Assembly: GCA_017454295.1 (NCBI GenBank)
Contig: JAFTDF010000042.1
Location: 484-64,483, forward strand
Origin: Bacilli bacterium
Lineage (GTDB): Bacteria > Bacillota_I > Bacilli_A > RFN20 > CAG-826
Direction: 5' to 3'
Length of the DNA stretch: 64,000 nucleotides
Below, in pieces: positions 1-64,000 of this stretch (the stretch's first letter is position 1; each line of letters begins with the position of its first letter). Made by a program: the position numbers and the translations under genes. The notes under the pieces are model-generated. The model was given only the letters and a program-made list of their open reading frames with translations. It did no database searches and was not told the origin of the DNA.

Positions 1-63
1 TTGTTCATCGTTAGGCTCTCCTTTGATGCATATATGATAACAAAACCGTGTCACAAAAACGCC

Positions 64-89
64 ACACAAAAGCCGCCCACGTGGGACGG
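64..89 (-). terminator. Rho-independent terminator (copy A of a conserved terminator module)
   Basis: The minus strand reads CCGTCCCACGTGGGCGG (hairpin) followed by CTTTTGTGT. It closes the ORF-poor unit at 90-560. Confidence 0.6.
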
Positions 90-185
90 TCTTGCTGGTT
101 TGTTGCTTCGTGCTTCGGGGAGAACGGTCTTCGTATTATTTCGGAGAATCGATCTCGTCCTGACACACATCAAGTGTCTACCGAC
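64..185 (-). repeat. Conserved ~115 nt 3' module, copy A (paralogous to 2042-2160)
   Basis: The minus strand reads CTTGATGTGT..AGGACGA...ATTCTCC....ACGAAGCAACAAACCA..AAGACCGTCC....GGGCGG-TTTT. By eye it is about 75 percent identical to the copy downstream of rpsR. Confidence 0.6.
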
Positions 186-560
186 AGGCTCACATATCCC
201 GCTTGGGGCAAGGATTCGCATCCTCCCTCCAAAGCCGTTCCATCCCCTGCCACCACGTCATCGGCATCGGGTCCGAGGACTGTCTTTGTTTATAAAACAA
301 AAGACGCCTCTTTCGAGACGCCTGATGTATCTTTGTTTGCCAGTGTGCCCAGGTTGCGAATCCTTCACCCATCCGGGATGAGGACGAGAGCCTGAGAACA
401 ACATGTCCCATGACGACGCCAATTCTCCGAAAAAGAACGAAATCGACTCTCTCCGTCGAAGCCCATATTCGACCCGTGGGACGCGATTCCGACGACGCCT
501 AACAATTTGCCAGCCACAAGGACGATCGTGTGACGTGGACCGACCGGGGTTAGTTAGAAT
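90..560 (-). ncRNA. Candidate structured non-coding RNA or long leader, class unknown
   Basis: About 470 nt without a credible ORF; the six-frame ORFs here are W/R/P-rich junk. It is bounded by an AT-rich promoter-like box (TTATATATTTCATATATAAC on the minus strand, ~555-580) and the terminator at 64-89. GGCGTC motifs recur internally. A new gene starts at position 8 on the minus strand (AAAGGAGAG-N7-ATG) and runs off the left edge. Confidence 0.3.
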
Positions 561-639
561 GAGTTATATATGAAATATATAAGGTCGCTTCGACGTCGAT
601 GGATTCAAATAGATCCAGGACGAGGGTCGGACAGGCATG

Positions 640-662
640 AAAAAACCGCCCACGTGGGACGG
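640..662 (-). terminator. Rho-independent terminator of the antiporter gene (copy B of the terminator module)
   Basis: The minus strand reads CCGTCCCACGTGGGCGG followed by TTTTTTC, 45 nt after the stop at 707-709. It is preceded by AGAAGCAACAAATCA, as in copies A and C. Confidence 0.75.
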
Positions 663-706
663 TCCTGTTGATTTGTTGCTTCTTGCCTATAAAAGAGTCG
701 AAGGAA

Positions 707-1897
707 CTACGCCTCCCTCTTAAGCAATTTGTTTTTCAGGTTATCCATCAATATCGCACCCAATGGAGCGGTTATCAATATTGCCACCACCGCAGCGGTC
801 AGCACCAACGTGCCGCAAGCAAGGCCTTCGGACAAAGCAATCGCCCCAATCGATGCTTGAACGGTCGCCTTAGGGAGATAAGAAATGACGATATATAGTT
901 TTTCTTTCCAAGTGAATTTCGTTGCAATTATGCTGCAAAACACTCCTAAACTTCTAAATACCAACGCAATGAAAACCAGCCCAATGATGATTGCCCCTTC
1001 TTTTGAAAAAGCGTAACGAACATCGACCGCAATGCCAACGAGAGCGAACAATAGGATTTCAAAACCTTGCCATAAGCCGTTATAGGATTTCTGCATCTCC
1101 TTCGCTTCCTCTTTTTTAAAGACGCCCACCACAAATGCCATGACGATGATGGCTAATAGAGACGAAACGCTGAAATACGGTTTCAAGGCATTCTCGAGGG
1201 CGAGCATCCCGAAGGAGAGACCGAGCATCAAAATGACATGGACGATTCTATTTAGTTTCATGTATCGAATGGCTAAAACCATCAAGAAGCCTACTCCGAT
1301 GCCCAAAATGACACCGGAGACGATCGAAATGGGGATTTGCCCGACGCTCCAAGCGTCAAAGGTGGACGTTGCGACCAGATTCTTGAACGAATAGAAAAGG
1401 ACGATTACAAAGATGTCGTCACAAGATGCCCCCGCCATCACAAGTTCGGGCACGCAGTGTTCTTTTCCATATCCTTCTTCCATTAGGCGAATCATTCTCG
1501 GAACCACTACTGCCGGCGAAACGGCCGCCAAGACCGAGCCAAGAAGCAAGGCTTCGAAATAGGATATCCCGAGGAGCATTGGGCCAAATATCGTGATGCC
1601 CGCAATTTCAAAACAAGCGGGTAAAAAGCACATCAATATCGCAGGTCGCCCTATTATCTTTAGGCTCTTAATGTCCAAAGATAGGCCTGACCTGGTCAAT
1701 ATGATGACCAAAGCGATTTGCCTTAGATGAGACGAAACCGACAGCAACGTATCATCAACGATATTGAACAAAGATGGTCCAATAAGAATCCCGAGAATGA
1801 TATACCACACCAGTTTGGGGAGTTTGATCTTCTCAAATAAAAACCCACCGAGGATCCCACCACCAAAAATAATAAACAAAGACAGAAATATATTCAT
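707..1897 (-). CDS. Cation:proton antiporter (Na+/H+ exchanger, CPA family)
   Basis: Polytopic membrane protein of ~396 aa. Its N-terminus (MNIFLSLFIIFGGGILGGFLFEKIKLPKLVWYIILGILIGP) is typical of sodium/hydrogen exchanger family proteins. The start was moved to the ATG at 1897, which has the RBS GGGAGG. Confidence 0.8.
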   Translation of the reverse strand: MNIFLSLFIIFGGGILGGFLFEKIKLPKLVWYIILGILIGPSLFNIVDDTLLSVSSHLRQIALVIILTRSGLSLDIKSLKIIGRPAILMCFLPACFEIAGITIFGPMLLGISYFEALLLGSVLAAVSPAVVVPRMIRLMEEGYGKEHCVPELVMAGASCDDIFVIVLFYSFKNLVATSTFDAWSVGQIPISIVSGVILGIGVGFLMVLAIRYMKLNRIVHVILMLGLSFGMLALENALKPYFSVSSLLAIIVMAFVVGVFKKEEAKEMQKSYNGLWQGFEILLFALVGIAVDVRYAFSKEGAIIIGLVFIALVFRSLGVFCSIIATKFTWKEKLYIVISYLPKATVQASIGAIALSEGLACGTLVLTAAVVAILITAPLGAILMDNLKNKLLKREA

Positions 1898-2012
1898 CGA
1901 TACCTCCCATCTGCCATAGAAACAAAAGCGCTGATTTCTATGACAAAACAAGTCATAGACGTCATCAGCACTTCATTGCGGTTCTCTATTTCTAGATGGG
2001 AGACATCATTCC
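1898..2012 (-). promoter_or_regulatory. Structured 5' leader of the antiporter gene with an anti-SD helix
   Basis: A perfect TATAAT lies at 2020-2025 (minus). There is a 9-nt perfect inverted repeat: CUCCCAUCU (2002-1994) pairs with AGAUGGGAG (1912-1904), which overlaps the SD. A long hairpin sits at 1930-1969 (GCUGAU..CUAUGAC/GUCAUAG..AUCAGC). Confidence 0.45.
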
Positions 2013-2041
2013 CAAGCCAATTATACTACTAGCAAGAGGAG

Positions 2042-2063
2042 AAACATAAGAAAACCGCCCAGC
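2042..2063 (-). terminator. Rho-independent terminator of the rpsF-ssb-rpsR operon (copy C)
   Basis: The minus strand reads CCGTCCATCGCTGGGCGG followed by TTTTC. Confidence 0.75.
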
Positions 2064-2160
2064 GATGGACGGTCTTATTGGTTTGTTGCTTCGTCGTCGA
2101 GGTGATTCCGGTTTGTCCTAAATTGGAGAATTGGGTTCGTCCTACGACACATCAAGCTAG
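2042..2160 (-). repeat. Conserved ~115 nt 3' module, copy C (3' UTR of rpsR)
   Basis: It aligns along its length with 64-185 (see copy A) and lies directly after the rpsR stop. Confidence 0.6.
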
Positions 2161-2161
2161 C

Positions 2162-2386
2162 TTACTTAACTTCGGGAAGCAAACCCATGTAACGGGCGTT
2201 TTTGATCGCCACGGCGAGCTGACGCTGATACTTGGCGCTGGTGCCGGTGACGGAACGCGGGGTGATTTTGCCATCCGGGGAGATGAAGCGCTGGAGGAGT
2301 TCCACATCCTTGTAGTCGATGTATTTGATGTGGTTCTTCTTGAAGTAGCAGGCTTTTCTCCGGGAATGCATCTTTTTGAATGCCAT
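2162..2386 (-). CDS. rpsR: 30S ribosomal protein S18
   Basis: 74 aa containing [51 protein letters not shown]. Sits in the conserved rpsF-ssb-rpsR order. Confidence 0.95.
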
Positions 2387-2403
2387 TGTTGAGAATTCCT
2401 TTC

Positions 2404-2850
2404 TTAGAACGGGAGATCGTCGTCGGTGACGTCGATGGCGTCCACGTTCTTGCTTTGCGCGACGGGGGTCACTTGGCTGACGGGTTCATCGCTCGGATAA
2501 TCCGGGGTGAATCCGGCACCATCACGTTCCTTGGCCGGTTCGACGAATTCGATCCGGTCGACGTTGATTTCGGTGCGGGTGACTTGGATATTGTCGCGGT
2601 TGGTGAACTTGCGCTGAGTCAGGCGGCCGGTGAGCCCGATGAGGTTCCCCTTCTTGAAGAACTTCGTGAGGGTCTCGGCCTGTTTGCCGAACAAAGTGCA
2701 ATCGATAAATACGGTTTGACGTTCTCCGTTAGGACCTTTGCGGCCATCGTCGCAGGCGATGGTGAAGGCGCCAACCTGCGTGCCGGAATTGGTCATACGG
2801 AGTTCGGGGTCACGGGTTAAGCGACCCACCATTGTGATGACATTAAGCAT
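2404..2850 (-). CDS. ssb: Single-stranded DNA-binding protein
   Basis: OB-fold N-terminus ([18 protein letters not shown]) and the acidic C-terminal tip DDDLPF. Confidence 0.95.
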
Positions 2851-2871
2851 CGTTTCTTACCTCCTGTGGTC

Positions 2872-3159
2872 TTATTGATGATCGACGGTGATGAGGAAAC
2901 GGATGACGTTGTTGTCGAGCTTGGCCAAACGATTGAATTCCTTCAAGCCTTCGGGTTCCGCCGACACTTTGATGACGACGTAATACCCTTTGGTGAGTTT
3001 CTTCATCGGATAGGCAAAATCGCGGAGTCCCATTTCTTTGACGTCCTTCACTTGGGCCTTTTGGGCGGTAAGGATGCCGTGGAGCTTCTCGATCTCATTC
3101 TTTCTCGCTTCATCGTTAAGATCGGCGGAAAGGATGTACATGATCTCGTACTTTCCCAT
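2872..3159 (-). CDS. rpsF: 30S ribosomal protein S6
   Basis: The sequence MGKYEIMYILSADL...YYVVIKVSAEPEGLKEFNRLAKLDNNVIRFLI is S6-like. The start at 3159 has the RBS AGGAGG. Confidence 0.93.
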   Translation of the reverse strand: MGKYEIMYILSADLNDEARKNEIEKLHGILTAQKAQVKDVKEMGLRDFAYPMKKLTKGYYVVIKVSAEPEGLKEFNRLAKLDNNVIRFLITVDHQ

Positions 3160-3189
3160 GATTGTTACACCTCCTAATTTCGGACTTAG

Positions 3190-3216
3190 GATCGCCTTGG
3201 GTGGCCCCATGCGACC
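3190..3216 (-). promoter_or_regulatory. Hairpin in the rpsF 5' leader (possible S6:S18 autoregulatory leader)
   Basis: The minus strand reads GGTCGC-A-TGGG-GCCA-CCCA-AG-GCGATC, just upstream of the SD. Assigning it to the known rpsF-leader class is an inference only. Confidence 0.3.
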
Positions 3217-3420
3217 ATAAGAGTGTGTGCCTTGCCTTCGTCAAGGCTCGATAATTATACCGAAATCATTTGGATTTACAACTAGAGACTATGTCTCCTC
3301 CTTCCTCAAAGGTGGAAGACCCATTCCGTGGCATTCGGCGAAACGGCCTCCCCTTTCTTATACGGGGGATTGTTATCGTTTTGAGAATCCATTTTCAAAA
3401 CCGCAATCCCGCGATATGCT

Positions 3421-3876
3421 TTGGCCATGATCGAAATCCTCTCTTCCCTTCCCGAAACCATCGCCGCCTTAGAAGATGGCGATCCCGATTTGAAACGGGC
3501 GCATCTAGGGAATGCCTTATCCGTGATCAAAGGAAGCCTGCCCGAAAACAGTTGGGTCGGCATCTACTACGATAACGGGCGTCAACTCATTCTCGACGCG
3601 TTCCAAGGCACCCCCGCTTGCGAAACCATCGCCTACGGGAAAGGCGTCGTGGGCCAATGCTTCTCCACTGGCCAAGCCATCGCCGTGGAAGACGTCACCG
3701 CTTTCCCAGGCTATATTTGTTGCGATGCCGCGGCCAAATCCGAACTATGCGTCCCCATCATCAAAGGCAATAAAATCCAAGCCATCCTCGATATCGATCG
3801 ACCCGACCATCACCGCTTCGAAACGGAAATCAAAACCTACGAAGAAATCGCGAAAATCCTTGCAAATTGGCTATGA
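3421..3876 (+). CDS. msrC: GAF-domain free methionine-(R)-sulfoxide reductase-like protein
   Basis: The motif FPGYICCDAAAKSELCVPI matches the fRMsr/YebR signature FPGHIACDxxSxSEIVxPL. At 151 aa the size fits. Confidence 0.78.
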   Translation: MAMIEILSSLPETIAALEDGDPDLKRAHLGNALSVIKGSLPENSWVGIYYDNGRQLILDAFQGTPACETIAYGKGVVGQCFSTGQAIAVEDVTAFPGYICCDAAAKSELCVPIIKGNKIQAILDIDRPDHHRFETEIKTYEEIAKILANWL

Positions 3877-3908
3877 AATCCCACAAAAGGCGGGTTTTCT
3901 TTTCAAAT

Positions 3909-6344
3909 CTACCAAACATAGACGCGTTCTGCAGGGGAAACATACATCGCGTCTTTTTCGCCGATTCCGAAGGTGGAATAGAATTCGTCCAACACTTTGA
4001 ACGATTGGTTCACCCGCACCCGGCCAAAGGGGTGTTCGTCTCCCGCCAAATCGCTTCCGTAAACGGCTTGGGAGGCATAGGCGGCAAAGTTCTTCGCCGC
4101 GGATTCAAAGTATTTGGCGTAATCGAAATTCGGAATGGATTTGGCCATACCCATGTTGATGCGTAACCCGGTGACGTCGGCAATCGCTTCGTCGCGGACG
4201 ATGGAACCATCGCTCTCCCAGCCCGGCATGACCTCGACCCCAGAATAGAGGAATTCGAATGCGCGGGCCCTGGTGTTATAGGCCAGCAAATCATCGATAC
4301 CCAAATACCCGGTGCTCTTTCGGGTGCCGCTATCATCGTAATAGATCCCCGTGGCGTCGAAGCCATGGGAAATCTCGTGCCCGACCACCCAGCCATAGGC
4401 GGCAAGGAATTCCTCTTTGCTCATCTTCGCGGGATGGGGATAGGCGGCGAGATAGCCTAAAGTGATCACGATGCTATTGGTCCAAGGCACATAGAAGGCG
4501 TTGGCATAGAGGGCATCATAATCCCGAGCCAAGGCTTCGGTTTGGCCGCTGCGCGAACTTGCGGGGGCGCTTCCCGCGCCATCCATGGCCCGGTCTAAGA
4601 CGGCTTTTTGGTAGAGACCCATGTTTCCATATAAGGTGCCGCCTTCCTCTTTGCTTAAGTAGGCGGGGGCAAGCCGCAAATAGGGCGAGCCGGAATCGGG
4701 AGCGCCGCCAATGACGGAAATCATGTTGCCAAGTTTTGTCCGGACTTTGGTTTTGGCGTCTTCGCTGGCCCAGCTCGATTGCCCTAAAAGGGAAACGGAG
4801 AACGTGCTCTTGATATCACTCACTAATGTGCGAATGGCGCTGAGGTCTTCGGCAAACTCCGCGGTGCCGACATAGTAATTGGACAGATTCCCCGAGACAT
4901 AAGGAATCACATAAGATCCATAGACGCTGTCTTTGGTCAAACCGGCCTCGTCATGGCGGCCACCGGAACTGTGGGCCCATTGCATGACGGCGTCGCCATC
5001 GGGCAAGCAAGGGATATAGTGCTCGCACATCTGCCACACGAACATCCCTTTGAGGTAATCGAGATGATCCGGGGTGGCGAAATCCAAAATCGAAGCGAGG
5101 TCGCAGGCATCATCGAAGAAGAAATAGTTGGGATAGGACACCCCACCGTTTTTCAGCAGGTCATAGACATTCACCGATGCCCCGATGGTAGAAGCGATGC
5201 TTGGCTGGTAAGCCTGGCCTTTAAGGGCCGCGTTTTCTTGGCGGGCAACGGCGAAATAGTATTTGAAATAAGTGTAATTGGTGGCCCATTTCCTGGCAGT
5301 TGCTTCGTCCCAGCCCATGACTTCGGAAAAGATGGGGGTGAAGCGCTCCACGGATTCGTTAAACGCGCTCGACCCAGGCAAGATTTCGGAGGGGCGGGCG
5401 GAATTGCTATAGACGGTGGTCAAGACGCATTGCTGGCTATAGGTGCGGCCGTTGATGGCGGGCGTGGCTTTTTCTTGCTTGGAGGAAGACCACAAGGGGC
5501 AATAGCCCGTGGTGGCGATCATCGTCTCCATGGTGGCTTTCAATTCGGCCCAGGTGGTATCGTCTAAAAACGCATTGATCGCTTCGCATAAGCCGGAACT
5601 ATCCCCTTGCTTGCGGCGATCAAAATCCAAATAGGTGGCGTCGAAATTCTTGGCGGCCCCCACTTCATCGTAGAGCCCTTTGGCCCAGGTATTGATCGCG
5701 GATTGGGGAATTAAGTTCGTTTTATAAACCGAATCGGTCGCATCCTTCCCCTCATCGGGGCAATTGTCGTAAAGGAAATCCCGATTCACGGTGGTATAGA
5801 AATCGTCTTTCTTCGAATTCCCGATATAGGCATGAATCCGGTTTAAGTAGGTGTTGACCGTATCCTCCTTCACCACCATGGAGGCGTAGAAGGTGGAGTT
5901 GCGATTGGGCACATAAAGGCCTTTGTCCACAAGCCACGATAAGGCCAGATAGGTTTGCGAAGAGGAAGTAACGCCGGAAAGGCGGATGCTATCGATGGAG
6001 GCGGGATAACCTTGGAAAGAGCGTGCCCCGGTTTTCTCGGGCATCACGGGGGCAAACCCTTGATGGAGGAGCAACACCAAATCGCCCAAACTCGCGGCGA
6101 TCTTTTTGGAAGACTCCGTGCTGGTGAGTTCGCTCTGTACCGGCTCAATCAAAGAAGAAGCCGTCACATCGCTACGATAAGCGGACGTTCCATTGGCAAC
6201 CAATTCGGCCACGGCAAAGGCATTGAATTCGCTCTCAATCGGCGAATCCGAGCCTCCTGGAACAAAGGGAAAGGCGCAGCCGCAAGCGGTCAATACGCTC
6301 GTTCCTAGCAAAGCTAATACAAGGGTGGGAATCTTTTTCTTCAT
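3909..6344 (-). CDS. M13-family (neprilysin/PepO-like) zinc metallopeptidase lipoprotein
   Basis: Lipobox LVLALLGTSVLTAC-G, the HExxH motif in VVGHEISHGFD, and the family-typical C-terminal ...ERVYVW. It is long (811 aa) because of an N-terminal extension. Confidence 0.85.
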   Translation of the reverse strand: MKKKIPTLVLALLGTSVLTACGCAFPFVPGGSDSPIESEFNAFAVAELVANGTSAYRSDVTASSLIEPVQSELTSTESSKKIAASLGDLVLLLHQGFAPVMPEKTGARSFQGYPASIDSIRLSGVTSSSQTYLALSWLVDKGLYVPNRNSTFYASMVVKEDTVNTYLNRIHAYIGNSKKDDFYTTVNRDFLYDNCPDEGKDATDSVYKTNLIPQSAINTWAKGLYDEVGAAKNFDATYLDFDRRKQGDSSGLCEAINAFLDDTTWAELKATMETMIATTGYCPLWSSSKQEKATPAINGRTYSQQCVLTTVYSNSARPSEILPGSSAFNESVERFTPIFSEVMGWDEATARKWATNYTYFKYYFAVARQENAALKGQAYQPSIASTIGASVNVYDLLKNGGVSYPNYFFFDDACDLASILDFATPDHLDYLKGMFVWQMCEHYIPCLPDGDAVMQWAHSSGGRHDEAGLTKDSVYGSYVIPYVSGNLSNYYVGTAEFAEDLSAIRTLVSDIKSTFSVSLLGQSSWASEDAKTKVRTKLGNMISVIGGAPDSGSPYLRLAPAYLSKEEGGTLYGNMGLYQKAVLDRAMDGAGSAPASSRSGQTEALARDYDALYANAFYVPWTNSIVITLGYLAAYPHPAKMSKEEFLAAYGWVVGHEISHGFDATGIYYDDSGTRKSTGYLGIDDLLAYNTRARAFEFLYSGVEVMPGWESDGSIVRDEAIADVTGLRINMGMAKSIPNFDYAKYFESAAKNFAAYASQAVYGSDLAGDEHPFGRVRVNQSFKVLDEFYSTFGIGEKDAMYVSPAERVYVW

Positions 6345-6406
6345 GTCGATATTCTACGCAAAAAGGGAACCAAAGTTTAGAAAAAGCCGGCGAACCGGCT
6401 TTTGCA

Positions 6407-6862
6407 TTACTTTTCTTCCGCAGGGGCTTCTTCGGCAGAGGCTTCCGCCACGGCCGGACGTTTGGCCTTCGCCTTCAACTTCTTGAGGAAGGCGATATTC
6501 TCCTTGACGACGAAGATGTCGATGGGGATCAAACCCAGCAAGCAGATGATGGAAATCACCCAAGCATAGGTCGCAGGTTTTCCTTGTTGGGTCAAGATGA
6601 TCTCCGCGATGAAGGCGACGATCACCAAGACGGTGTTGATGGCGTGTCCTGCGAAGGAAACGGGCACATAGGCTTGCTTTGTCGTCGAATAGAAGACATG
6701 GCTGCTAATCAAGGCGGCCACGCCGACGAAAGCGACGATGATGGCAATGATCGAGGGCGCGGCACCCCAGGCATTGAGGACCAGCGAGGCGAGGACCGCC
6801 CCGAACGTCCACACGAAGTAGGCGCCGATGTAGCTACGGGATAAGGCACGATTCTTTTTCAT
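6407..6862 (-). CDS. Small integral membrane protein (about 4 TM), function unknown
   Basis: Hydrophobic segments, RBS AAGGAG, and a charged K/A/E tail. Confidence 0.6.
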   Translation of the reverse strand: MKKNRALSRSYIGAYFVWTFGAVLASLVLNAWGAAPSIIAIIVAFVGVAALISSHVFYSTTKQAYVPVSFAGHAINTVLVIVAFIAEIILTQQGKPATYAWVISIICLLGLIPIDIFVVKENIAFLKKLKAKAKRPAVAEASAEEAPAEEK

Positions 6863-6873
6863 GGTGTGACTCC

Positions 6874-8127
6874 TTAGATGGTTTCGATTTGATAACTGGG
6901 CGCGGCTACCAGGACATCGGGAGAAGTGAAGCTTCCTTTGACGTAAGCCTTCTTCTCATCATTATGGAGGAGATAGAGGCTTTGCGTGGGGAGTTTCGCT
7001 TGTAAGCTTTCGACATCGAGGCAGGCGTTTAAGGCGTTATTCAGGTAACGGGTCTCGAGGATTGAGTTCGACCCTTTCTTCGTCACCACCGAAGCGGTGA
7101 AGAAGTCGTTGGGAACGCCATTACCGAGGTTGAGGAAGGTGCTGCGGAACACCGTCTTCCCACCTTCGTGATAGAAGTAGGAAGGGTTGTAGGTGCGCCC
7201 GGAGACTTTGAAGTGGGAGATCAGCGAGACGGCGGTCGTGCCGTTGCAAGTCAAGGTCGCGGCATCGACTTGTTTCCCCTGCACATAGTCATAGAGGAAG
7301 AAGGTCGCGCCGAGATCATCTTCGAGCAAGGCATAATCGCCCATGTCGTTATAGATGAGGCCCCGCTTGTACTCGCCTTGGACGAAGTCGTTGACCACTT
7401 CTTGCGTCTTGTAGGCGTCTTTGAGGATGTTGAGGGAGAGGATGGGGGCGGTCACCTCATATTCTTCCCGGAATGCTTTATAAGCATCGGAGATATGGAG
7501 GCGCACGACGCCATTCCCTTTGAACGTGAGCTCGAAGTTGGAGAGGTCGCTCACCATTTCCCGCGCCTTCTCAAGGTATCCCTTGAGGGCGGGGACGCGT
7601 TCAGGATCGTTAGCTTCGGCATTTCCCTGATCCATGAGGCAGAGCCGTTCCCATTCCTCATAGAGGGGCCCGGCGAAAAGGGAGAAGTTGTTGTTCTCCA
7701 AAGTCTTCGCATAGGCGTCTTGCAGGATGGCATAGACCCGCTCATCGACGGTCACGTCTTGATCGAGGGCCGCATTGACGACCCCGATCGAAGAAGACTC
7801 GGTATAGGTCTTGGATTCGTCGGTCCGGAGATAGGCTTTGCGTAGCGAAGTGCTAAGCAGCACCGTGGCCCCGCGGATTTTGGCTTTGATTTCGGTGCCC
7901 GAGCCATCGAAGTAGAACTGGCCATGGACCCCCGTGTTATAGGGAAGGTCACGGTCGGCTTGGGCATCGATGGTATAGACGCCGGGATCTTGGTGAACCA
8001 GGGAATAGATCCCATAGCCCACCGCGCCTAAGCCTAAGGTCAAGGCGAGGATGAAGAGGATGACCCGAAGGGTGAAATGCTTCCGGCTAACGACGATCTC
8101 TCCGGGATCGCGTTCTTCGTCGGCCAT
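6874..8127 (-). CDS. Membrane-anchored extracytoplasmic protein, weakly ApbE-like
   Basis: Single N-terminal TM. The segment SSIGVVNAALDQDVTVDERVYAILQDAYAKTLENNNFSLFAGPLYEEWE resembles the ApbE pattern S..s.lN....v.v......ll.......t.G.FD...gPL...W. It starts 3 nt after oppF. Confidence 0.4.
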   Translation of the reverse strand: MADEERDPGEIVVSRKHFTLRVILFILALTLGLGAVGYGIYSLVHQDPGVYTIDAQADRDLPYNTGVHGQFYFDGSGTEIKAKIRGATVLLSTSLRKAYLRTDESKTYTESSSIGVVNAALDQDVTVDERVYAILQDAYAKTLENNNFSLFAGPLYEEWERLCLMDQGNAEANDPERVPALKGYLEKAREMVSDLSNFELTFKGNGVVRLHISDAYKAFREEYEVTAPILSLNILKDAYKTQEVVNDFVQGEYKRGLIYNDMGDYALLEDDLGATFFLYDYVQGKQVDAATLTCNGTTAVSLISHFKVSGRTYNPSYFYHEGGKTVFRSTFLNLGNGVPNDFFTASVVTKKGSNSILETRYLNNALNACLDVESLQAKLPTQSLYLLHNDEKKAYVKGSFTSPDVLVAAPSYQIETI

Positions 8128-8130
8128 CGT

Positions 8131-9180
8131 TTATTCCCCTTCCCGCTGTTTCTTATACGAGGCGATTTCCGAAGGGGAACCGTAGACAAGGTGGCCATTA
8201 CCGATATCCACCAAAGAGGGGGTTTCCTCTTCGTAGTTGTGGACGCTCGGATCATAGACGAAGAGTTCCTTTTCCTTCTCCAAGATGGGGTCGGGAATCG
8301 GAATGGCCGACATTAACGACTTGGTATAGGGGTGGAGCGGATGGGCGAAGAGTTCTTCGGTCTCCGCGATCTCCACGATTTTCCCAAGGTGGATGACGAC
8401 GATGCGGTCCGAGATGAAGCGGACGATCGAGAGGTCGTGGGCGATGAAGAGATAGGTGAGTCCCCGTTCCTTTTGGAATTTCTTCAAGAGGTTGAGGACT
8501 TGGGCACGGATGGAGACGTCGAGGGCCGAGATCGGTTCGTCGGCGACGATGAATTCCGGTTCCATGACGACGGAACGGGCGATGCCGACACGTTGGCGTT
8601 GGCCCCCGGAGAATTCGTGGGGGTAACGGGTTAAGTGTTCCGGCAATAAGCCGACGTCGGTGATGGCCTTTTCGACCTTCTCGACGCGTTCCTTCTCATC
8701 TTTATAGAGCTTGAAGTTGATCAAACCTTCGGAGATGATGTATTCGATGGTCGCACGTTCGTTGAGCGAGGCGGCCGGGTCTTGGAAGATCATCTGCAAT
8801 TTGCGGACGAGTTCGCGGGATTCCTTATGGGGAAGCTTCCCGGAGATCTTCTCACCCTTATAGTAGATGGCCCCGGCGGAGCAGGGGTTGATCCGCACGA
8901 TGGCACGGCCAATCGTGGTTTTACCCGAGCCGGATTCGCCGACGAGGGAGACGGTTTCCCCTTTGTAGATGTCGAAGCTGGCATCGGAGACGGCCTTGAA
9001 GGCCTTTCGCCCGCTGCCGAAGGTGATATCGATATGTCGAATCGATAAGACGGGGTCGCCTTCTTGATAAGGAATCTTGGCGGGGAATTTCTTCGCCTGC
9101 TCTTCCTTGAAGGCTTTGCGTTCTTTCGCGGCATCAAGAAGGGACTTCTTGGCGGCTTTTTCTTTTGCTTTGTCTGCCAT
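8131..9180 (-). CDS. oppF: Oligopeptide ABC transporter ATP-binding protein OppF
   Basis: Walker [10 protein letters not shown], signature FSGGQRQR, Walker B FIVADEP, and an oligopeptide C-terminal extension. Confidence 0.9.
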
Positions 9181-9193
9181 ATTCGGTTCCTCC

Positions 9194-11431
9194 TTAAATC
9201 TTGTCCTTATAGACCTTCACCATCTTTTCATGGAGGTCTTGGATGGCTTTGGGCTTTTCGACCTTCGGAGCCCGAGGATCGAGGAGCCACGTTTTGGCCC
9301 AATGGTGGGAATTGACTTCCATCATCGGGGGTTCCTTGACGAAGTCGATGGCCATCGCGTAATGCGAACGAGGCGCGAAGGCGTCCCCGACAATTTTGTT
9401 ATAAAGGGACGGGGGCGTGCCCGCGATGGAGAAGAGTTCGCTGCCACGCTGGGCAAGCTGAGGCAAGGAGCTAAGCAAGGCCCAGGTATAGGGATGGCGC
9501 GGATCATAGAAGATATCCTCGACGGTGCCAAGTTCGACGATCTGCCCGCCGTATAAGACGGCGACACGTTCGGCGACGTTGGCGACGACGCCAAGGTCGT
9601 GGGTGATGTAGACGGTGGTGAAGCCAAGGTCTTTGGAAAGTTTCTTGATGAGGCGGATGATCTGGGCTTGGATGGTGACGTCGAGGGCGGTCGTCGGCTC
9701 GTCGCAAATCAAGATCTTGGGTTGGCAAGACAAGGCGATGGCGATGACGATACGCTGACGCATACCACCGGAATACTGGAATGGATAGTCGTCGAAGCGC
9801 TTCGCCGGATCGGGGATGCCGACCTTCTCCATGATGGCGAGGGCGCGGCGCTTGGCCTCGAAGGCGGTGCAGTTTTGATGCTTCTGGATGACGATCATGA
9901 TCTGCTTGCCGATGGTTAAGATCGGGTTGAGCGAGGTCATGGGGTCTTGGAAGACGGTGGCGATACGGCGACCACGGATTTGCTGCCAGTCCTTGGTGTA
10001 ACGGACTTTGGCGCAGTCGATATGGGCGTAACCGTTGAGGACGTCCATCGGTTTGGACTTCAATTTGCATTCGACGTCTTTCTTGCCGGAAGCATAGAAG
10101 TCGCAGAGGAACTTCAAGGCCTTATTGGCGAAGTTCCAAGTAACGATGGAAGAGTTGAAGTCGGCGACCCGCATCAAGATGAGGTCGGCGAGTTTTTCGT
10201 TGTTGGCTTGGACCGTTTCATTGAGGAGTCCGGCATTCGCAGCCGCGGCATTGGCCTTTTTGATGAGGTGTTTGCGTAAGTGCGGACGGAGGGCTCTGGC
10301 CTGTTCGAGAAGGGTGTCATTAGACAGGAGTTCGTGCTCCACCACTTCTTGGGTGACATTGGTCACGAATTCTTCCTCGATCCACTTCTTGCAGGCGTTG
10401 GTCTCGGTCGGGGTGACCCCGCGATATTCCACGCGGAAGACGATCGGTTCGAAGACACGGTTGTTTTGTTTTTCGGTGAAGAGGTCTTTGCCCCGGTTCA
10501 TGGCCAAGTGATAGCCTCTCATCAATTCGAAGGCATAGCGGACCATGAGGCGGAGGGGGTAACGACCGACCGAAAGGATGATTTCGTCGGCGATCTTTTG
10601 ATTGCGTTTGACGATTTCCTCGGGCAACCCCTTGGCCTTGTAGGCGGCGATTTTCTCGTCGCGGGCGGCGTTGAGGGCAGCGAGTTGGTCTTTCACCGCT
10701 TGACGGGCAGCGACGTCGGCTTTGAAGGCGGCAAGGTGGGCTTTGTGCTTTTCCTTGCGTTCTTGGGTGACGGCCTTGCGCTGCTTGCGGAGTTCGATGA
10801 TCTTGAGATGGGTCTCTTCGAAGGTCTTCTTTTCCTCGGGGTCTTTCTTGTTGAGGGTCCCGATGAGGTTGAAGGCATCGGTGATGTCATCATTAAGATG
10901 TTTGAGGCGTTCCTCGAAGTCTTCGTAAAGCTCGGCAGGTAAGTCGGAATCTTTCTTTTCCTGAGCGGTGATCTTCTCGATTTGGAGGAATTCTTCCGCG
11001 GCAACTTCGCCATAGGAATATTCGTTCAATCTCTCAAAAATCCGTTTCCGCCAACGAAGGTTACGGCCGGTGAGCAAGACGTCGGTCTTCGAGATTTCGT
11101 CATCGTAGAAATAGACGTTGCCATGGCTGATGTAACCATTGCTATCGAGCATGCCGGCGAAGGTTTTGGTCAAGACCGATTTGCCCGAGCCCGACTCACC
11201 GACGATGGCGATGGATTCGCCGTCGAAGATTTCAAGATTGACGTCACGGATGGCGTTTAAGGTACGGCCACGGACGTTGAACTTGACGTCGATGTGCTTC
11301 AGTTTCAACAAGACTTTCCGCTTTTTCGCTTCTTCACGTTCGGCGGATTCGTCCACCCCTTCTTCGGCAGGAGCGGCATTCGCGAGGACTTCTTCCTCAA
11401 CGACTTTTTTGGTTTTCTTTTCAGTTGCCAT
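9194..11431 (-). CDS. oppD: Oligopeptide ABC transporter ATP-binding protein OppD with a ~380 aa insertion
   Basis: Walker [10 protein letters not shown] lies near aa 80, but the Q-loop ([13 protein letters not shown]) is near aa 495. The signature YSGGMRQR and Walker [12 protein letters not shown] follow. The inserted region is rich in coiled-coil sequence. Confidence 0.85.
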
Positions 11432-11443
11432 TGTCGTTCCTCC

Positions 11444-12436
11444 TTATTGCATGTGGGATCTCGGGTCGGAGGCGTCGGCCAGGTTCTGACCCAAGATATA
11501 GAGAATGATGGTGATGGCGGAGGCGATGCCGACCGGTGCCCAGAAGGCCCAGGGGTAGGTCGTCCAGCCGATTTGCCCTTCGTTGATCATCAAACCAAGC
11601 GAAGCGACGTCGGACTTCAAGCCGATGCCGATGTAGGAGAGGAAGACTTCCATGGAGATGTAGGAAGGAACTTCCGTGGCGAGCATCGTGACGATGACCG
11701 AGATCATGTAAGGCAAGATGTTTTTGCCAACCACGCGCATGATGGGGGTACCCAAGCAGCGGGAGGCTAAGTTGTATTCGCGGTCGCGGATGATCAAGAC
11801 CTGCGTACGGATGAAGTAGGCGATGCCAAGCCACCCGGTGATGGTCAAGGCCAAGACGAATTGGGCAAAGCCCGCGCCGAGGATATAAACCAAGACCGAG
11901 ATCATCAAGACGTAAGGCACGTTGGCGATGATGTTATAGATGACCGTGGCCACCATATCGAAGGTCTTGTTGTAGCCCCAGACGGCGCCGATGACGATCC
12001 CGAGGGTCATGTTGATGGCGGCGCAGATGATGGCCAGGAGCAAGGAGGTCCGAGCCGAAGCCCAGATCCCGTAGAAGATGGAGTTCCCGTATTGCCCGGT
12101 GCCGAGGATCCACTTTAAGGAGAATCCCTTTTTGGCAATCGCGGCGGCGGGAGAGAGGTTTTGCATGGTCGCGTCGGTGACGTATTCCATACGGTTATAC
12201 GGGGCGATGAAGGGGAAGACGAAGGTCATCACGAGGATGACGGCCAGCAACGCCAAGATCACCCAGTTGGATTTCTTCTTGAAGAAGATGCGGAGCACCG
12301 ATTTCCAATAGGAGTAACGCGGTGCGGTGATCCGTTCGGAGGTAACGGTATTGTTATCCACGAAGTAGAAGAGGTCATTCTCTTCGGAGGATTTGAATTT
12401 GACCATATCGAACGGTTGTTTCGTAAGTTCAGCCAT
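11444..12436 (-). CDS. oppC: Oligopeptide ABC transporter permease OppC
   Basis: BPD-type permease with multiple TM segments; sits in the opp operon. Confidence 0.88.
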   Translation of the reverse strand: MAELTKQPFDMVKFKSSEENDLFYFVDNNTVTSERITAPRYSYWKSVLRIFFKKKSNWVILALLAVILVMTFVFPFIAPYNRMEYVTDATMQNLSPAAAIAKKGFSLKWILGTGQYGNSIFYGIWASARTSLLLAIICAAINMTLGIVIGAVWGYNKTFDMVATVIYNIIANVPYVLMISVLVYILGAGFAQFVLALTITGWLGIAYFIRTQVLIIRDREYNLASRCLGTPIMRVVGKNILPYMISVIVTMLATEVPSYISMEVFLSYIGIGLKSDVASLGLMINEGQIGWTTYPWAFWAPVGIASAITIILYILGQNLADASDPRSHMQ

Positions 12437-12438
12437 CG

Positions 12439-14019
12439 TTATTTCCTCCCTGAAGTGAACGACACACGCGGGTCGTATTTGGCAAGCAACAAGTCACCGG
12501 CGATCATGGCGACGATCGAGAGGAAGGTGTAGAACACCGTCCCGGCGACGATGACGCCGTTATCGTTGCTGGTAATGGCGTTGGTTAACAAGCCACCAAC
12601 ACCAGGCACTTGGTAGACACGCTCGGTGATAAGGGCGCCGACCAAGCAGGTGAGGATATCGAAGGGAATGCTGTGAACGAAGTAGATGAAGGCGTTCCTG
12701 GAGATGTGCTTGGAGAAGATTTCGCCTTCGGAGAGCCCTTGCGACCTGGCGAACTTGACGTAATCGGAGTTCTTCTGGTCAATCATGTAGCGGCGCATCC
12801 ACTTCATGATGCCGCCGATGGAAGGCAAGGCCAAGGAGATAATCGGTAAGGCCGCGGCCAGGATCCATGGGGCATTCTCATTCATCGCGAGGTTGAAGTT
12901 ATAAGGCAACCCGAACGCGTTGGTACCGATGGCCGCGAAGATGTAGATGTAGGCCAAGGAAGGAACCGCCATGATGAAGATGATGTAGGCGTTGCCGAGC
13001 TTGTCCACGAGCTTGTCTTTCTTTTGGGCCATCAAGATCCCCAAGGGGAAGCCGATGATGTAGGCCGCCACGGTGGCGATGATACCGATGAGGAAGGAGT
13101 TCACGATACGGGTGAGACCGGATTTGGTCTGGGTTCCACCGATATAGTGTTCGCCTTCTCCGTAAATGGTGGCGTCGTATTCGGCCGGACGTTCGGAATA
13201 GGTCACGGTGTGGAAGTCAACCGAGGTCAAGTGGGTGACGCCAGTACCGAGGTCCACGGGGTATTCCTGCTCCGTTTGCTTAATCGGGCCGGTCCCTTGC
13301 ATCAAGACGTCGTAGGTGTCGATGCCTTGGAAGGTTTTATTGGACACGCCGAGATTGAGCTGGAGGATGTTCTGATGGACGAAGGGGAAGCGATCGTCGA
13401 AGTAGATGAGGTACTTATGGGTGGTACCCGAGCCGACTAAGGCCGGCATATTGCTTCGTTGATCCCATTCCCAGCGGATGTAGCGATCCGTGAGGTTCTT
13501 ATCTTGGACATCATTGACGGTTTCGATGTGGAAGAAGTTGGCGATGTATTCTCCCAGACGGACGAATACGTTCTTTTCGCGCTTGGCGACCAACATGGCC
13601 GGGTCAATGGCGCCTCTACGGGATTCGGTACGGGGCAAATATTGGATTTCATAACCCATGCTGGTGTATTGGGTTGTGAATTCGACGACATCGGGATGGC
13701 TGGCGTATTTTTCACCGTCTTGCAAGATGGCGATGGCGTTTTGGTAATCCTCGTGTTCCGGGTAATCGTCGCCATATTTTTCCTGATACTTGGCGGCCAC
13801 GAAGCTTCCGTAGTTGGTGAAGTTCATGTACCCATATTCTTCGTAGAGACCATAGTCGTGAACGACGAGGGAGTTACCCGTATATTTGTTCCGGTTGGGG
13901 TCGGTGGCAAGAATTGCCGAACGATCCATCAGGTTATAAACCAAAAGCATTACGGTACCCGTTACGACGAGCAACGAGAACAATGAGAACAGGATCCGTT
14001 TGAGCAGATATCGTTTCAT
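12439..14019 (-). CDS. oppB: Oligopeptide ABC transporter permease OppB with an enlarged first extracytoplasmic loop
   Basis: N-terminus MKRYLLKRILFSLFSLLVVTG is typical of OppB/DppB. A ~230 aa loop follows before the next TM. The start at 14019 has the RBS AAGGAGG. Confidence 0.85.
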   Translation of the reverse strand: MKRYLLKRILFSLFSLLVVTGTVMLLVYNLMDRSAILATDPNRNKYTGNSLVVHDYGLYEEYGYMNFTNYGSFVAAKYQEKYGDDYPEHEDYQNAIAILQDGEKYASHPDVVEFTTQYTSMGYEIQYLPRTESRRGAIDPAMLVAKREKNVFVRLGEYIANFFHIETVNDVQDKNLTDRYIRWEWDQRSNMPALVGSGTTHKYLIYFDDRFPFVHQNILQLNLGVSNKTFQGIDTYDVLMQGTGPIKQTEQEYPVDLGTGVTHLTSVDFHTVTYSERPAEYDATIYGEGEHYIGGTQTKSGLTRIVNSFLIGIIATVAAYIIGFPLGILMAQKKDKLVDKLGNAYIIFIMAVPSLAYIYIFAAIGTNAFGLPYNFNLAMNENAPWILAAALPIISLALPSIGGIMKWMRRYMIDQKNSDYVKFARSQGLSEGEIFSKHISRNAFIYFVHSIPFDILTCLVGALITERVYQVPGVGGLLTNAITSNDNGVIVAGTVFYTFLSIVAMIAGDLLLAKYDPRVSFTSGRK

Positions 14020-14064
14020 GCTTTTTTCCTCCTTACGTGTGTGCGTGCGTTTAGACACGAACAA

Positions 14065-14089
14065 GGTAGCCACCAAAACGGCGGCTACC
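14065..14089 (-). promoter_or_regulatory. Intercistronic stem-loop between oppA and oppB
   Basis: The minus strand reads GGTAGCCGCC-GTTTT-GGTGGCTACC: a 10 bp stem including one G-U pair, with no clean U tract. Confidence 0.5.
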
Positions 14090-14129
14090 TTGAAAGTTGT
14101 GGTGTTTTATACCCTAAAGGGTAAGCGGA

Positions 14130-16223
14130 TTACAGATTGAGACCGCAGATACGGACCATGTAACCACCTTCGGCAAAGGTGTCGAGGTAGGTGGAGGGGT
14201 CAGCATAGTCGGGGCCCCAGCCGGAACCGTAGAAGATATCCTGGCCGATCTGGTCGCCGGAAGCGGCACGATAGCCGACGGCGTAGAAGTCGGAGGAGGT
14301 GGTGGCTTCGATCAAATTGATGTGGACGCCGAGGTCACCGAGGGTCTTTTCAATCAGTTCCTTGAAGCCGTTGGCATTGGCAACCTGCGAAGCAGAAGCG
14401 CCATAGTAAACGACGTCGAGTTTGACACCGCCAGAAGGCCACTTGTCACCAAGTTCTTCCTTGGCTTTCTTGAGGCATTCCTGAGCGTATTCGGCATTGA
14501 ACCAACCGTCTTGGCCGTCAGCGGCTTTGACCTTGGTGCCCTTCTTGTCGAGGAAGTGTTGGACGAGATCGCCGTAGGGAGTGCCTTTCGGGAAGACCTT
14601 GCCGTCAACCGTCTGTTCTTCGGTGAGGGAGACGAATTCCGGAGCGGTGTAGATGTTACGGATGTTGGTGGCCGCGAGGTCTTCGCCACGGGTGATGGCG
14701 TTCCAGGCTTTGCGGTCGATACCATGGAGAAGAGCTTTACGGAAGTTCTTGTTCTGCATGGCGTTCCAGATGGCAGTGGCATCGTTCTCGGATTGGGGAG
14801 AAGGAACACCGCCATTGGCGAGGGACCAGGTACCACGGTTGGCGTTGAGGGCCATCATGTAAGAGGTCGCGGTGGTGTCAGAGACATAGGCGCTGGCATC
14901 GAAGAAGCCATCGTCTTTGGCCCATTTGAGGGTACCGGTGGAGGCGGAGAGGCCGAGGCCAGCATACTTGGCGTCTTTGACATCCTTGTAGAGTTGTTCC
15001 ATGTTCTCACCGTTGTTGTAGATCCAGGTGAGGGAGTTCATGGTGACGTTGGCGGCATCATGGTATTTCGGGTTCTTCTCGAGCTTGATGGTGCCGGAGG
15101 TTTCGGTGACGTCCCACTGCTTGGGGAGGTAAGCGGAGTTGTAGACCATGTCGCCCATGGAGCCAGACTTACCATAGGTGTAGGTGGCTTCGGCTTTGGC
15201 GGCCTTGAATTCTTCAACACCGAACTTGCCGCCCTTGGATTCGAAGAACTTACGGTTCATCGGGCTGGAGCAGCTGTAGGCGAGACGGGTAACGAAGAAG
15301 TTTTCGGGTTTGACGAGGGTGAAGGAGACCTTGTTGCCATCGGCTTTGACACCGACGTTGTTGAAGGATCCGCCTTCGTAGAGGTATTCGCTGACACCTT
15401 CGACGACGTCTTCGAACAAGAATTCGAGACCGGCGCCGGCGTCGAGCATGTGCTGGAAGCCAGCGACGAAGTCGTCACCAGTAACAGGGGCGTATTCGGC
15501 ACCTTCGTTGGTGAACCACTTGGCACCATCGATGATTTCGAAGGTGTAGGTCTTGCCATCCTCAGAGAGGACGTAGGGCTTGCCATCGATTTCTTTGGCA
15601 AGGCGGCCATGGAGCACGCCGAGGTTGTCGTATTCGACAAGGGACTCGATCATGTTGACCAAGACTTCGGAGTCGGATTGCTGCGAGGTGTTGAGCAAGT
15701 CCATGGTTTCCGGAGCGGTGGAGAAGGTGGTCGTGTAGTCAGTGGCGATCTTGTAGCCTTTGCCTTCAAGATAGGCCTTGGGGTCGTAGGACGCGCCGCC
15801 TTCACGGGCAGCTTGCCACTTTTCGAGCAATTCCGCGCGTTCTTCTTTCTTGATGAACTTACCGGCATCGGCAATGGCGACCATGTTTTTCAAACGGTCT
15901 TCGTCGTTACCATAGAGAACGTAAGGGATGGTTCTGGGGGCAACACGGGAGATGGTGTAGGCACCACCTTGGGTGGAATAGGGAGCCATGATGGCGGTAT
16001 CAAGCAATTCGGCTTCGGCTTCGGCGTACTTGACGTATCGGGCGGAGTCATTGGCGATCTTGGCAGCTTCATCATGGAGTTTCTGGAAATTCCCGAGGAT
16101 GTTGTCGAAGATCTCTTCGTTCTTATGGCGCTGGCCATTCGCGATGGGGCCGCCGCAAGCGGACAAGGCGAGGATAGCGGAAGCACCGAGGACGAGAGTC
16201 TTTGCATTCTTCAAAGCTTTCAT
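14130..16223 (-). CDS. oppA: Oligopeptide-binding lipoprotein OppA (family 5 SBP)
   Basis: Lipobox ASAILALSAC-G, ~700 aa solute-binding architecture, first gene of the opp operon. The start at 16223 has the RBS AAGGAGG. Confidence 0.85.
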   Translation of the reverse strand: MKALKNAKTLVLGASAILALSACGGPIANGQRHKNEEIFDNILGNFQKLHDEAAKIANDSARYVKYAEAEAELLDTAIMAPYSTQGGAYTISRVAPRTIPYVLYGNDEDRLKNMVAIADAGKFIKKEERAELLEKWQAAREGGASYDPKAYLEGKGYKIATDYTTTFSTAPETMDLLNTSQQSDSEVLVNMIESLVEYDNLGVLHGRLAKEIDGKPYVLSEDGKTYTFEIIDGAKWFTNEGAEYAPVTGDDFVAGFQHMLDAGAGLEFLFEDVVEGVSEYLYEGGSFNNVGVKADGNKVSFTLVKPENFFVTRLAYSCSSPMNRKFFESKGGKFGVEEFKAAKAEATYTYGKSGSMGDMVYNSAYLPKQWDVTETSGTIKLEKNPKYHDAANVTMNSLTWIYNNGENMEQLYKDVKDAKYAGLGLSASTGTLKWAKDDGFFDASAYVSDTTATSYMMALNANRGTWSLANGGVPSPQSENDATAIWNAMQNKNFRKALLHGIDRKAWNAITRGEDLAATNIRNIYTAPEFVSLTEEQTVDGKVFPKGTPYGDLVQHFLDKKGTKVKAADGQDGWFNAEYAQECLKKAKEELGDKWPSGGVKLDVVYYGASASQVANANGFKELIEKTLGDLGVHINLIEATTSSDFYAVGYRAASGDQIGQDIFYGSGWGPDYADPSTYLDTFAEGGYMVRICGLNL

Positions 16224-16584
16224 TAGATTTTCCTCCTTAAGCTTCAACAATTAGGCCTTTTCACAAGGGGGTCTGACCCGGACCCGCCTTACAAAAAGTG
16301 CCATTATTAAAACATCCGTAGCATTCTTGACAAGATTTTTTTCACGAAAATTTTTTCATATCGAATTTTCATAAACGCCGATTTTGGCGAAATTGAAACT
16401 GAAAATTCCGATGGCATCGCTGAAATTTGTAAAAAGCAATAGTAAAAATAAGGATATAAAAAGAATAAGAAAAAGCGGAAAAGTGGCATTTTCGTTCGGT
16501 TGCGAACTAATTTTTTGACCTTTTTGTGAAACCTTGTGAAATCCCTTTTCCACCCCTCTGCTTTTTCGCTTGTTTTTGGAAAAG

Positions 16585-16626
16585 AAAAAAGCGCATTACA
16601 TCGGGTAAATTCCAAAATGTAAGCGC
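16585..16626 (-). terminator. Rho-independent terminator after the PIN-like gene
   Basis: The minus strand reads GCGCTTACAT...ATGTAATGCGC followed by TTTTTTC. Confidence 0.6.
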
Positions 16627-16638
16627 TTTCAATACCCT

Positions 16639-18438
16639 CTACTTTTTGGTTTTTTCAGCTTCTTTTTGCAAGGGACGTAATTGGCTCTCCAAAGCGTTCG
16701 AATCAAGCTTTAACGCTTTGCGTTCCTCTCCGGAAAGCTTCTTCCAGAGATCCAATTGGGCTTGAATGTCTTTGATTTTATTTTCAGGCGCGTATTTGGG
16801 GTTGGGGAGCACCGCTTGGAGACGGATATCGGCCGCTTTGGCCTTTTCCAAAAGTTTTGGATGCTTGGGTGCCTCTTTGGGCTTGGCCACAGGTTGGTCC
16901 ACCGCTTTCGCTTTGGGGGCGCTAGGCTTAACCGCTTCTTTTTTCGGAGCGGGCTTTTCGCCCTTCTTGGCATTCGCCTGTTTGGGCTGAACCGCCGGCT
17001 TAGCCGGTTGCTTGGCCGCTTTTTGCGGGGCGGGTTTGGCGGGTTGCTTTTGCACCTTGGTTTCCGCCTTTTTGGCCTCTTTTTTGACTTTGGGGGCTTG
17101 CGGTTTTTCGTGGGCGACCTTTTGCTCGATTTTCTCCGCTTTCTTGGGATCGTCGGGGATCGCCACGATTAAGGTCGGGGTCGGTTTGGCCGGCTCGGCT
17201 TTGGGAGCATCCACCTTTTTCGCAGGTTGTTGGGGCGTTTGCTTTTTGGCTTTGGGGGTTACCTTAGGTGCCGGCTTTTCTTCCAATTTCACCTCGGGGG
17301 CAATTTTGGCGATGTTTTTCTTATCTTTTTCAATCAAAGAGAAGTCGGATTGGAATTCGTTCCCCTCTTTGCGGAAGCGGATATGGAGCCCTTTGTAATC
17401 CAGGGAGCCCCCACTTTTCTTGGCTTTGGCCACTAAGTCGGCGACGTCTTTGGTCGTGAGATCGGCTTGGCCATGGACCACCGGCAGATAAGGAACGCCG
17501 GGATCGCGGATGATGATGCCGGCCCGTAATGCGGCGGAACGGAACGCGGCGACCTCGTCCTTCCCCGTACCTTCAAAGGTTTTCCCTTGGGGTTTGGCCT
17601 CGGGGACGGGGGCGGGCTTCGGGGCGGGTTTGGATTCGACCTTGGCCGGGAGGTTGGCTTTATGGGCGCTAAGCCAGGCTTGGAGCCGCTCTTCGGAGTA
17701 ATTTAAAGAGAGGTTCTTCTTGGACGCGGCGTCCATTTTCGAAAGGGAAGCGAGTTGGGCTTTGACGTCGCTTCGCTTCTTCTCCTCGGGGTAATTGGGG
17801 TTGCCGATGACCGCGCTTAAACGGCGGTCGGAGACCACGAGGGGATGTTCTTTCTTTTGGGGTTGGGGTTGGATGGGATTGGGATTGGTCACTTTTCCAC
17901 GATTGGACGCGGTTTCTCCCTTGTTGGGGACGAGTTCCGCATTGGCGTTGATTCGATATACCGAAACCGGCTTCCCGATTTGGGAAGACATATTGTTCAG
18001 GTATAAGACATCGGTCGTCAGCCCTTTATCCTGGGTGATCAGCAAGATCTTCTGAGAAAGATGATCGTAATCGATTTTGGCGTAGATGGCGTGATCGGCA
18101 AAATTCTCGTCTTTTTTCGAAAAATGGGTTTTCCTGCGTTTATCCTTAACGATCATGACGGTCTTATTTTTCTTGGCCGCCTTGAGAATTTGTAACGCGA
18201 TCTTGGCAAGCACCGCTTTTTCCTTGATTTTGCTATGCGAATGTTTCTTCAGTTCTTGGGTACATTCGTGCAAAACGACAAGGGGGTGGAACGCCGTTGA
18301 ATACGTTTTCGTCTTTTCGAAGATATCGAGCCACCCGGGGAAGGATGTTTCCATCATGGAGCAAGTGTCGATCATCGCATAGTCGAAGCCATCCATGAAC
18401 TTCGCTAGGGATGAGGCGATTTGCTCGTCTCGATACAT
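16639..18438 (-). CDS. PIN-like domain protein with a long K/P/A-rich low-complexity region
   Basis: The N-terminal ~190 aa carry spaced acidic residues (IDTCS, LHECTQEL, FADHAIY, LITQDKG) in a PIN-like arrangement. The rest is AKPxPKxx low complexity with two copies of an RL.AV..NP.Y..E.K..D..AQL segment. Confidence 0.5.
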   Translation of the reverse strand: MYRDEQIASSLAKFMDGFDYAMIDTCSMMETSFPGWLDIFEKTKTYSTAFHPLVVLHECTQELKKHSHSKIKEKAVLAKIALQILKAAKKNKTVMIVKDKRRKTHFSKKDENFADHAIYAKIDYDHLSQKILLITQDKGLTTDVLYLNNMSSQIGKPVSVYRINANAELVPNKGETASNRGKVTNPNPIQPQPQKKEHPLVVSDRRLSAVIGNPNYPEEKKRSDVKAQLASLSKMDAASKKNLSLNYSEERLQAWLSAHKANLPAKVESKPAPKPAPVPEAKPQGKTFEGTGKDEVAAFRSAALRAGIIIRDPGVPYLPVVHGQADLTTKDVADLVAKAKKSGGSLDYKGLHIRFRKEGNEFQSDFSLIEKDKKNIAKIAPEVKLEEKPAPKVTPKAKKQTPQQPAKKVDAPKAEPAKPTPTLIVAIPDDPKKAEKIEQKVAHEKPQAPKVKKEAKKAETKVQKQPAKPAPQKAAKQPAKPAVQPKQANAKKGEKPAPKKEAVKPSAPKAKAVDQPVAKPKEAPKHPKLLEKAKAADIRLQAVLPNPKYAPENKIKDIQAQLDLWKKLSGEERKALKLDSNALESQLRPLQKEAEKTKK

Positions 18439-18558
18439 TCTAATTTGTATCCTCCTTTCGGGGAGGATTATAGAAGGGAAGAAAGAAAAACGCAAAGAAA
18501 GGGGCAGGGTATTAGAAAAACGCTACCCCTTGCCCCCTTTAAAAAGCGGACACAATCC

Positions 18559-18774
18559 TTATTTCATCTCTTCGACGCGAGCGTCAAAGACATTCTCGGC
18601 GGCAAAGGGATAGAGCAATTCGCTACGGTCACGCGGCTCTTTGGCTTTGACGATGAACCAGCGATGGCCTCTGTCGTATTTGCCCTTCATTTTGCCCAGC
18701 TTAATCGCCAAAAGAATCGATTTCGCCTTGGCTTTGTCGAGGTCTTGTCCAACGTGGATGATGTAGGTAGGCAT
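18559..18774 (-). CDS. Small hypothetical protein (71 aa)
   Basis: Good RBS (AGGAGGG, 6 nt spacing). Divergent from the XRE gene. Confidence 0.5.
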   Translation of the reverse strand: MPTYIIHVGQDLDKAKAKSILLAIKLGKMKGKYDRGHRWFIVKAKEPRDRSELLYPFAAENVFDARVEEMK

Positions 18775-18838
18775 GGGTTTTCCCTCCTATTGTTTTTATT
18801 GTGAGGGAAGGAAAGAAAATGTCTATACTATTGTCGAC

Positions 18839-19495
18839 ATGACACCGATTAAGCTCATCGTTGCCCATAATCTCGCCACCCTTCGGAAGAAAGAGGGCCT
18901 GACGCAAAGCGAACTTGCCGCGAAATTCAATTATTCGGACAAGGCCGTTTCGAAATGGGAACACGCCGAAACCATGCCCGATCTCGATACGTTAGATCGG
19001 CTTTGCCAATTCTATGGCGTCTCTTTGGCTGATCTTGTCACGGAAGGCGGGATCGAAGATAGCGACGAAAGCCGGCGGAAAACCCGCTTATCCAACGGTA
19101 CGAAAATCGCCATTGCCGCCTTGTCCTCCATGGTGGTTTGGCTACTTGCGGTGCTCGTGTTCTATGTGCTGAATCTCATCAACGCCGAAAACGCCTCCAA
19201 TTACCATAACTGGATGGTCTTCCTTTGGGCGGTGCCCGCCACCTCCATCGTCTTATTAATCTTTAATGGCATTTGGGGTCGCGCGTTATGGCGGACCATT
19301 TTGATTTTTATCTTGATTTGGTCCGGATGCGCCTGCGTCTATTTGCAACTCGGACAACTGATGCCCGGAGGTCGGGGTTGGGAACTTTGGGCCGTCTTCT
19401 TAATCGGCATCCCACCCAGCATCGCCTCGGTGCTCTGGTTTATCCTTTCTACCCGCGTCGAACGACGGAATCAAAAGCAAATCGGTGGGCGGTAG
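18839..19495 (+). CDS. XRE-family HTH regulator fused to a ~4-TM membrane domain
   Basis: HTH_3 signature LRKKEGLTQSELAAKFNYSDKAVSKWEHAETMPDLDTLDRLCQFYGVSLADLV, followed by hydrophobic segments. Confidence 0.8.
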   Translation: MTPIKLIVAHNLATLRKKEGLTQSELAAKFNYSDKAVSKWEHAETMPDLDTLDRLCQFYGVSLADLVTEGGIEDSDESRRKTRLSNGTKIAIAALSSMVVWLLAVLVFYVLNLINAENASNYHNWMVFLWAVPATSIVLLIFNGIWGRALWRTILIFILIWSGCACVYLQLGQLMPGGRGWELWAVFLIGIPPSIASVLWFILSTRVERRNQKQIGGR

Positions 19496-20480
19496 GAAGC
19501 GCTAGTTCATTCCGGATCTCCTCGCAAGAATAAAAGCGATAGAGATCCGTTTTCTTTTTCAGCTGGATTTGATACGCCACCATGTCCCAGGTCCGATGGG
19601 TGAAATGGAAACGTGATTCCCCTAGAGGAAGGATGTCGACTACCTCGAAATCCGAAAGCGCACTTCTAAGTTGTTCCTTTTGGAGATGGCCCTCTTTCAT
19701 TGGGAAAGCGTAAAGCCCCGAAAGCAAGCCTTTATCGGGACGCTTCTCCAGCGCAATCTCACCTTGATAAGAGAATACCAGGACCGTGTATTTTTCCGTT
19801 TGGACCTTGGCCTTTTTCTTCGGAAGAGGGATTGCTGTTTCATTCCCTTCTTGATGGGCTTTGCAATCAAGGGCGAAGGGGCAAGCATCACAATTTGGCA
19901 TCCCACTTGGAAGGCAAATCGTTTCCCCTAACTCCATGGTCGCTTCATTCAGCAACCCCGGGTCTCCTTCTTCCATCAGGGAGCGCAAGAAGAGGTCCGC
20001 TTCTTTGCGTAAACGGGTGTCATCATAAGATAAGGAATGGCCCTGGTAACGAGCGCAAACGCGAAGCACATTGCCATCGATAGAAGGCGTTTTTTCGCCA
20101 AAGCAAAGGGATGCAATCGCCGCGGAAGTATAAGGCCCAAAGCCAGGTAATTTCGAAATTTCGGAGGCTTTTTGCGGCATTTTGCCTTCTTTTTCATGCA
20201 CGATGATTTGGGCTGCTTTTTGCAGGTTTCTCGCTCGCGAATAATAGCCTAAACCCTCCCAAAGCTTGGCGACTTCCTCGGGGCTAGCCGAAGCCAAATC
20301 CTGCCAAGAAGGGAAGCGTTTCATGAAGGCATCGTAACGGGGAATCACCGTGGAGATTCGGGTTTGCTGCAACATGATTTCGCTGACGGCGACCTTATAG
20401 GGGGAGCGGTCTTCGCGCCACGAAAAAACCCGTCGCTTAGAGGCATACCAAGCCAATAATCTTACGGCGGGTGAATCCAT
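19449..20480 (-). CDS. mutY: A/G-specific adenine DNA glycosylase
   Basis: HhH-GPD motif (IMLQQTRISTVIPRYDAFMKRFP), an Fe-S cluster loop C-x6-C-x2-C-x5-C (CLPSGMPNCDACPFALDC), and a NUDIX-like C-terminus. Confidence 0.85.
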   Translation of the reverse strand: MDSPAVRLLAWYASKRRVFSWREDRSPYKVAVSEIMLQQTRISTVIPRYDAFMKRFPSWQDLASASPEEVAKLWEGLGYYSRARNLQKAAQIIVHEKEGKMPQKASEISKLPGFGPYTSAAIASLCFGEKTPSIDGNVLRVCARYQGHSLSYDDTRLRKEADLFLRSLMEEGDPGLLNEATMELGETICLPSGMPNCDACPFALDCKAHQEGNETAIPLPKKKAKVQTEKYTVLVFSYQGEIALEKRPDKGLLSGLYAFPMKEGHLQKEQLRSALSDFEVVDILPLGESRFHFTHRTWDMVAYQIQLKKKTDLYRFYSCEEIRNELALPTAHRFAFDSVVRRG

Positions 20481-20481
20481 C

Positions 20482-21360
20482 TTATTTCAAATCCACTTTC
20501 TCGAAATGGGCGCGCCCCACGAAGAAGAGGAGGCAACCGTAACCGATGTCGATCAAGATGGAGAGAGTGACATGCCAAGGGAAGAACGCCAAAGCCTCTT
20601 TGGTCTGACTAGACGCCACGCTAATGGAGTTATAAGCCCCGCCCACATGGCCGACGGGAAGAACAAGCGCGACGATTCGGGTAAACCACAGTAGACCGTC
20701 GCCACTGACATTCGGATTGATTTGCATCACAATGAGAGGAATGAGCCCAACCAACAACCCATAGAAAAGGCAAAGGCCGAGAATGATGAAGATCGGAACC
20801 GATCCCGCGGCCGAATGGCCCTTAAACAGATAAACCGTGAAGTGGATAAAGGTGTAAACGAGGATCAAGTTCACCAGCGCCACGGCCACAGTGGCCATGA
20901 ACCGACCGGCATCGGCCGAGCCCCAGCCCACACCTGAAGGCAAGAAGCCTAAGGTCGTGCCAATGACCCATGCCACATACATCAGCCCGGCCACCAGCAG
21001 TCCACCGAAATAATGGACGGTGTAGATTTGCTTACGGGTATAGCCGCCGGCGATTTGTTGAGAGAGCAATCCCGCCCGGAATTCCACGGACAGGAAGCTA
21101 CCGATAATCGCCACCCAGACAATGCCCAGCATCGAAGCGCCGCAGCCGCCGATATCAAAGGAAAGCCCAGAGAGGGCCGTCCACATTGTGGAGGACCATT
21201 CCGTCAGCACTGGTTGGCTGGAATGGGCCATCACAATCCAATTGATGACGCAAGTTAAGAAAGAAGCAAGGAAAGAGATGGATACCAAAATGATCAAAGT
21301 GATGCGGATGGACAAGCTATGCTTCAAACGACATAGGAATAAGGACCAGAGGTTTTTCAT
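20482..21360 (-). CDS. ABC-2 type transporter permease
   Basis: Six or more TM segments, translationally coupled to the ATPase upstream. Confidence 0.6.
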   Translation of the reverse strand: MKNLWSLFLCRLKHSLSIRITLIILVSISFLASFLTCVINWIVMAHSSQPVLTEWSSTMWTALSGLSFDIGGCGASMLGIVWVAIIGSFLSVEFRAGLLSQQIAGGYTRKQIYTVHYFGGLLVAGLMYVAWVIGTTLGFLPSGVGWGSADAGRFMATVAVALVNLILVYTFIHFTVYLFKGHSAAGSVPIFIILGLCLFYGLLVGLIPLIVMQINPNVSGDGLLWFTRIVALVLPVGHVGGAYNSISVASSQTKEALAFFPWHVTLSILIDIGYGCLLFFVGRAHFEKVDLK

Positions 21361-22274
21361 TTGTTTTCCTCCTGCAATAACGAGAGGAAGAAATCTTCCA
21401 GTCCGTGGCTCACTTCGTGGAAATGGGTGACATCCACACCATTGGATAGCAGCAGCTTCACCACATCCGCGGATTCTTGGTGTCCTGAGACCACAAGTTC
21501 ATCCCCGACGATTTCGGAGGTAAAGCCTTCTTTTCCCAAAAGGGCTTGGGCCGCAGCCGAATCGCTGACTTTTAGGTGGAGGGTTTTCGAGGTACCTCTT
21601 TCTAGTTCAGAAGCCGACACGTTCCCGACCACTTTTCCGTTATCCATGAACACGTATTCGGTGGCAAGCAAAGAAAGCTCGCTCAAGATATGACTCGAGA
21701 TGAGGATCGTGATTCCTTTTTCTTGATTGAGTTTGATCAGCAAGTCGCGGATTTGCTTAATGCCTTCCGGGTCGAGGCCGTTGGTAGGTTCATCAAGAAG
21801 CAAAAGTTCCGGCTCTTTGACGAGAGCCATCGCAATGCCAAGGCGTTGCCGCATCCCTAATGAGAAATTGGAAACGTTCTTTTTGGTACCGATGACTTCG
21901 TCTAAACCGACGAAGCGGAGTTGCTCTTCCGCCATCGCTTTTAGATCGCCCGTGTATCCGTTTAAGATCAGCTGCGTTTTCAAATTAAACTCGGCGGAAC
22001 AGCCTCCATAAAAAGCCGGCTTCTCGATCATGGAAGCGACTTTCCTTCTTAAAGCTGGAAATTTAGAAGCGTCTTTTTCCCCGAATAGGGAGTAAGAACC
22101 GCCCGTGGGCTTAGCGACATCGGTTAAAACGCGGATCAAGGTCGTTTTGCCTGCTCCGTTTTTGCCGACCAACCCCAGGATGGCTCCCTTCCGGACGGAA
22201 AGGGATACTTCGTTTAATGCCAGTTTTCCTTTATACGACTTAGAAAGGCCATAGGTTTCGATGATGTTTTCCAT
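21357..22274 (-). CDS. ABC transporter ATP-binding protein (ABC-2/exporter type)
   Basis: Walker A GKNGAGKTT, signature FSLGMRQRL, Walker B LLLLDEPTNGLD. Confidence 0.9.
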   Translation of the reverse strand: MENIIETYGLSKSYKGKLALNEVSLSVRKGAILGLVGKNGAGKTTLIRVLTDVAKPTGGSYSLFGEKDASKFPALRRKVASMIEKPAFYGGCSAEFNLKTQLILNGYTGDLKAMAEEQLRFVGLDEVIGTKKNVSNFSLGMRQRLGIAMALVKEPELLLLDEPTNGLDPEGIKQIRDLLIKLNQEKGITILISSHILSELSLLATEYVFMDNGKVVGNVSASELERGTSKTLHLKVSDSAAAQALLGKEGFTSEIVGDELVVSGHQESADVVKLLLSNGVDVTHFHEVSHGLEDFFLSLLQEENK

Positions 22275-22282
22275 GCATCCTC

Positions 22283-23575
22283 CTATTTTTTCGTGTCGTT
22301 ATTATCGATGGCATTGAATTTGGCTGCAATAGAAGGTGCGTTGGCGGTTAAGGCTTTGATGGTGAGGTTTTGGGTCTTATCGTTAGCCAGACGGAGGTGG
22401 TCTTCGGACTTGAGTAAGGCGTCTTTGACTTTGGTTAAGGCAGCGATGGATTTGTCGAGTTCCTTAATCGCGTCTTGGAAGCGATCCGAGGCATATTCGT
22501 ATTTATTGGAAATATAGGTTTTGAACGTGTCGAGTTCGTTTTCGAAATTGGTCACGTCCACGCTTTGGCGTTGGGCGATCATCAATTGGTCTTTATAATC
22601 CGCGGCGCTCAAAGCGGCATTCTTAAGAAGGGAGATGATCGCGAGGAAACATTGGGGCCGGACTACGAACATCTTAGGGTATTTGTAAACCTGAACGATG
22701 CCCGCGTTGTAATAATCGCTATCGGCTTCGAGCATCGACACCAAGACCGCATACTCGCAACCTTTTTCGTTCCGGTCCTTATCAAGTTCTTTGAAGAAGT
22801 CTTCGTTCTTATGCTTAGTGGAAGTGGTATCGGCCTCGTTTTTCATCTCGAACATGATGGAGAGGAGTTCCGCTCCTTCTTTTGTTTTCTCGCGGAAGAT
22901 GAAGTCGCCCTTGGATCCGCTGCCGCTGACTTGATTGTCCTTTTCAAAATAGGCATCCGGGTAGGCGGCCATACGGATGGAATTGAACTGTTCGAAACAA
23001 TATTGCTCTAAACTCTCACCGATGTTTTTTGTGGAAAGCTTGGCCTTGAAGTCTCTTAAGAAAGCGATCTGGTCATCCTTGTCTTTCAGTTCTTCTTGAT
23101 GCTTGGCCTGAAGGTCCTTCATTTTGTTGGCATCGGATTCTTTAACGAGTTGAAGTTCGCTCTTGAGTTGGGCGATGGAAAGCTCTTGTTCCTGCAATTT
23201 ATCGCGCTGCTTTTCAAGGGCTTGGGTCACCTCGTTTTTGGTGGATTCCTGCGAGATGCGGATATCGGCCTGAAGCTTCGCGATTTCAAGGTTTTTGGCC
23301 GCAATTTCCTCGTCTTTTTTCGCATTTAACGCATCCAATGCGGCTTTTTCTTTGGCTTCGGCTTGATCGATTTTGGCTTGCATGGCAGCTTTTTCGGCTT
23401 CCATTTTAGCGCGAGCGGTCTCCTGATTTGCCGCGGCTAAATCCTCTTGTTGCTGGAGACGGATATGCAATTCTTTTTCGAATTCGACCGTGTGGATTTG
23501 TTTGGCGATCGCGTCGTAATCGCTCTCTTCTAAATTGAACTCTTTACCGCAATGGGGACATTTGATTTTATTCAT
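22283..23575 (-). CDS. DUF2130-like protein (N-terminal zinc ribbon, coiled coil, C-terminal domain)
   Basis: The sequence MNKIKCPHCGKEFNLEESDYDAIAKQI followed by a long coiled coil resembles the DUF2130 family. The start at 23575 has the RBS AGGAGGG. Confidence 0.65.
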   Translation of the reverse strand: MNKIKCPHCGKEFNLEESDYDAIAKQIHTVEFEKELHIRLQQQEDLAAANQETARAKMEAEKAAMQAKIDQAEAKEKAALDALNAKKDEEIAAKNLEIAKLQADIRISQESTKNEVTQALEKQRDKLQEQELSIAQLKSELQLVKESDANKMKDLQAKHQEELKDKDDQIAFLRDFKAKLSTKNIGESLEQYCFEQFNSIRMAAYPDAYFEKDNQVSGSGSKGDFIFREKTKEGAELLSIMFEMKNEADTTSTKHKNEDFFKELDKDRNEKGCEYAVLVSMLEADSDYYNAGIVQVYKYPKMFVVRPQCFLAIISLLKNAALSAADYKDQLMIAQRQSVDVTNFENELDTFKTYISNKYEYASDRFQDAIKELDKSIAALTKVKDALLKSEDHLRLANDKTQNLTIKALTANAPSIAAKFNAIDNNDTKK

Positions 23576-23768
23576 GGGGAAACCCTCCTGATCAGCTGGA
23601 AAACATTGTAACGCAGCCTCGCGCTGGAACAAGTCGGCAACGGCCGTTTTCGGACTTTTGTCCGTATTTTGGGACAACTGGGTTTCGCCGATATCGACTT
23701 CCCCCAAGACGGGGAAAATCTTTTTTTATAAAAAGAATATGGTATGCTTTGCCCTGGAGGACCTGCGC

Positions 23769-24659
23769 ATGAAAGGTATCATCCTTGCCGGTGGCTCGGG
23801 CACCAGGCTCTACCCCCTGACCCTCGTCACCTCGAAACAACTGCTCCCAATCTACGACAAACCCATGATCTACTACCCGTTGAGCGTTTTGATGCTCGCC
23901 GGGATCAGGGACATCCTGGTCATCTCAACCCCGTCCGACCTGCCCCGCTTCGAGGAACTGCTCGGCGACGGCTCGTCCTTCGGCATCCGCCTCTCCTACA
24001 TGGAGCAGCCCTCCCCCGACGGCTTGGCCCAGGCCTTCGTGCTGGGCGAGGAATTCATCGGGGACGAGGCCTGCGTCATGGTCTTGGGCGACAACATCTT
24101 CTACGGCGACGGGCTCGAACGCCACCTCCGCAACTCCGTCCGCAGGGCCGAGGAGGAAGGCAAGGCCACCATCTACGGCTACTACGTCAACGACCCGGAA
24201 CGCTTCGGCGTCGTGGAGTTCGACGACGTCGACCACCCCATCCGCATCGTCGAGAAGGACCCCAACCCCAAATCCAACTACGCCGTCACGGGCCTCTACT
24301 TCTACCCCAAGGGCGTCTCGGAGAAGGCCAAGTCCATCCGCAAATCCGACCGTGGGGAATACGAGATCACCGACCTGAACAACCTCTACCTCGCCGAGGA
24401 CGCCATCCACATCACCCTCCTGGGCCGCGGCTACGCCTGGCTCGACACGGGCACCCACCAGTCCATGATGGACGCCTCCGCCTTCGTGCAGTCCATCGAG
24501 GAGCACCAGGGGCTGAAGATCTGCTGCCCCGAGGAGATCGCCTACCGCAACGGATGGATCAGCAAACAGCAACTCATTGAGAAGGGCGAGCTCATGTCCA
24601 AGAACGGATATGGCAAGCACCTGCTCAACGTCGCATATGGAAAGGTGAAAGTCTTATGA
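23769..24659 (+). CDS. rfbA: Glucose-1-phosphate thymidylyltransferase
   Basis: [18 protein letters not shown]...[40 protein letters not shown]. The GC3 is conspicuously high. Confidence 0.95.
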
Positions 24660-25207
24660 TCGAAGTAAAGAAAACCGCCATCGAAGGCGTCTTAATCATC
24701 GAGCCCAAAGTCTTCGGGGATGATCGTGGCTACTTCATGGAAACCTATAACGCTCCCGAATTCAAAGAAAAGGGAATCCCCTATGATTTCGTCCAAGATA
24801 ACCAATCGAAATCCAAAAAGGGTGTCTTAAGGGGGCTCCATTACCAAATCAACCATCCTCAGGCCAAACTGGTCCGTGTGTTAGAAGGCGAGGTCTATGA
24901 TGTCGCCGTCGACCTTCGTAAGAACTCGCCCACCTATGGCAAATACGTCGGCGTTTTGCTCACCGGCGAAAACAAAAAGATGTTCATGATTCCCCGGGGC
25001 TTTGCCCACGGCTTTGTCGTCTTATCCGAAAATGCGACCTTCGCCTATAAATGCGATGACGTTTATCATCCTGGCGACGAAGGCGGACTTCCCTATAACG
25101 ACCCCTCCATCGGGGTGGAATGGCCTTATGAAGGGGAACCGCTCCTTTCGGAAAAAGACCAGCATCATACTCCTCTGGCGGAGAGCAAGGTGGCCTTCGA
25201 TTTATGA
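24656..25207 (+). CDS. rfbC: dTDP-4-dehydrorhamnose 3,5-epimerase
   Basis: Cupin epimerase motifs: [23 protein letters not shown]. Confidence 0.93.
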
Positions 25208-26070
25208 GATTCCTCGTCACCGGCGTCAAAGGTCAATTAGGCAGCGCCTTACTTCGTGAACTTGCCCGTCGCGGCTTTACCGATGTCATCGGCATCGACG
25301 TCGAAGATTTAGATCTCACCAATGAGGAAGCGGTCTATTCCTTCATCCGTGAGAAGCACCCCGATGTCGTCTTCAATCCCGCCGCTTGGACGGCTGTCGA
25401 TAAAGCCGAACTATTCCCCGAAAAAGTCCGTCAAATCAACGCTTTCGGGCCGGGGTATATCGCCAAGGTTTGCAAGGAAATCGGGGCGAAAACCGTGCAA
25501 ATCTCCACCGATTATGTATTTCCTGGAACCGGCAATACCCCTTATGAAACCGATGATCCCATCGGCCCTTCCTCGGTGTATGGTTCCACCAAAGCCGAAG
25601 GAGAGGAAAACGTCCGCCAAGCCAATACCCGCCACTTCATCGTCCGCATTTCCTGGGCCTTTGGCGCGGGTCCGAACTTCGTCCGCACGATGCTTCGTTT
25701 AGCCGAGACTCACGACAAATTGACCGTCGTTGGTGACCAAATCGGTTCTCCCACTTATATGGAAGATTTGGCTCGCTTATTGGTGGATATGTCTTTGACC
25801 GAGGAATACGGCACCTACCACGCCACCAATGAAGGCTTCTGCTCCTGGGCCGAATTCGCCAAGGAGATTTTCCGTCAAGCGGGGAAGCAAGTCGAAGTCG
25901 AAGCGGTCACCACGGAAGAATATCTCCGTCGCAATCCCAACCAAGCCAAACGTCCGTTAAATTCGCGGCTCTCCAAAGCCAAGCTAATTGAACATGGCTT
26001 CCAGCCTTTGCCTACCTGGCAAGACGCCTTGAGCCGTTATCTAAAATTCCTCAAGGAGGAACAAGTATGA
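25204..26070 (+). CDS. rfbD: dTDP-4-dehydrorhamnose reductase
   Basis: [13 protein letters not shown]...STDYVF...YGSTKAEGE; RmlD family. Confidence 0.93.
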   Translation: MRFLVTGVKGQLGSALLRELARRGFTDVIGIDVEDLDLTNEEAVYSFIREKHPDVVFNPAAWTAVDKAELFPEKVRQINAFGPGYIAKVCKEIGAKTVQISTDYVFPGTGNTPYETDDPIGPSSVYGSTKAEGEENVRQANTRHFIVRISWAFGAGPNFVRTMLRLAETHDKLTVVGDQIGSPTYMEDLARLLVDMSLTEEYGTYHATNEGFCSWAEFAKEIFRQAGKQVEVEAVTTEEYLRRNPNQAKRPLNSRLSKAKLIEHGFQPLPTWQDALSRYLKFLKEEQV

Positions 26071-27080
26071 ACATTCTCGTCACCGGAGGGGCCGGTTTCA
26101 TCGGCGGCAATTTCCTCCACATCATGGTGAAGCAGCATCCCGACGACCGGTATATCTGTCTGGACGCCCTCACCTACGCAGGAAACATGGAAACCTTGGC
26201 GCCGATTATGGATTGCCCCAATTTCCGATTCGTCAAAGCCGATATCCGCGATAAAGAAGCGGTTGAGAAACTTTTTCAAGAGGAGAAGCTTGACGCCGTT
26301 ATCAACTTCGCGGCCGAATCCCACGTGGACCGTTCCATCGAAAACCCCCAAATCTTTTTGGAGACCAATATCGTTGGCACGTCCGTGTTAATGGACGCTT
26401 GCAGGAGACACGGCAATATCCGTTTCCACCAAGTCTCCACCGATGAGGTTTATGGCGATCTTCCCTTAGATCGTCCCGACCTTCTCTTCCACGAAGATAC
26501 CCCGCTTCATACTTCGAGTCCCTATAGCTCTTCGAAAGCCGCCGCGGACCTTTTGGTGCTCGCCTACCACCGCACCTATGGATTGCCCGTGACCATCTCG
26601 CGTTGTTCCAACAACTATGGGCCCTACCAATTCCCCGAGAAACTCATCCCCTTGATGATCCAAAAAGCCCAAAGAGGCGAAAAACTCCCCGTCTATGGGG
26701 ATGGGGCGAATGTGCGCGACTGGCTCCATGTTTCCGACCATTGTCAAGCCATCGATTTGATTTTGCGCAAAGGACGTATCGGCGAAGTCTATAACGTCGG
26801 TGGTCACAACGAACGCAGCAACCTTCAAGTGGTGAGAGTCATCCTCAAAGCCTTGGGCAAAGACGAATCCCTCATCGAATATGTCAAAGATCGTTTGGGC
26901 CATGACCGACGTTACGCGATCGATCCCACCAAGATCGAAACCGAGCTTGGTTGGAAACCGCAATACGTCTTCGAAACCGGTATCGCGGAAACGATCCGTT
27001 GGAACCAGCAACATCAAGACTGGCTTGCCCACGTCGAATCCGGTGAATATCTTCGCTGGATGGAACGTTACGAAAAGTAA
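26067..27080 (+). CDS. rfbB: dTDP-glucose 4,6-dehydratase
   Basis: MNILVTGGAGFIGGNF...STDEVYG...YSSSKAAADLL; RmlB family. Confidence 0.95.
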   Translation: MNILVTGGAGFIGGNFLHIMVKQHPDDRYICLDALTYAGNMETLAPIMDCPNFRFVKADIRDKEAVEKLFQEEKLDAVINFAAESHVDRSIENPQIFLETNIVGTSVLMDACRRHGNIRFHQVSTDEVYGDLPLDRPDLLFHEDTPLHTSSPYSSSKAAADLLVLAYHRTYGLPVTISRCSNNYGPYQFPEKLIPLMIQKAQRGEKLPVYGDGANVRDWLHVSDHCQAIDLILRKGRIGEVYNVGGHNERSNLQVVRVILKALGKDESLIEYVKDRLGHDRRYAIDPTKIETELGWKPQYVFETGIAETIRWNQQHQDWLAHVESGEYLRWMERYEK

Positions 27081-27089
27081 TTCCCAATA

Positions 27090-27116
27090 ACGGGTGGCGG
27101 AAGTCGCCCGTTTTTT
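27090..27116 (+). terminator. Rho-independent terminator of the rfb operon
   Basis: ACGGGTGG-CGGAAG-TCGCCCGT followed by TTTTTT. Confidence 0.75.
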
Positions 27117-27185
27117 CATATATAAAAACCGTTTTGTTTCTCAAAAAGCCATTCATCTTTCGTGCATGAAAGTAGAGGATTATAA

Positions 27186-27470
27186 ACGAACCAAGCGTCC
27201 CTTCCTTTTGACGAAAGAACCATCCAACCCCTTATTCGCTACGTTCGCGGACAAAAAGTCATGATGAATTTTGATTTGGCGGAAATCTACGGCTATGAAA
27301 CGAGATATTTGAATCTTCAAGTTAGAAGAAATGCCGAGAAATTCCCGGAAGACTTCATGTTTCAATTAAGAAAAGACGAAATGGATCAAATCTTGATGTT
27401 GCAAAATGTCACATCAAGTTGGGGCGGGACAAGGAAAATGCCTCGGGTGGCGGAGGCCATCCGTTTTTAA
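27186..27470 (+). pseudogene. Truncated ORF6N (KilA-N-like) domain remnant
   Basis: The open frame reads ...IQPLIRYVRGQKVMMNFDLAEIYGYETRYLNLQVRRNAEKFPEDFMFQL...SSWGGTRKMP, then diverges and stops. The conserved domain begins upstream of the first ATG. It is paralogous to the N-terminus of 27522-28520. Confidence 0.5.
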
Positions 27471-27521
27471 ATTCTCAAAACCCGCCCTTCGTTTCGTATA
27501 AGTAAGTGAAGGACTTTTTAT

Positions 27522-28520
27522 ATGAACCAATTGACAGCCCCTTTAGACGAAAAAACAATCCAAACTCTTATTCACGAGATCCGTGGCCAAAAGGTTATGC
27601 TGGATTTTGACTTGGCAAGAATTTATGGTTACTCAACCAAAGCTTTTAACCAACAAGTTAAAAACAATGCGGATAAATTTGAACTTGATTTCATGTTTCG
27701 TCTGACTTCGCAAGAGTGGGACGACATTTTGAGGTCAAAAAAATTGACCGCAAATGCATTCATCGTGAATGAAGACAGGCCGGAAAGTGGTTTGCGGTCG
27801 AAAAAATCCACCGCAAACGCAAATTCCAAGCGCAGATATCTACCGTTTGCTTTCACTGAGCAAGGCATCTACATGCTCATGACTGTGTTGCGTGGAGATC
27901 TTGCCGTCAGGCAGAGCAAGACGCTTATCCGCCTGTTTAAATCCATGAAAGACTATATCGTGGAAACGCAGTCGTTGGGTTCGACCAACGAGGTCCTCGC
28001 CCTGGCTAACCAAGTACGGAAAAACACGGAAGCGATTTCAAAAATAGAAGGAAAAATAGATATGGTGATGGATAACTTCATCGATCCGTCCACCTATAAA
28101 TCCTTCTTAATCATGGATGGCGAGAAAGTGGAATCCTCCCTCGTATATCGTTCTATATTCAGTCTGGCCAAAACCTCGATTCTTCTTATCGACGATTACA
28201 TTGGATTAAAGACGTTGGGCTTGCTGAAGAGCTGCGCAAACAACGTTGAAATAACGATCGTCTCCGACAACAAAGCAAGAGACGGCCTTTCCCCACAAGA
28301 CTTGCAAGACTTTACCGCAGATACCGATAATGGAATATCGCTGGCCCCAAACAATGGGCGGGTACACGATCGTTACGTCGTCCTCGATTACGGAACAAAA
28401 GAAGAGATCATCTATCACTGTGGTGCATCCAGTAAAGACGGCGGTAAAAAGGTCTCGACCATGATGAGAGTTGAAAATCCGCAAGATTATCATCGGTTTA
28501 TCGACAGTTTGTTCTCCTGA
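27522..28520 (+). CDS. ORF6N domain protein with an uncharacterised C-terminal domain
   Basis: IRGQKVMLDFDLARIYGYSTKAFNQQVKNNADKFELDFMFRL...RRYLPFAFTEQGIYMLMTVLRGDLAVRQSKTLIRLF. The C-terminal part contains VHDRYVVLDYG...YHCGASSKDGGKK. Local GC is lower than in neighbouring genes. Confidence 0.72.
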   Translation: MNQLTAPLDEKTIQTLIHEIRGQKVMLDFDLARIYGYSTKAFNQQVKNNADKFELDFMFRLTSQEWDDILRSKKLTANAFIVNEDRPESGLRSKKSTANANSKRRYLPFAFTEQGIYMLMTVLRGDLAVRQSKTLIRLFKSMKDYIVETQSLGSTNEVLALANQVRKNTEAISKIEGKIDMVMDNFIDPSTYKSFLIMDGEKVESSLVYRSIFSLAKTSILLIDDYIGLKTLGLLKSCANNVEITIVSDNKARDGLSPQDLQDFTADTDNGISLAPNNGRVHDRYVVLDYGTKEEIIYHCGASSKDGGKKVSTMMRVENPQDYHRFIDSLFS

Positions 28521-28720
28521 TCCCGCGGTTCCTCGGCATGAACGCTTTTTAAAAGCGAGGCGCTCCCAAAAAGCGTAATTCGCGTTGGACTAGGAGAATT
28601 GTGGAAAGATAGAAAGGAAAGGCGGTTCCAATCAGCGCCTAATCATAGGATTAGTAAATGTGACCTCCGCGCATATTCGCTCTTTCGCAAAGCGAAATTC
28701 CCCTTTATTATTGTGGGGAT

Positions 28721-30103
28721 ATGGGACTCTCTTATAACGTCTCCTACGCTATCGCTTCCTTTGTGATCTGCGCGATCTTGCTTTTGATCGTGTCGTTAAA
28801 CTATTCGTCCACGAACATCGTAAGCCGCCGCTACCGGTTCTTCCTCTACGCGGCGATGGCGATGTTCGCCCTCGACGTCGTCACCGTCGCCACCAACGAC
28901 CACGCCAGTGAGATTCCCCTTTGGGTGAATCAACTCCTTAACGGCTTATACTTCTTCTCCAGTGGCCTCACGGCGATTCTCTTCCTTTATTATTGCCTCT
29001 CCGTGGCCTTGGCCCACCATAGCCTTCGCACACGAAGAATCTTCTACATCATCAACCTCTCCATTTTGGGGATTTATTCCATCACGCTTATCGCCAACGC
29101 CTTCACGGGGTTCTATTTCTATTTCGATCCCGTCAAAGGCTATAGCCATGGCGATGCTTATTTGCTGGTCAACGCCGCCTCATTGTTATTCACCATCGAA
29201 AGCATCGTGGTCTTCGCCGTCGAGCATAAACAGTTCCAAAAGCGGCAACTCGTCTGCACCACTTTGTTCTTTGTTTCCTTCTTTGTCACCTTTGGACTTC
29301 AACTCTTTGTCTTTCCCAAAGTGTTACTCTCCGATTTCGGCACCGCGATCGGGGCCCTCATCACTTTCTTCTCCATCGAGACCCCCGACTATGCCAAACT
29401 CATGTTCACGCTCAACGAATTAAATGAGTTGCGGGCCTCTTTAGAAACCCAGATTGAGCATCGTACCGAAGAACTCGCCCAAGAACGGGAATCCTATGAA
29501 TCCCTGACCGTTGAGACCTTGGCCTCCTTAGCCCGCGTCATCGACGCCAAAGACCATTACACCAACGGCCACTCCTTCCGCGTGGCCGCCTATGCCCGTG
29601 CATTAGCCCAACAGCTTGGCAAAGACAGCCGTTATTGCAAACACATCTATTTGGCAGGCCTCGCCCATGACGTTGGCAAAATCGGGATTTCCGAAGCGAT
29701 TCTTGCCAAGCCCGGAAAATTAACGCCTGAGGAATTTAAAGTCATCCAATCGCATCCCGCTTTGGGTGGGAATATCCTCAAAGGCATCCACCAATTCAAG
29801 ATGTTCGAGGAAGTCGCTCGTCATCACCACGAACGTTATGATGGCCACGGCTATCCCGATAAGCTCGCCGGGGAAGAAATCCCCTATGCCGCGCGCATTG
29901 TGACCATCGCCGATACCTTCGATGCGATGACCAGCAATCGTAGCTACCGCAAAGCCCTCAGCGACGATCAAGCCTTCACGGAACTCGAGCTCCATAGCGA
30001 TAAACAATTCGATGGGAAGATGGTCGATGCCTTCTTCAAGCTCTGCGAACGTTATCCCGATTCCATAAGGAACCACATCGAAGACTTCGAACTTGAAGAC
30101 TAA
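28721..30103 (+). CDS. Membrane-bound HD-GYP domain protein (c-di-GMP phosphodiesterase type)
   Basis: Six to seven N-terminal TM segments, then HSFRVAAYA...LAGLAHDVGKIGI...HHERYDGHGYPDKL...IADTFDAMTSNRSYRKAL. Confidence 0.88.
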   Translation: MGLSYNVSYAIASFVICAILLLIVSLNYSSTNIVSRRYRFFLYAAMAMFALDVVTVATNDHASEIPLWVNQLLNGLYFFSSGLTAILFLYYCLSVALAHHSLRTRRIFYIINLSILGIYSITLIANAFTGFYFYFDPVKGYSHGDAYLLVNAASLLFTIESIVVFAVEHKQFQKRQLVCTTLFFVSFFVTFGLQLFVFPKVLLSDFGTAIGALITFFSIETPDYAKLMFTLNELNELRASLETQIEHRTEELAQERESYESLTVETLASLARVIDAKDHYTNGHSFRVAAYARALAQQLGKDSRYCKHIYLAGLAHDVGKIGISEAILAKPGKLTPEEFKVIQSHPALGGNILKGIHQFKMFEEVARHHHERYDGHGYPDKLAGEEIPYAARIVTIADTFDAMTSNRSYRKALSDDQAFTELELHSDKQFDGKMVDAFFKLCERYPDSIRNHIEDFELED

Positions 30104-30110
30104 TGATTAA

Positions 30111-30138
30111 CGGCCTTCAATCGGAGGCCGTTTTATTT
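30111..30138 (+). terminator. Rho-independent terminator after the HD-GYP gene
   Basis: CGGCCT-TCAATCGG-AGGCCG followed by TTTTATTTG. Confidence 0.7.
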
Positions 30139-30252
30139 GTTTGGATAGGGCGTCGATTGTTTCTCAAAAGGGACCCTTTCGTACGTATAAGAAAATGGAG
30201 GCGTGTTTAAGCACGGTTCTTGCTTTATGAAAGGAGTAATTATATTATAGGT

Positions 30253-30552
30253 ATGAAAGAATTATCTTTCGAATGGGATCCGCGTAAAGCCGATAGCAAT
30301 ATCGTCAAACACGGAATCGGGTTTATGGAAGCCGTAACGGTGTTTCGAGACCCGCTTGCCATCATTATCGCAGACCCCGACTCATCTCCAAACGAAGAAA
30401 GGTTTCTCATCCTCGGGCTAAACAGCGCGGCCAAAATGCTCGTTGTCTGCTATTGCTTAAGAGAAAACGAGACCGTCATTCGGATCATCTCGGCCAGGAA
30501 AGCCACCACCAACGAAGAAAGACACTATTCTAGGAGGAAGAACGCAGCATGA
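30253..30552 (+). CDS. brnT: BrnT-family (DUF497) toxin
   Basis: FEWDPRKADSNIVKHGIGFMEAVTVFRDP...RIISARKAT. It overlaps the antitoxin gene by 4 nt. Confidence 0.8.
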   Translation: MKELSFEWDPRKADSNIVKHGIGFMEAVTVFRDPLAIIIADPDSSPNEERFLILGLNSAAKMLVVCYCLRENETVIRIISARKATTNEERHYSRRKNAA

Positions 30553-30764
30553 GAAAAGAATATGACTTCAGCAATGGCAAGCCCAACCCCTATGCCAGGC
30601 AATTAAAACGGCAAATCACTATCAACCTCTCTGAAGAAGCTTTGAAATATTTCAAAGAGCAAGCGGCTGAGTTAGGAATCCCCTATCAAACGTTAATTAA
30701 CCTCTATCTCACCGACTGCGCCCGTACCAAACGAAAATTAAAGCTTACGTGGGAAGAAAAATAG
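30549..30764 (+). CDS. brnA: BrnA-family antitoxin
   Basis: 71 aa. The sequence INLSEEALKYFKEQAAELGIPYQTLINLYLTDCA is a typical BrnA/RHH-like C-terminus. Confidence 0.8.
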   Translation: MRKEYDFSNGKPNPYARQLKRQITINLSEEALKYFKEQAAELGIPYQTLINLYLTDCARTKRKLKLTWEEK

Positions 30765-30778
30765 CCCCTAAGCAAAAA

Positions 30779-30799
30779 CCTCCGATTTTGTTTCGGAGG
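30779..30799. terminator. Bidirectional terminator between brnA and the fibre/adhesin supercluster
   Basis: CCTCCGA-TTTTGTT-TCGGAGG, flanked by an A-run on the left and a T-run on the right. Confidence 0.75.
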
Positions 30800-30801
30800 T
30801 T

Positions 30802-33800
30802 TTAGGAATTCGGAGTCGTCACATTGATGGTGACCGTTGATCCAGTGGTCACCTCGCCATCGTTGATGTAATACTTGAACGACGTGTAGGTCTTAGGATT
30901 CCCACCAATGGTGACTGAGATCGTCGAATTGGCTTTATCGACAGTAACCACATAATTCTCACCCGTCCTGGTCATCTTAAATCTATAGGAAGTGAGATTT
31001 TGGTAATTGGCTTCGTCGCCGCTAGTAATGATCTCTCCAATCAATTCCCAGTCCAAATTGGCGATAACCGTATCTTGCGATGCGGTGTAGCTGTATTCGA
31101 AGCACGTGGTGTTTTGAGTGCCAACGGTGTTAAGAGTCTGTAATTCAGTATCCGTAAAGAGGCGGCCTTTGTTTTCGCCATAGCTCGTGCCTTTATAAAC
31201 GTTGATATATTCTGGGGTCTCCCCATCTTTGGTTTGGACCCAAGTGTTATTGGCTGCGTTATTGACGTTGGAAATCACCGTTTTCGTCACCGATCCGGTA
31301 GAACTGTTCGTGTCGAAATAAGTAACCCGGGTTTCGGTGTAATTTGTCGTGCTGTCAGGTGTCAAAGTGACAGGATTATTGTTTTCCTGGGTGGTGATAT
31401 CTTCCCCTTGGTAGCGCAACGTGACGCTCGGAGGGCCGGAGCGCGATAGCGTAACGATATTGGAGTTACGAATCAATTGAATGGAAGCGGCTGTTTCCGC
31501 GGAGGTGGAGATGGAAATAGCAATGGTATCAGCGTTGTCTAGGTCGGTCTTGGCGACGCGTTTTCCGTCGACCGTCTTTATAATCGCGGAGATCGCCGTG
31601 GCGGCATCCGCTACGAGAACCACGCCCTTTGGATACTTCATCATTTGGGTCACGAGTGCGAATTTCTCATAGACCTCGGTGCGGTTGTCTTTCATGGCGT
31701 TGGCTCCGATATCGAGGTAAATCAAATATGCACCGACTTCCCCATTGTCTACGGATCCTAAGCAATATTCACCATCGTTGATTGGGATTTCGAAATAATA
31801 CGCTTTGTTTTGGTTGTTCGTAAGCGTGCCAGGGGTCTTGATTCTGCCCATATCAAACTTCAGTTCGTATCTTGTTTTGAAATCGTTGTAGTAAGCCGTC
31901 GCGTTCGACCCGTATTGATTATTGAATTCGGTTTCGGTCAATGGGCTTTCCGAGTACGGAACGTCGGCTCCCGCAACCTGGTAAATCTCATATTTATTTT
32001 GCGTCGCATCGAGTCGGAATGGACTGGTAAAGCGAATTCCGTTTGCCGTTTGGAGTTTATAGATATAAGAATGATTCTCAATTCCGTCTCCATAGACGCC
32101 CAGGATTTCTTCGATGGAAGTGATATTGAGCTTATTTGCAGTTCGATTAACGCGATGCAAGGAGAAGAACGAATCGACGGTACCACCACCCATATAAGCA
32201 CCGGCGAAAAAGTTCACATAACCCCGTTCTTTCAAGTTGAAGTCAATTGAATTGGCCGGCAATTCGTAATTCTGGTTGTCGTAAGTATGTTCTAGCACCC
32301 GAACAAACTCGGCTTGAACTTTATTCTTGGCGTCAATTGATGCCTGCATGAAATGAAGTCCATAGACATTGGTTCCGTCATCGCTAAGGGTTTTCTCGAT
32401 TTCCCCTTTAGATTTTAGGTATTTGTTACTAAAGCCCGCGAGATCCGAAGCACCAATCGTATGATCGGAGAAAGAGCTCCCGGATCCGGTGATTGTTCGG
32501 ACGTCTGAAAACTCTCCGGAGGATTGATCGAAATTGGTTAAATTTCCGCTAATGGGATATTCGGAGACGCGGATGGTTGAATCTCTACCGGCGCGTCCGC
32601 CGCCCCAGTCATAATAATAATAGGTTGTCCAACCATCACTATAGGAACCGTTGGAGTAATTTGACCCGCCAACGACATAACCGGTGTTATTCAAAATAGG
32701 TTCGTATTTGTTAACAACGGTCGTCTTGTCACTATCAATAAATCCATCTTTACTCGATACGGAAAGAGGGAAATAGGAAACGTCCTTTCCATGATAGCAG
32801 GATTCATAGGTTTGAATCGTGTCCGTCCCTGTCCTGTCAGTCACTTCTTGGGTTTTGTCTAAGGGGCTATCATAAAGCCAATATTCTATGGTCGGAACGA
32901 TGGCGCCACTGGTGCCATACGAAAAAGCTCCGTTGGAAAAAGTCAAATAATCTGTTTCGCCGGTGACGGCTGCGCTGATTGTGCCGTTGTTGTTGTTAAG
33001 CTCATATTTGGCATATCCCGTTGAGGTGCCGCTGGTGACGCCGGCAACGAAGGTGGTGGGCGTTAAATAATAGCGCTTGTTATTGAATTGGGTATAGATG
33101 TTGGTTCCATCCATCTGCCATTCCGTAGCTTCATCCGGATCCGTTGTGGTAACCCAAGGATACGCGTCAGCACTAGCGTGTTTTTGATCGCTTACGCCCA
33201 AATAATAGGTCTGGTTGCCAGAAGTATAGGAAATATAGAAAGTCTGAGCAGCCAAAGCCCACCCAGAGTTGTAATAGAGTTGATAATTCCCCGATGTGTA
33301 ATAGCGTCCGTCTTCGTCTTCGTAACAAGTCCAGGAACCTTGTGTGTTTCCAACTCTAAGAGTGCCGTTGTTGTTATACAAATAATAAGTGGTACCGTTG
33401 TAAATTGTAGAAATCGTACCTGACTGGCCAGCCTCCGGAACCGTCCATAAAGAAGCGGCAGACGATCCCGAAGTTTTATCGCTCCATTTATTGGTGGTGC
33501 TTGGATCATACGATAAAGCGTGGGTCCCCGATTTAATTTCATATCCGTCGTGGCGACGGTATTTGGTCTTTCTCGCTAAATGCCCGCCAGACACATATAT
33601 ATACGCACTGCTCTCAGAGCCGTTTTGTTTAAATAGGCGGAAGGCACCGATTTTTCTGTTATACGAATTGCCTGATCTGGCCGAATTGTAAGTTTTTAAA
33701 TATGAACCATTGTTGCTAGTGGTTATGGTGGATTGGTTGGTTGAACTCGAAAGTTCGTCATTCGCATCATATGTTTCATAAATGTAGGTCGGAACGCCAT

Positions 33801-34680
33801 TGACGTGAGTGGCATAACTTCCGCTTGAATAAATATCGTTCAAACGAGTGTACATGGACTTCATTTCAACAGAACCGCCCCACTGCGGTTCGCCAATGCC
33901 TTGTTCTTGGACGACAAAAGTTTCGTGATTTACATTGAAATTATAGACAGACCCTTTAGCTCTTTGGATGCTCTCTTCGTAATTCGATGCGGCCTGACCG
34001 ACCAGACCATAATCAGAAGAAGCCCCGCTTCCGGCGATTTGGATTTTCGGGGAGTCAACGGCGATGTTTTGGACTTCGGCGTTTGCTTTTGCTACTGCGG
34101 CGCCAACAACGGAATTGTTTTGAGCTGTGTCGACCGTATTTCCTGATAAACCGATGTTTTTAATCACCGTATTCGCCCCACTGATAACGCCAAAAACACC
34201 AACGTCTGTCATCGGAGTATAAGAAGTGACGCGCTTCGGATAGTAGCCAAATTTGGATTGATCGTTGGTAAATGTATAACCAGAAATGGTGTAACCCTGG
34301 CCATCAAAAACACCTTGGAACGGATGGGCTGCAGTGCCAATAGGAGGAATGGCTTTGATCGCGGAAGAGCTGTTATAGGTGAGATTCCCCGCCAATTCAA
34401 AATGCGGCGGGTTTTCTGGCGTAAACCCAGCCCGTTCATAGAAATAGTTCATGTATTGGAGCCAGGCGAGGTTATATAAGTGACGGGTTTCACGGATGCC
34501 ATAGGGATGCTCCAGGCTTCCATCGCCATAGGCAAAATAAGCACCGACGGCGCTGCCGGCGACATCGGGGTCGCCGATCGTGACGGCATTGGTAAACCAC
34601 GCCACGGAGCCGGCAAAGGCACCGAAGCTGGTGGTAGCCATTAAGGCGATGATGGATCCGATCTTTACTGCCTTCTTCAT
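30802..34680 (-). CDS. Giant secreted adhesin-like protein (1292 aa) with a SipW/TasA-type signal motif
   Basis: The N-terminus MKKAVKIGSIIALMATTSFGAFAGSVAWFTN carries the motif. It is followed by EHPYGIRETRHLYNLAWLQ and PFQGVFDGQGYTISGYTF...VGVFGVISGANTVIKNIGLSGNTV. These are signatures of beta-helix-type Firmicute surface proteins. Paralogue of 55659-58733. Confidence 0.7.
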   Translation of the reverse strand: MKKAVKIGSIIALMATTSFGAFAGSVAWFTNAVTIGDPDVAGSAVGAYFAYGDGSLEHPYGIRETRHLYNLAWLQYMNYFYERAGFTPENPPHFELAGNLTYNSSSAIKAIPPIGTAAHPFQGVFDGQGYTISGYTFTNDQSKFGYYPKRVTSYTPMTDVGVFGVISGANTVIKNIGLSGNTVDTAQNNSVVGAAVAKANAEVQNIAVDSPKIQIAGSGASSDYGLVGQAASNYEESIQRAKGSVYNFNVNHETFVVQEQGIGEPQWGGSVEMKSMYTRLNDIYSSGSYATHVNGVPTYIYETYDANDELSSSTNQSTITTSNNGSYLKTYNSARSGNSYNRKIGAFRLFKQNGSESSAYIYVSGGHLARKTKYRRHDGYEIKSGTHALSYDPSTTNKWSDKTSGSSAASLWTVPEAGQSGTISTIYNGTTYYLYNNNGTLRVGNTQGSWTCYEDEDGRYYTSGNYQLYYNSGWALAAQTFYISYTSGNQTYYLGVSDQKHASADAYPWVTTTDPDEATEWQMDGTNIYTQFNNKRYYLTPTTFVAGVTSGTSTGYAKYELNNNNGTISAAVTGETDYLTFSNGAFSYGTSGAIVPTIEYWLYDSPLDKTQEVTDRTGTDTIQTYESCYHGKDVSYFPLSVSSKDGFIDSDKTTVVNKYEPILNNTGYVVGGSNYSNGSYSDGWTTYYYYDWGGGRAGRDSTIRVSEYPISGNLTNFDQSSGEFSDVRTITGSGSSFSDHTIGASDLAGFSNKYLKSKGEIEKTLSDDGTNVYGLHFMQASIDAKNKVQAEFVRVLEHTYDNQNYELPANSIDFNLKERGYVNFFAGAYMGGGTVDSFFSLHRVNRTANKLNITSIEEILGVYGDGIENHSYIYKLQTANGIRFTSPFRLDATQNKYEIYQVAGADVPYSESPLTETEFNNQYGSNATAYYNDFKTRYELKFDMGRIKTPGTLTNNQNKAYYFEIPINDGEYCLGSVDNGEVGAYLIYLDIGANAMKDNRTEVYEKFALVTQMMKYPKGVVLVADAATAISAIIKTVDGKRVAKTDLDNADTIAISISTSAETAASIQLIRNSNIVTLSRSGPPSVTLRYQGEDITTQENNNPVTLTPDSTTNYTETRVTYFDTNSSTGSVTKTVISNVNNAANNTWVQTKDGETPEYINVYKGTSYGENKGRLFTDTELQTLNTVGTQNTTCFEYSYTASQDTVIANLDWELIGEIITSGDEANYQNLTSYRFKMTRTGENYVVTVDKANSTISVTIGGNPKTYTSFKYYINDGEVTTGSTVTINVTTPNS

Positions 34681-34681
34681 C

Positions 34682-35539
34682 TTACACCACCGTCACCCAA
34701 TCACAGGCAAAGTGCATTTCCTCTAAGCCGAGGAAGTTATTAAAAACGTAATCGATCGCATTGGCGTAGTAGTCGAGGACGACGGCAATCGAACGCACCG
34801 TTCCCGAAGTCGCTTTGAAAACAGAGATGCTTGAATTGAAATGAGGTCCCTCAACCTTCCCTGCCGACTCTGTATCGAAATAGACAAAGCTGGTCTTTGT
34901 GTAATCCGCATCGCGGTCCTCATACGTCAGCGTCCAGGTATGATCGTAGTCCGTGGTGACCCCCTCAATGGTCACGCTATAGGTGGCGGTAGGAAGCGAC
35001 GAACTTGGGGTGGTAAAGGATTTGGCATAGCAAGCCACGACCGAACTCATCGGGTATTTGCCCTTCACGTCGTCTTTGCCTTCGATGGAATCTACCGACC
35101 CCAAATAATAGTCCTTCGAAGAATTGGCTTTGATGTGAATCGGCTCCGCAGCGGTTGGGGATACGTCTTTGTCGAAATCAAAAACTAGCAGCAACGGCTG
35201 TGAGGGTTCGAGCAAATCGTATTCACCCATCGTGATCGTGGGAGGGGTGAGTGGATTGGAAGTCACGGTAATCGGATTCCAATTGGTCACTGTCAAGGTT
35301 TGCAAAGGGTTGCCCAAATCAAAATGCATCTCGGTGCGGGAGGTATCGATGCTGGGGTAAATCGTCAAGGATTTGAAATCTCCGCTGATGGGAGAAACAG
35401 GGAAAGAATTGGCGTTTTCTTTCACCATGGAAACGGAATCAAACCAGGCATAGGCCCCAGAGAAGGCGGCGGCAAGGGAAAAGATCACCATTGAGGTGGC
35501 GGCGATGATCTTGAGCTTTGGATTCCCGCTACGTTTCAT
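34682..35539 (-). CDS. Secreted protein (285 aa) with a SipW/TasA-type signal motif; partner of the giant adhesin
   Basis: N-terminus ...IFSLAAAFSGAYAWFDS. First gene after a c-di-GMP-I-like riboswitch. Same position and size as 58764-59705. Confidence 0.65.
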   Translation of the reverse strand: MKRSGNPKLKIIAATSMVIFSLAAAFSGAYAWFDSVSMVKENANSFPVSPISGDFKSLTIYPSIDTSRTEMHFDLGNPLQTLTVTNWNPITVTSNPLTPPTITMGEYDLLEPSQPLLLVFDFDKDVSPTAAEPIHIKANSSKDYYLGSVDSIEGKDDVKGKYPMSSVVACYAKSFTTPSSSLPTATYSVTIEGVTTDYDHTWTLTYEDRDADYTKTSFVYFDTESAGKVEGPHFNSSISVFKATSGTVRSIAVVLDYYANAIDYVFNNFLGLEEMHFACDWVTVV

Positions 35540-35542
35540 AAA

Positions 35543-35637
35543 AAGCCAGTTGCCTCATTTCCGGCAGCTGGCTGTCTAGAATCGTAGACCCTTTAGCTTT
35601 GCGTCGCCAGATCACTCTGGTTTTGCTTTTGTCGGCT
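35543..35637 (-). promoter_or_regulatory. c-di-GMP-I (GEMM-I)-like riboswitch, copy 2
   Basis: The minus strand reads GACAAAAGCAAAACC-AGA-GTGA-TCT-GGCGACGCAAAGC-TAAAGGGTCTA-CGATTC-TAGACAGCCAGCTGCC. A hairpin follows (CCAGCTGCC/GGCAACTGG) with CTTTTT directly before the ATG at 35539. Confidence 0.8.
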
Positions 35638-35732
35638 CTATTATATAGAGGCCGTTTCAAAAGGGAAACCTTTTTTCTCTCTTCCGTTTCGAAAAGGAAG
35701 CGTTCATCGAAAAAAACCATTGCTTTTTTGAA

Positions 35733-35763
35733 AGCAAAACCGCCCGTATGTGAAGGGCGGTTT
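35733..35763 (-). terminator. Rho-independent terminator ending the 14 kb fibre operon
   Basis: The minus strand reads AAACCGCCCTTCACATACGGGCGGTTTTGCT, immediately after the stop at 35767. Confidence 0.8.
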
Positions 35764-35766
35764 GAT

Positions 35767-38700
35767 TTATTTCCCGACGTTATTGTTGCTGCGGATCGCC
35801 TCGATGAGGGCGGGGCGTTCTAACGGCATGTAGAAGTAGTAACCTTGGAGTTCCAAATTGGGATTAATCTTGTAGAGAAGGTCGCTTTGGTCGCGGTTTT
35901 CAACACCGACGACGGCGATGTCGATATTCTTCTCCTTGGCCTCAGTTAGCAAGGACGTGATGGCTTTTAGACGGCTTTGGTCAGTATCGATATTGTGGAC
36001 GACATTACGGCCTACCTTGATCTTTTCGAAGCCCAGTTTTGCCACGTCATCGAGGGAAATGAAGCGGCCCGAATATTGATCGATAACCATGTGGACCTTG
36101 TGCTTCTTTAGCATCGGCGCGGCTGCTTCAAAGGCTTCCAAATGTTTGGAGACGTCGCCTTCTGCGATTTCGAAAGCAAGGAAGCCTTCGGGCAGTTTGC
36201 TCTTCTTGAGGAATTCGTCGAAGTCGGCGTCGAAGGATTGGTCGGCAAACAAAGAGACATCGGTATTCAAAGCCAGCTGCTTGAAGCCAAACATCTTTAA
36301 GGTCGCCGGACCAACGGCCTGGTAGAAGGAATCAACGTAACGGAGCAAAGCACGGGTAATGAGCGGGATCTTGCCGTTTTCCTCAGCCACGCGGATGAGT
36401 TCTTCCGGGTTGAAGACGATATGACGATATTCGTCTTGGATACGGAGCAAGATTTCGGCGCCGAAGATGCGATGCTCGCGACCTTGCACCATCGGTTGAA
36501 GCGAGACGCGGAAGGTCTCTTTCCCGAACTGCTCCTCGATGACTTGGAGGATGAATTCGCGACGGGATGCCGGACGGACGTAGTCGGTATCGTCGAAATA
36601 GATGTAGTCGCTGCCTTTATCGCGTTTACGGGTATTCAAATCGCGGGCCACGTGACGGAAGAAATCGTTGGCCCCGGCATAACCCTGCGGATAGTTCATC
36701 GGCATGTAGGAGATGTTCAAATCGTAGGTATCTCCGCCTTCATAGGTAAGGCCCTTGGTGAAACGGAAAATCTCTTCGCACCGGTTGATCAAATCGACTT
36801 GGCCAACCGCGGGGAACAAGATCCCGAGGGTCTTCTCGTCATAACGGAAGAAGCCATCGTATTGGGGACCGAGCTTCTTCAAGGCATCGATGAAGGCTCG
36901 CTGAATCAATAGGAACCCTTCCGAGCCGAAGCGGCGGATGAGCTGGTCGTGATTGTCTAAGCGCAGCATCAAGACATAGCCGTTATCGCCCACGAGGTAA
37001 TGGTTGCTGACTTCTTCGAATAAGGTTGGGAAGGAGGCAATGAGCAATTCGGGATCGTAACGGTTGGCGTAATCCTCTTCGGTACGGACGCGGCGTAAGA
37101 GCATCGTCTGACGCTGACCGCGTTGGACGTCGATCGTTAAAGAAGTCACGAATTGATGCTTCCCCACCTGCGAGGGTTTCTTGTTGCCCGTTTTTAACGG
37201 ACAATCGGCGCAGGGGCTGTTTAAACCATAAAGGCATTGGTAACAGGCCTTGCCTTCCTCCAAACCACGGAAGATGCGCTTCATACCCTTGGAGTAGGAA
37301 AGGATACGATACGTGCCTTTTTCGATTTGGTAGGACACCGAATCGGTCGCGGCGAGCAAGGCATCGTAACGGCGATGGGCTTCAAGCATATCCTCGATGA
37401 GCACGCCTTGGACGTAAGAGGAGGAAATGTGATAGCAAGCCGCGGACAGCGATTCTTGGAGATAACTGTCCAAGGAAGCGTTCTTGAAACGGTTGATGAA
37501 ATAGACGGCCCCATAGGTCTTGCCATCTTTCTTTAATGCGTAGAAGAAGCCGGATTGGATGTTTAATTTATCCAAGACCTTCCCCAGTTGCGGCCCCACA
37601 TGGTTCCGCGAGGAGAAATAGAAGGAATGATCGGGGTCATGGGAAGCGTCAAGCGCGGGGATGAAATCGGGGTCGACCAATTGGCCTACTTGGATCGTTT
37701 CCTCAGGACCCACATGGTCTTTGAAGATATAACCGCCGCGTTCTTGGTCATAGGCGATGATGCCCGCCATTTCGAAATTGAGCTCGCTGCAAAGGGCTTG
37801 TAACACGCGGGCCATGCCGGCACGGACATCTTGTTTGTTATCGTTGGTGGACTCAATCGAAGAGAGGTTGAACAGAATCTTCGACATTTGATTCAGGTGC
37901 ATCGCGTTTTTGCCGATATTGGCATCGCCGAGGTTATGGAGGCGGTTAGGCAAATACATCTGGGCGATCTTGCCTTGGCGGCGCGCATAACGAAGGTCGG
38001 GGAACATCTCGTGGACGGCGGAGAAGGGATAGGCGACGATGGCGTAATGGGGCACCAGTGGCACATAGCCTTCCACGTTGTGTTTGGAGATGGCCATCTT
38101 GCTGAGCAGACCATCGAAGCAATGCCGTAAGGCGGCGAAGGAATCGACGCGAGGCAAATAGATGTAGAACGAATTCCCGTCCTCCGGCAACAAGACGAGG
38201 AAATTCTCATAATGACGGAATTGCTCCACGATCATTTGGTGGATGGCGTGACGTTCGGCATCGCTTAGGCCATTGTTGCCCAAATCGTAATAGATATTGG
38301 CCAAAGCATTCCGGAAGTTCATCGAGGAGGCGATGATGTTGCTTAATTGCTTCTCAAAGCTCTCCAACGTCGCGACATGGTCAAAGCCTTCCACCCATTC
38401 GAGGAAGAAGGAATCGTAATTCAAATCGCCGAAAACCAAGGTGGCGTTATTCAAAGAGGATTTCACGGCATGGACGGCATCGTTTAACCGGGCGAATTCC
38501 ACCACTTTGTCGCCGCCGGGATAATCTTCGAGCCCGGCTTCGCCCGCGTTGATATGGGCGAGGTTGCGCTCCGTGACGCCAAACAAGGAATCGATATAAC
38601 GCTTCCGCAAGCCGCGGACGCTTAAAACCCCGATGATGAAGAAAGCGGCGATAAAGACGATGACGAAGATGATCATGGAAATCAAAACCGCCAAGTTCTG

Positions 38701-38826
38701 CGTCTTGCCATAGACCGTCCCCATCCCGACGATTAACGCCCCTAAGGCGATAAAGGCGGAAAGATAGGCGAGGATGGTGACGATGAACATCCGATGGAGG
38801 GTCTTTTTCTTTCGTGGTTTGGCCAT
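35767..38826 (-). CDS. Membrane protein with GAF-like, degenerate GGDEF-like and degenerate EAL domains (candidate c-di-GMP receptor)
   Basis: Two N-terminal TM segments. A GGDEF-like block has RYDEKT in place of RYGGDEF. The EAL domain keeps QP...EILLR, N and EIAE. However, it has DQYSGR for DDFGxG, KVG for KxD and VGVEN for EGVE. It also contains a CxxC-x8-CxxC motif (CYQCLYGLNSPCADC). Confidence 0.7.
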   Translation of the reverse strand: MAKPRKKKTLHRMFIVTILAYLSAFIALGALIVGMGTVYGKTQNLAVLISMIIFVIVFIAAFFIIGVLSVRGLRKRYIDSLFGVTERNLAHINAGEAGLEDYPGGDKVVEFARLNDAVHAVKSSLNNATLVFGDLNYDSFFLEWVEGFDHVATLESFEKQLSNIIASSMNFRNALANIYYDLGNNGLSDAERHAIHQMIVEQFRHYENFLVLLPEDGNSFYIYLPRVDSFAALRHCFDGLLSKMAISKHNVEGYVPLVPHYAIVAYPFSAVHEMFPDLRYARRQGKIAQMYLPNRLHNLGDANIGKNAMHLNQMSKILFNLSSIESTNDNKQDVRAGMARVLQALCSELNFEMAGIIAYDQERGGYIFKDHVGPEETIQVGQLVDPDFIPALDASHDPDHSFYFSSRNHVGPQLGKVLDKLNIQSGFFYALKKDGKTYGAVYFINRFKNASLDSYLQESLSAACYHISSSYVQGVLIEDMLEAHRRYDALLAATDSVSYQIEKGTYRILSYSKGMKRIFRGLEEGKACYQCLYGLNSPCADCPLKTGNKKPSQVGKHQFVTSLTIDVQRGQRQTMLLRRVRTEEDYANRYDPELLIASFPTLFEEVSNHYLVGDNGYVLMLRLDNHDQLIRRFGSEGFLLIQRAFIDALKKLGPQYDGFFRYDEKTLGILFPAVGQVDLINRCEEIFRFTKGLTYEGGDTYDLNISYMPMNYPQGYAGANDFFRHVARDLNTRKRDKGSDYIYFDDTDYVRPASRREFILQVIEEQFGKETFRVSLQPMVQGREHRIFGAEILLRIQDEYRHIVFNPEELIRVAEENGKIPLITRALLRYVDSFYQAVGPATLKMFGFKQLALNTDVSLFADQSFDADFDEFLKKSKLPEGFLAFEIAEGDVSKHLEAFEAAAPMLKKHKVHMVIDQYSGRFISLDDVAKLGFEKIKVGRNVVHNIDTDQSRLKAITSLLTEAKEKNIDIAVVGVENRDQSDLLYKINPNLELQGYYFYMPLERPALIEAIRSNNNVGK

Positions 38827-38828
38827 GG

Positions 38829-39566
38829 TTATTTCCCTCCTAGTAAGTCGGCGCGGCCGATGTCGCCGATGGTGGTGACGATGCCTTTGCCCAAATCGAT
38901 ATAATGCCGCAAGGTGGTGGCATAATCTTCCACCGTATAGGCCTTATCCAAGAAACGGGAGACCGTTTTCACGCCCACAAAGGGCACATGTCCCAAATAG
39001 CAGGCCGTGGCGATGCCACCCATATTGGTTTCCAAGACCACACGTTCCTTCGCCCCATAGAGGAATTCGCCCGAGGTCATTTCCTTGAGCTGTTCCATTT
39101 TGGTGAAGGCGACGTTGGTGGAAACGTAATTGCATACCGCATAATGGCCGATGCCCCGCTTCTCAAAGGAATCGGAGAGATAGCCCACGATATCCTCTTG
39201 GCAGAGGAAGTAAGGCGGGAAGCCCGGGATTTGGCCCATTCTCGTGCCGGCTTCGGCGGAAAGATCGACGTCGCCACTAAAGACACGGCCGGAAATGGCG
39301 ATATCCCCGGCTTTGAAGTCTTTGGAGAAAGCCGTGCAACGGCCCACCCCGATGACGAGGATCGCCAAATACTTCTGGATTAAACCCAGCATGATGGCGG
39401 AGGAAAGATAATTGGTGAACATCCCTTCGACGAGGCAGACTTCCTGATTGAAGATGTTCCCAAGGGTCAACTTGTAACGGTCTAAATAGGTTTCGGTGTG
39501 CTTCCCGGTCATGATGGAGTCGAAATAGAGGACGTCATCATGGGTGGCGCCGACGATCATAATCAT
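38829..39566 (-). CDS. Divergent MTA/SAH-nucleosidase-like (PNP_UDP_1 fold) protein
   Basis: By eye it aligns with MtnN (IVGATHDDV.., VLETNMGGIATAC.., VGVKTVSRFLD). The catalytic Asp of the SD motif appears replaced (VSR), and the GSAGG loop is GRCTA. Confidence 0.5.
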   Translation of the reverse strand: MIMIVGATHDDVLYFDSIMTGKHTETYLDRYKLTLGNIFNQEVCLVEGMFTNYLSSAIMLGLIQKYLAILVIGVGRCTAFSKDFKAGDIAISGRVFSGDVDLSAEAGTRMGQIPGFPPYFLCQEDIVGYLSDSFEKRGIGHYAVCNYVSTNVAFTKMEQLKEMTSGEFLYGAKERVVLETNMGGIATACYLGHVPFVGVKTVSRFLDKAYTVEDYATTLRHYIDLGKGIVTTIGDIGRADLLGGK

Positions 39567-41104
39567 CGCTTGGTTCCTCCTTCAAACGGGTTGTCTCTTA
39601 AGAAGGCCTCATATTCCTCTTTGGGGAGGGCCTTCGAATAATAGAAGCCTTGGATGGTGTCGCATTTGGCGCGGCGGAGGAATTCAACTTCCTCCTTGCT
39701 ATCGACGCCTTCGGCGATGACTTCACGGTCGGAAGCATGGCAAAGGCCGATGATCAATTTGACGATGTCTTTGGCACGGGGGTCCTCACGCATGGCATCG
39801 ATGAAGGATTTATCGACTTTCACCGCGTCGAAGGGGATTTTGCGGAGATTGATGATGTTGGAATAGCCGATGCCGAAGTCATCCATCAAGACACGCATCC
39901 CCCGTTCCCGGAGCTTCTTGATAATGGACACGGACAGGAACTGATTGGCTTGGGAGGTGGTTTCGGTGATTTCGATTTCGATGAGCGAAGGATCGATGCC
40001 ATAGGAATCGATGGTGTTCACGATCATCGAAAGGAAGTCCATGGAGTAGAACTCATAGAGGGAGAAGTTGACCGATACCGGCAATAAACGGCGCCCTTTA
40101 CGTTTGGCTTCGGCCAAATCCTCGCAGGTCTTTTTGAAGACGTAGATATCGAGCTCATGGAGCAATCCGGCGGCATCCATGCGCTCGATGAAACGCGCCG
40201 GTGGGACGATACCATATTTGGGCGAATGCCAACGGATCAAGGCTTCGGCGGAAATGAATTCTTTCTTCTCCAAGGAGAACTTAGGTTGGTAATAGACAAC
40301 GAATTCCTTGTCATCGAAGGCTTTGACGATTTCGGCGATATCGTCGCTGGAAGCGGCGGAGCGAAGTTTCTCGTCATAGTAAGAGAAGGTTTCGAAATTG
40401 CGCTCGGCATTCTCTTTGGCCAGCATCGCATCGTCGATCATCGGCATCAGCGATTCGGTGGGTCCGGCGTGGCGAATCCCAAAGAAAGGCTGGACATAGA
40501 TGTGATAATGGCGTTGATCCAAGATCGCATAGATGCGGTCGCGAATGGTGACGACGAGGTCTTCGACTTGGCCTTGGTCGCGGTCAAAGGCATAGACGAC
40601 GAAATTGCCACGGTCGAAGCAGAATAAGTGGCGACGGCGGTCATAGAGCCCGCTTTTGGCGGAGAATAAATCCGACAAGGCGAAAGCGATGCGGGAGTTT
40701 AAATCGTTGATTTCCTCGTTGGAGGTGGCGGCGCGGGAAGAAGAGAAGGAAGAAGCCGAGAAGACAATCAGGAATTGACTCTTCCCTGCGAAGCGGAAGC
40801 TCCGCCGCCAAAGATTGGCGTGCTGCTCAAAGGCATAAAGGTTATAGAACGCGGTCTTTTGCCCCAAGGAATAGAGGTTTTCCGTCTGTAACGAAGAAAC
40901 GACGGTACGTTGATTGAAATAGATGGTGATGCAGCGTAAGAAGAGCCCGGCAAAGAAGGTCAGGTAGAAAATCGCCCCGATCATCAAACCGTGGTTGCCA
41001 TCCATCACGCCGGTGGCAATCAAAATGATCGATACGACGATGGCCGCGACATAAAGACCACCGGTAATGATGGAGTAGAGGAAATAACGGCGTTTGGATT
41101 TCAT
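39563..41104 (-). CDS. Membrane-anchored degenerate-GGDEF / canonical EAL protein (c-di-GMP phosphodiesterase)
   Basis: YYQPKF...AEALIRW, VSVNFS, EIEITETT, LMDDFGIGYSNI, VKVDKSF, IAEGVDSKEE and IQGFYYSKALP are all present. The upstream GGDEF-like block reads FDRGNF. Confidence 0.85.
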   Translation of the reverse strand: MKSKRRYFLYSIITGGLYVAAIVVSIILIATGVMDGNHGLMIGAIFYLTFFAGLFLRCITIYFNQRTVVSSLQTENLYSLGQKTAFYNLYAFEQHANLWRRSFRFAGKSQFLIVFSASSFSSSRAATSNEEINDLNSRIAFALSDLFSAKSGLYDRRRHLFCFDRGNFVVYAFDRDQGQVEDLVVTIRDRIYAILDQRHYHIYVQPFFGIRHAGPTESLMPMIDDAMLAKENAERNFETFSYYDEKLRSAASSDDIAEIVKAFDDKEFVVYYQPKFSLEKKEFISAEALIRWHSPKYGIVPPARFIERMDAAGLLHELDIYVFKKTCEDLAEAKRKGRRLLPVSVNFSLYEFYSMDFLSMIVNTIDSYGIDPSLIEIEITETTSQANQFLSVSIIKKLRERGMRVLMDDFGIGYSNIINLRKIPFDAVKVDKSFIDAMREDPRAKDIVKLIIGLCHASDREVIAEGVDSKEEVEFLRRAKCDTIQGFYYSKALPKEEYEAFLRDNPFEGGTKR

Positions 41105-41925
41105 TGCTTCTCCTCCGGTTGTTCTTCGGGTTTCGGCGCGGCTTTCTTGCTGAGCATCTCTTGGAGCATCTCGTCTTTCAGGCGTTTTAATTCGGCCTCG
41201 GAAAGCCCTTCTAAAGAGACGTCTTTCTTTGGGGCTTCCGCCGTGACTTCTTCCGCGGGCTCTTTCATGGCTTTAAAGATATCCATGACGGAAACGATGA
41301 CCAAATAGAAGGCGGGGATCAAAAGCAAGACGAATAAGCCCCAAGGCGAGGCGACAAAGCCAAAGACGGCGCCTAAGAAATCGCTATGGAGCACCACTTT
41401 ACCCAAGATAAAGCGTTCCGTGAAGGCCTGATATTGGCCCGGGTGGGCCGCTTTGCCTTCGGGGTTAATCCCAGCCACGATAAAGGTATAACGCCCTTGG
41501 CCGGAAGCTTTGCTTTGGTCGATATGGATTTCCTGGACGCGGTGGGTCATCGGATAACCGGTGGGAATGGTCCGGTCATAAAGGCTCTTGTCTTCGGGGA
41601 CGGTATATTCGGTGGTATCGGTGCAGCGGTCCATGAAGGTGATGTCGATGGTTTCGCCCCGGAGAAAGGCCTGATAGAGCTTCTCCGGATCCTCGCGATA
41701 GGTGATGATGGCGGAGTTGACTTTGTATTCGGGTTCCATGGAGTTGGTCCGAACCACGAAATTGCCCACACCGAAGCGAATCGGCTGACTGAAATATTCG
41801 TCCTTATGGACCATGGATTCGATCTGCCCTGCCCCCACGGCGAGGAAAAGGACGCCGACGATGCCGACGAGGACCCATTCGATAATGCGACGGGCTTTAG
41901 ATTTCTCTTTCTTCACCCGTTTCAT
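41101..41925 (-). CDS. sipW: Archaeal/ER-type signal peptidase I (SipW-like, S26B) with a C-terminal TM and charged tail
   Basis: N-terminal TM, catalytic-Ser box VRTNSMEPEY, His box GYPMTHRVQEI, a second TM near aa 190-220, then a K/E/P-rich tail. Confidence 0.8.
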   Translation of the reverse strand: MKRVKKEKSKARRIIEWVLVGIVGVLFLAVGAGQIESMVHKDEYFSQPIRFGVGNFVVRTNSMEPEYKVNSAIITYREDPEKLYQAFLRGETIDITFMDRCTDTTEYTVPEDKSLYDRTIPTGYPMTHRVQEIHIDQSKASGQGRYTFIVAGINPEGKAAHPGQYQAFTERFILGKVVLHSDFLGAVFGFVASPWGLFVLLLIPAFYLVIVSVMDIFKAMKEPAEEVTAEAPKKDVSLEGLSEAELKRLKDEMLQEMLSKKAAPKPEEQPEEKQ

Positions 41926-44045
41926 AATTTGACGACCTTCCCGCCGAGTTTGGCTTTGATGTCATGGGCTAAGTTGTAGTCATCGAAGACCTTGGCATCG
42001 TCTTTGTCTTCGCTATAGGTGCCTTCTTCGACGTAATAGCCCATTAAGGTTTTCACGATAAAGGTGCCGGGGATGGGTTCCCGTTCCATTTTCGGTTTAC
42101 GTTGTTTCACCGGCACGAATTCTTCTTCGTCCTCATCATCGTATTTGGGAGATTCGTAGTTCTCAGCCTCCGCATCCGTTTGATGGTCAAAGACCGGCAC
42201 GAAAGCGGGCGAAGCTTCTTCCTTCTCCTCCACGGCGGCTTCTTCGATAGGTTCCTCGGGAAGAGCTTCTTCGATCAAAGGCTCGGAGATTTCCGGTTCG
42301 GGGGTCTCGGGTTCAGCCAAGACTGCAGGAGTTTCGTCGATCTCGGGCTCTTTCGATTTCCGTTTCCTACCTTTTTTCGCGGCAGGTTTGGAGGCTTTTG
42401 GCTTTTCTACGGGTGCGATGGGCACTTCTTCTTGGGCGACGGGTCCTTGCTCCTGAGGAACCACTTCTTCAGAGGCCCTTGCTTCAGGAGCCGAATCTTT
42501 GGGAGCCGAATCTTTGGGAGCGACTTCTTCCGGAACGAAAGCTTCGGATTCAGAAACCTCGGGGGCTTCTTCTGCCGTTTCTACAGAGGCGGGAATATAT
42601 TCCTCGGGTTCAGGCTGCTGTTCTTCGAGAATCGGTTCTTCTTGTTTTTGCTTTTTGCCCTTTTTCGAAACGGGTTGTTCTTCGTCCCAAGACTGGTTCC
42701 AAGTGGCTTTGGCCGCGGCGACGAGTTCGGCACGGACGCGGTTGAGCAAATCGGTTTCCTCTTGTTGGATGACCTTGGCTTCTTTGGCGGCAAGACGTTT
42801 CCGTTCGAATTCGCGTTTTTCCAAAATGGCTTCGGCTTGCTTTTCGAATTGCCGTTCCATCTTGGCGTTGCGGTGACGGAGTTGCTCGAGTTCTTTCTCG
42901 AATTCACGCAGATCACGCTTCTCTTCGTATTCTTCCGCGTAATATTCCTTCTCTTTCCGCGTGGGGTGTAAGGGCAAATCCTTGTTGAGGAGGCGATTGA
43001 GGTATTCCATATACCCTTCGTCGGCGCGGACGAAATGGATGGGGCCTTTCAAATAAGGCCCATAGATAAAGGCCTCGTCCTCGGCATGGGTGAGGATCTT
43101 GGGTTTATATTCCTTGACGGCTCCTTTGGTCACCGTCGATTTATCCTTGCCTTGCAAAGCAAGATAAGAACCAAGCAGCGAGAAATTGAGCTCCGCGAGT
43201 TCTTTATCCGTGAAAACGGAATAATCCTCGTTCATTCGGTAAGTGATACCCAACGTGGAATAGGTCTCCAAATAGCGATAGACCTCATAGCAATGATGGT
43301 ATTTGGGGTTCTTACGGATGATGTTGGTTTGGAGAATGGGGTTGCGGACGTTGTTCTCGGTTTTGAATTTCCGCATAAACGGCGAGTTGTAGTAATACAA
43401 AATGTAATTACGGATCTCGGCGATACGTTGGAAATAGGTGGAGTTGAGTTGGCTCACCTCGGTGTGGGAAACGGATTTGACTTTGACTTTGGTTTCGATG
43501 GAAATCTCGGAATCCCCGATTTGGGAATGGTTTTTCAAATAGAGGACTTCCTCATCGTGGAGTTTGGCGAACTTCAACGCGAATTCATAACGTTTCTCGA
43601 CGAAGAGCATCAATTTACGAATGAAGGTCGCGATAAAACGGTTCTCGTAGGTGAAGAGGTTATCCTCGTTGGAGAAATTTAAGATCTTCGAAGGGATGAC
43701 GTTGCCGTATTCATCGACTTCTTTGATGTATTGGGTATGGGAGGCCAGATGTTGAACGGATTCCCCCGTGATTTTTTTCGCCAATTCGATCGGGGTGATG
43801 TCGGAGACCGCATGCGTGACCGAACGGGGCGCTTTGATGATATCGCCTAAATCGAAGATGACGCCTTCGATTTTATCGATCCAACGGGCATCGAAGGAGG
43901 AAGTCTCAACACGGTCGAGGCGCAAATACGAGTTTTTGCCGCGAGAAAGCCCCGCGTAGAGTTCCGCTTCATCCTCATCTTTGATGATGGAGCGCATCTT
44001 CGCGGTATATTTGGCGTAGAGTTTTTTATCGCGGCTTTCTTCCAT
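41922..44045 (-). CDS. McrC/DUF2357-like partner protein with a coiled coil and a long acidic P/E-rich region; no recognisable nuclease motif
   Basis: The segment NLFTYENRFIATFIRKLMLFVEKRY resembles the (T/P)-x-ENR-f-hk-x-fL motif of McrC/DUF2357 N-domains. No signal peptide or TM. aa 360-640 are coiled coil plus low complexity. A small C-terminal globular domain follows. Overlaps both neighbouring genes. Confidence 0.45.
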   Translation of the reverse strand: MEESRDKKLYAKYTAKMRSIIKDEDEAELYAGLSRGKNSYLRLDRVETSSFDARWIDKIEGVIFDLGDIIKAPRSVTHAVSDITPIELAKKITGESVQHLASHTQYIKEVDEYGNVIPSKILNFSNEDNLFTYENRFIATFIRKLMLFVEKRYEFALKFAKLHDEEVLYLKNHSQIGDSEISIETKVKVKSVSHTEVSQLNSTYFQRIAEIRNYILYYYNSPFMRKFKTENNVRNPILQTNIIRKNPKYHHCYEVYRYLETYSTLGITYRMNEDYSVFTDKELAELNFSLLGSYLALQGKDKSTVTKGAVKEYKPKILTHAEDEAFIYGPYLKGPIHFVRADEGYMEYLNRLLNKDLPLHPTRKEKEYYAEEYEEKRDLREFEKELEQLRHRNAKMERQFEKQAEAILEKREFERKRLAAKEAKVIQQEETDLLNRVRAELVAAAKATWNQSWDEEQPVSKKGKKQKQEEPILEEQQPEPEEYIPASVETAEEAPEVSESEAFVPEEVAPKDSAPKDSAPEARASEEVVPQEQGPVAQEEVPIAPVEKPKASKPAAKKGRKRKSKEPEIDETPAVLAEPETPEPEISEPLIEEALPEEPIEEAAVEEKEEASPAFVPVFDHQTDAEAENYESPKYDDEDEEEFVPVKQRKPKMEREPIPGTFIVKTLMGYYVEEGTYSEDKDDAKVFDDYNLAHDIKAKLGGKVVKL
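42487..42516. repeat. Perfect 15-bp tandem duplication inside the 707-aa gene
   Basis: GGAGCCGAATCTTTG occurs twice, followed by the partial copy GGAGC. It encodes APKDS-APKDS in frame. Confidence 0.9.
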
Positions 44046-45562
44046 TAGTTGTTCTTAATCAAGTTTTCGATATAGGCGTGGGACATGGGGAAGGTGCCTT
44101 TGCCATAGAGTTTATCCAAATAAGCATCGAGTTGCTTCAACTCGTCTTTTAAGAAGGCGATGTTGAGGGATTCGAACTTCTTCAAGATCTTGCTGGCAAA
44201 GATGAAATCGAAGCCATCGACTTCCTTGCCGCCACAGGCGACGAAGGTCGGGATGAAGGATTCGAGCTGCTTCAAGATACGGTTACCGAAGGCGAGTTTG
44301 AATTTCTTGATGACGAAGTTATCGAGGTCTTCGAATTTCTGGGTCATATTCTCGGAAATCGGGAAGTTGCGGATGGCATCGTCATAGAGACTGCGGAGTT
44401 GGAAATAGGGAATCGGCATCGGCTCTTGCTGGGCGGCCTGGAACGGGCGGCCCTTATCGTCGAAGAAGAGGGAGATGGCACGGTCATAGACCTTATCGGA
44501 GATGGTGAAGGTGGAGTCGTCGTTGTTGGCGGTGCCGAAGAAGACGACGTTTTGGGGAATGGCGAGTTTGCCTTCTTTGAGGTTGGCGGGGTCGCTTGGT
44601 AAGGTGTTGGGGATCAAGTCGATCTGCCAGGCGGATGGATCGCGCATTTCCATGATGGATAGGAATTCGGCGAAATAGTATTCGATACGGGCCAAGTTCA
44701 TTTCATCGAGGGTGATGATGTCGAGGTCTTGGCGGTAGCCGCAGGTATAGAGGGCTTTCAAGAATTCGGATTCGTTGAATTTCTTGGTGAATTCGTTGTA
44801 GTAACCTAACAATTCGGAACGGTCTTTCCAAGAGGGCTGGACCGGGATGATGGCGGAGTCGAATCCGAAGAACTTACCAAGGGCATAGGCAAGCGAGGTT
44901 TTACCGGTACCGGAGATCCCTTCGAGGATGATTAATTTCGAAGTGGCCATACCGGCGAACAATTGACGGATGGTTTCGATCTTGTAATACAAGCCCAATT
45001 GGCTGGCGGCATAGTTGCGGAAGGAGTTGCAGAGTTCTTCTAGGGACAAGCCCTGATGCATGGGGATATCCATGTTGACGCCGCGATAAGCGTTATCGAC
45101 GGAAATCAGCTTGGGGAAGCGGGTACCACTGGTATCGGCGGCCTCTTCAGCAGCCGCGGCTTCTTCGCCCGGCTTTAAGCCCATATAGCCGACTTTGAGG
45201 TTGAGGATCTTGTCGCGTTCACGGGTTGCTTCATAGAGTTCGTAGTTGAGGCGTTCGACCTGGCGGCGAAGTTCGTCTTTGTCGAGCTCGCGGCGGACGA
45301 AACGGATATATTTCCGAAGCAGGATGAAGAGCAAGAATCCCAGTCCGCCGATGAGGGCGATGAAGAGAATCAAGAACAACACCCAGAAGAACCAGCCCCA
45401 AAAGCCGAAGTCTTTGGAAGCGACGGAAAGGTAAGAGCCATAGTCATTGAAGTTCTGGGGCACATCGGACCAAGGGGAGGCGAAAGCCTTCTGGAACCAT
45501 CTCCCGATATCGGAGAAGACCCGGATGAGCAATTGACGTAGATATTCGAAGTAAGCGGTCAT
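44045..45562 (-). CDS. Membrane-anchored McrB-like AAA+ (AAA_5) NTPase
   Basis: One TM (FWGWFFWVLFLILFIALIGGLGFLLFILL), then a coiled coil. Walker A is GISGTGKTS and Walker B plus the McrB-type helix is IITLDEMNLARIEYYFAEFLSIME. The NxxD-type motif is FFGTANNDDSTF..DKVYDRA. There is no N-terminal DNA-binding domain. Confidence 0.75.
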   Translation of the reverse strand: MTAYFEYLRQLLIRVFSDIGRWFQKAFASPWSDVPQNFNDYGSYLSVASKDFGFWGWFFWVLFLILFIALIGGLGFLLFILLRKYIRFVRRELDKDELRRQVERLNYELYEATRERDKILNLKVGYMGLKPGEEAAAAEEAADTSGTRFPKLISVDNAYRGVNMDIPMHQGLSLEELCNSFRNYAASQLGLYYKIETIRQLFAGMATSKLIILEGISGTGKTSLAYALGKFFGFDSAIIPVQPSWKDRSELLGYYNEFTKKFNESEFLKALYTCGYRQDLDIITLDEMNLARIEYYFAEFLSIMEMRDPSAWQIDLIPNTLPSDPANLKEGKLAIPQNVVFFGTANNDDSTFTISDKVYDRAISLFFDDKGRPFQAAQQEPMPIPYFQLRSLYDDAIRNFPISENMTQKFEDLDNFVIKKFKLAFGNRILKQLESFIPTFVACGGKEVDGFDFIFASKILKKFESLNIAFLKDELKQLDAYLDKLYGKGTFPMSHAYIENLIKNN

Positions 45563-46614
45563 ATTTCCATCTCCCTTAAGATCTTGAATTGCAGATTGGC
45601 TTGGAAGGAGCCACCCATATTGGCATTGACGCAGTCGTGGTCCCAGCCCTCTAAGTAGATGCTGATTTGCAGCGGCTTCGGTTGGTTCCGGTGGCAGGCG
45701 ACGTAGAAGGGGTTCACCTGGATGTCGTTGCTGCCTAGTTCGTCGAAGGTATAGGCGGTTTCTTGTTTGATCACGAGTCCCTTCTTAGTGGAAGCCTCTA
45801 AGTCAAAGGGGTGCGTCCCATAGGAATGCCCGGCATTGAAGGAGGTGAGTTCGCCATCGGCTTCGGTGGCCACCTCGAGGCGTTCCCCATGGACGATGGC
45901 GTCGTAATCGTTATATTCGCCATAGAGGATTTCCTTTTGGAATCCCGTTCCGCCTTCCATGTAGATGTCATAGAAGCCATCGCGGTCGTTATCGAGGACC
46001 CCGCCATAATAGGTGATGCCCTCGCGATGGGGATCGATGATGACATAATTGTCATCCTCAAAGTCATAAATGGAAACCCGAATCGCCTTCTCCAAGGTGT
46101 TAAGCCGTTCGACCCGTTCCTCATAGGTGTAGGTCGATAGCATGTTCCTCGCGGTGATCATGTTCGCTTCCACGTAGGCGCGCACGAAACAAAAAGCGGG
46201 ATCGATGCCAACGTAAACGTTGTCGTCGGCGCAAAGCCATAACGTCTGCGAGTAATGGCCATAGCTGACGGCATCGGGTCCGAAGGGGATACCCTTGTCG
46301 GAAGTGATCAAATTGGCGTATTCGTAAAACTTCGGCGCGGTCTTGCCATCCCTCCAGCGGGATTCGAACATGGTCGAGACCGGGGCGAAGCGCACCACTT
46401 GATCGAGTTCTTCGGCGGCGAGTTTGTCCTTCATCTTCGCCACGTCCTCGGTGGTGCCGATTTTCAAGCCTTTTTCGCCCGCCATCTCGATTTCGAGGGT
46501 GCGGACGGCCAGATTGGTCGCGTTGTTATACCAGGCCAAAGACGAGGCAAAGGATGCCCCGGATAAGGCCGTAAGGCCGATAAGGGAAGCAAGTAGCAAA
46601 CGCGATCGTTTCAT
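45559..46614 (-). CDS. Secreted TasA-like fibre-family paralogue (about 351 aa)
   Basis: The signal ...LSGASFASSLAWYNN carries the motif. C-terminal motif LQISIYLEGWDHDCVNANMGGSFQANLQFKI. ATG at 46614 is preferred over the GTG at 46626. Confidence 0.65.
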   Translation of the reverse strand: MKRSRLLLASLIGLTALSGASFASSLAWYNNATNLAVRTLEIEMAGEKGLKIGTTEDVAKMKDKLAAEELDQVVRFAPVSTMFESRWRDGKTAPKFYEYANLITSDKGIPFGPDAVSYGHYSQTLWLCADDNVYVGIDPAFCFVRAYVEANMITARNMLSTYTYEERVERLNTLEKAIRVSIYDFEDDNYVIIDPHREGITYYGGVLDNDRDGFYDIYMEGGTGFQKEILYGEYNDYDAIVHGERLEVATEADGELTSFNAGHSYGTHPFDLEASTKKGLVIKQETAYTFDELGSNDIQVNPFYVACHRNQPKPLQISIYLEGWDHDCVNANMGGSFQANLQFKILREMEI

Positions 46615-46615
46615 A

Positions 46616-47782
46616 CTAGAGGGCACGGTTGATCTGGAATTGGAGCCCTAGATTGAATTGGTGGCTGATCTCGTCATCGATGACGGCATGGTCCCAACCT
46701 TCGAGATAAACGGACATCGTCAGGTGGGCCAAAGCGGCATCGTCGTTAGCGGTCACGCATAAAGGCGTACCACCGGTGAGGTAGCCGGCCCCGTTATCGG
46801 TCGGGGCAATGGATTTGAGCGTCTCGTAATGGGCCAGTTCAGGCGTGACAAACGAGGCAAAATCGGACGTGGTATAACCATCGACGCCTTCTTTGTGTTT
46901 GCCATAGAAGGTGGAGGCGTTGGTGCGTCCGGGGTTGACGTAATAATCATTGACGTCATCTAGTCCGGTATCGGCGCCGAAATGCGTCAAATGATTGGCG
47001 GGGTTATTATCGGGGTGAGCCGCCGTCTTGGCATAACGGCCATAGACGATCTCTTCGGAGGCATCGTAGTCATAGAACCCGTCGTTATTCAAATCGAGCA
47101 GGCCCGCGACCTTGGTGTCGCCGGCGAGGGCTTCTTTCCCGACCCCGGGATTGAGGATTAATTTGGTGGCCCCATCGAAATGGAGGCGTAAGGCCCGATA
47201 GATTTGGTGGGAGGCATCCCCGCCGGTGGTGGCGAGGGCGTCGGTGATCCAGATGTTCTCGTTCTTGGCGTAGATGTTGCCCGTGGCACCGGTATGGATG
47301 ACGCGGAAGACGAAGTCGATTTTGCAATAGGCCGTCTTGCCGGCATCGTAGATTTCGGTGCTATAAGCCATCGGGGCTTTCTTTAACGCGAGGTTATCCC
47401 CATTGGCATAGCCATAGGAAGACACCGGCGTTAATTCATTGGTCGCATACCCTTGCCGCGCTAAATAGGCTTGGATGGCGACCGAGTTGAGGCCGGAACC
47501 GGCCTTCGCCCAATAGATATCTTCTCCATTGATCTCTTCGTGGGTCAGCCCGAGGTTGACGACATGGTGTTGGGCGTCGATCACGTCTTGGGTGAAGTCC
47601 ACATCGGAAACGAGTCCGATCTGAAGCTGTTCCGACTGCGCGACAGAGGTGCCTTGATAAGACATCGTGACACGGGTGGACGAGGCATACCACGCGACCG
47701 TACCGGAGATGGCTCCGGCGAAAGAGGCAGTCAACGCTAAAACCATCGCAGCTGAGAAGATATGAGCTTTTCTTAGTTTCAT
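46616..47782 (-). CDS. Secreted TasA-like fibre-family paralogue (388 aa)
   Basis: Signal ...SFAGAISGTVAWYASS. C-terminal motif LTMSVYLEGWDHAVIDDEISHQFNLGLQFQI. Confidence 0.65.
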   Translation of the reverse strand: MKLRKAHIFSAAMVLALTASFAGAISGTVAWYASSTRVTMSYQGTSVAQSEQLQIGLVSDVDFTQDVIDAQHHVVNLGLTHEEINGEDIYWAKAGSGLNSVAIQAYLARQGYATNELTPVSSYGYANGDNLALKKAPMAYSTEIYDAGKTAYCKIDFVFRVIHTGATGNIYAKNENIWITDALATTGGDASHQIYRALRLHFDGATKLILNPGVGKEALAGDTKVAGLLDLNNDGFYDYDASEEIVYGRYAKTAAHPDNNPANHLTHFGADTGLDDVNDYYVNPGRTNASTFYGKHKEGVDGYTTSDFASFVTPELAHYETLKSIAPTDNGAGYLTGGTPLCVTANDDAALAHLTMSVYLEGWDHAVIDDEISHQFNLGLQFQINRAL

Positions 47783-47829
47783 AGGATGACCCCCTTTCTT
47801 CTAATTAAATTTCGTCGCCATCAGGGTGC

Positions 47830-47863
47830 GGGCAAAGTCGCATGAGTCGGTACGGCTTTGCCC
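47830..47863 (-). promoter_or_regulatory. Stable intercistronic hairpin after the putative major subunit gene
   Basis: GGGCAAAG-N18-CTTTGCCC (8 bp GC-rich stem) in the 137 nt gap. No U tract. Confidence 0.5.
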
Positions 47864-47919
47864 GATCCAATGGTTAGAAATAAACGTGTTTTGTGGTTGT
47901 TTTGGAGATAAACGAGAGA

Positions 47920-48978
47920 TTATTCAGCGTCGGTATGGGCTTCAGCGGTGAAGCGGATACCAACGTTGAACTTGGCACCAACGGTCTTGGTTTCGTCCCA
48001 AATGGACTTAACATCAACGGTGTCGGAACCAGAAGTCGCAGTTTTGGTGCTGAGTTCGGTCCAGCCTTCAAGATAAATCTTGAGGTTCACATAGAGGTTC
48101 TTGGTGGCGGAAGTGGAACCGATTTCCTTGCCCACGATAGCGGTCGCGGTGGAATCGTCGGCGACACCGACGACGTTGCTGGTGACTTTGGTGTTGGCAG
48201 TCGCAACAGCGGTCTTCTCGTTGACGCCATAGAGCACATCGGCACGGCCAGTGCTAAAGTCATAACCTTCAGTTTGATCGATGATACCGTCGTTGTTGAG
48301 GTCGAGCTTGCCATACACCTTGACGGGGTCGGCGCTCTTGGCAAAAGTGGCGTAGTCGGCAAAGACGGGATTGCCGGAATCGGGGGCCGTAACGGCGGAA
48401 ACGCCAACTCGAAGAGCGGAGGAGACATCAATTTTGCCAGAGGGGTTGTCGGTGGCGGCCTGAAGCGTCACGTCAGAGACGTAGATCTTCTTCGCAAGAT
48501 AAGAATCGGTGTCCGCACCAGTCACGTCTTTTACACGAATTTCAAGAGGAATCACAATGTAATCGACTTCGGCGCTAGCTTCTCCCCAAGAAGTCATCTC
48601 GGCGTATTGATAAATCGGGTTCTTGTAGAGCGTAGCGGCAACTGCACCAGCGGCAAGTTCGCCGGAGGTAACCGGGCGAAGTTCGTTGGTAGCAGCGGTA
48701 CGGTTGGCGCCGCCATTAGCGGTGGTCGCGGCCAAATAAGTGGCAATGTCGGTAGAGGTTAAATCCTGCTTCCATTCGCCAAAGCCATCGGTTTTGGTGG
48801 AGCGGATACGGATTTGGATGCTTTCAGAGCAGTGAGCAGAGGCACCAGAATAGGCGACGGTGCTACGGGTGGAGTATTGATACCAAGCAACGGTACCGGA
48901 GATGGAACCAGCGATGGCGGCACCCATGGCGATGGCCATAGAAGCGATCGTGGCTTTCTTTAAGGTGTTAGTTTTCAT
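47920..48978 (-). CDS. Secreted TasA-like fibre-family paralogue, putative major subunit (352 aa)
   Basis: Signal ...GAAIAGSISGTVAWYQYS. C-terminal motif LYVNLKIYLEGWTEL...GAKFNVGIRFTAE. Codon usage (GGT/ACC/GCT/CGT rich) looks biased towards high expression. Followed by a hairpin. Confidence 0.65.
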   Translation of the reverse strand: MKTNTLKKATIASMAIAMGAAIAGSISGTVAWYQYSTRSTVAYSGASAHCSESIQIRIRSTKTDGFGEWKQDLTSTDIATYLAATTANGGANRTAATNELRPVTSGELAAGAVAATLYKNPIYQYAEMTSWGEASAEVDYIVIPLEIRVKDVTGADTDSYLAKKIYVSDVTLQAATDNPSGKIDVSSALRVGVSAVTAPDSGNPVFADYATFAKSADPVKVYGKLDLNNDGIIDQTEGYDFSTGRADVLYGVNEKTAVATANTKVTSNVVGVADDSTATAIVGKEIGSTSATKNLYVNLKIYLEGWTELSTKTATSGSDTVDVKSIWDETKTVGAKFNVGIRFTAEAHTDAE

Positions 48979-49789
48979 AAGCGTTTATTTCAACTCCTAA
49001 TTTGATTGTGGCTCCAACAGGAGGAGTCATGTCGTCTCTGGATTGACGGTCTTCACCTTCAAGCCAGGCGACGAGGGTGTACCTGCGGATGTCGTCTGCG
49101 CGGAACCCGGGCACAGTGTAACGGGCTACGGTCTCGCCGGAGAGGAAGAGCTCCGCTAAAGGGTGGTCCTCGTCTTCGGTCCGATCATAAGAAGCCTCGG
49201 CAATGAACTCGCGACGGGTTCTGGTCCCGTCGGGGAGGTAATTGTATTCGGCGGCTTCTTTGGCGTAGACCTTGTAATTGTGCTCGGTACTGTTGGCCTC
49301 GTTATCGAAGATCATGACCCTGAGGGTGTCATCGAGCTTCCGCTCGGTGCCATCATCGGTGGGTTTGCTCTCCGTGATGTTAAACGAGATGTCGTACTTC
49401 GCGGTCTTCTTACCGACGTTTTTCACGTAGAACGTATATTTGAAATAATTCAAAGTCGTCCAGGCGTTCTTATCGTCGTAATTGGCCCCGAGGGTATAAG
49501 GGGAATCCTCGTTATCCAAAACCTCTCCAGAGGGAAGGGCATGGAACGTGGTCTCCTCATACGGTCGTAAATCGTCGATACGAAGGAGCGACTCTGGTTT
49601 TTCAAACGAAGCCTTTTCGCTTAGCGACAACCCCACTTCACCGTTATTGACGGAGACCGTGAATGTCCCAACGAATCGGCCAAGGAAAGCAATGATGCTT
49701 AAAGACACCAGCCCCGACGTGGAGGCACCCACGACGATCCAGGCGGCGATCTTCCTTTTCCGTTTTCTCACTAAGTCAAGTTCGTACAT
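48968..49789 (-). CDS. Membrane-anchored TasA-like family member with a degenerate signal motif (273 aa)
   Basis: The TM is followed by GRFVGTFTVSV, compared with GGTFAWF in its paralogues. It shares the C-terminal motif YTLVAWLEGEDRQ...ATIKLGVEINAYE. First gene after riboswitch copy 3. Confidence 0.6.
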   Translation of the reverse strand: MYELDLVRKRKRKIAAWIVVGASTSGLVSLSIIAFLGRFVGTFTVSVNNGEVGLSLSEKASFEKPESLLRIDDLRPYEETTFHALPSGEVLDNEDSPYTLGANYDDKNAWTTLNYFKYTFYVKNVGKKTAKYDISFNITESKPTDDGTERKLDDTLRVMIFDNEANSTEHNYKVYAKEAAEYNYLPDGTRTRREFIAEASYDRTEDEDHPLAELFLSGETVARYTVPGFRADDIRRYTLVAWLEGEDRQSRDDMTPPVGATIKLGVEINAYEN

Positions 49790-49829
49790 AAACGATCGTG
49801 CTTCGGTACAGAAAGCACTATGTGTCCCA

Positions 49830-49966
49830 ATGGGAGAAATAAATACCAGTTGCCTATCATCCAGTGTGATCTGGTGGGTATTTCTCCCTAAGGCAACTGG
49901 CTATCTAGTGAACTAGACCCTGTAGTTTTGCGTCACCGCATCGCTGCGGTTTTGCTTTTGACTCGC
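49830..49966 (-). promoter_or_regulatory. c-di-GMP-I (GEMM-I)-like riboswitch, copy 3, with a terminator-type expression platform
   Basis: The minus strand reads GTCAAAAGCAAAACC-GCA-GCGA-TGC-GGTGACGCAAAAC-TACAGGGTCTAG-TTCA-CTAGATAGCCAGTTGCC. CCAGTTGCCT then re-pairs with AGGCAACTGG (49855-49846), followed by TATTTATTTCT. Confidence 0.8.
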
Positions 49967-49970
49967 CCGT

Positions 49971-49999
49971 AATATAGCGAATTGAAAAATATTTTGCAA
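49971..49999 (-). promoter_or_regulatory. Sigma-70/SigA-type promoter of the 14 kb fibre operon
   Basis: The minus strand reads TTGCAA-N17-TATATT, 5-10 nt upstream of the aptamer. Confidence 0.65.
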
Positions 50000-50027
50000 C
50001 ACTGAAACTCCCCCCATAGTTTCTATG

Positions 50028-50058
50028 CAAAAATGAAAACACCCCACTAGGGGGTGCT
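50028..50058 (-). terminator. Rho-independent terminator after the 127-aa membrane protein gene
   Basis: The minus strand reads CACCCCCTAGTGGGGTG followed by TTTTCATTTTT. Confidence 0.8.
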
Positions 50059-50076
50059 TCCAATTGGTTTGTTCTT

Positions 50077-50460
50077 CTACTTGTTATCGGAGTTCAGATC
50101 CTCGAGAAGTTGCTTCCGGAGGGCTTCCTTCTGCTCATCCGAGAGATCGTTGACTTTGATCGGCTCTTTCTTCGTGGATTTCCGCACATAGATGACTAAG
50201 CCGATGATATTGCCGGCCAGCAACACAAATAGCGGAATGACATAGGAGACGAGATAGACCGTGGGGTTATTTTGGAGATAACCGATATAGCCTTCGGCGG
50301 TAATGATCTCGGCCGCGGTTTTACCAACGGTGTTGGCCAACATAATAATGTTGAATACGGCCAGCCCCAAAGTCGCGATGATATCGATGACAAGAAGGGT
50401 AATGAGCAATGGTTTTTTAGCTTTGTTCATACGGGAAACTACCGATTTTTCGGCTTTCAT
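50077..50460 (-). CDS. Small membrane protein (about 3 TM) with a charged C-terminal tail
   Basis: Hydrophobic segments. Co-directional, 50 nt downstream of the 320-aa fibre-family gene. Confidence 0.55.
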   Translation of the reverse strand: MKAEKSVVSRMNKAKKPLLITLLVIDIIATLGLAVFNIIMLANTVGKTAAEIITAEGYIGYLQNNPTVYLVSYVIPLFVLLAGNIIGLVIYVRKSTKKEPIKVNDLSDEQKEALRKQLLEDLNSDNK

Positions 50461-50510
50461 AAGTTTATAACCGAATAACGAGAATTACAAAACGATATTT
50501 TTGATGAGGA

Positions 50511-51473
50511 TTAGGACGCCTTGTATTCACGAGTATAGAACTTCATAGTCGCAGCGACTTTGTTGAAGTGCTCGGCCGTCGAAACAATGGAAGGATCGGT
50601 GCCTTCAAACCAAACCACAACAGTGAAGGTGAGCGCAGTTTGAGTGGCATCTTCAGTGGCTTTCCCAAATTTACCTAAGCAAGTGTATTCCGCAGAATCT
50701 CCAGTAGAATAATCTGTGGTAAGCGCGGTTCCTTCGCCATGCTTCGCTTCCATAGTATTTGAAGCCATGATGGTCTTCCCGGTATAGGTTTTCCCGCCGG
50801 TATAATTGGTAGCGATAGTGTACGCTGTGGCATCGTCAACATAATGAGGCTGGTTTGCGGGGGTTGCGTCATTGGTCGCGCGTTTAGGAGCCCAAACGCG
50901 CTTGTTTGCGACGCTGTTGGCAGTGGGTGTCGCACCAACAAACGCCACGCGGAAACCTTTAATAGTGTCCTCTACGGCAGACTCTTCCTGGGCAGCAACC
51001 GCGCTGTTGGGATCGAAGAACAGCAGAGCTGCGCCTTCGGTGTTGAATTTATAGGTAAAGGTCATTTGCCAAGAAACGGCCCACCACATATCTTTGCCGG
51101 TTTCAAAGTCATCTTTCGCCTTCCAAGCGCTGGCGGCATCTCCAGAAGCCACAACTCGACGAACGCCAGAATTGTTTTCACTAGAGGCGGTATAAATTGT
51201 GCCGGCCTCATGGTCATAAGAAGCGTGAGTAAGAACATCTCCTGTGGCCATGACAAAGGTGTGACTGTCTCCGTTGTCAGTGGTGGTTCCGCCAATTGCG
51301 TTGCTCATGGTAACGGACAAGTCGCCACCCATTGGTTTGACTTCGAAAACGCTTCCCTCAACGGTTGCGGAAGTCACGGACGAGAACCAAGCAACGGTTC
51401 CACCGACGGATCCAGCAGCGGCAAGCAATAAGACGCCAAGAGCAGGGACAACGAGTAATGATTTTTTCTTCAT
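50511..51473 (-). CDS. Secreted TasA-like fibre-family paralogue (320 aa), second putative structural subunit
   Basis: Signal MKKKSLLVVPALGVLLLAAAGSVGGTVAWFSS. C-terminal motif LTFTVVVWFEGTDPSIVSTAEHFNKVAATMKFYT. Strong RBS AAGGAG. It has its own riboswitch-like leader. Confidence 0.65.
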   Translation of the reverse strand: MKKKSLLVVPALGVLLLAAAGSVGGTVAWFSSVTSATVEGSVFEVKPMGGDLSVTMSNAIGGTTTDNGDSHTFVMATGDVLTHASYDHEAGTIYTASSENNSGVRRVVASGDAASAWKAKDDFETGKDMWWAVSWQMTFTYKFNTEGAALLFFDPNSAVAAQEESAVEDTIKGFRVAFVGATPTANSVANKRVWAPKRATNDATPANQPHYVDDATAYTIATNYTGGKTYTGKTIMASNTMEAKHGEGTALTTDYSTGDSAEYTCLGKFGKATEDATQTALTFTVVVWFEGTDPSIVSTAEHFNKVAATMKFYTREYKAS

Positions 51474-51518
51474 AAATGTTTATCTCCTTAGTAGTGAGGT
51501 CCTATATAACGACAAAAG

Positions 51519-51618
51519 CCATTCATGAGGGCCTCACTGAATGGATGATAGGCGATAGAGCTTGCATTGCGCGTCGCCAGCGGGGTTTGGGACGTCCTCG
51601 CCGCTTATGCTTTGCGTA
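51519..51618 (-). promoter_or_regulatory. Divergent GEMM-I-like leader, copy 4, with a terminator hairpin
   Basis: The minus strand reads CGCAAAGCATAAGCGG...CCGCTGGCGACGCGCAATGC. This keeps the GCAAA and GGCGACGC-CAA-GC cores, but the first hairpin is long and not GNRA-capped. CCATTCA-N12-TGAATGG plus CTTTTG follows. Confidence 0.45.
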
Positions 51619-51621
51619 TAT

Positions 51622-51650
51622 AGTTTAGGCAAGATATTCGGTTTCGTCAA
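51622..51650 (-). promoter_or_regulatory. Promoter upstream of riboswitch-like leader copy 4
   Basis: The minus strand reads TTGACG-N17-TAAACT. Confidence 0.55.
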
Positions 51651-51662
51651 ATGGAAAATATA

Positions 51663-51688
51663 CAGAAAAAGAGCCGATGGCACGGCCA
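51663..51688 (-). terminator. Weak terminator-like hairpin after the LRR gene
   Basis: The minus strand reads GGCCG-TGCCAT-CGGCT followed by CTTTTTCT. The stem is short. Confidence 0.35.
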
Positions 51689-51735
51689 TTTTTCATCATT
51701 TTGCGTTTATTTTTCCTTTGAGAGATCCGCGTGAT

Positions 51736-54700
51736 TTATGCGCTAATCGCGGTGATCAAAGCGGCCTTTTGTTCAGAGGTTTTACCAACCCAAGCATCAG
51801 CGTCGGCTTTGCTGTTGCACAACAAGAACCACTTGTCAGATGCAGATCCCGTATCGAGCGTCGTCCAATAACGGGTAGAGGTGCTTCCCTTCAAAAGATC
51901 CTCGGAAACGCTGAAGGGGAAATAGGCCGTGTTCTGATCGATGAATGCTCCATTGGGATAGCGTTTGACGTTGTCGCCGGTCCGAGACCCGTTTTCGCAA
52001 GCAATATCGGCCTTTTGGCCCACCAAAATCGCAGAGCCGTTATTCAAGCCGGTGAACGGGCTGGTGACTTTTGGTTTCTTATTACTTTCGGTAACGCCCT
52101 GCATATCGTCTTTAATGCCTGACTCCGGCAGCAAATCGGGGTCACACCCAACATAAAGGGAATCCGAGTTCGGAAGGTGAATGTATTGAATCGCTTTGCA
52201 ATTCTTAAAAGCGGATTGACCGATGGAACGAAGCGAGGTGCAGCCGGACAAATCCAAGATCCCCGTTGTCTTTTCACGAGCATTCGCATCAAAAGGCACC
52301 AAGGCCGTTTTGTCGCCGTTCCACTTGAAATAAGAGTACGCGGCCCCGCCGGTCAAATTGGCGAGCTTCGGACATTCCTCAAAGGCCCCAAATCCTATTT
52401 TTTCAATATGCGTCATACGCGTGAAGTCGACGGTAGTGAGATTCGGGTTTTTGCGAACCGCACCAAGGGAAGTTCCATAATTCGCATATTTCTCCCAATT
52501 GTCCTTTCCGGTGTTGCCGGCGCGTTGAATCACATCAAAGCGGCTCGACTCAATCAATCCGCTATAGTCGCTTGCATACCCAGAGCCAATAAATCGAATT
52601 TGGGAATTGACCGGGATCTCGATTTCGGTAAGCGCAGCATTGTGGCTCATCGCAGACCCATAAATGGTGCTGACGGTGGCTGGGATACTGATTTTCGTAT
52701 AAGCGGTATTCGCCAAAGCGTGAGGGGCAATCGCTGCCGTTCCGGAAGTCACTGCACAAGTACCGGTGGAATTCGCCGTTTGGGAAAGCAAGGTTTCTTT
52801 TCCGGAACCAGTGTAATAAATGCCGTCGTCTTGCAAAGCAAAGGAATTGGTATTGGTGGCTAGAGAAACGTCGTCAATCAGGGCAGAGGCATTGGGCATG
52901 ACGGAAAAGGCACCGGTTCCTAAGAACGCCACGTCGCCTTCAATATCCAAGGCGGCGAAACGGTTGTTAAAGAACGCCAGGGCCTCAATCCTCGTCACGG
53001 AGTTTGGCAAAACGCAATACCCGCTCTTGCCCGCTACGCTGACTGGAGTGTCATTATTGTCTTTGTAGGTGACGAATTGTACGCCGCTTGTGTTCGTCGT
53101 TCCGGTGTTATGGCGGAAGAAAGCCCGTTCGCCGATGGTGGTCACCGACGTCGGCAAAATCACGGTATTGCCAGGAATTGGCTCGCCCGCAGCCTGTCCA
53201 AAGCATCCGGAACCGATTTCGATGATTTTCGGGTTTAACGTGGTATTTAACGTCAGATCAACGATGCTTTGGTCCGACACGCAATAGCATCTGGTCGCGA
53301 TGTAGTTATTGCCGCTTTTCACAAACGCCACCGTATTATGAGAGTCGTTGATTGAGGTGTTAAGGGAATTGTCCGTCAAATCAAGATATTCCACTCCATT
53401 GGTCCAAGTAATCACGTCGCCGGTGTCATCGCACGACACCCCATAATAAGTAGGGATGGTCCGCCGCAAAGAGGCAAGGGAGGCACTCGAAGTAGAACCA
53501 AATTGATCCCGATAGCATTCCGAAGGATCGGCGTTCCACCAACGGCCCACCCCGGTCTCTTGGTTGCTAGAGTGAATGCTGCTTTGGGCTTTATCGACAT
53601 AGATAACCGCGTCAGGGTATGAGAACTGCTCCGCCGCGTTTGTGGAATAATTCCCGAAAATCGGAGCCCCAAAAGTTCCACTGCCGTTATTGTTGCCCCA
53701 TAGGGTGTATTTTTGGTCGACTCCGCTGACCAAAGAAGATACATAGAAGAACAGTTCTCGGATTGCCACGCATCCCTTGAAACAATTTTGCCCGACATAG
53801 CAGAAGTTTTTGTTCGAGACGAAGCGAAGCAAAGACTTGCAGTTTTCGAACGTCGACATGCCGAAGGAGGAACGGGGCTTTGTGCCGGTGGAAACGTTTT
53901 TATTCCAAACTTGAACGGATCTTAAGCAATTCGCTCCTTTGAAGGCATAAGGCAAAACCGGGCTGGTCCAGGTCTCATAAGTCTCTTCCGGGCGTTTGTT
54001 TCCATCGAGGTTCGTCGGCTTCATGTTACCGCAAGTGTTTTCATGAAGACGGGGGGAAATATATAAATCAACCTCACCCGTTCCTTTGCCGGTTCCATCG
54101 CCGTTTTCGGTGCAGTTATAACCCAAATTCGCAAAGGCATAGCGGCCGATAAAAACGGTTTGCAGGTCACCCGGGCTATCGGAATCGTTGGCCATAAAAG
54201 AAAACTCGCTGACCGCCCGGAAATCGTAGAAAGAGTAGGCGCCGATATATTTCAGACATTTCGGGAGCCGCAATGAGGTCAAAAGGGTATTGGGGACCGA
54301 CCCCGTTTTCCCTTGGAACACTTCATAACTGACTTCGAGCAAACTCGTGCAACTAGAGAAATTCAATGCAGAGATGTTTAGGCAATTATAAAAGGCACGG
54401 TTCCTGATTTGGACGAGTCCGGAATTAAAAGTGACGCTTCGAATATCCTCGTTGGCGGCAAAAGAGTTGGAGTCTAAAACCTTGACGGTCCGATTCGTTC
54501 CGTTCGAATCTTTGAGTTGGTTGGGAATCGTTAGGGCGCCGCTTGCCACATCATAATATCCGGGAATTGTGCGGTTCGGTGTTTCGAACTTAAAGATTTT
54601 GGCATACGTTCCAGGGTTGTTTTGTATGGTTTTGGAACCAGCCGCAGTGCCTGTCGTCGCTTGGTCGAATGGAATGTTCGCGGTTTCGATGGTGTAATAC

Positions 54701-55662
54701 AAGCCTGGGTAATCGTCTGGCATTTCGGTAATTTGACCGGACTCAATTTCGATTGGCACGTAATCCAGTTTTTCATCGGTCCGCCCTGTGGCAACATGGC
54801 GTTTACGCCAATTCACGTCAAAACCGGGATTGGTGCTATGGGTCGGTTCGGTGTCACCGGTGTAATAGAGGGTAAGCTTCTCGCATTCGGCAAACGCGAA
54901 TTCCCCTACTTCATTCATATTTTCCTCGAAGTAGCCAAGGGTCATGCTGGTGCAATCGGCAAAGGCGTATCGCCCAATCGTGATATTGTTAGTCCAAGCC
55001 GAAGCCGCGTTCTTCGAGGGGAAGAAGAAACTCATCATCTTCGAGCATTTCTGGAAGGCGCTTTCGCCGATGTTGACTAAAGAAGAGGGGCACGGGAACG
55101 ATAAAAGGCTCTCGCAGTTGGTAAAGGCATGATCTCCCACTATGGTGATTTTCGAATTGGAGGTCGTCGTCCCACCAGAGCCGTTGCTGTAATTAACCCG
55201 TTCCAAAGCGCGGTCATCTAAGAATGTGGACGGGGCGATTTCCGTCACCTTCGTGGGGAAGGTAAACGACTGAAGATTCAAACAATAAGCAAAAGCTTCC
55301 GGTCGAATCTCCTCAACAGTGTTGGGAACGGTGACCGTTTCGAAATCGCAGCCACGGAATCCGCCTTCTACGATGGCTTTAACGGTATAAGGGGTACCGC
55401 TAACCGTAATGGTTTGAGGGATCGAGTGATTGGTATCCGTGTCCGCGGACCCCTTGTTCCATCCAACGGCAATCCCGCTGGCATCGCCGGTGATGCGGTA
55501 ACACTTATATTTGTCATCTGGCGAAGTGAAAGAACCGGTGGTGTCGATAATCAACTCCGTCGCAATCACGCCGAGCGAAGCGGCGCCAAAAGAAATCACC
55601 GATAAAATTAGAACGAGCCATGGAACGACTCGCTTGGATAGCTTTTTGCCAAAAATCCTCAT
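51736..55662 (-). CDS. Giant BspA-type leucine-rich-repeat surface protein (1308 aa)
   Basis: Many repeats of the form I(G/P)..AF..C..L..(I/F).(I/L)P..(V/L) (for example AFAYCLNLQSFTFP, AFTNCESLLSFPCP, AFQKCSKMMSFFFP). Ordinary N-terminal signal/anchor. ATGA overlap with the upstream gene. Confidence 0.8.
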   Translation of the reverse strand: MRIFGKKLSKRVVPWLVLILSVISFGAASLGVIATELIIDTTGSFTSPDDKYKCYRITGDASGIAVGWNKGSADTDTNHSIPQTITVSGTPYTVKAIVEGGFRGCDFETVTVPNTVEEIRPEAFAYCLNLQSFTFPTKVTEIAPSTFLDDRALERVNYSNGSGGTTTSNSKITIVGDHAFTNCESLLSFPCPSSLVNIGESAFQKCSKMMSFFFPSKNAASAWTNNITIGRYAFADCTSMTLGYFEENMNEVGEFAFAECEKLTLYYTGDTEPTHSTNPGFDVNWRKRHVATGRTDEKLDYVPIEIESGQITEMPDDYPGLYYTIETANIPFDQATTGTAAGSKTIQNNPGTYAKIFKFETPNRTIPGYYDVASGALTIPNQLKDSNGTNRTVKVLDSNSFAANEDIRSVTFNSGLVQIRNRAFYNCLNISALNFSSCTSLLEVSYEVFQGKTGSVPNTLLTSLRLPKCLKYIGAYSFYDFRAVSEFSFMANDSDSPGDLQTVFIGRYAFANLGYNCTENGDGTGKGTGEVDLYISPRLHENTCGNMKPTNLDGNKRPEETYETWTSPVLPYAFKGANCLRSVQVWNKNVSTGTKPRSSFGMSTFENCKSLLRFVSNKNFCYVGQNCFKGCVAIRELFFYVSSLVSGVDQKYTLWGNNNGSGTFGAPIFGNYSTNAAEQFSYPDAVIYVDKAQSSIHSSNQETGVGRWWNADPSECYRDQFGSTSSASLASLRRTIPTYYGVSCDDTGDVITWTNGVEYLDLTDNSLNTSINDSHNTVAFVKSGNNYIATRCYCVSDQSIVDLTLNTTLNPKIIEIGSGCFGQAAGEPIPGNTVILPTSVTTIGERAFFRHNTGTTNTSGVQFVTYKDNNDTPVSVAGKSGYCVLPNSVTRIEALAFFNNRFAALDIEGDVAFLGTGAFSVMPNASALIDDVSLATNTNSFALQDDGIYYTGSGKETLLSQTANSTGTCAVTSGTAAIAPHALANTAYTKISIPATVSTIYGSAMSHNAALTEIEIPVNSQIRFIGSGYASDYSGLIESSRFDVIQRAGNTGKDNWEKYANYGTSLGAVRKNPNLTTVDFTRMTHIEKIGFGAFEECPKLANLTGGAAYSYFKWNGDKTALVPFDANAREKTTGILDLSGCTSLRSIGQSAFKNCKAIQYIHLPNSDSLYVGCDPDLLPESGIKDDMQGVTESNKKPKVTSPFTGLNNGSAILVGQKADIACENGSRTGDNVKRYPNGAFIDQNTAYFPFSVSEDLLKGSTSTRYWTTLDTGSASDKWFLLCNSKADADAWVGKTSEQKAALITAISA

Positions 55663-58600
55663 CCTCCGCCACCTCCTGCTTCAGGCCATGACTTCGTTGT
55701 TGCGGTGTAATGTTTCGAGTTCAAGTAATATGAAGGCGAAGATGCTCGGCAATAAGCGAGGACGCTCGTGGTGCAGGCATTGCCTTCAGTATGGTTGAAA
55801 AGCAGTTGAATATCCCCAGAAGCATGGGTCGTCACTTCCATCTTCCCAGGAGTGTTATCGAAATAAGCCCGGAACGAGAATTCCGCCTTATTCAAATTCT
55901 CTTGGATGATTGGATCGGCATCTAAGCCGGTGTTGGATCGCAAGAAATCGATGGGCTTGGCCGTTCCGCCGATGGAAATGATGTCGGCAGCCCCAAGTTC
56001 GGCGGTGCTTTGGCCTTGGACGGCAAGGAAATAAAGATTCGCGGAATTGCCGCCTTGATTGGATTTGCCGGAAGCGCCAATGATATAGTCGCCATGCGGC
56101 AAGGTGAAAATATGGGCATATAGAACCCCAGAATCGGTCATGTTGCCTTCTACCGTATTATCGATAGCGGTCGCCGTCGTTCCTTCTTCGAAATCGTATT
56201 TGAAGTAACGATGGGAATCCATGGCACCCGTGTTTCTGGATTTCATCGTATAGCATTCTTTGATGTCGTTGGTGGATTTGGTGGGATCAAAACTATAGAT
56301 GCCGATGTCGTTGCCATTACCGACCACAGAGACGTTGGCAAAGGCGCTTTCGATGCGGAAGACAATGGAGTTGGCCGGATAGTAACGGGTTCCCTCCGAG
56401 GTTTCAAAGCGAGCCTTCCCTTGATCCGGCTTTTTAATCGGCATGTAAGAGGAGAGTGCATTAATCGGCTCATTCAAAGAGGAACGGAACATAAACCCGA
56501 AGCGGGAAGACCCGATTTCGACCGGTTGGTTTTCTTGGTCTCTGAGCTTCGAATAAAGGTAGGTTTGCAAGAACGGGCTGTCGGTATTGAACATGTAGTT
56601 TTTGCCGACCGGTTTGTTTTCTTCGGCAAGATCCAATTCGAACACATAGTTAAAGTCCCGAGAGAATGGGTAATCGAAGGAATGGATATCGGGGTATTCA
56701 AAATTCGGATAAGAAGGCAAAGTCGTGGCTTTTTGCGGGTAATTCGAGCCCGTCCATCCAGCGAAACCGGTTCTGGTCCAATCGCATTCCGCGGTGGAGA
56801 AATATACTTTGGTTTTCGGGGTTGAGCCGTTGATGATTTGACATTGCCCCATATTGTCACGCCAATAGGTGCCATAGGCGCCAGAGGCGGCGGCATCGTT
56901 TTTGGTGGTCACCAATTTAAAGACCCCCATGCCGCGGTCAATCCCGTTCTCTTTGTCGTCTTGGATGATCTTATTCCAAAGGAAGTCGACAGATTGGAAT
57001 TTGCTGAGTTGATTTTCCGGTATCGTATAATTGCTGCCAAACCCAGGGGGAATATCCGCTCTTTCCTCAGAGGTGAAATCCGAAATATCAAATGAGGTGA
57101 CGTAATGGACCGGATCGGCCTCGTCGTGGCGAAGGAATTCTTTGTAACGGTCAAAGGTTAAGCTCTCCGCCAAATGGTCTCCCGTCGCGGATCCACCTTC
57201 TTGCCCATAGGAAACGAAGTACTTGGTGTTGGACGAGGAATCGGTCGGGGAGCCGGCGAACGCGGCGTCTCCAGCATTAAAATCCGAACGAATCATAGAA
57301 TAGATACGGGTAAAGTTCATAACACCGGTGTCACCATGATCGGTCAAACCAAAATCAGGATTGATTTCGTTGATTAAGCTCGAATCCATTTCCCCAACCA
57401 AGCCGGTGTCGGTTTCGGTGGGGGTTTTCACATTGTCGGTTTGGTTGAATTTGAGTGTTCCGCCAAAGACGTAGCAATAGGTCATTTGCCCGTCGAGGTG
57501 GCCGGCCAAAAAGCCGATGTTGTTACCATGATGGTAATTGGGGGCACCTTCCCCGTGGAGATAATCGCAATAAATGTCGAGCGAGTATTTTCCTTCTTCC
57601 CAAGTTGTGCCGTTGGAAAGGAAAGAGAGCGTGTAACTTTGAATCACTCGGGAGAACGTCACACCCAAGCTCACCGGACGCACCGAGGCCACCAAATAAA
57701 TGCGGGTCCGGACTTCTTTTAGAGCCCCGGAGTTGAAATCTTTGGAATCCTTCAAAGGCCCAAGATCAATCCCCATGACTTCATCAAGTTTGCCGTCGCC
57801 ATCGACGTCACGCTGTTCTTTCTTCAGGAAGCCAATGGAAGAACGCCACTCATAGGTGAAGGGATCATCAGGGTGGGCCGTTTTGCTTGGGAACACGGGC
57901 TTAAACCAGCCTTTGGCGTATTTGGTATAGTCCGCGGCCGTGGTTTGACTTTCCCCGGCGCTTTCTAAATTGCTGGGATTATTGATGTAACTGCGGTGGG
58001 TCATGCCGTCTCGCTTTTTTAGCGAAACGCTACCCCGGGTATCGTCATATAAGAGCAAATCCGCTTCCGAAGCGAAATAGTCGGCATCGTCATAAAGGGG
58101 ATTCACCGCCGTGGCAAAATCGTCGACGTCCGCGGAGAACAAAACATTGTCATCGTCCCCTTCCGTGGGGTTATAACCGGTCGACTCGATGGTGATATCC
58201 TGCGTGATGACGTTATGGACGTATCCCTCCTGGGAAATGTAGCCAAACATGCCGATATCTTCCGGATTGCCGGCGATATGCAGGTTTTTGATAACGATAT
58301 CGTTGCCGCGGAATTCGCCGCAAAACGGGGTCCCTTCGCTGCCGATCGGCAATAACGTCCCTTCCCAAGCGCTCATATCCAAGTATTTGACCGGACGGTT
58401 ATCCTCGAGGCAATAGAACCCGGGGACGAAATCGTCGATCCCCTCAAACTCCGTGAAATAGTGACCCATCTGCCATACGCTGGGGGTTCCATACATGCCA
58501 AGGCTTTGCAACCGGGTGAGGTTATATAAGTGATTCGGGCTGGTGATTTCATAAGGGTGGGCTGGGGTGCCGTCTCCGGTGTAGTAATAACTGCGAAGCC

Positions 58601-58733
58601 CAATCTCCCCGTCGACGACATTGGTTTGGCCCCCGGGAAGCAAGAACCAAGCCATGCTAACGGTCAATGCGAAAACCGGTACCAAGATGGCAACAAGCGA
58701 TGCAAGAATGCCCCTGATTGCGTATTTGTTCAT
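55659..58733 (-). CDS. Giant secreted adhesin-like protein (1024 aa) with a SipW/TasA-type signal motif
   Basis: N-terminus ...LVPVFALTVSMAWFLLPGG, then AHPYEITSPNHLYNLTRLQ and PFCGEFRGNDIVIKNLHIAGNPEDIGMFGYIS. Paralogue of 30802-34680. Confidence 0.7.
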   Translation of the reverse strand: MNKYAIRGILASLVAILVPVFALTVSMAWFLLPGGQTNVVDGEIGLRSYYYTGDGTPAHPYEITSPNHLYNLTRLQSLGMYGTPSVWQMGHYFTEFEGIDDFVPGFYCLEDNRPVKYLDMSAWEGTLLPIGSEGTPFCGEFRGNDIVIKNLHIAGNPEDIGMFGYISQEGYVHNVITQDITIESTGYNPTEGDDDNVLFSADVDDFATAVNPLYDDADYFASEADLLLYDDTRGSVSLKKRDGMTHRSYINNPSNLESAGESQTTAADYTKYAKGWFKPVFPSKTAHPDDPFTYEWRSSIGFLKKEQRDVDGDGKLDEVMGIDLGPLKDSKDFNSGALKEVRTRIYLVASVRPVSLGVTFSRVIQSYTLSFLSNGTTWEEGKYSLDIYCDYLHGEGAPNYHHGNNIGFLAGHLDGQMTYCYVFGGTLKFNQTDNVKTPTETDTGLVGEMDSSLINEINPDFGLTDHGDTGVMNFTRIYSMIRSDFNAGDAAFAGSPTDSSSNTKYFVSYGQEGGSATGDHLAESLTFDRYKEFLRHDEADPVHYVTSFDISDFTSEERADIPPGFGSNYTIPENQLSKFQSVDFLWNKIIQDDKENGIDRGMGVFKLVTTKNDAAASGAYGTYWRDNMGQCQIINGSTPKTKVYFSTAECDWTRTGFAGWTGSNYPQKATTLPSYPNFEYPDIHSFDYPFSRDFNYVFELDLAEENKPVGKNYMFNTDSPFLQTYLYSKLRDQENQPVEIGSSRFGFMFRSSLNEPINALSSYMPIKKPDQGKARFETSEGTRYYPANSIVFRIESAFANVSVVGNGNDIGIYSFDPTKSTNDIKECYTMKSRNTGAMDSHRYFKYDFEEGTTATAIDNTVEGNMTDSGVLYAHIFTLPHGDYIIGASGKSNQGGNSANLYFLAVQGQSTAELGAADIISIGGTAKPIDFLRSNTGLDADPIIQENLNKAEFSFRAYFDNTPGKMEVTTHASGDIQLLFNHTEGNACTTSVLAYCRASSPSYYLNSKHYTATTKSWPEAGGGGG

Positions 58734-58763
58734 ACCGGTATTCGTTTAACCTCCCTTCGTGCC

Positions 58764-59705
58764 TTAAGAAATCGTGAATGAGAAAAAATAATCGTAGATC
58801 GCCCGAATCCGATGGTCGCTGGTCACGGCTTCGCGGAATTGTTTCAGCTCTTCCGGGGCATAATTGACGTTGATATAAGCCACCGCTTCATAGGGTTCTT
58901 CTTCCGCGGGCTCAACGAAATCGATCCCCACTTGATCCCCAATCACGGCGACACGGGAGACATCGTCTTCATAGAAGTTCACGTGGCTAGCTTCTAAGGA
59001 CGATAAATACGAAATCTTATAATAAACTTTCTCCAGCTCAGTCAGCTCCCGAGTCAAATAAGAGGGGATGTATTTGGTATAGGTTTCGGTATCCTCGTCA
59101 TAAAGCGGGTTTTCCGTTTCTCCCGTTTCCGCCAAATCTTCCGGAGTGTAAATATCGAAGTCGACGCAGGTAGAAAGCAAGGTTTCGTCTTCTTCGGGCG
59201 ATCGATCGGGCAGTTTCACAGCAGCGGCCCTTAAGTCCGCTAGCGACGTAAACTCGTTGGAGGAGAACGTCACTTCGAAAATCGCATTGGAATTGAAATC
59301 GATTAACGGGGTCCCTTGGATGAATGTTTCCAATGGATCATAGAGATTCATCACATCCACCTTCACCCATTCGTCGTCAACGGTTTCCCCAAAGGAAGGC
59401 GGCTCGCCTTCAAAATCGTAATAGAAGCCCTTGACGTAATAATGGTTATCCCCGGATTTATTGGGGCGGGTATAGTCGATGCCGCCGATACCATCATCGG
59501 GGAACACGAATTTAATCAAGCGAACGCTTTTAATGCTGGCATTGCGGTTCATGACTTGGAACTGCGATGCCTGGGCAGCGGCGTCGGTTTGGGACATAAA
59601 CCAAGCGAAAGTTCCACCGAAAGCAGAGAGTAACGATAAAACCAGCGTCGTCGTGGCTGCGACGATGGTCCGGATTCCTTTTCTTGACCCTTTGTTCTCT
59701 TTCAT
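58764..59705 (-). CDS. Secreted protein (313 aa) with a SipW/TasA-type signal motif; partner of the giant adhesin
   Basis: N-terminus ...LVLSLLSAFGGTFAWFMSQ. First gene after riboswitch copy 1. The C-terminus resembles that of 34682-35539. Confidence 0.65.
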   Translation of the reverse strand: MKENKGSRKGIRTIVAATTTLVLSLLSAFGGTFAWFMSQTDAAAQASQFQVMNRNASIKSVRLIKFVFPDDGIGGIDYTRPNKSGDNHYYVKGFYYDFEGEPPSFGETVDDEWVKVDVMNLYDPLETFIQGTPLIDFNSNAIFEVTFSSNEFTSLADLRAAAVKLPDRSPEEDETLLSTCVDFDIYTPEDLAETGETENPLYDEDTETYTKYIPSYLTRELTELEKVYYKISYLSSLEASHVNFYEDDVSRVAVIGDQVGIDFVEPAEEEPYEAVAYINVNYAPEELKQFREAVTSDHRIRAIYDYFFSFTIS

Positions 59706-59707
59706 GA

Positions 59708-59826
59708 AAAACCAGTCTGCAATGAATCAACTTAGGTTTCCCCAAGCTTTCTTTGGCAGCTGGCTGTCTTATTCAAGACCCTTTAGCATTGCGTCGCCAG
59801 ATTACTCTGGTTTTGCTTTTGACGAT
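59708..59826 (-). promoter_or_regulatory. c-di-GMP-I (GEMM-I)-like riboswitch, copy 1
   Basis: The minus strand reads GTCAAAAGCAAAACC-AGA-GTAA-TCT-GGCGACGCAATGC-TAAAGGGTCT-TGAATA-AGACAGCCAGCTGCC. A hairpin follows (CCAG-CTGC / GCAG-A-CTGG) with TTTTT abutting the ATG at 59705. Confidence 0.8.
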
Positions 59827-59830
59827 TCCT

Positions 59831-59858
59831 ATTTTAGGAAACTCGATTTCCATGTAAA
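59831..59858 (-). promoter_or_regulatory. Promoter upstream of riboswitch copy 1
   Basis: The minus strand reads TTTACA-N16-TAAAAT, immediately upstream of the aptamer. Confidence 0.6.
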
Positions 59859-59917
59859 GCGCTTTCTTTACAAGAAAATAGATTTTTTCATGGCCGCTTT
59901 TTTTAGTCCAGGTCAGC

Positions 59918-59945
59918 AAAAAACGTCTTCTTTCTAAAGAAAGAC
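59918..59945 (-). terminator. Rho-independent terminator after the diguanylate cyclase gene
   Basis: The minus strand reads GTCTTTCTTTAGAAAGAAGAC followed by GTTTTTTGC. Confidence 0.65.
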
Positions 59946-60000
59946 TCTCTAAAACTACATGGATATTTGTAGTTTCCAAAAAGGAAACCGTAACAACTGT

Positions 60001-61074
60001 CTATTTTTTGATTCCCGCCGCGTCTTTGCCGCTGCGCTTGATGATGTAAACCTCTTTATCGGCTTCGCGAATAAAGGCGTCGAGATCCTCGGGAGAACGG
60101 AGATGGCCACAATAGGCACCGACGGAGCAACTCATTTTTAAGTCGGGAGCGTCTTCTAAGTGAATCGCTTTGACTGCGGCCACCATTTGGTTGCCGATTT
60201 CCAGCAAATCATGAGCCGAGGTGTTTTCTTGGATGATCAAGAATTCATCGCCCCCGAAACGGATCACCTCGCTGGCGTTGGAAGTGGCTAAGGCCTGCCC
60301 CACTGCCATTAAGGCAAGGTTGCCAATCGGATGGCCATAGGTATCGTTGATGTGCTTTAAATCATCGACGTCGATAAAGAGGACGCCAAGTTGTTCCTTC
60401 TCGTCGATATGGAGGGTTTTCTTATATTCCACCAAGAACGAATGATTATGCAGTCCCGTCAAGGAATCGGTAAAGGCGAGCTCCCGGAAGCGGCGTTGGT
60501 TTTCTAGCAAGGTGGCGTTGATATGGGAAGTCGCTAACGCGGAGATGACACCGAGGATAAAACCGGTGAGGAACACCATAAAAAAGACAAGCTTAAACGG
60601 CCCATCGAGCATGGTGTTGTTTTGCTGGGTTTGGGGAAGTAGCAAGAACACCGAAGTCTCGATGAAATAAACGATGGCCGCGGTAAACCCAGGCAAGAAA
60701 TCCAAGAAGAGCATCGCCGAGACCCCGGCAATCGGGGCCCAGAACAAAATCGAGGGTACGTATTTAGCGGCAAATAAGAAGCACGTGCATACCCCAATGC
60801 TTAAGACCGTGGAGACCCAAGAAATGATATACGTGACCCGTTCGCTGCCTTGATAGGCGACGTGGAATATCGTGACGGGCAAGGAGAGTCCCGCGAGGGT
60901 TAAAAGGGCGGGGACTAGTGCCCAGTCTTTATACTGCACCATCAATATTCCCGCGACTAAGGCGGAGACGGTCAAAAGCACGAGCAACATCCCCACGCAA
61001 GCATGGAGACGTTTCCGGTGATCGGCGAAATACGTGCCGAAACGTTCTTTGAACGAAGTTGGTTTTCTTTTCAT
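60001..61074 (-). CDS. Membrane-bound diguanylate cyclase (intact GGDEF)
   Basis: About six TM segments, then FTDSLTGLHNHSFL...LFIDVDDLKHINDTYGHPIGNLAL...IRFGGDEFLII. The start was moved to MKRKPTSF at 61074. Confidence 0.85.
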   Translation of the reverse strand: MKRKPTSFKERFGTYFADHRKRLHACVGMLLVLLTVSALVAGILMVQYKDWALVPALLTLAGLSLPVTIFHVAYQGSERVTYIISWVSTVLSIGVCTCFLFAAKYVPSILFWAPIAGVSAMLFLDFLPGFTAAIVYFIETSVFLLLPQTQQNNTMLDGPFKLVFFMVFLTGFILGVISALATSHINATLLENQRRFRELAFTDSLTGLHNHSFLVEYKKTLHIDEKEQLGVLFIDVDDLKHINDTYGHPIGNLALMAVGQALATSNASEVIRFGGDEFLIIQENTSAHDLLEIGNQMVAAVKAIHLEDAPDLKMSCSVGAYCGHLRSPEDLDAFIREADKEVYIIKRSGKDAAGIKK

Positions 61075-61204
61075 GGGGTATGGCTCCGATAGAAATGGGT
61101 TTCGAATAATCCATTGTAATCTCCCGAGGCGTTTTTGTGAAACGAAACTCGCCCGCCGGGTTTCGGGTTCAACGCTTCGATTTGCTTTGTCGCTTAACGC
61201 GTTC

Positions 61205-61696
61205 TTATCGTTCAAAAGCGAGGCGGGGAGAGCCGTCGTGCCCCACCTTGATCGTGCCACGACACACAAACCCTTCTTTTCTCAGCAGGTTTTGCATCAC
61301 CCGGTTTTCCTCATGGGTATCGATACGGAGATGCTCCACAAAAGAGGATGCATAGGCGATCGCCAAGGAGCCAATTCCCTTCATTTTTCCGGAAGAGGCG
61401 ATTCGGTGAATCACCCCATAAGGACCTTGGTAAGCCCAAGCTCCCGTCACCATATGGACATAGGTGGGTTCCACCTCAACCCCGTAATCGAAAAAGAACG
61501 TTCCCACGATTTGACCCGCTTCTTCCACCACATAGTTTTTCCCTTGGGTGATGTCCTCACGGATGAGTGTTTCCGGGGGCCAGGCGTGGTCGCCCCATTG
61601 ATGGGGATTCCCCATGGACGCCATGAAATCGCGGGCCCGAACGAAGATGGCCATTAAGGCCGGCAAATCAGCAAGCGTTCCTTTGCGAATGGTCAT
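61205..61696 (-). CDS. GNAT-family N-acetyltransferase
   Basis: 163 aa. The acetyl-CoA loop region is RIASSGKMKGIGSLAIAYA. The start was moved to MTIRKG at 61696. Confidence 0.65.
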   Translation of the reverse strand: MTIRKGTLADLPALMAIFVRARDFMASMGNPHQWGDHAWPPETLIREDITQGKNYVVEEAGQIVGTFFFDYGVEVEPTYVHMVTGAWAYQGPYGVIHRIASSGKMKGIGSLAIAYASSFVEHLRIDTHEENRVMQNLLRKEGFVCRGTIKVGHDGSPRLAFER

Positions 61697-61896
61697 GTCC
61701 ACATCATAGAAGAAGATTTGTTTTTTCCTAGCAAAAATGCGCAAAAACGAATTCTTTTCGCAAAAACAACCCGCGTTTGCGGCCTTTTCTTTCTTATAGG
61801 CGCACGACCGCAAAAAAGAAAAGATTGAAAAGAAGCCCTGCGCCCGACACAATATGTGCGCAAATTAGGCACCACACATTACTAAGGAGGTTTGCC

Positions 61897-63060
61897 ATGT
61901 TTCCAATTTTCGCTTCGCTGGGCGATGACCTACTGAAGGCGATGTCCAATCAAACCCTATGGACCAACATCGTCAAGACGGTCGTTTTCATCGCCCTCGG
62001 CTTCATCTTCACCAAGAAGAAGCTGCTTCCCGATTCCACCGGGAAAGTCCTCACCCGCTTCGTCATGGGGGTCTGTCTCCCTTGCTTAGCCTTCTGCTCA
62101 TTCATGAAGGACTTCACCGTCACCGAAGGGGTCGGTGCCATCGTCAACTTCGTCCTTGGCTTCGTCTTCTACATCCTCTTCATCTTCATCGGTAAGCTCG
62201 TCTTCCTCTGGGTCAAAGACAAAGACAAACGAGAAGTCTTAGCCGTTTTATTCGCCTTTGGTTCCACCACCTTCTTCGCCTATCCGCTCATCAGCTCCAT
62301 CTATGGTTCCACCGCGGGCAACTACTTCAACATCATGAACGTGGCCTACCGCGTCTTCCTCTATAGCTACGCCTATGTCGTCGTCTCCGGCATCAAACTG
62401 GGCAAAAAGAAAGAACCCTTGCAGGAAGGAGAACCTTCCATCTCCACCAAAGAGATCTTGAAGAAAGTCTTCCTCAACCCCATTCTTCTTGCCACTTTCG
62501 CCGGTTTGCTCCTTTGGGTCCTCCAAGCCATCCCCGGCGTCAACTTCATCACCGCCGATCCCTATTCCGGGAAAGAAATCGCCAATGGCGTCGCCTTCTG
62601 GCGTTTCGATGTGACCTTGCCTTGGTTCTATCAAGCCGCCAATACCTTGGGCGGCCTCTCCTCCACCATCATCTTATTCGCCATCGGGTGCACCCTCGGT
62701 GCCGGCTCCATTAAGGAAGCCGCGGGCGATAAATACGCTTGGATCTGGACCGCGATAAAGGTCTTCCTCGCTCCCGCCATCGTCTTGGGCATCCTCTTCG
62801 CCGTCGAAGGCATTGCCAAAGCCGCCGGCTACGCACAACTCATCACCATCGAAACCGTCCAATCCTCGGTCCTCACCTGGCTCGTACCGCCTGCCACCGT
62901 GGCCGTTGGCTATTGCATCAACTTCGATCGCCAGAAAGAAATGGCGTCCCATATCTCGCTGATCTCCACTTTTGGTGCCGTCGTCGGCGTCGTCATCTGG
63001 GTCATCTTGCTCGTCGTGGTCGAATCCCTTGGGTTCTTCCCCGCGATCGTGGCTGCTTAA
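61897..63060 (+). CDS. AEC-family (auxin efflux carrier-like) membrane transporter
   Basis: About 10 TM segments in a two-halves architecture. RBS AAGGAGG precedes the ATG at 61897. Confidence 0.6.
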   Translation: MFPIFASLGDDLLKAMSNQTLWTNIVKTVVFIALGFIFTKKKLLPDSTGKVLTRFVMGVCLPCLAFCSFMKDFTVTEGVGAIVNFVLGFVFYILFIFIGKLVFLWVKDKDKREVLAVLFAFGSTTFFAYPLISSIYGSTAGNYFNIMNVAYRVFLYSYAYVVVSGIKLGKKKEPLQEGEPSISTKEILKKVFLNPILLATFAGLLLWVLQAIPGVNFITADPYSGKEIANGVAFWRFDVTLPWFYQAANTLGGLSSTIILFAIGCTLGAGSIKEAAGDKYAWIWTAIKVFLAPAIVLGILFAVEGIAKAAGYAQLITIETVQSSVLTWLVPPATVAVGYCINFDRQKEMASHISLISTFGAVVGVVIWVILLVVVESLGFFPAIVAA

Positions 63061-63076
63061 TAAGGGGTAATTAATT

Positions 63077-64000
63077 ATGGAAAAGAAAATCATTTGCTTT
63101 GGGTGCCGTGACTACGAGAAGCCCTATTTTGAGAAACTCGGTCAGCAATATGGCTATGAGTTGATTCTCCGCCCGGAATATCTCAATTCCGCCAACTGGG
63201 AACTCGCCAAAGGTTATGAGATCGTCATGGTCCGCGGTGGCTGCGCCGTCGATCACGACCACATGAAACTATTGGCCGAAAACGGCTTGAAATATTACCT
63301 CACCCGGACCGCCGGCTATAACCATGTCGACGTCGCCGCTTGCAAGGAATTTGGCATCGAAACCGCCTTCGTCCCCGGCTATTCCCCCAACGCCATATCC
63401 GAACTCGCCTTAACCTTAGGCATGATGCTCGTCCGCAACGCCGCCTATGCCACCTATGAGGCCAAGGAAGGCCGCTTCCAAGTCACCAATCAAATGTTCT
63501 CTCGGGAAATCCGGGGTTGCACCGTGGGGATCTTGGGGTGCGGCAGAATCGGTTGCACCACCGCTTCCTTATTCAAAGGTTTAGGCGCCCATATGATCGG
63601 TTACGATCCCTTCCCTAGCGATTACGCTAAGGGACTGATGGAAATGAAGGAAGCCGACGAAGTCTTCGAACAAGCCGACCTCCTCATCATCCATATGGCC
63701 TATTTCAAAGGCAAGAACGATAACTTTGTTTCCGCCGAACGCATCGCCAAAATGAAGCCGGGCTCCATCATCGTCAACGTCGCCCGTGGCGAAGTCATGG
63801 ATACCGAAGCCGCCGTCGCCGCCATCAAATCCGGCCACTTGGGCGGGCTTGGGCTCGACGTCATCTCCAACGAAGGCGCCCTCTTCTTCAAATCCTTCGA
63901 TCCGAAGAAGATGCCGACTCCCTTGTTCCAAGATCTCGTCGATCTCTATCCGAAGGTCTTGGTGACGCCCCACATCGGCTCCGCCACCGACTTAGCCCTG
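63077..64000 (+). CDS. D-isomer-specific 2-hydroxyacid dehydrogenase (D-lactate dehydrogenase-like), 3' end truncated by the window
   Basis: I translated this frame by hand; it is not in the ORF track because there is no stop in the window. It reads MEKKIICFGCRDYEKPYFE...GILGCGRIGCTTA (NAD-binding GxGxxG)...IVNVARGEVMD...LVTPHIGSAT. The frame stays open to 64000. Confidence 0.8.
   Translation, partial: MEKKIICFGCRDYEKPYFEKLGQQYGYELILRPEYLNSANWELAKGYEIVMVRGGCAVDHDHMKLLAENGLKYYLTRTAGYNHVDVAACKEFGIETAFVPGYSPNAISELALTLGMMLVRNAAYATYEAKEGRFQVTNQMFSREIRGCTVGILGCGRIGCTTASLFKGLGAHMIGYDPFPSDYAKGLMEMKEADEVFEQADLLIIHMAYFKGKNDNFVSAERIAKMKPGSIIVNVARGEVMDTEAAVAAIKSGHLGGLGLDVISNEGALFFKSFDPKKMPTPLFQDLVDLYPKVLVTPHIGSATDLAL

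Follow-up and report, generated by a model that had tools for sequence, protein, structure and literature searches.

Ten co-directional open reading frames lie on the minus strand between 49789 and 35767 (14,023 nt) of the window, by which we mean the whole 64,000-nucleotide stretch of Bacilli DNA analysed here. They overlap or sit no more than 2 nt apart, save for a single 137-nt gap in which no promoter or terminator was predicted, and they correspond to the 14-kb, ten-gene operon proposed in an earlier first-pass annotation of this DNA. The genes are as follows.

48968..49789 (-), gene 1: 273 aa, N-terminal membrane helix and beta-sandwich domain (predicted structure)
45559..48978 (-), genes 2-4: 352, 388 and 355 aa, paralogous secreted proteins with TasA/SipW-type signal-like N-termini (…GTVAWY…)
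41922..45562 (-), genes 5-6: 505-aa AAA_5/McrB-like protein (AAA_5 match) and its 707-aa partner, a 'CoCoPALM' pair (PMC11090510)
41101..41925 (-), gene 7: 274 aa, SipW-like signal peptidase (weak match to NF046067, E 2e-6, below the family cut-off)
39563..41104 (-), gene 8: 513 aa, membrane protein with an EAL phosphodiesterase domain (EAL, E 5e-63)
38829..39566 (-), gene 9: 245 aa, PNP_UDP_1 / MTA-SAH-nucleosidase-like (domain match)
35767..38826 (-), gene 10: 1019 aa, degenerate GGDEF and degenerate EAL (EIL, DQY replacing DDF, GGDEF sub-threshold)

Homologues of gene 1 number more than 500, all from uncultured rumen and gut Bacilli. Its predicted fold had no significant match in the PDB (best E 2.5e-3, TM < 0.25), and its sequence had no PDB sequence match. 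A TasA-like fibre fold was considered for this protein and set aside, as the model is confident (pLDDT 81.5) but without a significant PDB match; the label 'fibre' that the first-pass annotation had attached to the operon is not confirmed by this result. Genes 2-4 matched no Pfam or NCBIfam family. The operon does encode the EAL protein and the degenerate GGDEF-EAL protein that had been read from it earlier: the product of gene 8 retains the EAL, DDFG, KVDK and QG motifs, and that of gene 10 is, judging from its motifs, likely a receptor rather than an enzyme.

The leader and its transcripts

The leader of gene 1 contains the following features, given in the order of the RNA, together with the end of the preceding transcription unit.

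50034..50062 (-), intrinsic terminator of the upstream 127-aa gene: 12-bp stem, then TTTTTGCATA
49971..49999 (-), sigma-70-type promoter: TTGCAA 49999..49994, 17-nt spacer, TATATT 49976..49971
49889..49966 (-), GEMM-I (c-di-GMP-I) aptamer, Rfam RF01051
49891..49901 (-), strand a (GCCAGUUGCCU), common to the aptamer and the 5' strand of the terminator stem (alignment, folding)
49861..49888 (-), interior of the three-way junction (minimum-energy fold)
49879..49888 (-), strand b (GGGAGAAAUA), pairing either locally in hairpin 1 or with strand b''
49855..49860 (-), junction motif AUGAUA, part of GGAUGAUAGGCA
49845..49855 (-), strand a' (AGGCAACUGGU), 3' strand of the terminator stem (folding)
49835..49844 (-), U-rich tail of the terminator (AUUUAUUUCU), directly 3' of the stem
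49832..49841 (-), strand b'' (UAUUUCUCCC), overlapping the distal U tract and able to form a 10-bp helix with b
49823..49828 (-), conserved GGGACA motif ('e')
49798..49818 (-), hairpin 3 (7 bp), directly 5' of the start codon

The terminator at 50062..50034 insulates the riboswitch transcription unit from the upstream 127-aa gene. A promoter scan of 49500..50300 returned a single sigma-70-like site, at 49999..49971 on the minus strand, where the first-pass annotation had placed a TTGCAA-N17-TATATT promoter directly upstream of the aptamer. From this site the transcription start is predicted at about 49964, at the 5' strand of aptamer P1. A -35/-10 pair ends 2-6 nt ahead of column 1 of the aptamer model in 46 of 55 related leaders, and from this fixed spacing transcription would therefore begin at the P1 strand.

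RNA from this region was sought among assembled contigs of eight rumen metatranscriptome runs from five studies. Contigs covering 49745-49946, 49712-49942, 49744-49934, 49670-49920 and 49660-49920 extend without interruption from within gene 1 across the terminator to the aptamer, and read-through RNA thus exists in vivo. No contig in any of the eight runs covered 49947..50069, which includes the promoter, though the upstream gene was covered; the 5' end of the transcript falls between 49947 and the promoter. The first-pass annotation had proposed 5' RACE and had named a start downstream of the aptamer as a result that would count against it; contigs that reach 49946, inside P2, contradict such a start. 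In several runs contigs end near 49909, and these ends were considered as 5' ends and rejected, since other runs extend to 49946. Assembled contigs report the existence of read-through RNA; a short terminated product, the precise position of the 5' end and the abundance of one transcript relative to another are beyond what they can reveal.

Gene 1 has no clear Shine-Dalgarno sequence; the sole purines resembling one (GAAG) form the 3' strand of hairpin 3, and a comparable hairpin occurs in 23 of 44 unique leaders. Because of this, translation of gene 1 may be regulated as well, by some route outside the present model. Translational coupling to the switch described below was considered and rejected, as the Shine-Dalgarno zone and the AUG are equally accessible in the modelled ON and OFF folds.

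The aptamer

The element at 49966..49889 matches RF01051 over the full model (1-87) with 58.5 bits (gathering score 35, E 7e-9), and the window contains two further copies, at 35637..35560 and 59827..59752. This is the minus-strand GEMM-I aptamer, third of its kind, on which the earlier reading was built. The variant model for c-di-GMP-I-GGC (RF03167) gave 55.4 bits, below its gathering score of 59. Helices and ligand contacts were located by aligning the three window aptamers and placing the Rfam structure on them. P1 has 3 bp (49964..49962 with 49892..49890), P2 is capped by a GCGA (GNRA) tetraloop, and the P3 helix is present. The ligand contacts of the class are G20, A47 and C92; the J2/3 AAA with the A47 equivalent is present, C49893 is the C92 equivalent, and position 20 is A (49956). 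The prototype of the class, Vc2 of Vibrio cholerae (RF01051), shares with this aptamer the GNRA loop of P2, P3, the J2/3 AAA, the C92 equivalent and a short P1. The two differ in that Vc2 has G at position 20, and in that P1 here is just 3 bp and lies at the first transcribed nucleotides.

The comparative set consisted of 52 genomic loci of gene-1 homologues from rumen Bacilli genomes, in which aptamers were found with a covariance model built from the three window copies. In 51 of the 52 loci the gene-1 homologue is preceded by an aptamer at a distance of 90-240 nt, and the 52nd has just 157 nt of upstream DNA, too little for the search. Across 57 related aptamers, 94.6% of the cells in paired columns are paired and 12 pairs show double changes, among them all six pairs of P2 and five of P3; none of 500 shuffles had as high a covariation score, and sliding the partners lowered pairing to 21-38%. 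The 3-bp P1 is likewise supported by covariation in this set.

A strand shared by aptamer and terminator

The minimum-energy fold of the leader (-46.2 kcal/mol, z = -3.6) is a terminator fold, in which an 11-bp stem pairs 49901..49891 with 49855..49845 and contains six G-C pairs. P2 and the tip of P3 are retained, and the stem is the closing helix of a three-way junction whose two hairpins recur in most relatives, namely hairpin 1, GGG (49888..49886) with CCC (49878..49876), and hairpin 2, CCAG (49874..49871) with CUGG (49864..49861). The AUGAUA motif of the junction is nearly invariant in 39 aligned leaders. As expected of an intrinsic terminator, a G+C-rich stem is directly followed by a U-rich tract, here an interrupted one (AUUUAUUUCU). 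The stem encloses 35 nt, beyond the short loop (3-8 nt) expected of such terminators, and a consensus terminator scan with that loop limit did not list it; this terminator and the hairpin at the end of the operon, both outside the limits of the scan, were read by eye and by folding.

The first-pass annotation had claimed that the last conserved segment of the aptamer doubles as the 5' strand of a 10-bp terminator stem. The three segments on which it relied are found at 49902..49891 (AGCCAGTTGCCT), 49855..49846 (AGGCAACTGG) and 49845..49835 (TATTTATTTCT), and the claim holds with 11 bp in the fold rather than 10. Strand a contains the 3' strand of P3 (C49900, C49899, then A49898 to U49895), followed by G49894 (G73), C49893 and the P1 nucleotides C49892 and U49891. 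The one nucleotide of the terminator 5' strand outside the ligand-binding core is G49901, in a 2-nt bulge of P3. In Vc2, C92 pairs with one guanine of the ligand (PMC6140456). Because the 5' strand of the terminator consists of aptamer core nucleotides, the aptamer and terminator folds are mutually exclusive, and ON logic therefore follows.

For an RNA ending at 49836, nearest-neighbour energies are -43.0 kcal/mol for the terminator fold and -27.2 kcal/mol for the aptamer fold, and a' is complete about 45 nt later than the aptamer. Such modelled energies would fit a kinetic switch.

A 9-10-bp a:a' stem with a U-rich tail, defined as at least five U among the nine nucleotides after the stem, was found in 45 of 48 parsed leaders. 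In the alignment a' is 95.4% paired; a segment of it is GGCAACUGG. Variants of strand a (CCAGcUGCC, CCAGgUGCC) are matched by compensating changes in a' in leaders L005, L037, L001, L016, L034 and L048, and the variable pair is UA in 32 leaders, CG in three and GC in one. The proposed exclusivity of the ligand-stabilised aptamer and the terminator is thus borne out by the overlap, which 45 of 48 orthologous leaders retain with compensatory changes. The arrangement is, on comparative grounds, more than chance, because it recurs with covariation in about 50 other genomes.

Two leaders (L027 and L030) have neither a' nor a U tract, yet keep the long helix described below and GGGACA, and in L037 a:a' is present and the U tract is poor; termination is therefore not the sole possible output. 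Twelve relatives carry an orphan strand-a copy of the module, located after a separate simple terminator.

A second helix and a conserved motif

Strand b begins 1 nt past the 3' strand of P1, after A49889, and its sequence (GGGAGAAAUA) is perfectly complementary to b'' (UAUUUCUCCC). The strands are ordered a < b < a' < b'', and b:b'' therefore would cross the terminator and form only in read-through RNA. Duplex energies average -13.35 kcal/mol for cognate b/b'' pairs and -6.91 kcal/mol for non-cognate pairs taken from other loci; 37 of 46 leaders have their cognate partner among the three best, which none of 5000 permutations matched. All ten pairs vary on both sides in an unedited MAFFT alignment, and none of 500 shuffles reached the covariation score. 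By this comparative evidence the b:b'' helix is under selection. When the aptamer was enforced in folding, b:b'' formed spontaneously, giving an ON fold of -48.6 kcal/mol against -57.5 kcal/mol for the terminator fold.

All 48 parsed leaders carry GGGA(C/U)A after the second helix, as GGGACA in 46 of them; L044 and L045 lack the motif. Its predicted unpaired probability in the window is 0.88 in the ON fold and 0.33 in the OFF fold, and its predicted exposure is greater in ON than in OFF in 35 of 45 leaders. No conserved complement to GGGACA was found in the aptamer, in hairpin 3 or in the start region. GGAUGA and GGGACA bear what we take to be a resemblance to a CsrA site. A search of the expression platform against Rfam returned no other known RNA family at E ≤ 5. 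A hammerhead-like core, suggested by GAUGA in a three-way junction, was rejected because the strand order of the junction does not fit. A leader peptide, with the conserved AUG of GGAUGAUAGG or the UUG of AUUGGGACA as its start codon, was also rejected, as its frame relative to GGGACA varies by locus and no Shine-Dalgarno sequence precedes it.

The proposed switch and its alternatives

We suggest, with a probability of about 0.75, that the leader is a kinetically controlled transcriptional ON switch in which ligand blocks the terminator and opens the ten-gene operon. Transcription from the sigma-70 promoter would start at about 49964, right at the 5' strand of the 3-bp P1, and a cyclic dinucleotide, most likely c-di-GMP, would bind while the polymerase transcribes the next ~45 nt. 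A ligand-bound aptamer would keep strand a, leaving a' unpaired, so that no terminator forms and the polymerase reads through into the operon. Without ligand, a' would displace the base of P3, the ligand-contact C and P1, the 11-bp a:a' stem would close the three-way junction, and the U-rich tract would then end the transcript. In read-through RNA b'' would pair with b, forming a 10-bp helix incompatible with the terminator fold, which would shrink the energy gap between the folds and expose the conserved GGGACA. The aptamer, the strand overlap and both helices are supported by covariation in the alignments, and termination is, we infer, the regulated step. A riboswitch of the same wiring is known from Geobacter metallireducens, where the 3',3'-cGAMP ON switch of pilM combines an A20-type aptamer with a terminator whose fold excludes that of the aptamer and which takes up the C92 equivalent, the C that makes the Watson-Crick contact with the ligand (PMC9262584). 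The same capture is predicted by the fold here, and strand 49901..49891 is common to both folds as in pilM. Features beyond pilM are the three-way-junction terminator with two internal hairpins, the covarying helix after the terminator and the GGGACA motif; the host here belongs to the Bacillota, EAL and GGDEF genes lie in and beside the operon, and c-di-GMP is the probable ligand.

The direction of the switch, ON as the first-pass annotation had it, is supported by the identity of the aptamer core with the 5' strand of the terminator, each fold excluding the other. An OFF switch, in which ligand promotes termination, has a precedent among GEMM-I riboswitches in Cd1 of Clostridioides difficile, upstream of flgB, which resembles the present element in aptamer class, transcriptional action and Firmicute host. 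In Cd1 both can be present at once, aptamer beside terminator, with a distinct antiterminator competing against them (PMC9262584), whereas here they are exclusive and the sign is the opposite; an OFF switch requires coexistence, and with the terminator 5' strand made of the P3 3' strand, the C92 equivalent and P1 we regard it as very improbable. More weight, though still little, falls to the view that a:a' and b:b'' form mainly a post-transcriptional bistable switch, acting through mRNA stability, processing or factor access to GGGACA, with premature termination secondary or weak in this organism. The conservation and selection of b:b'' and GGGACA, which have no use in a termination decision, would be explained in this way, as would the long helix and GGGACA in the two terminator-less leaders, the poor U tail of L037, the twelve orphan copies of strand a behind a separate simple terminator, and the imperfect U tract of the window. 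Selection on the helices alone would not, however, need a U-rich run right after a', which 45 of 48 leaders have; the predicted accessibility of the Shine-Dalgarno zone and AUG is the same in both folds; and no partner or factor for GGGACA was identified when complements were sought in the aptamer, hairpin 3 and the start region. We consider this alternative unlikely, and the transcriptional ON switch remains our preferred reading.

A separate question is which dinucleotide an ON switch of this architecture senses. All three window copies have A at position 20; among the 57 related aptamers the base is A in 47, G in nine and U in one. A20, together with A47 and C92, marks GEMM-Ib RNAs, which sense cGAMP or are bispecific; the Vc2 mutant G20A accepts either dinucleotide, bispecificity also occurs among natural RNAs with A20, and c-di-GMP binding thus persists in some A20 RNAs (PMC6140456). 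By the A at this position the window element would count as GEMM-Ib (3',3'-cGAMP riboswitch), and the physiological ligand of the same ON architecture could be 3',3'-cGAMP, or the RNA could be bispecific. In the product of the window's one GGDEF gene (60001..61269), which has a GGDEF motif, an unusual LHNHSF replaces the NRR segment, a feature that would suit such a ligand. Orthologous leaders nevertheless switch between A and G, and since RNAs with G20 disfavour cGAMP (PMC6140456), c-di-GMP is the ligand that the A and G forms share; this interchange argues against strict cGAMP selectivity. Because A and G alternate in this way, the operon carries EAL and GGDEF-EAL genes, and the GGDEF gene is a conserved neighbour, we favour c-di-GMP as the probable ligand. 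No cGAMP synthase was seen within the window, and a cGAMP or bispecific switch seems to us a minority possibility, somewhat less remote than a mainly post-transcriptional one. If the RNA senses cGAMP or is bispecific, feedback through the co-transcribed EAL enzyme would not operate.

What the platform may add

The element belongs to GEMM-I, a known riboswitch class, and its basic mechanism is likewise known; the present finding refines rather than overturns that picture. The expression platform is unusually elaborate and well conserved, and the three-way-junction terminator, the covarying b:b'' helix and the conserved GGGACA are additions beyond a simple two-state scheme. Within the transcriptional ON switch that we prefer, b:b'' would lock and protect the ON-state mRNA, and GGGACA would be an output site. 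A more speculative extension, which we put forward as tentative, is that one aptamer serves two outputs through chained alternative pairings. The a:a' pairing would decide termination; b:b'' would next fix the RNA in its ligand-competent fold, cover the U tract, draw the 5' end of the mRNA into a stack of P1 and b:b'', and expose GGGACA as a binding or processing site for mRNA stability or translation. On this view the twelve leaders with an orphan strand a might form a 'relay', with two terminators gated one after the other by the same aptamer. The b:b'' helix and GGGACA are testable extensions of the two-state model, and the roughly 50 natural variants of one platform, covarying in both alternative helices, form a data set on how ON riboswitches are wired past the aptamer.

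The operon itself resembles the CoCoPALM systems (PMC11090510) in its McrB-like AAA_5 protein, large partner and signal-peptidase-like gene beside secreted paralogues. CoCoPALM denotes McrBC-like proteins with signal-peptidase and pilus-assembly genes; the systems are named and left unexplored in that paper, from which regulation, riboswitches and c-di-GMP are absent (PMC11090510). With the leader described here, the CoCoPALM secretion or assembly operons of uncultured rumen Bacilli would gain a regulatory input, a cyclic dinucleotide acting as an ON signal, and the co-transcribed EAL phosphodiesterase suggests a conserved built-in brake. Negative feedback through a riboswitch-controlled EAL gene would be reasonable if the ligand is c-di-GMP, and the case for it is strengthened because the EAL gene keeps its place in three distant relatives: a gene of ~515 aa is the eighth of the operon in L054, L055 and L056, whose gene 1 is 50-61% identical to that of the window.

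Leader architectures with additional or altered elements

The L numbers used here denote related genomic loci that carry a homologue of gene 1, the first gene of the 14 kb operon, mostly behind a GEMM-I leader. In 12 of these leaders (L003, L006, L007, L009, L010, L011, L014, L019, L020, L022, L029 and L041), the aptamer ends 3' in CCAGCAACCUCA and has a simple 12-bp terminator of its own, AACCUCAAUC…GAUUGAGGUU-UUAUAUUU. Beyond this terminator, about 60-90 nt past the aptamer, lie an orphan second copy of AGAUAGCCAGUUGCC and a complete three-way-junction platform, so that a single aptamer is followed by two serial terminators. The orphan strand may take the place of the first copy in P3. A different duplication occurs in L040 (5700-5930), where two complete GEMM-I aptamers stand back to back upstream of the platform, only the first of which was reported by the covariance-model search.

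Two leaders are divergent:
L027:5870-5960, divergent leader
L030:610-700, divergent leader

Here the aptamer ends 3' in UUCCC or UUUCC instead of UUGCC, and both a' (the 3' strand of the terminator) and the U tract are missing, being replaced by a single long helix in which the aptamer tail and b pair with b'' and GGGA. As GGACAAUAGGC and the GGGACA motif are nevertheless retained, the sequences suggest an output other than termination.

Translation starts and the operon end

The start regions of the first genes behind the three GEMM-I riboswitches of the window were inspected:
49787-49820, minus strand
35537-35565, minus strand
59703-59730, minus strand

None of the three has a well-placed Shine-Dalgarno sequence, while strong ones (AGGAG, GGAGG) precede downstream genes of the same operons. 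In riboswitch copies 1 and 2, the terminator U tract immediately adjoins the AUG.

A hairpin follows the last gene of the operon:
35725-35753, minus strand, 10-bp hairpin CAAACCGCCC…GGGCGGUUUUG, loop of 9 nt, 13 nt past the stop codon

This hairpin, which the terminator scan missed because of its loop length, is probably the end of the 14 kb unit.

Gene 1 and the riboswitch neighbourhood

The AlphaFold model of the gene 1 product (48968-49789, minus strand; pLDDT 81.5) is a beta-sandwich preceded by an N-terminal helix, and comparison with solved structures, including TasA and pilins, gave no significant match.

The neighbouring GGDEF protein (60001-61269, minus strand) has an intact GGDEF motif and carries LHNHSF at the usual NRR segment of cyclases, which is relevant to which dinucleotide is produced. 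In L053, L054 and L056, too, a GGDEF gene is conserved on the upstream side. The variant model c-di-GMP-I-GGC (RF03167) scored 55.4 bits at 49888-49965 (minus strand), slightly below its threshold of 59.

In other genomes, additional GEMM-I aptamers are found less than 6 kb from the gene 1 leader (L002:413-488, minus strand; L040:899-972; L034:77-156), and on this sequence evidence the clustering of several riboswitch-controlled surface-protein operons appears to be conserved in this clade. The window also holds a riboswitch of another class:
1949-2022, minus strand, fluoride riboswitch (RF01734), scoring 37.5 bits where the gathering score is 34
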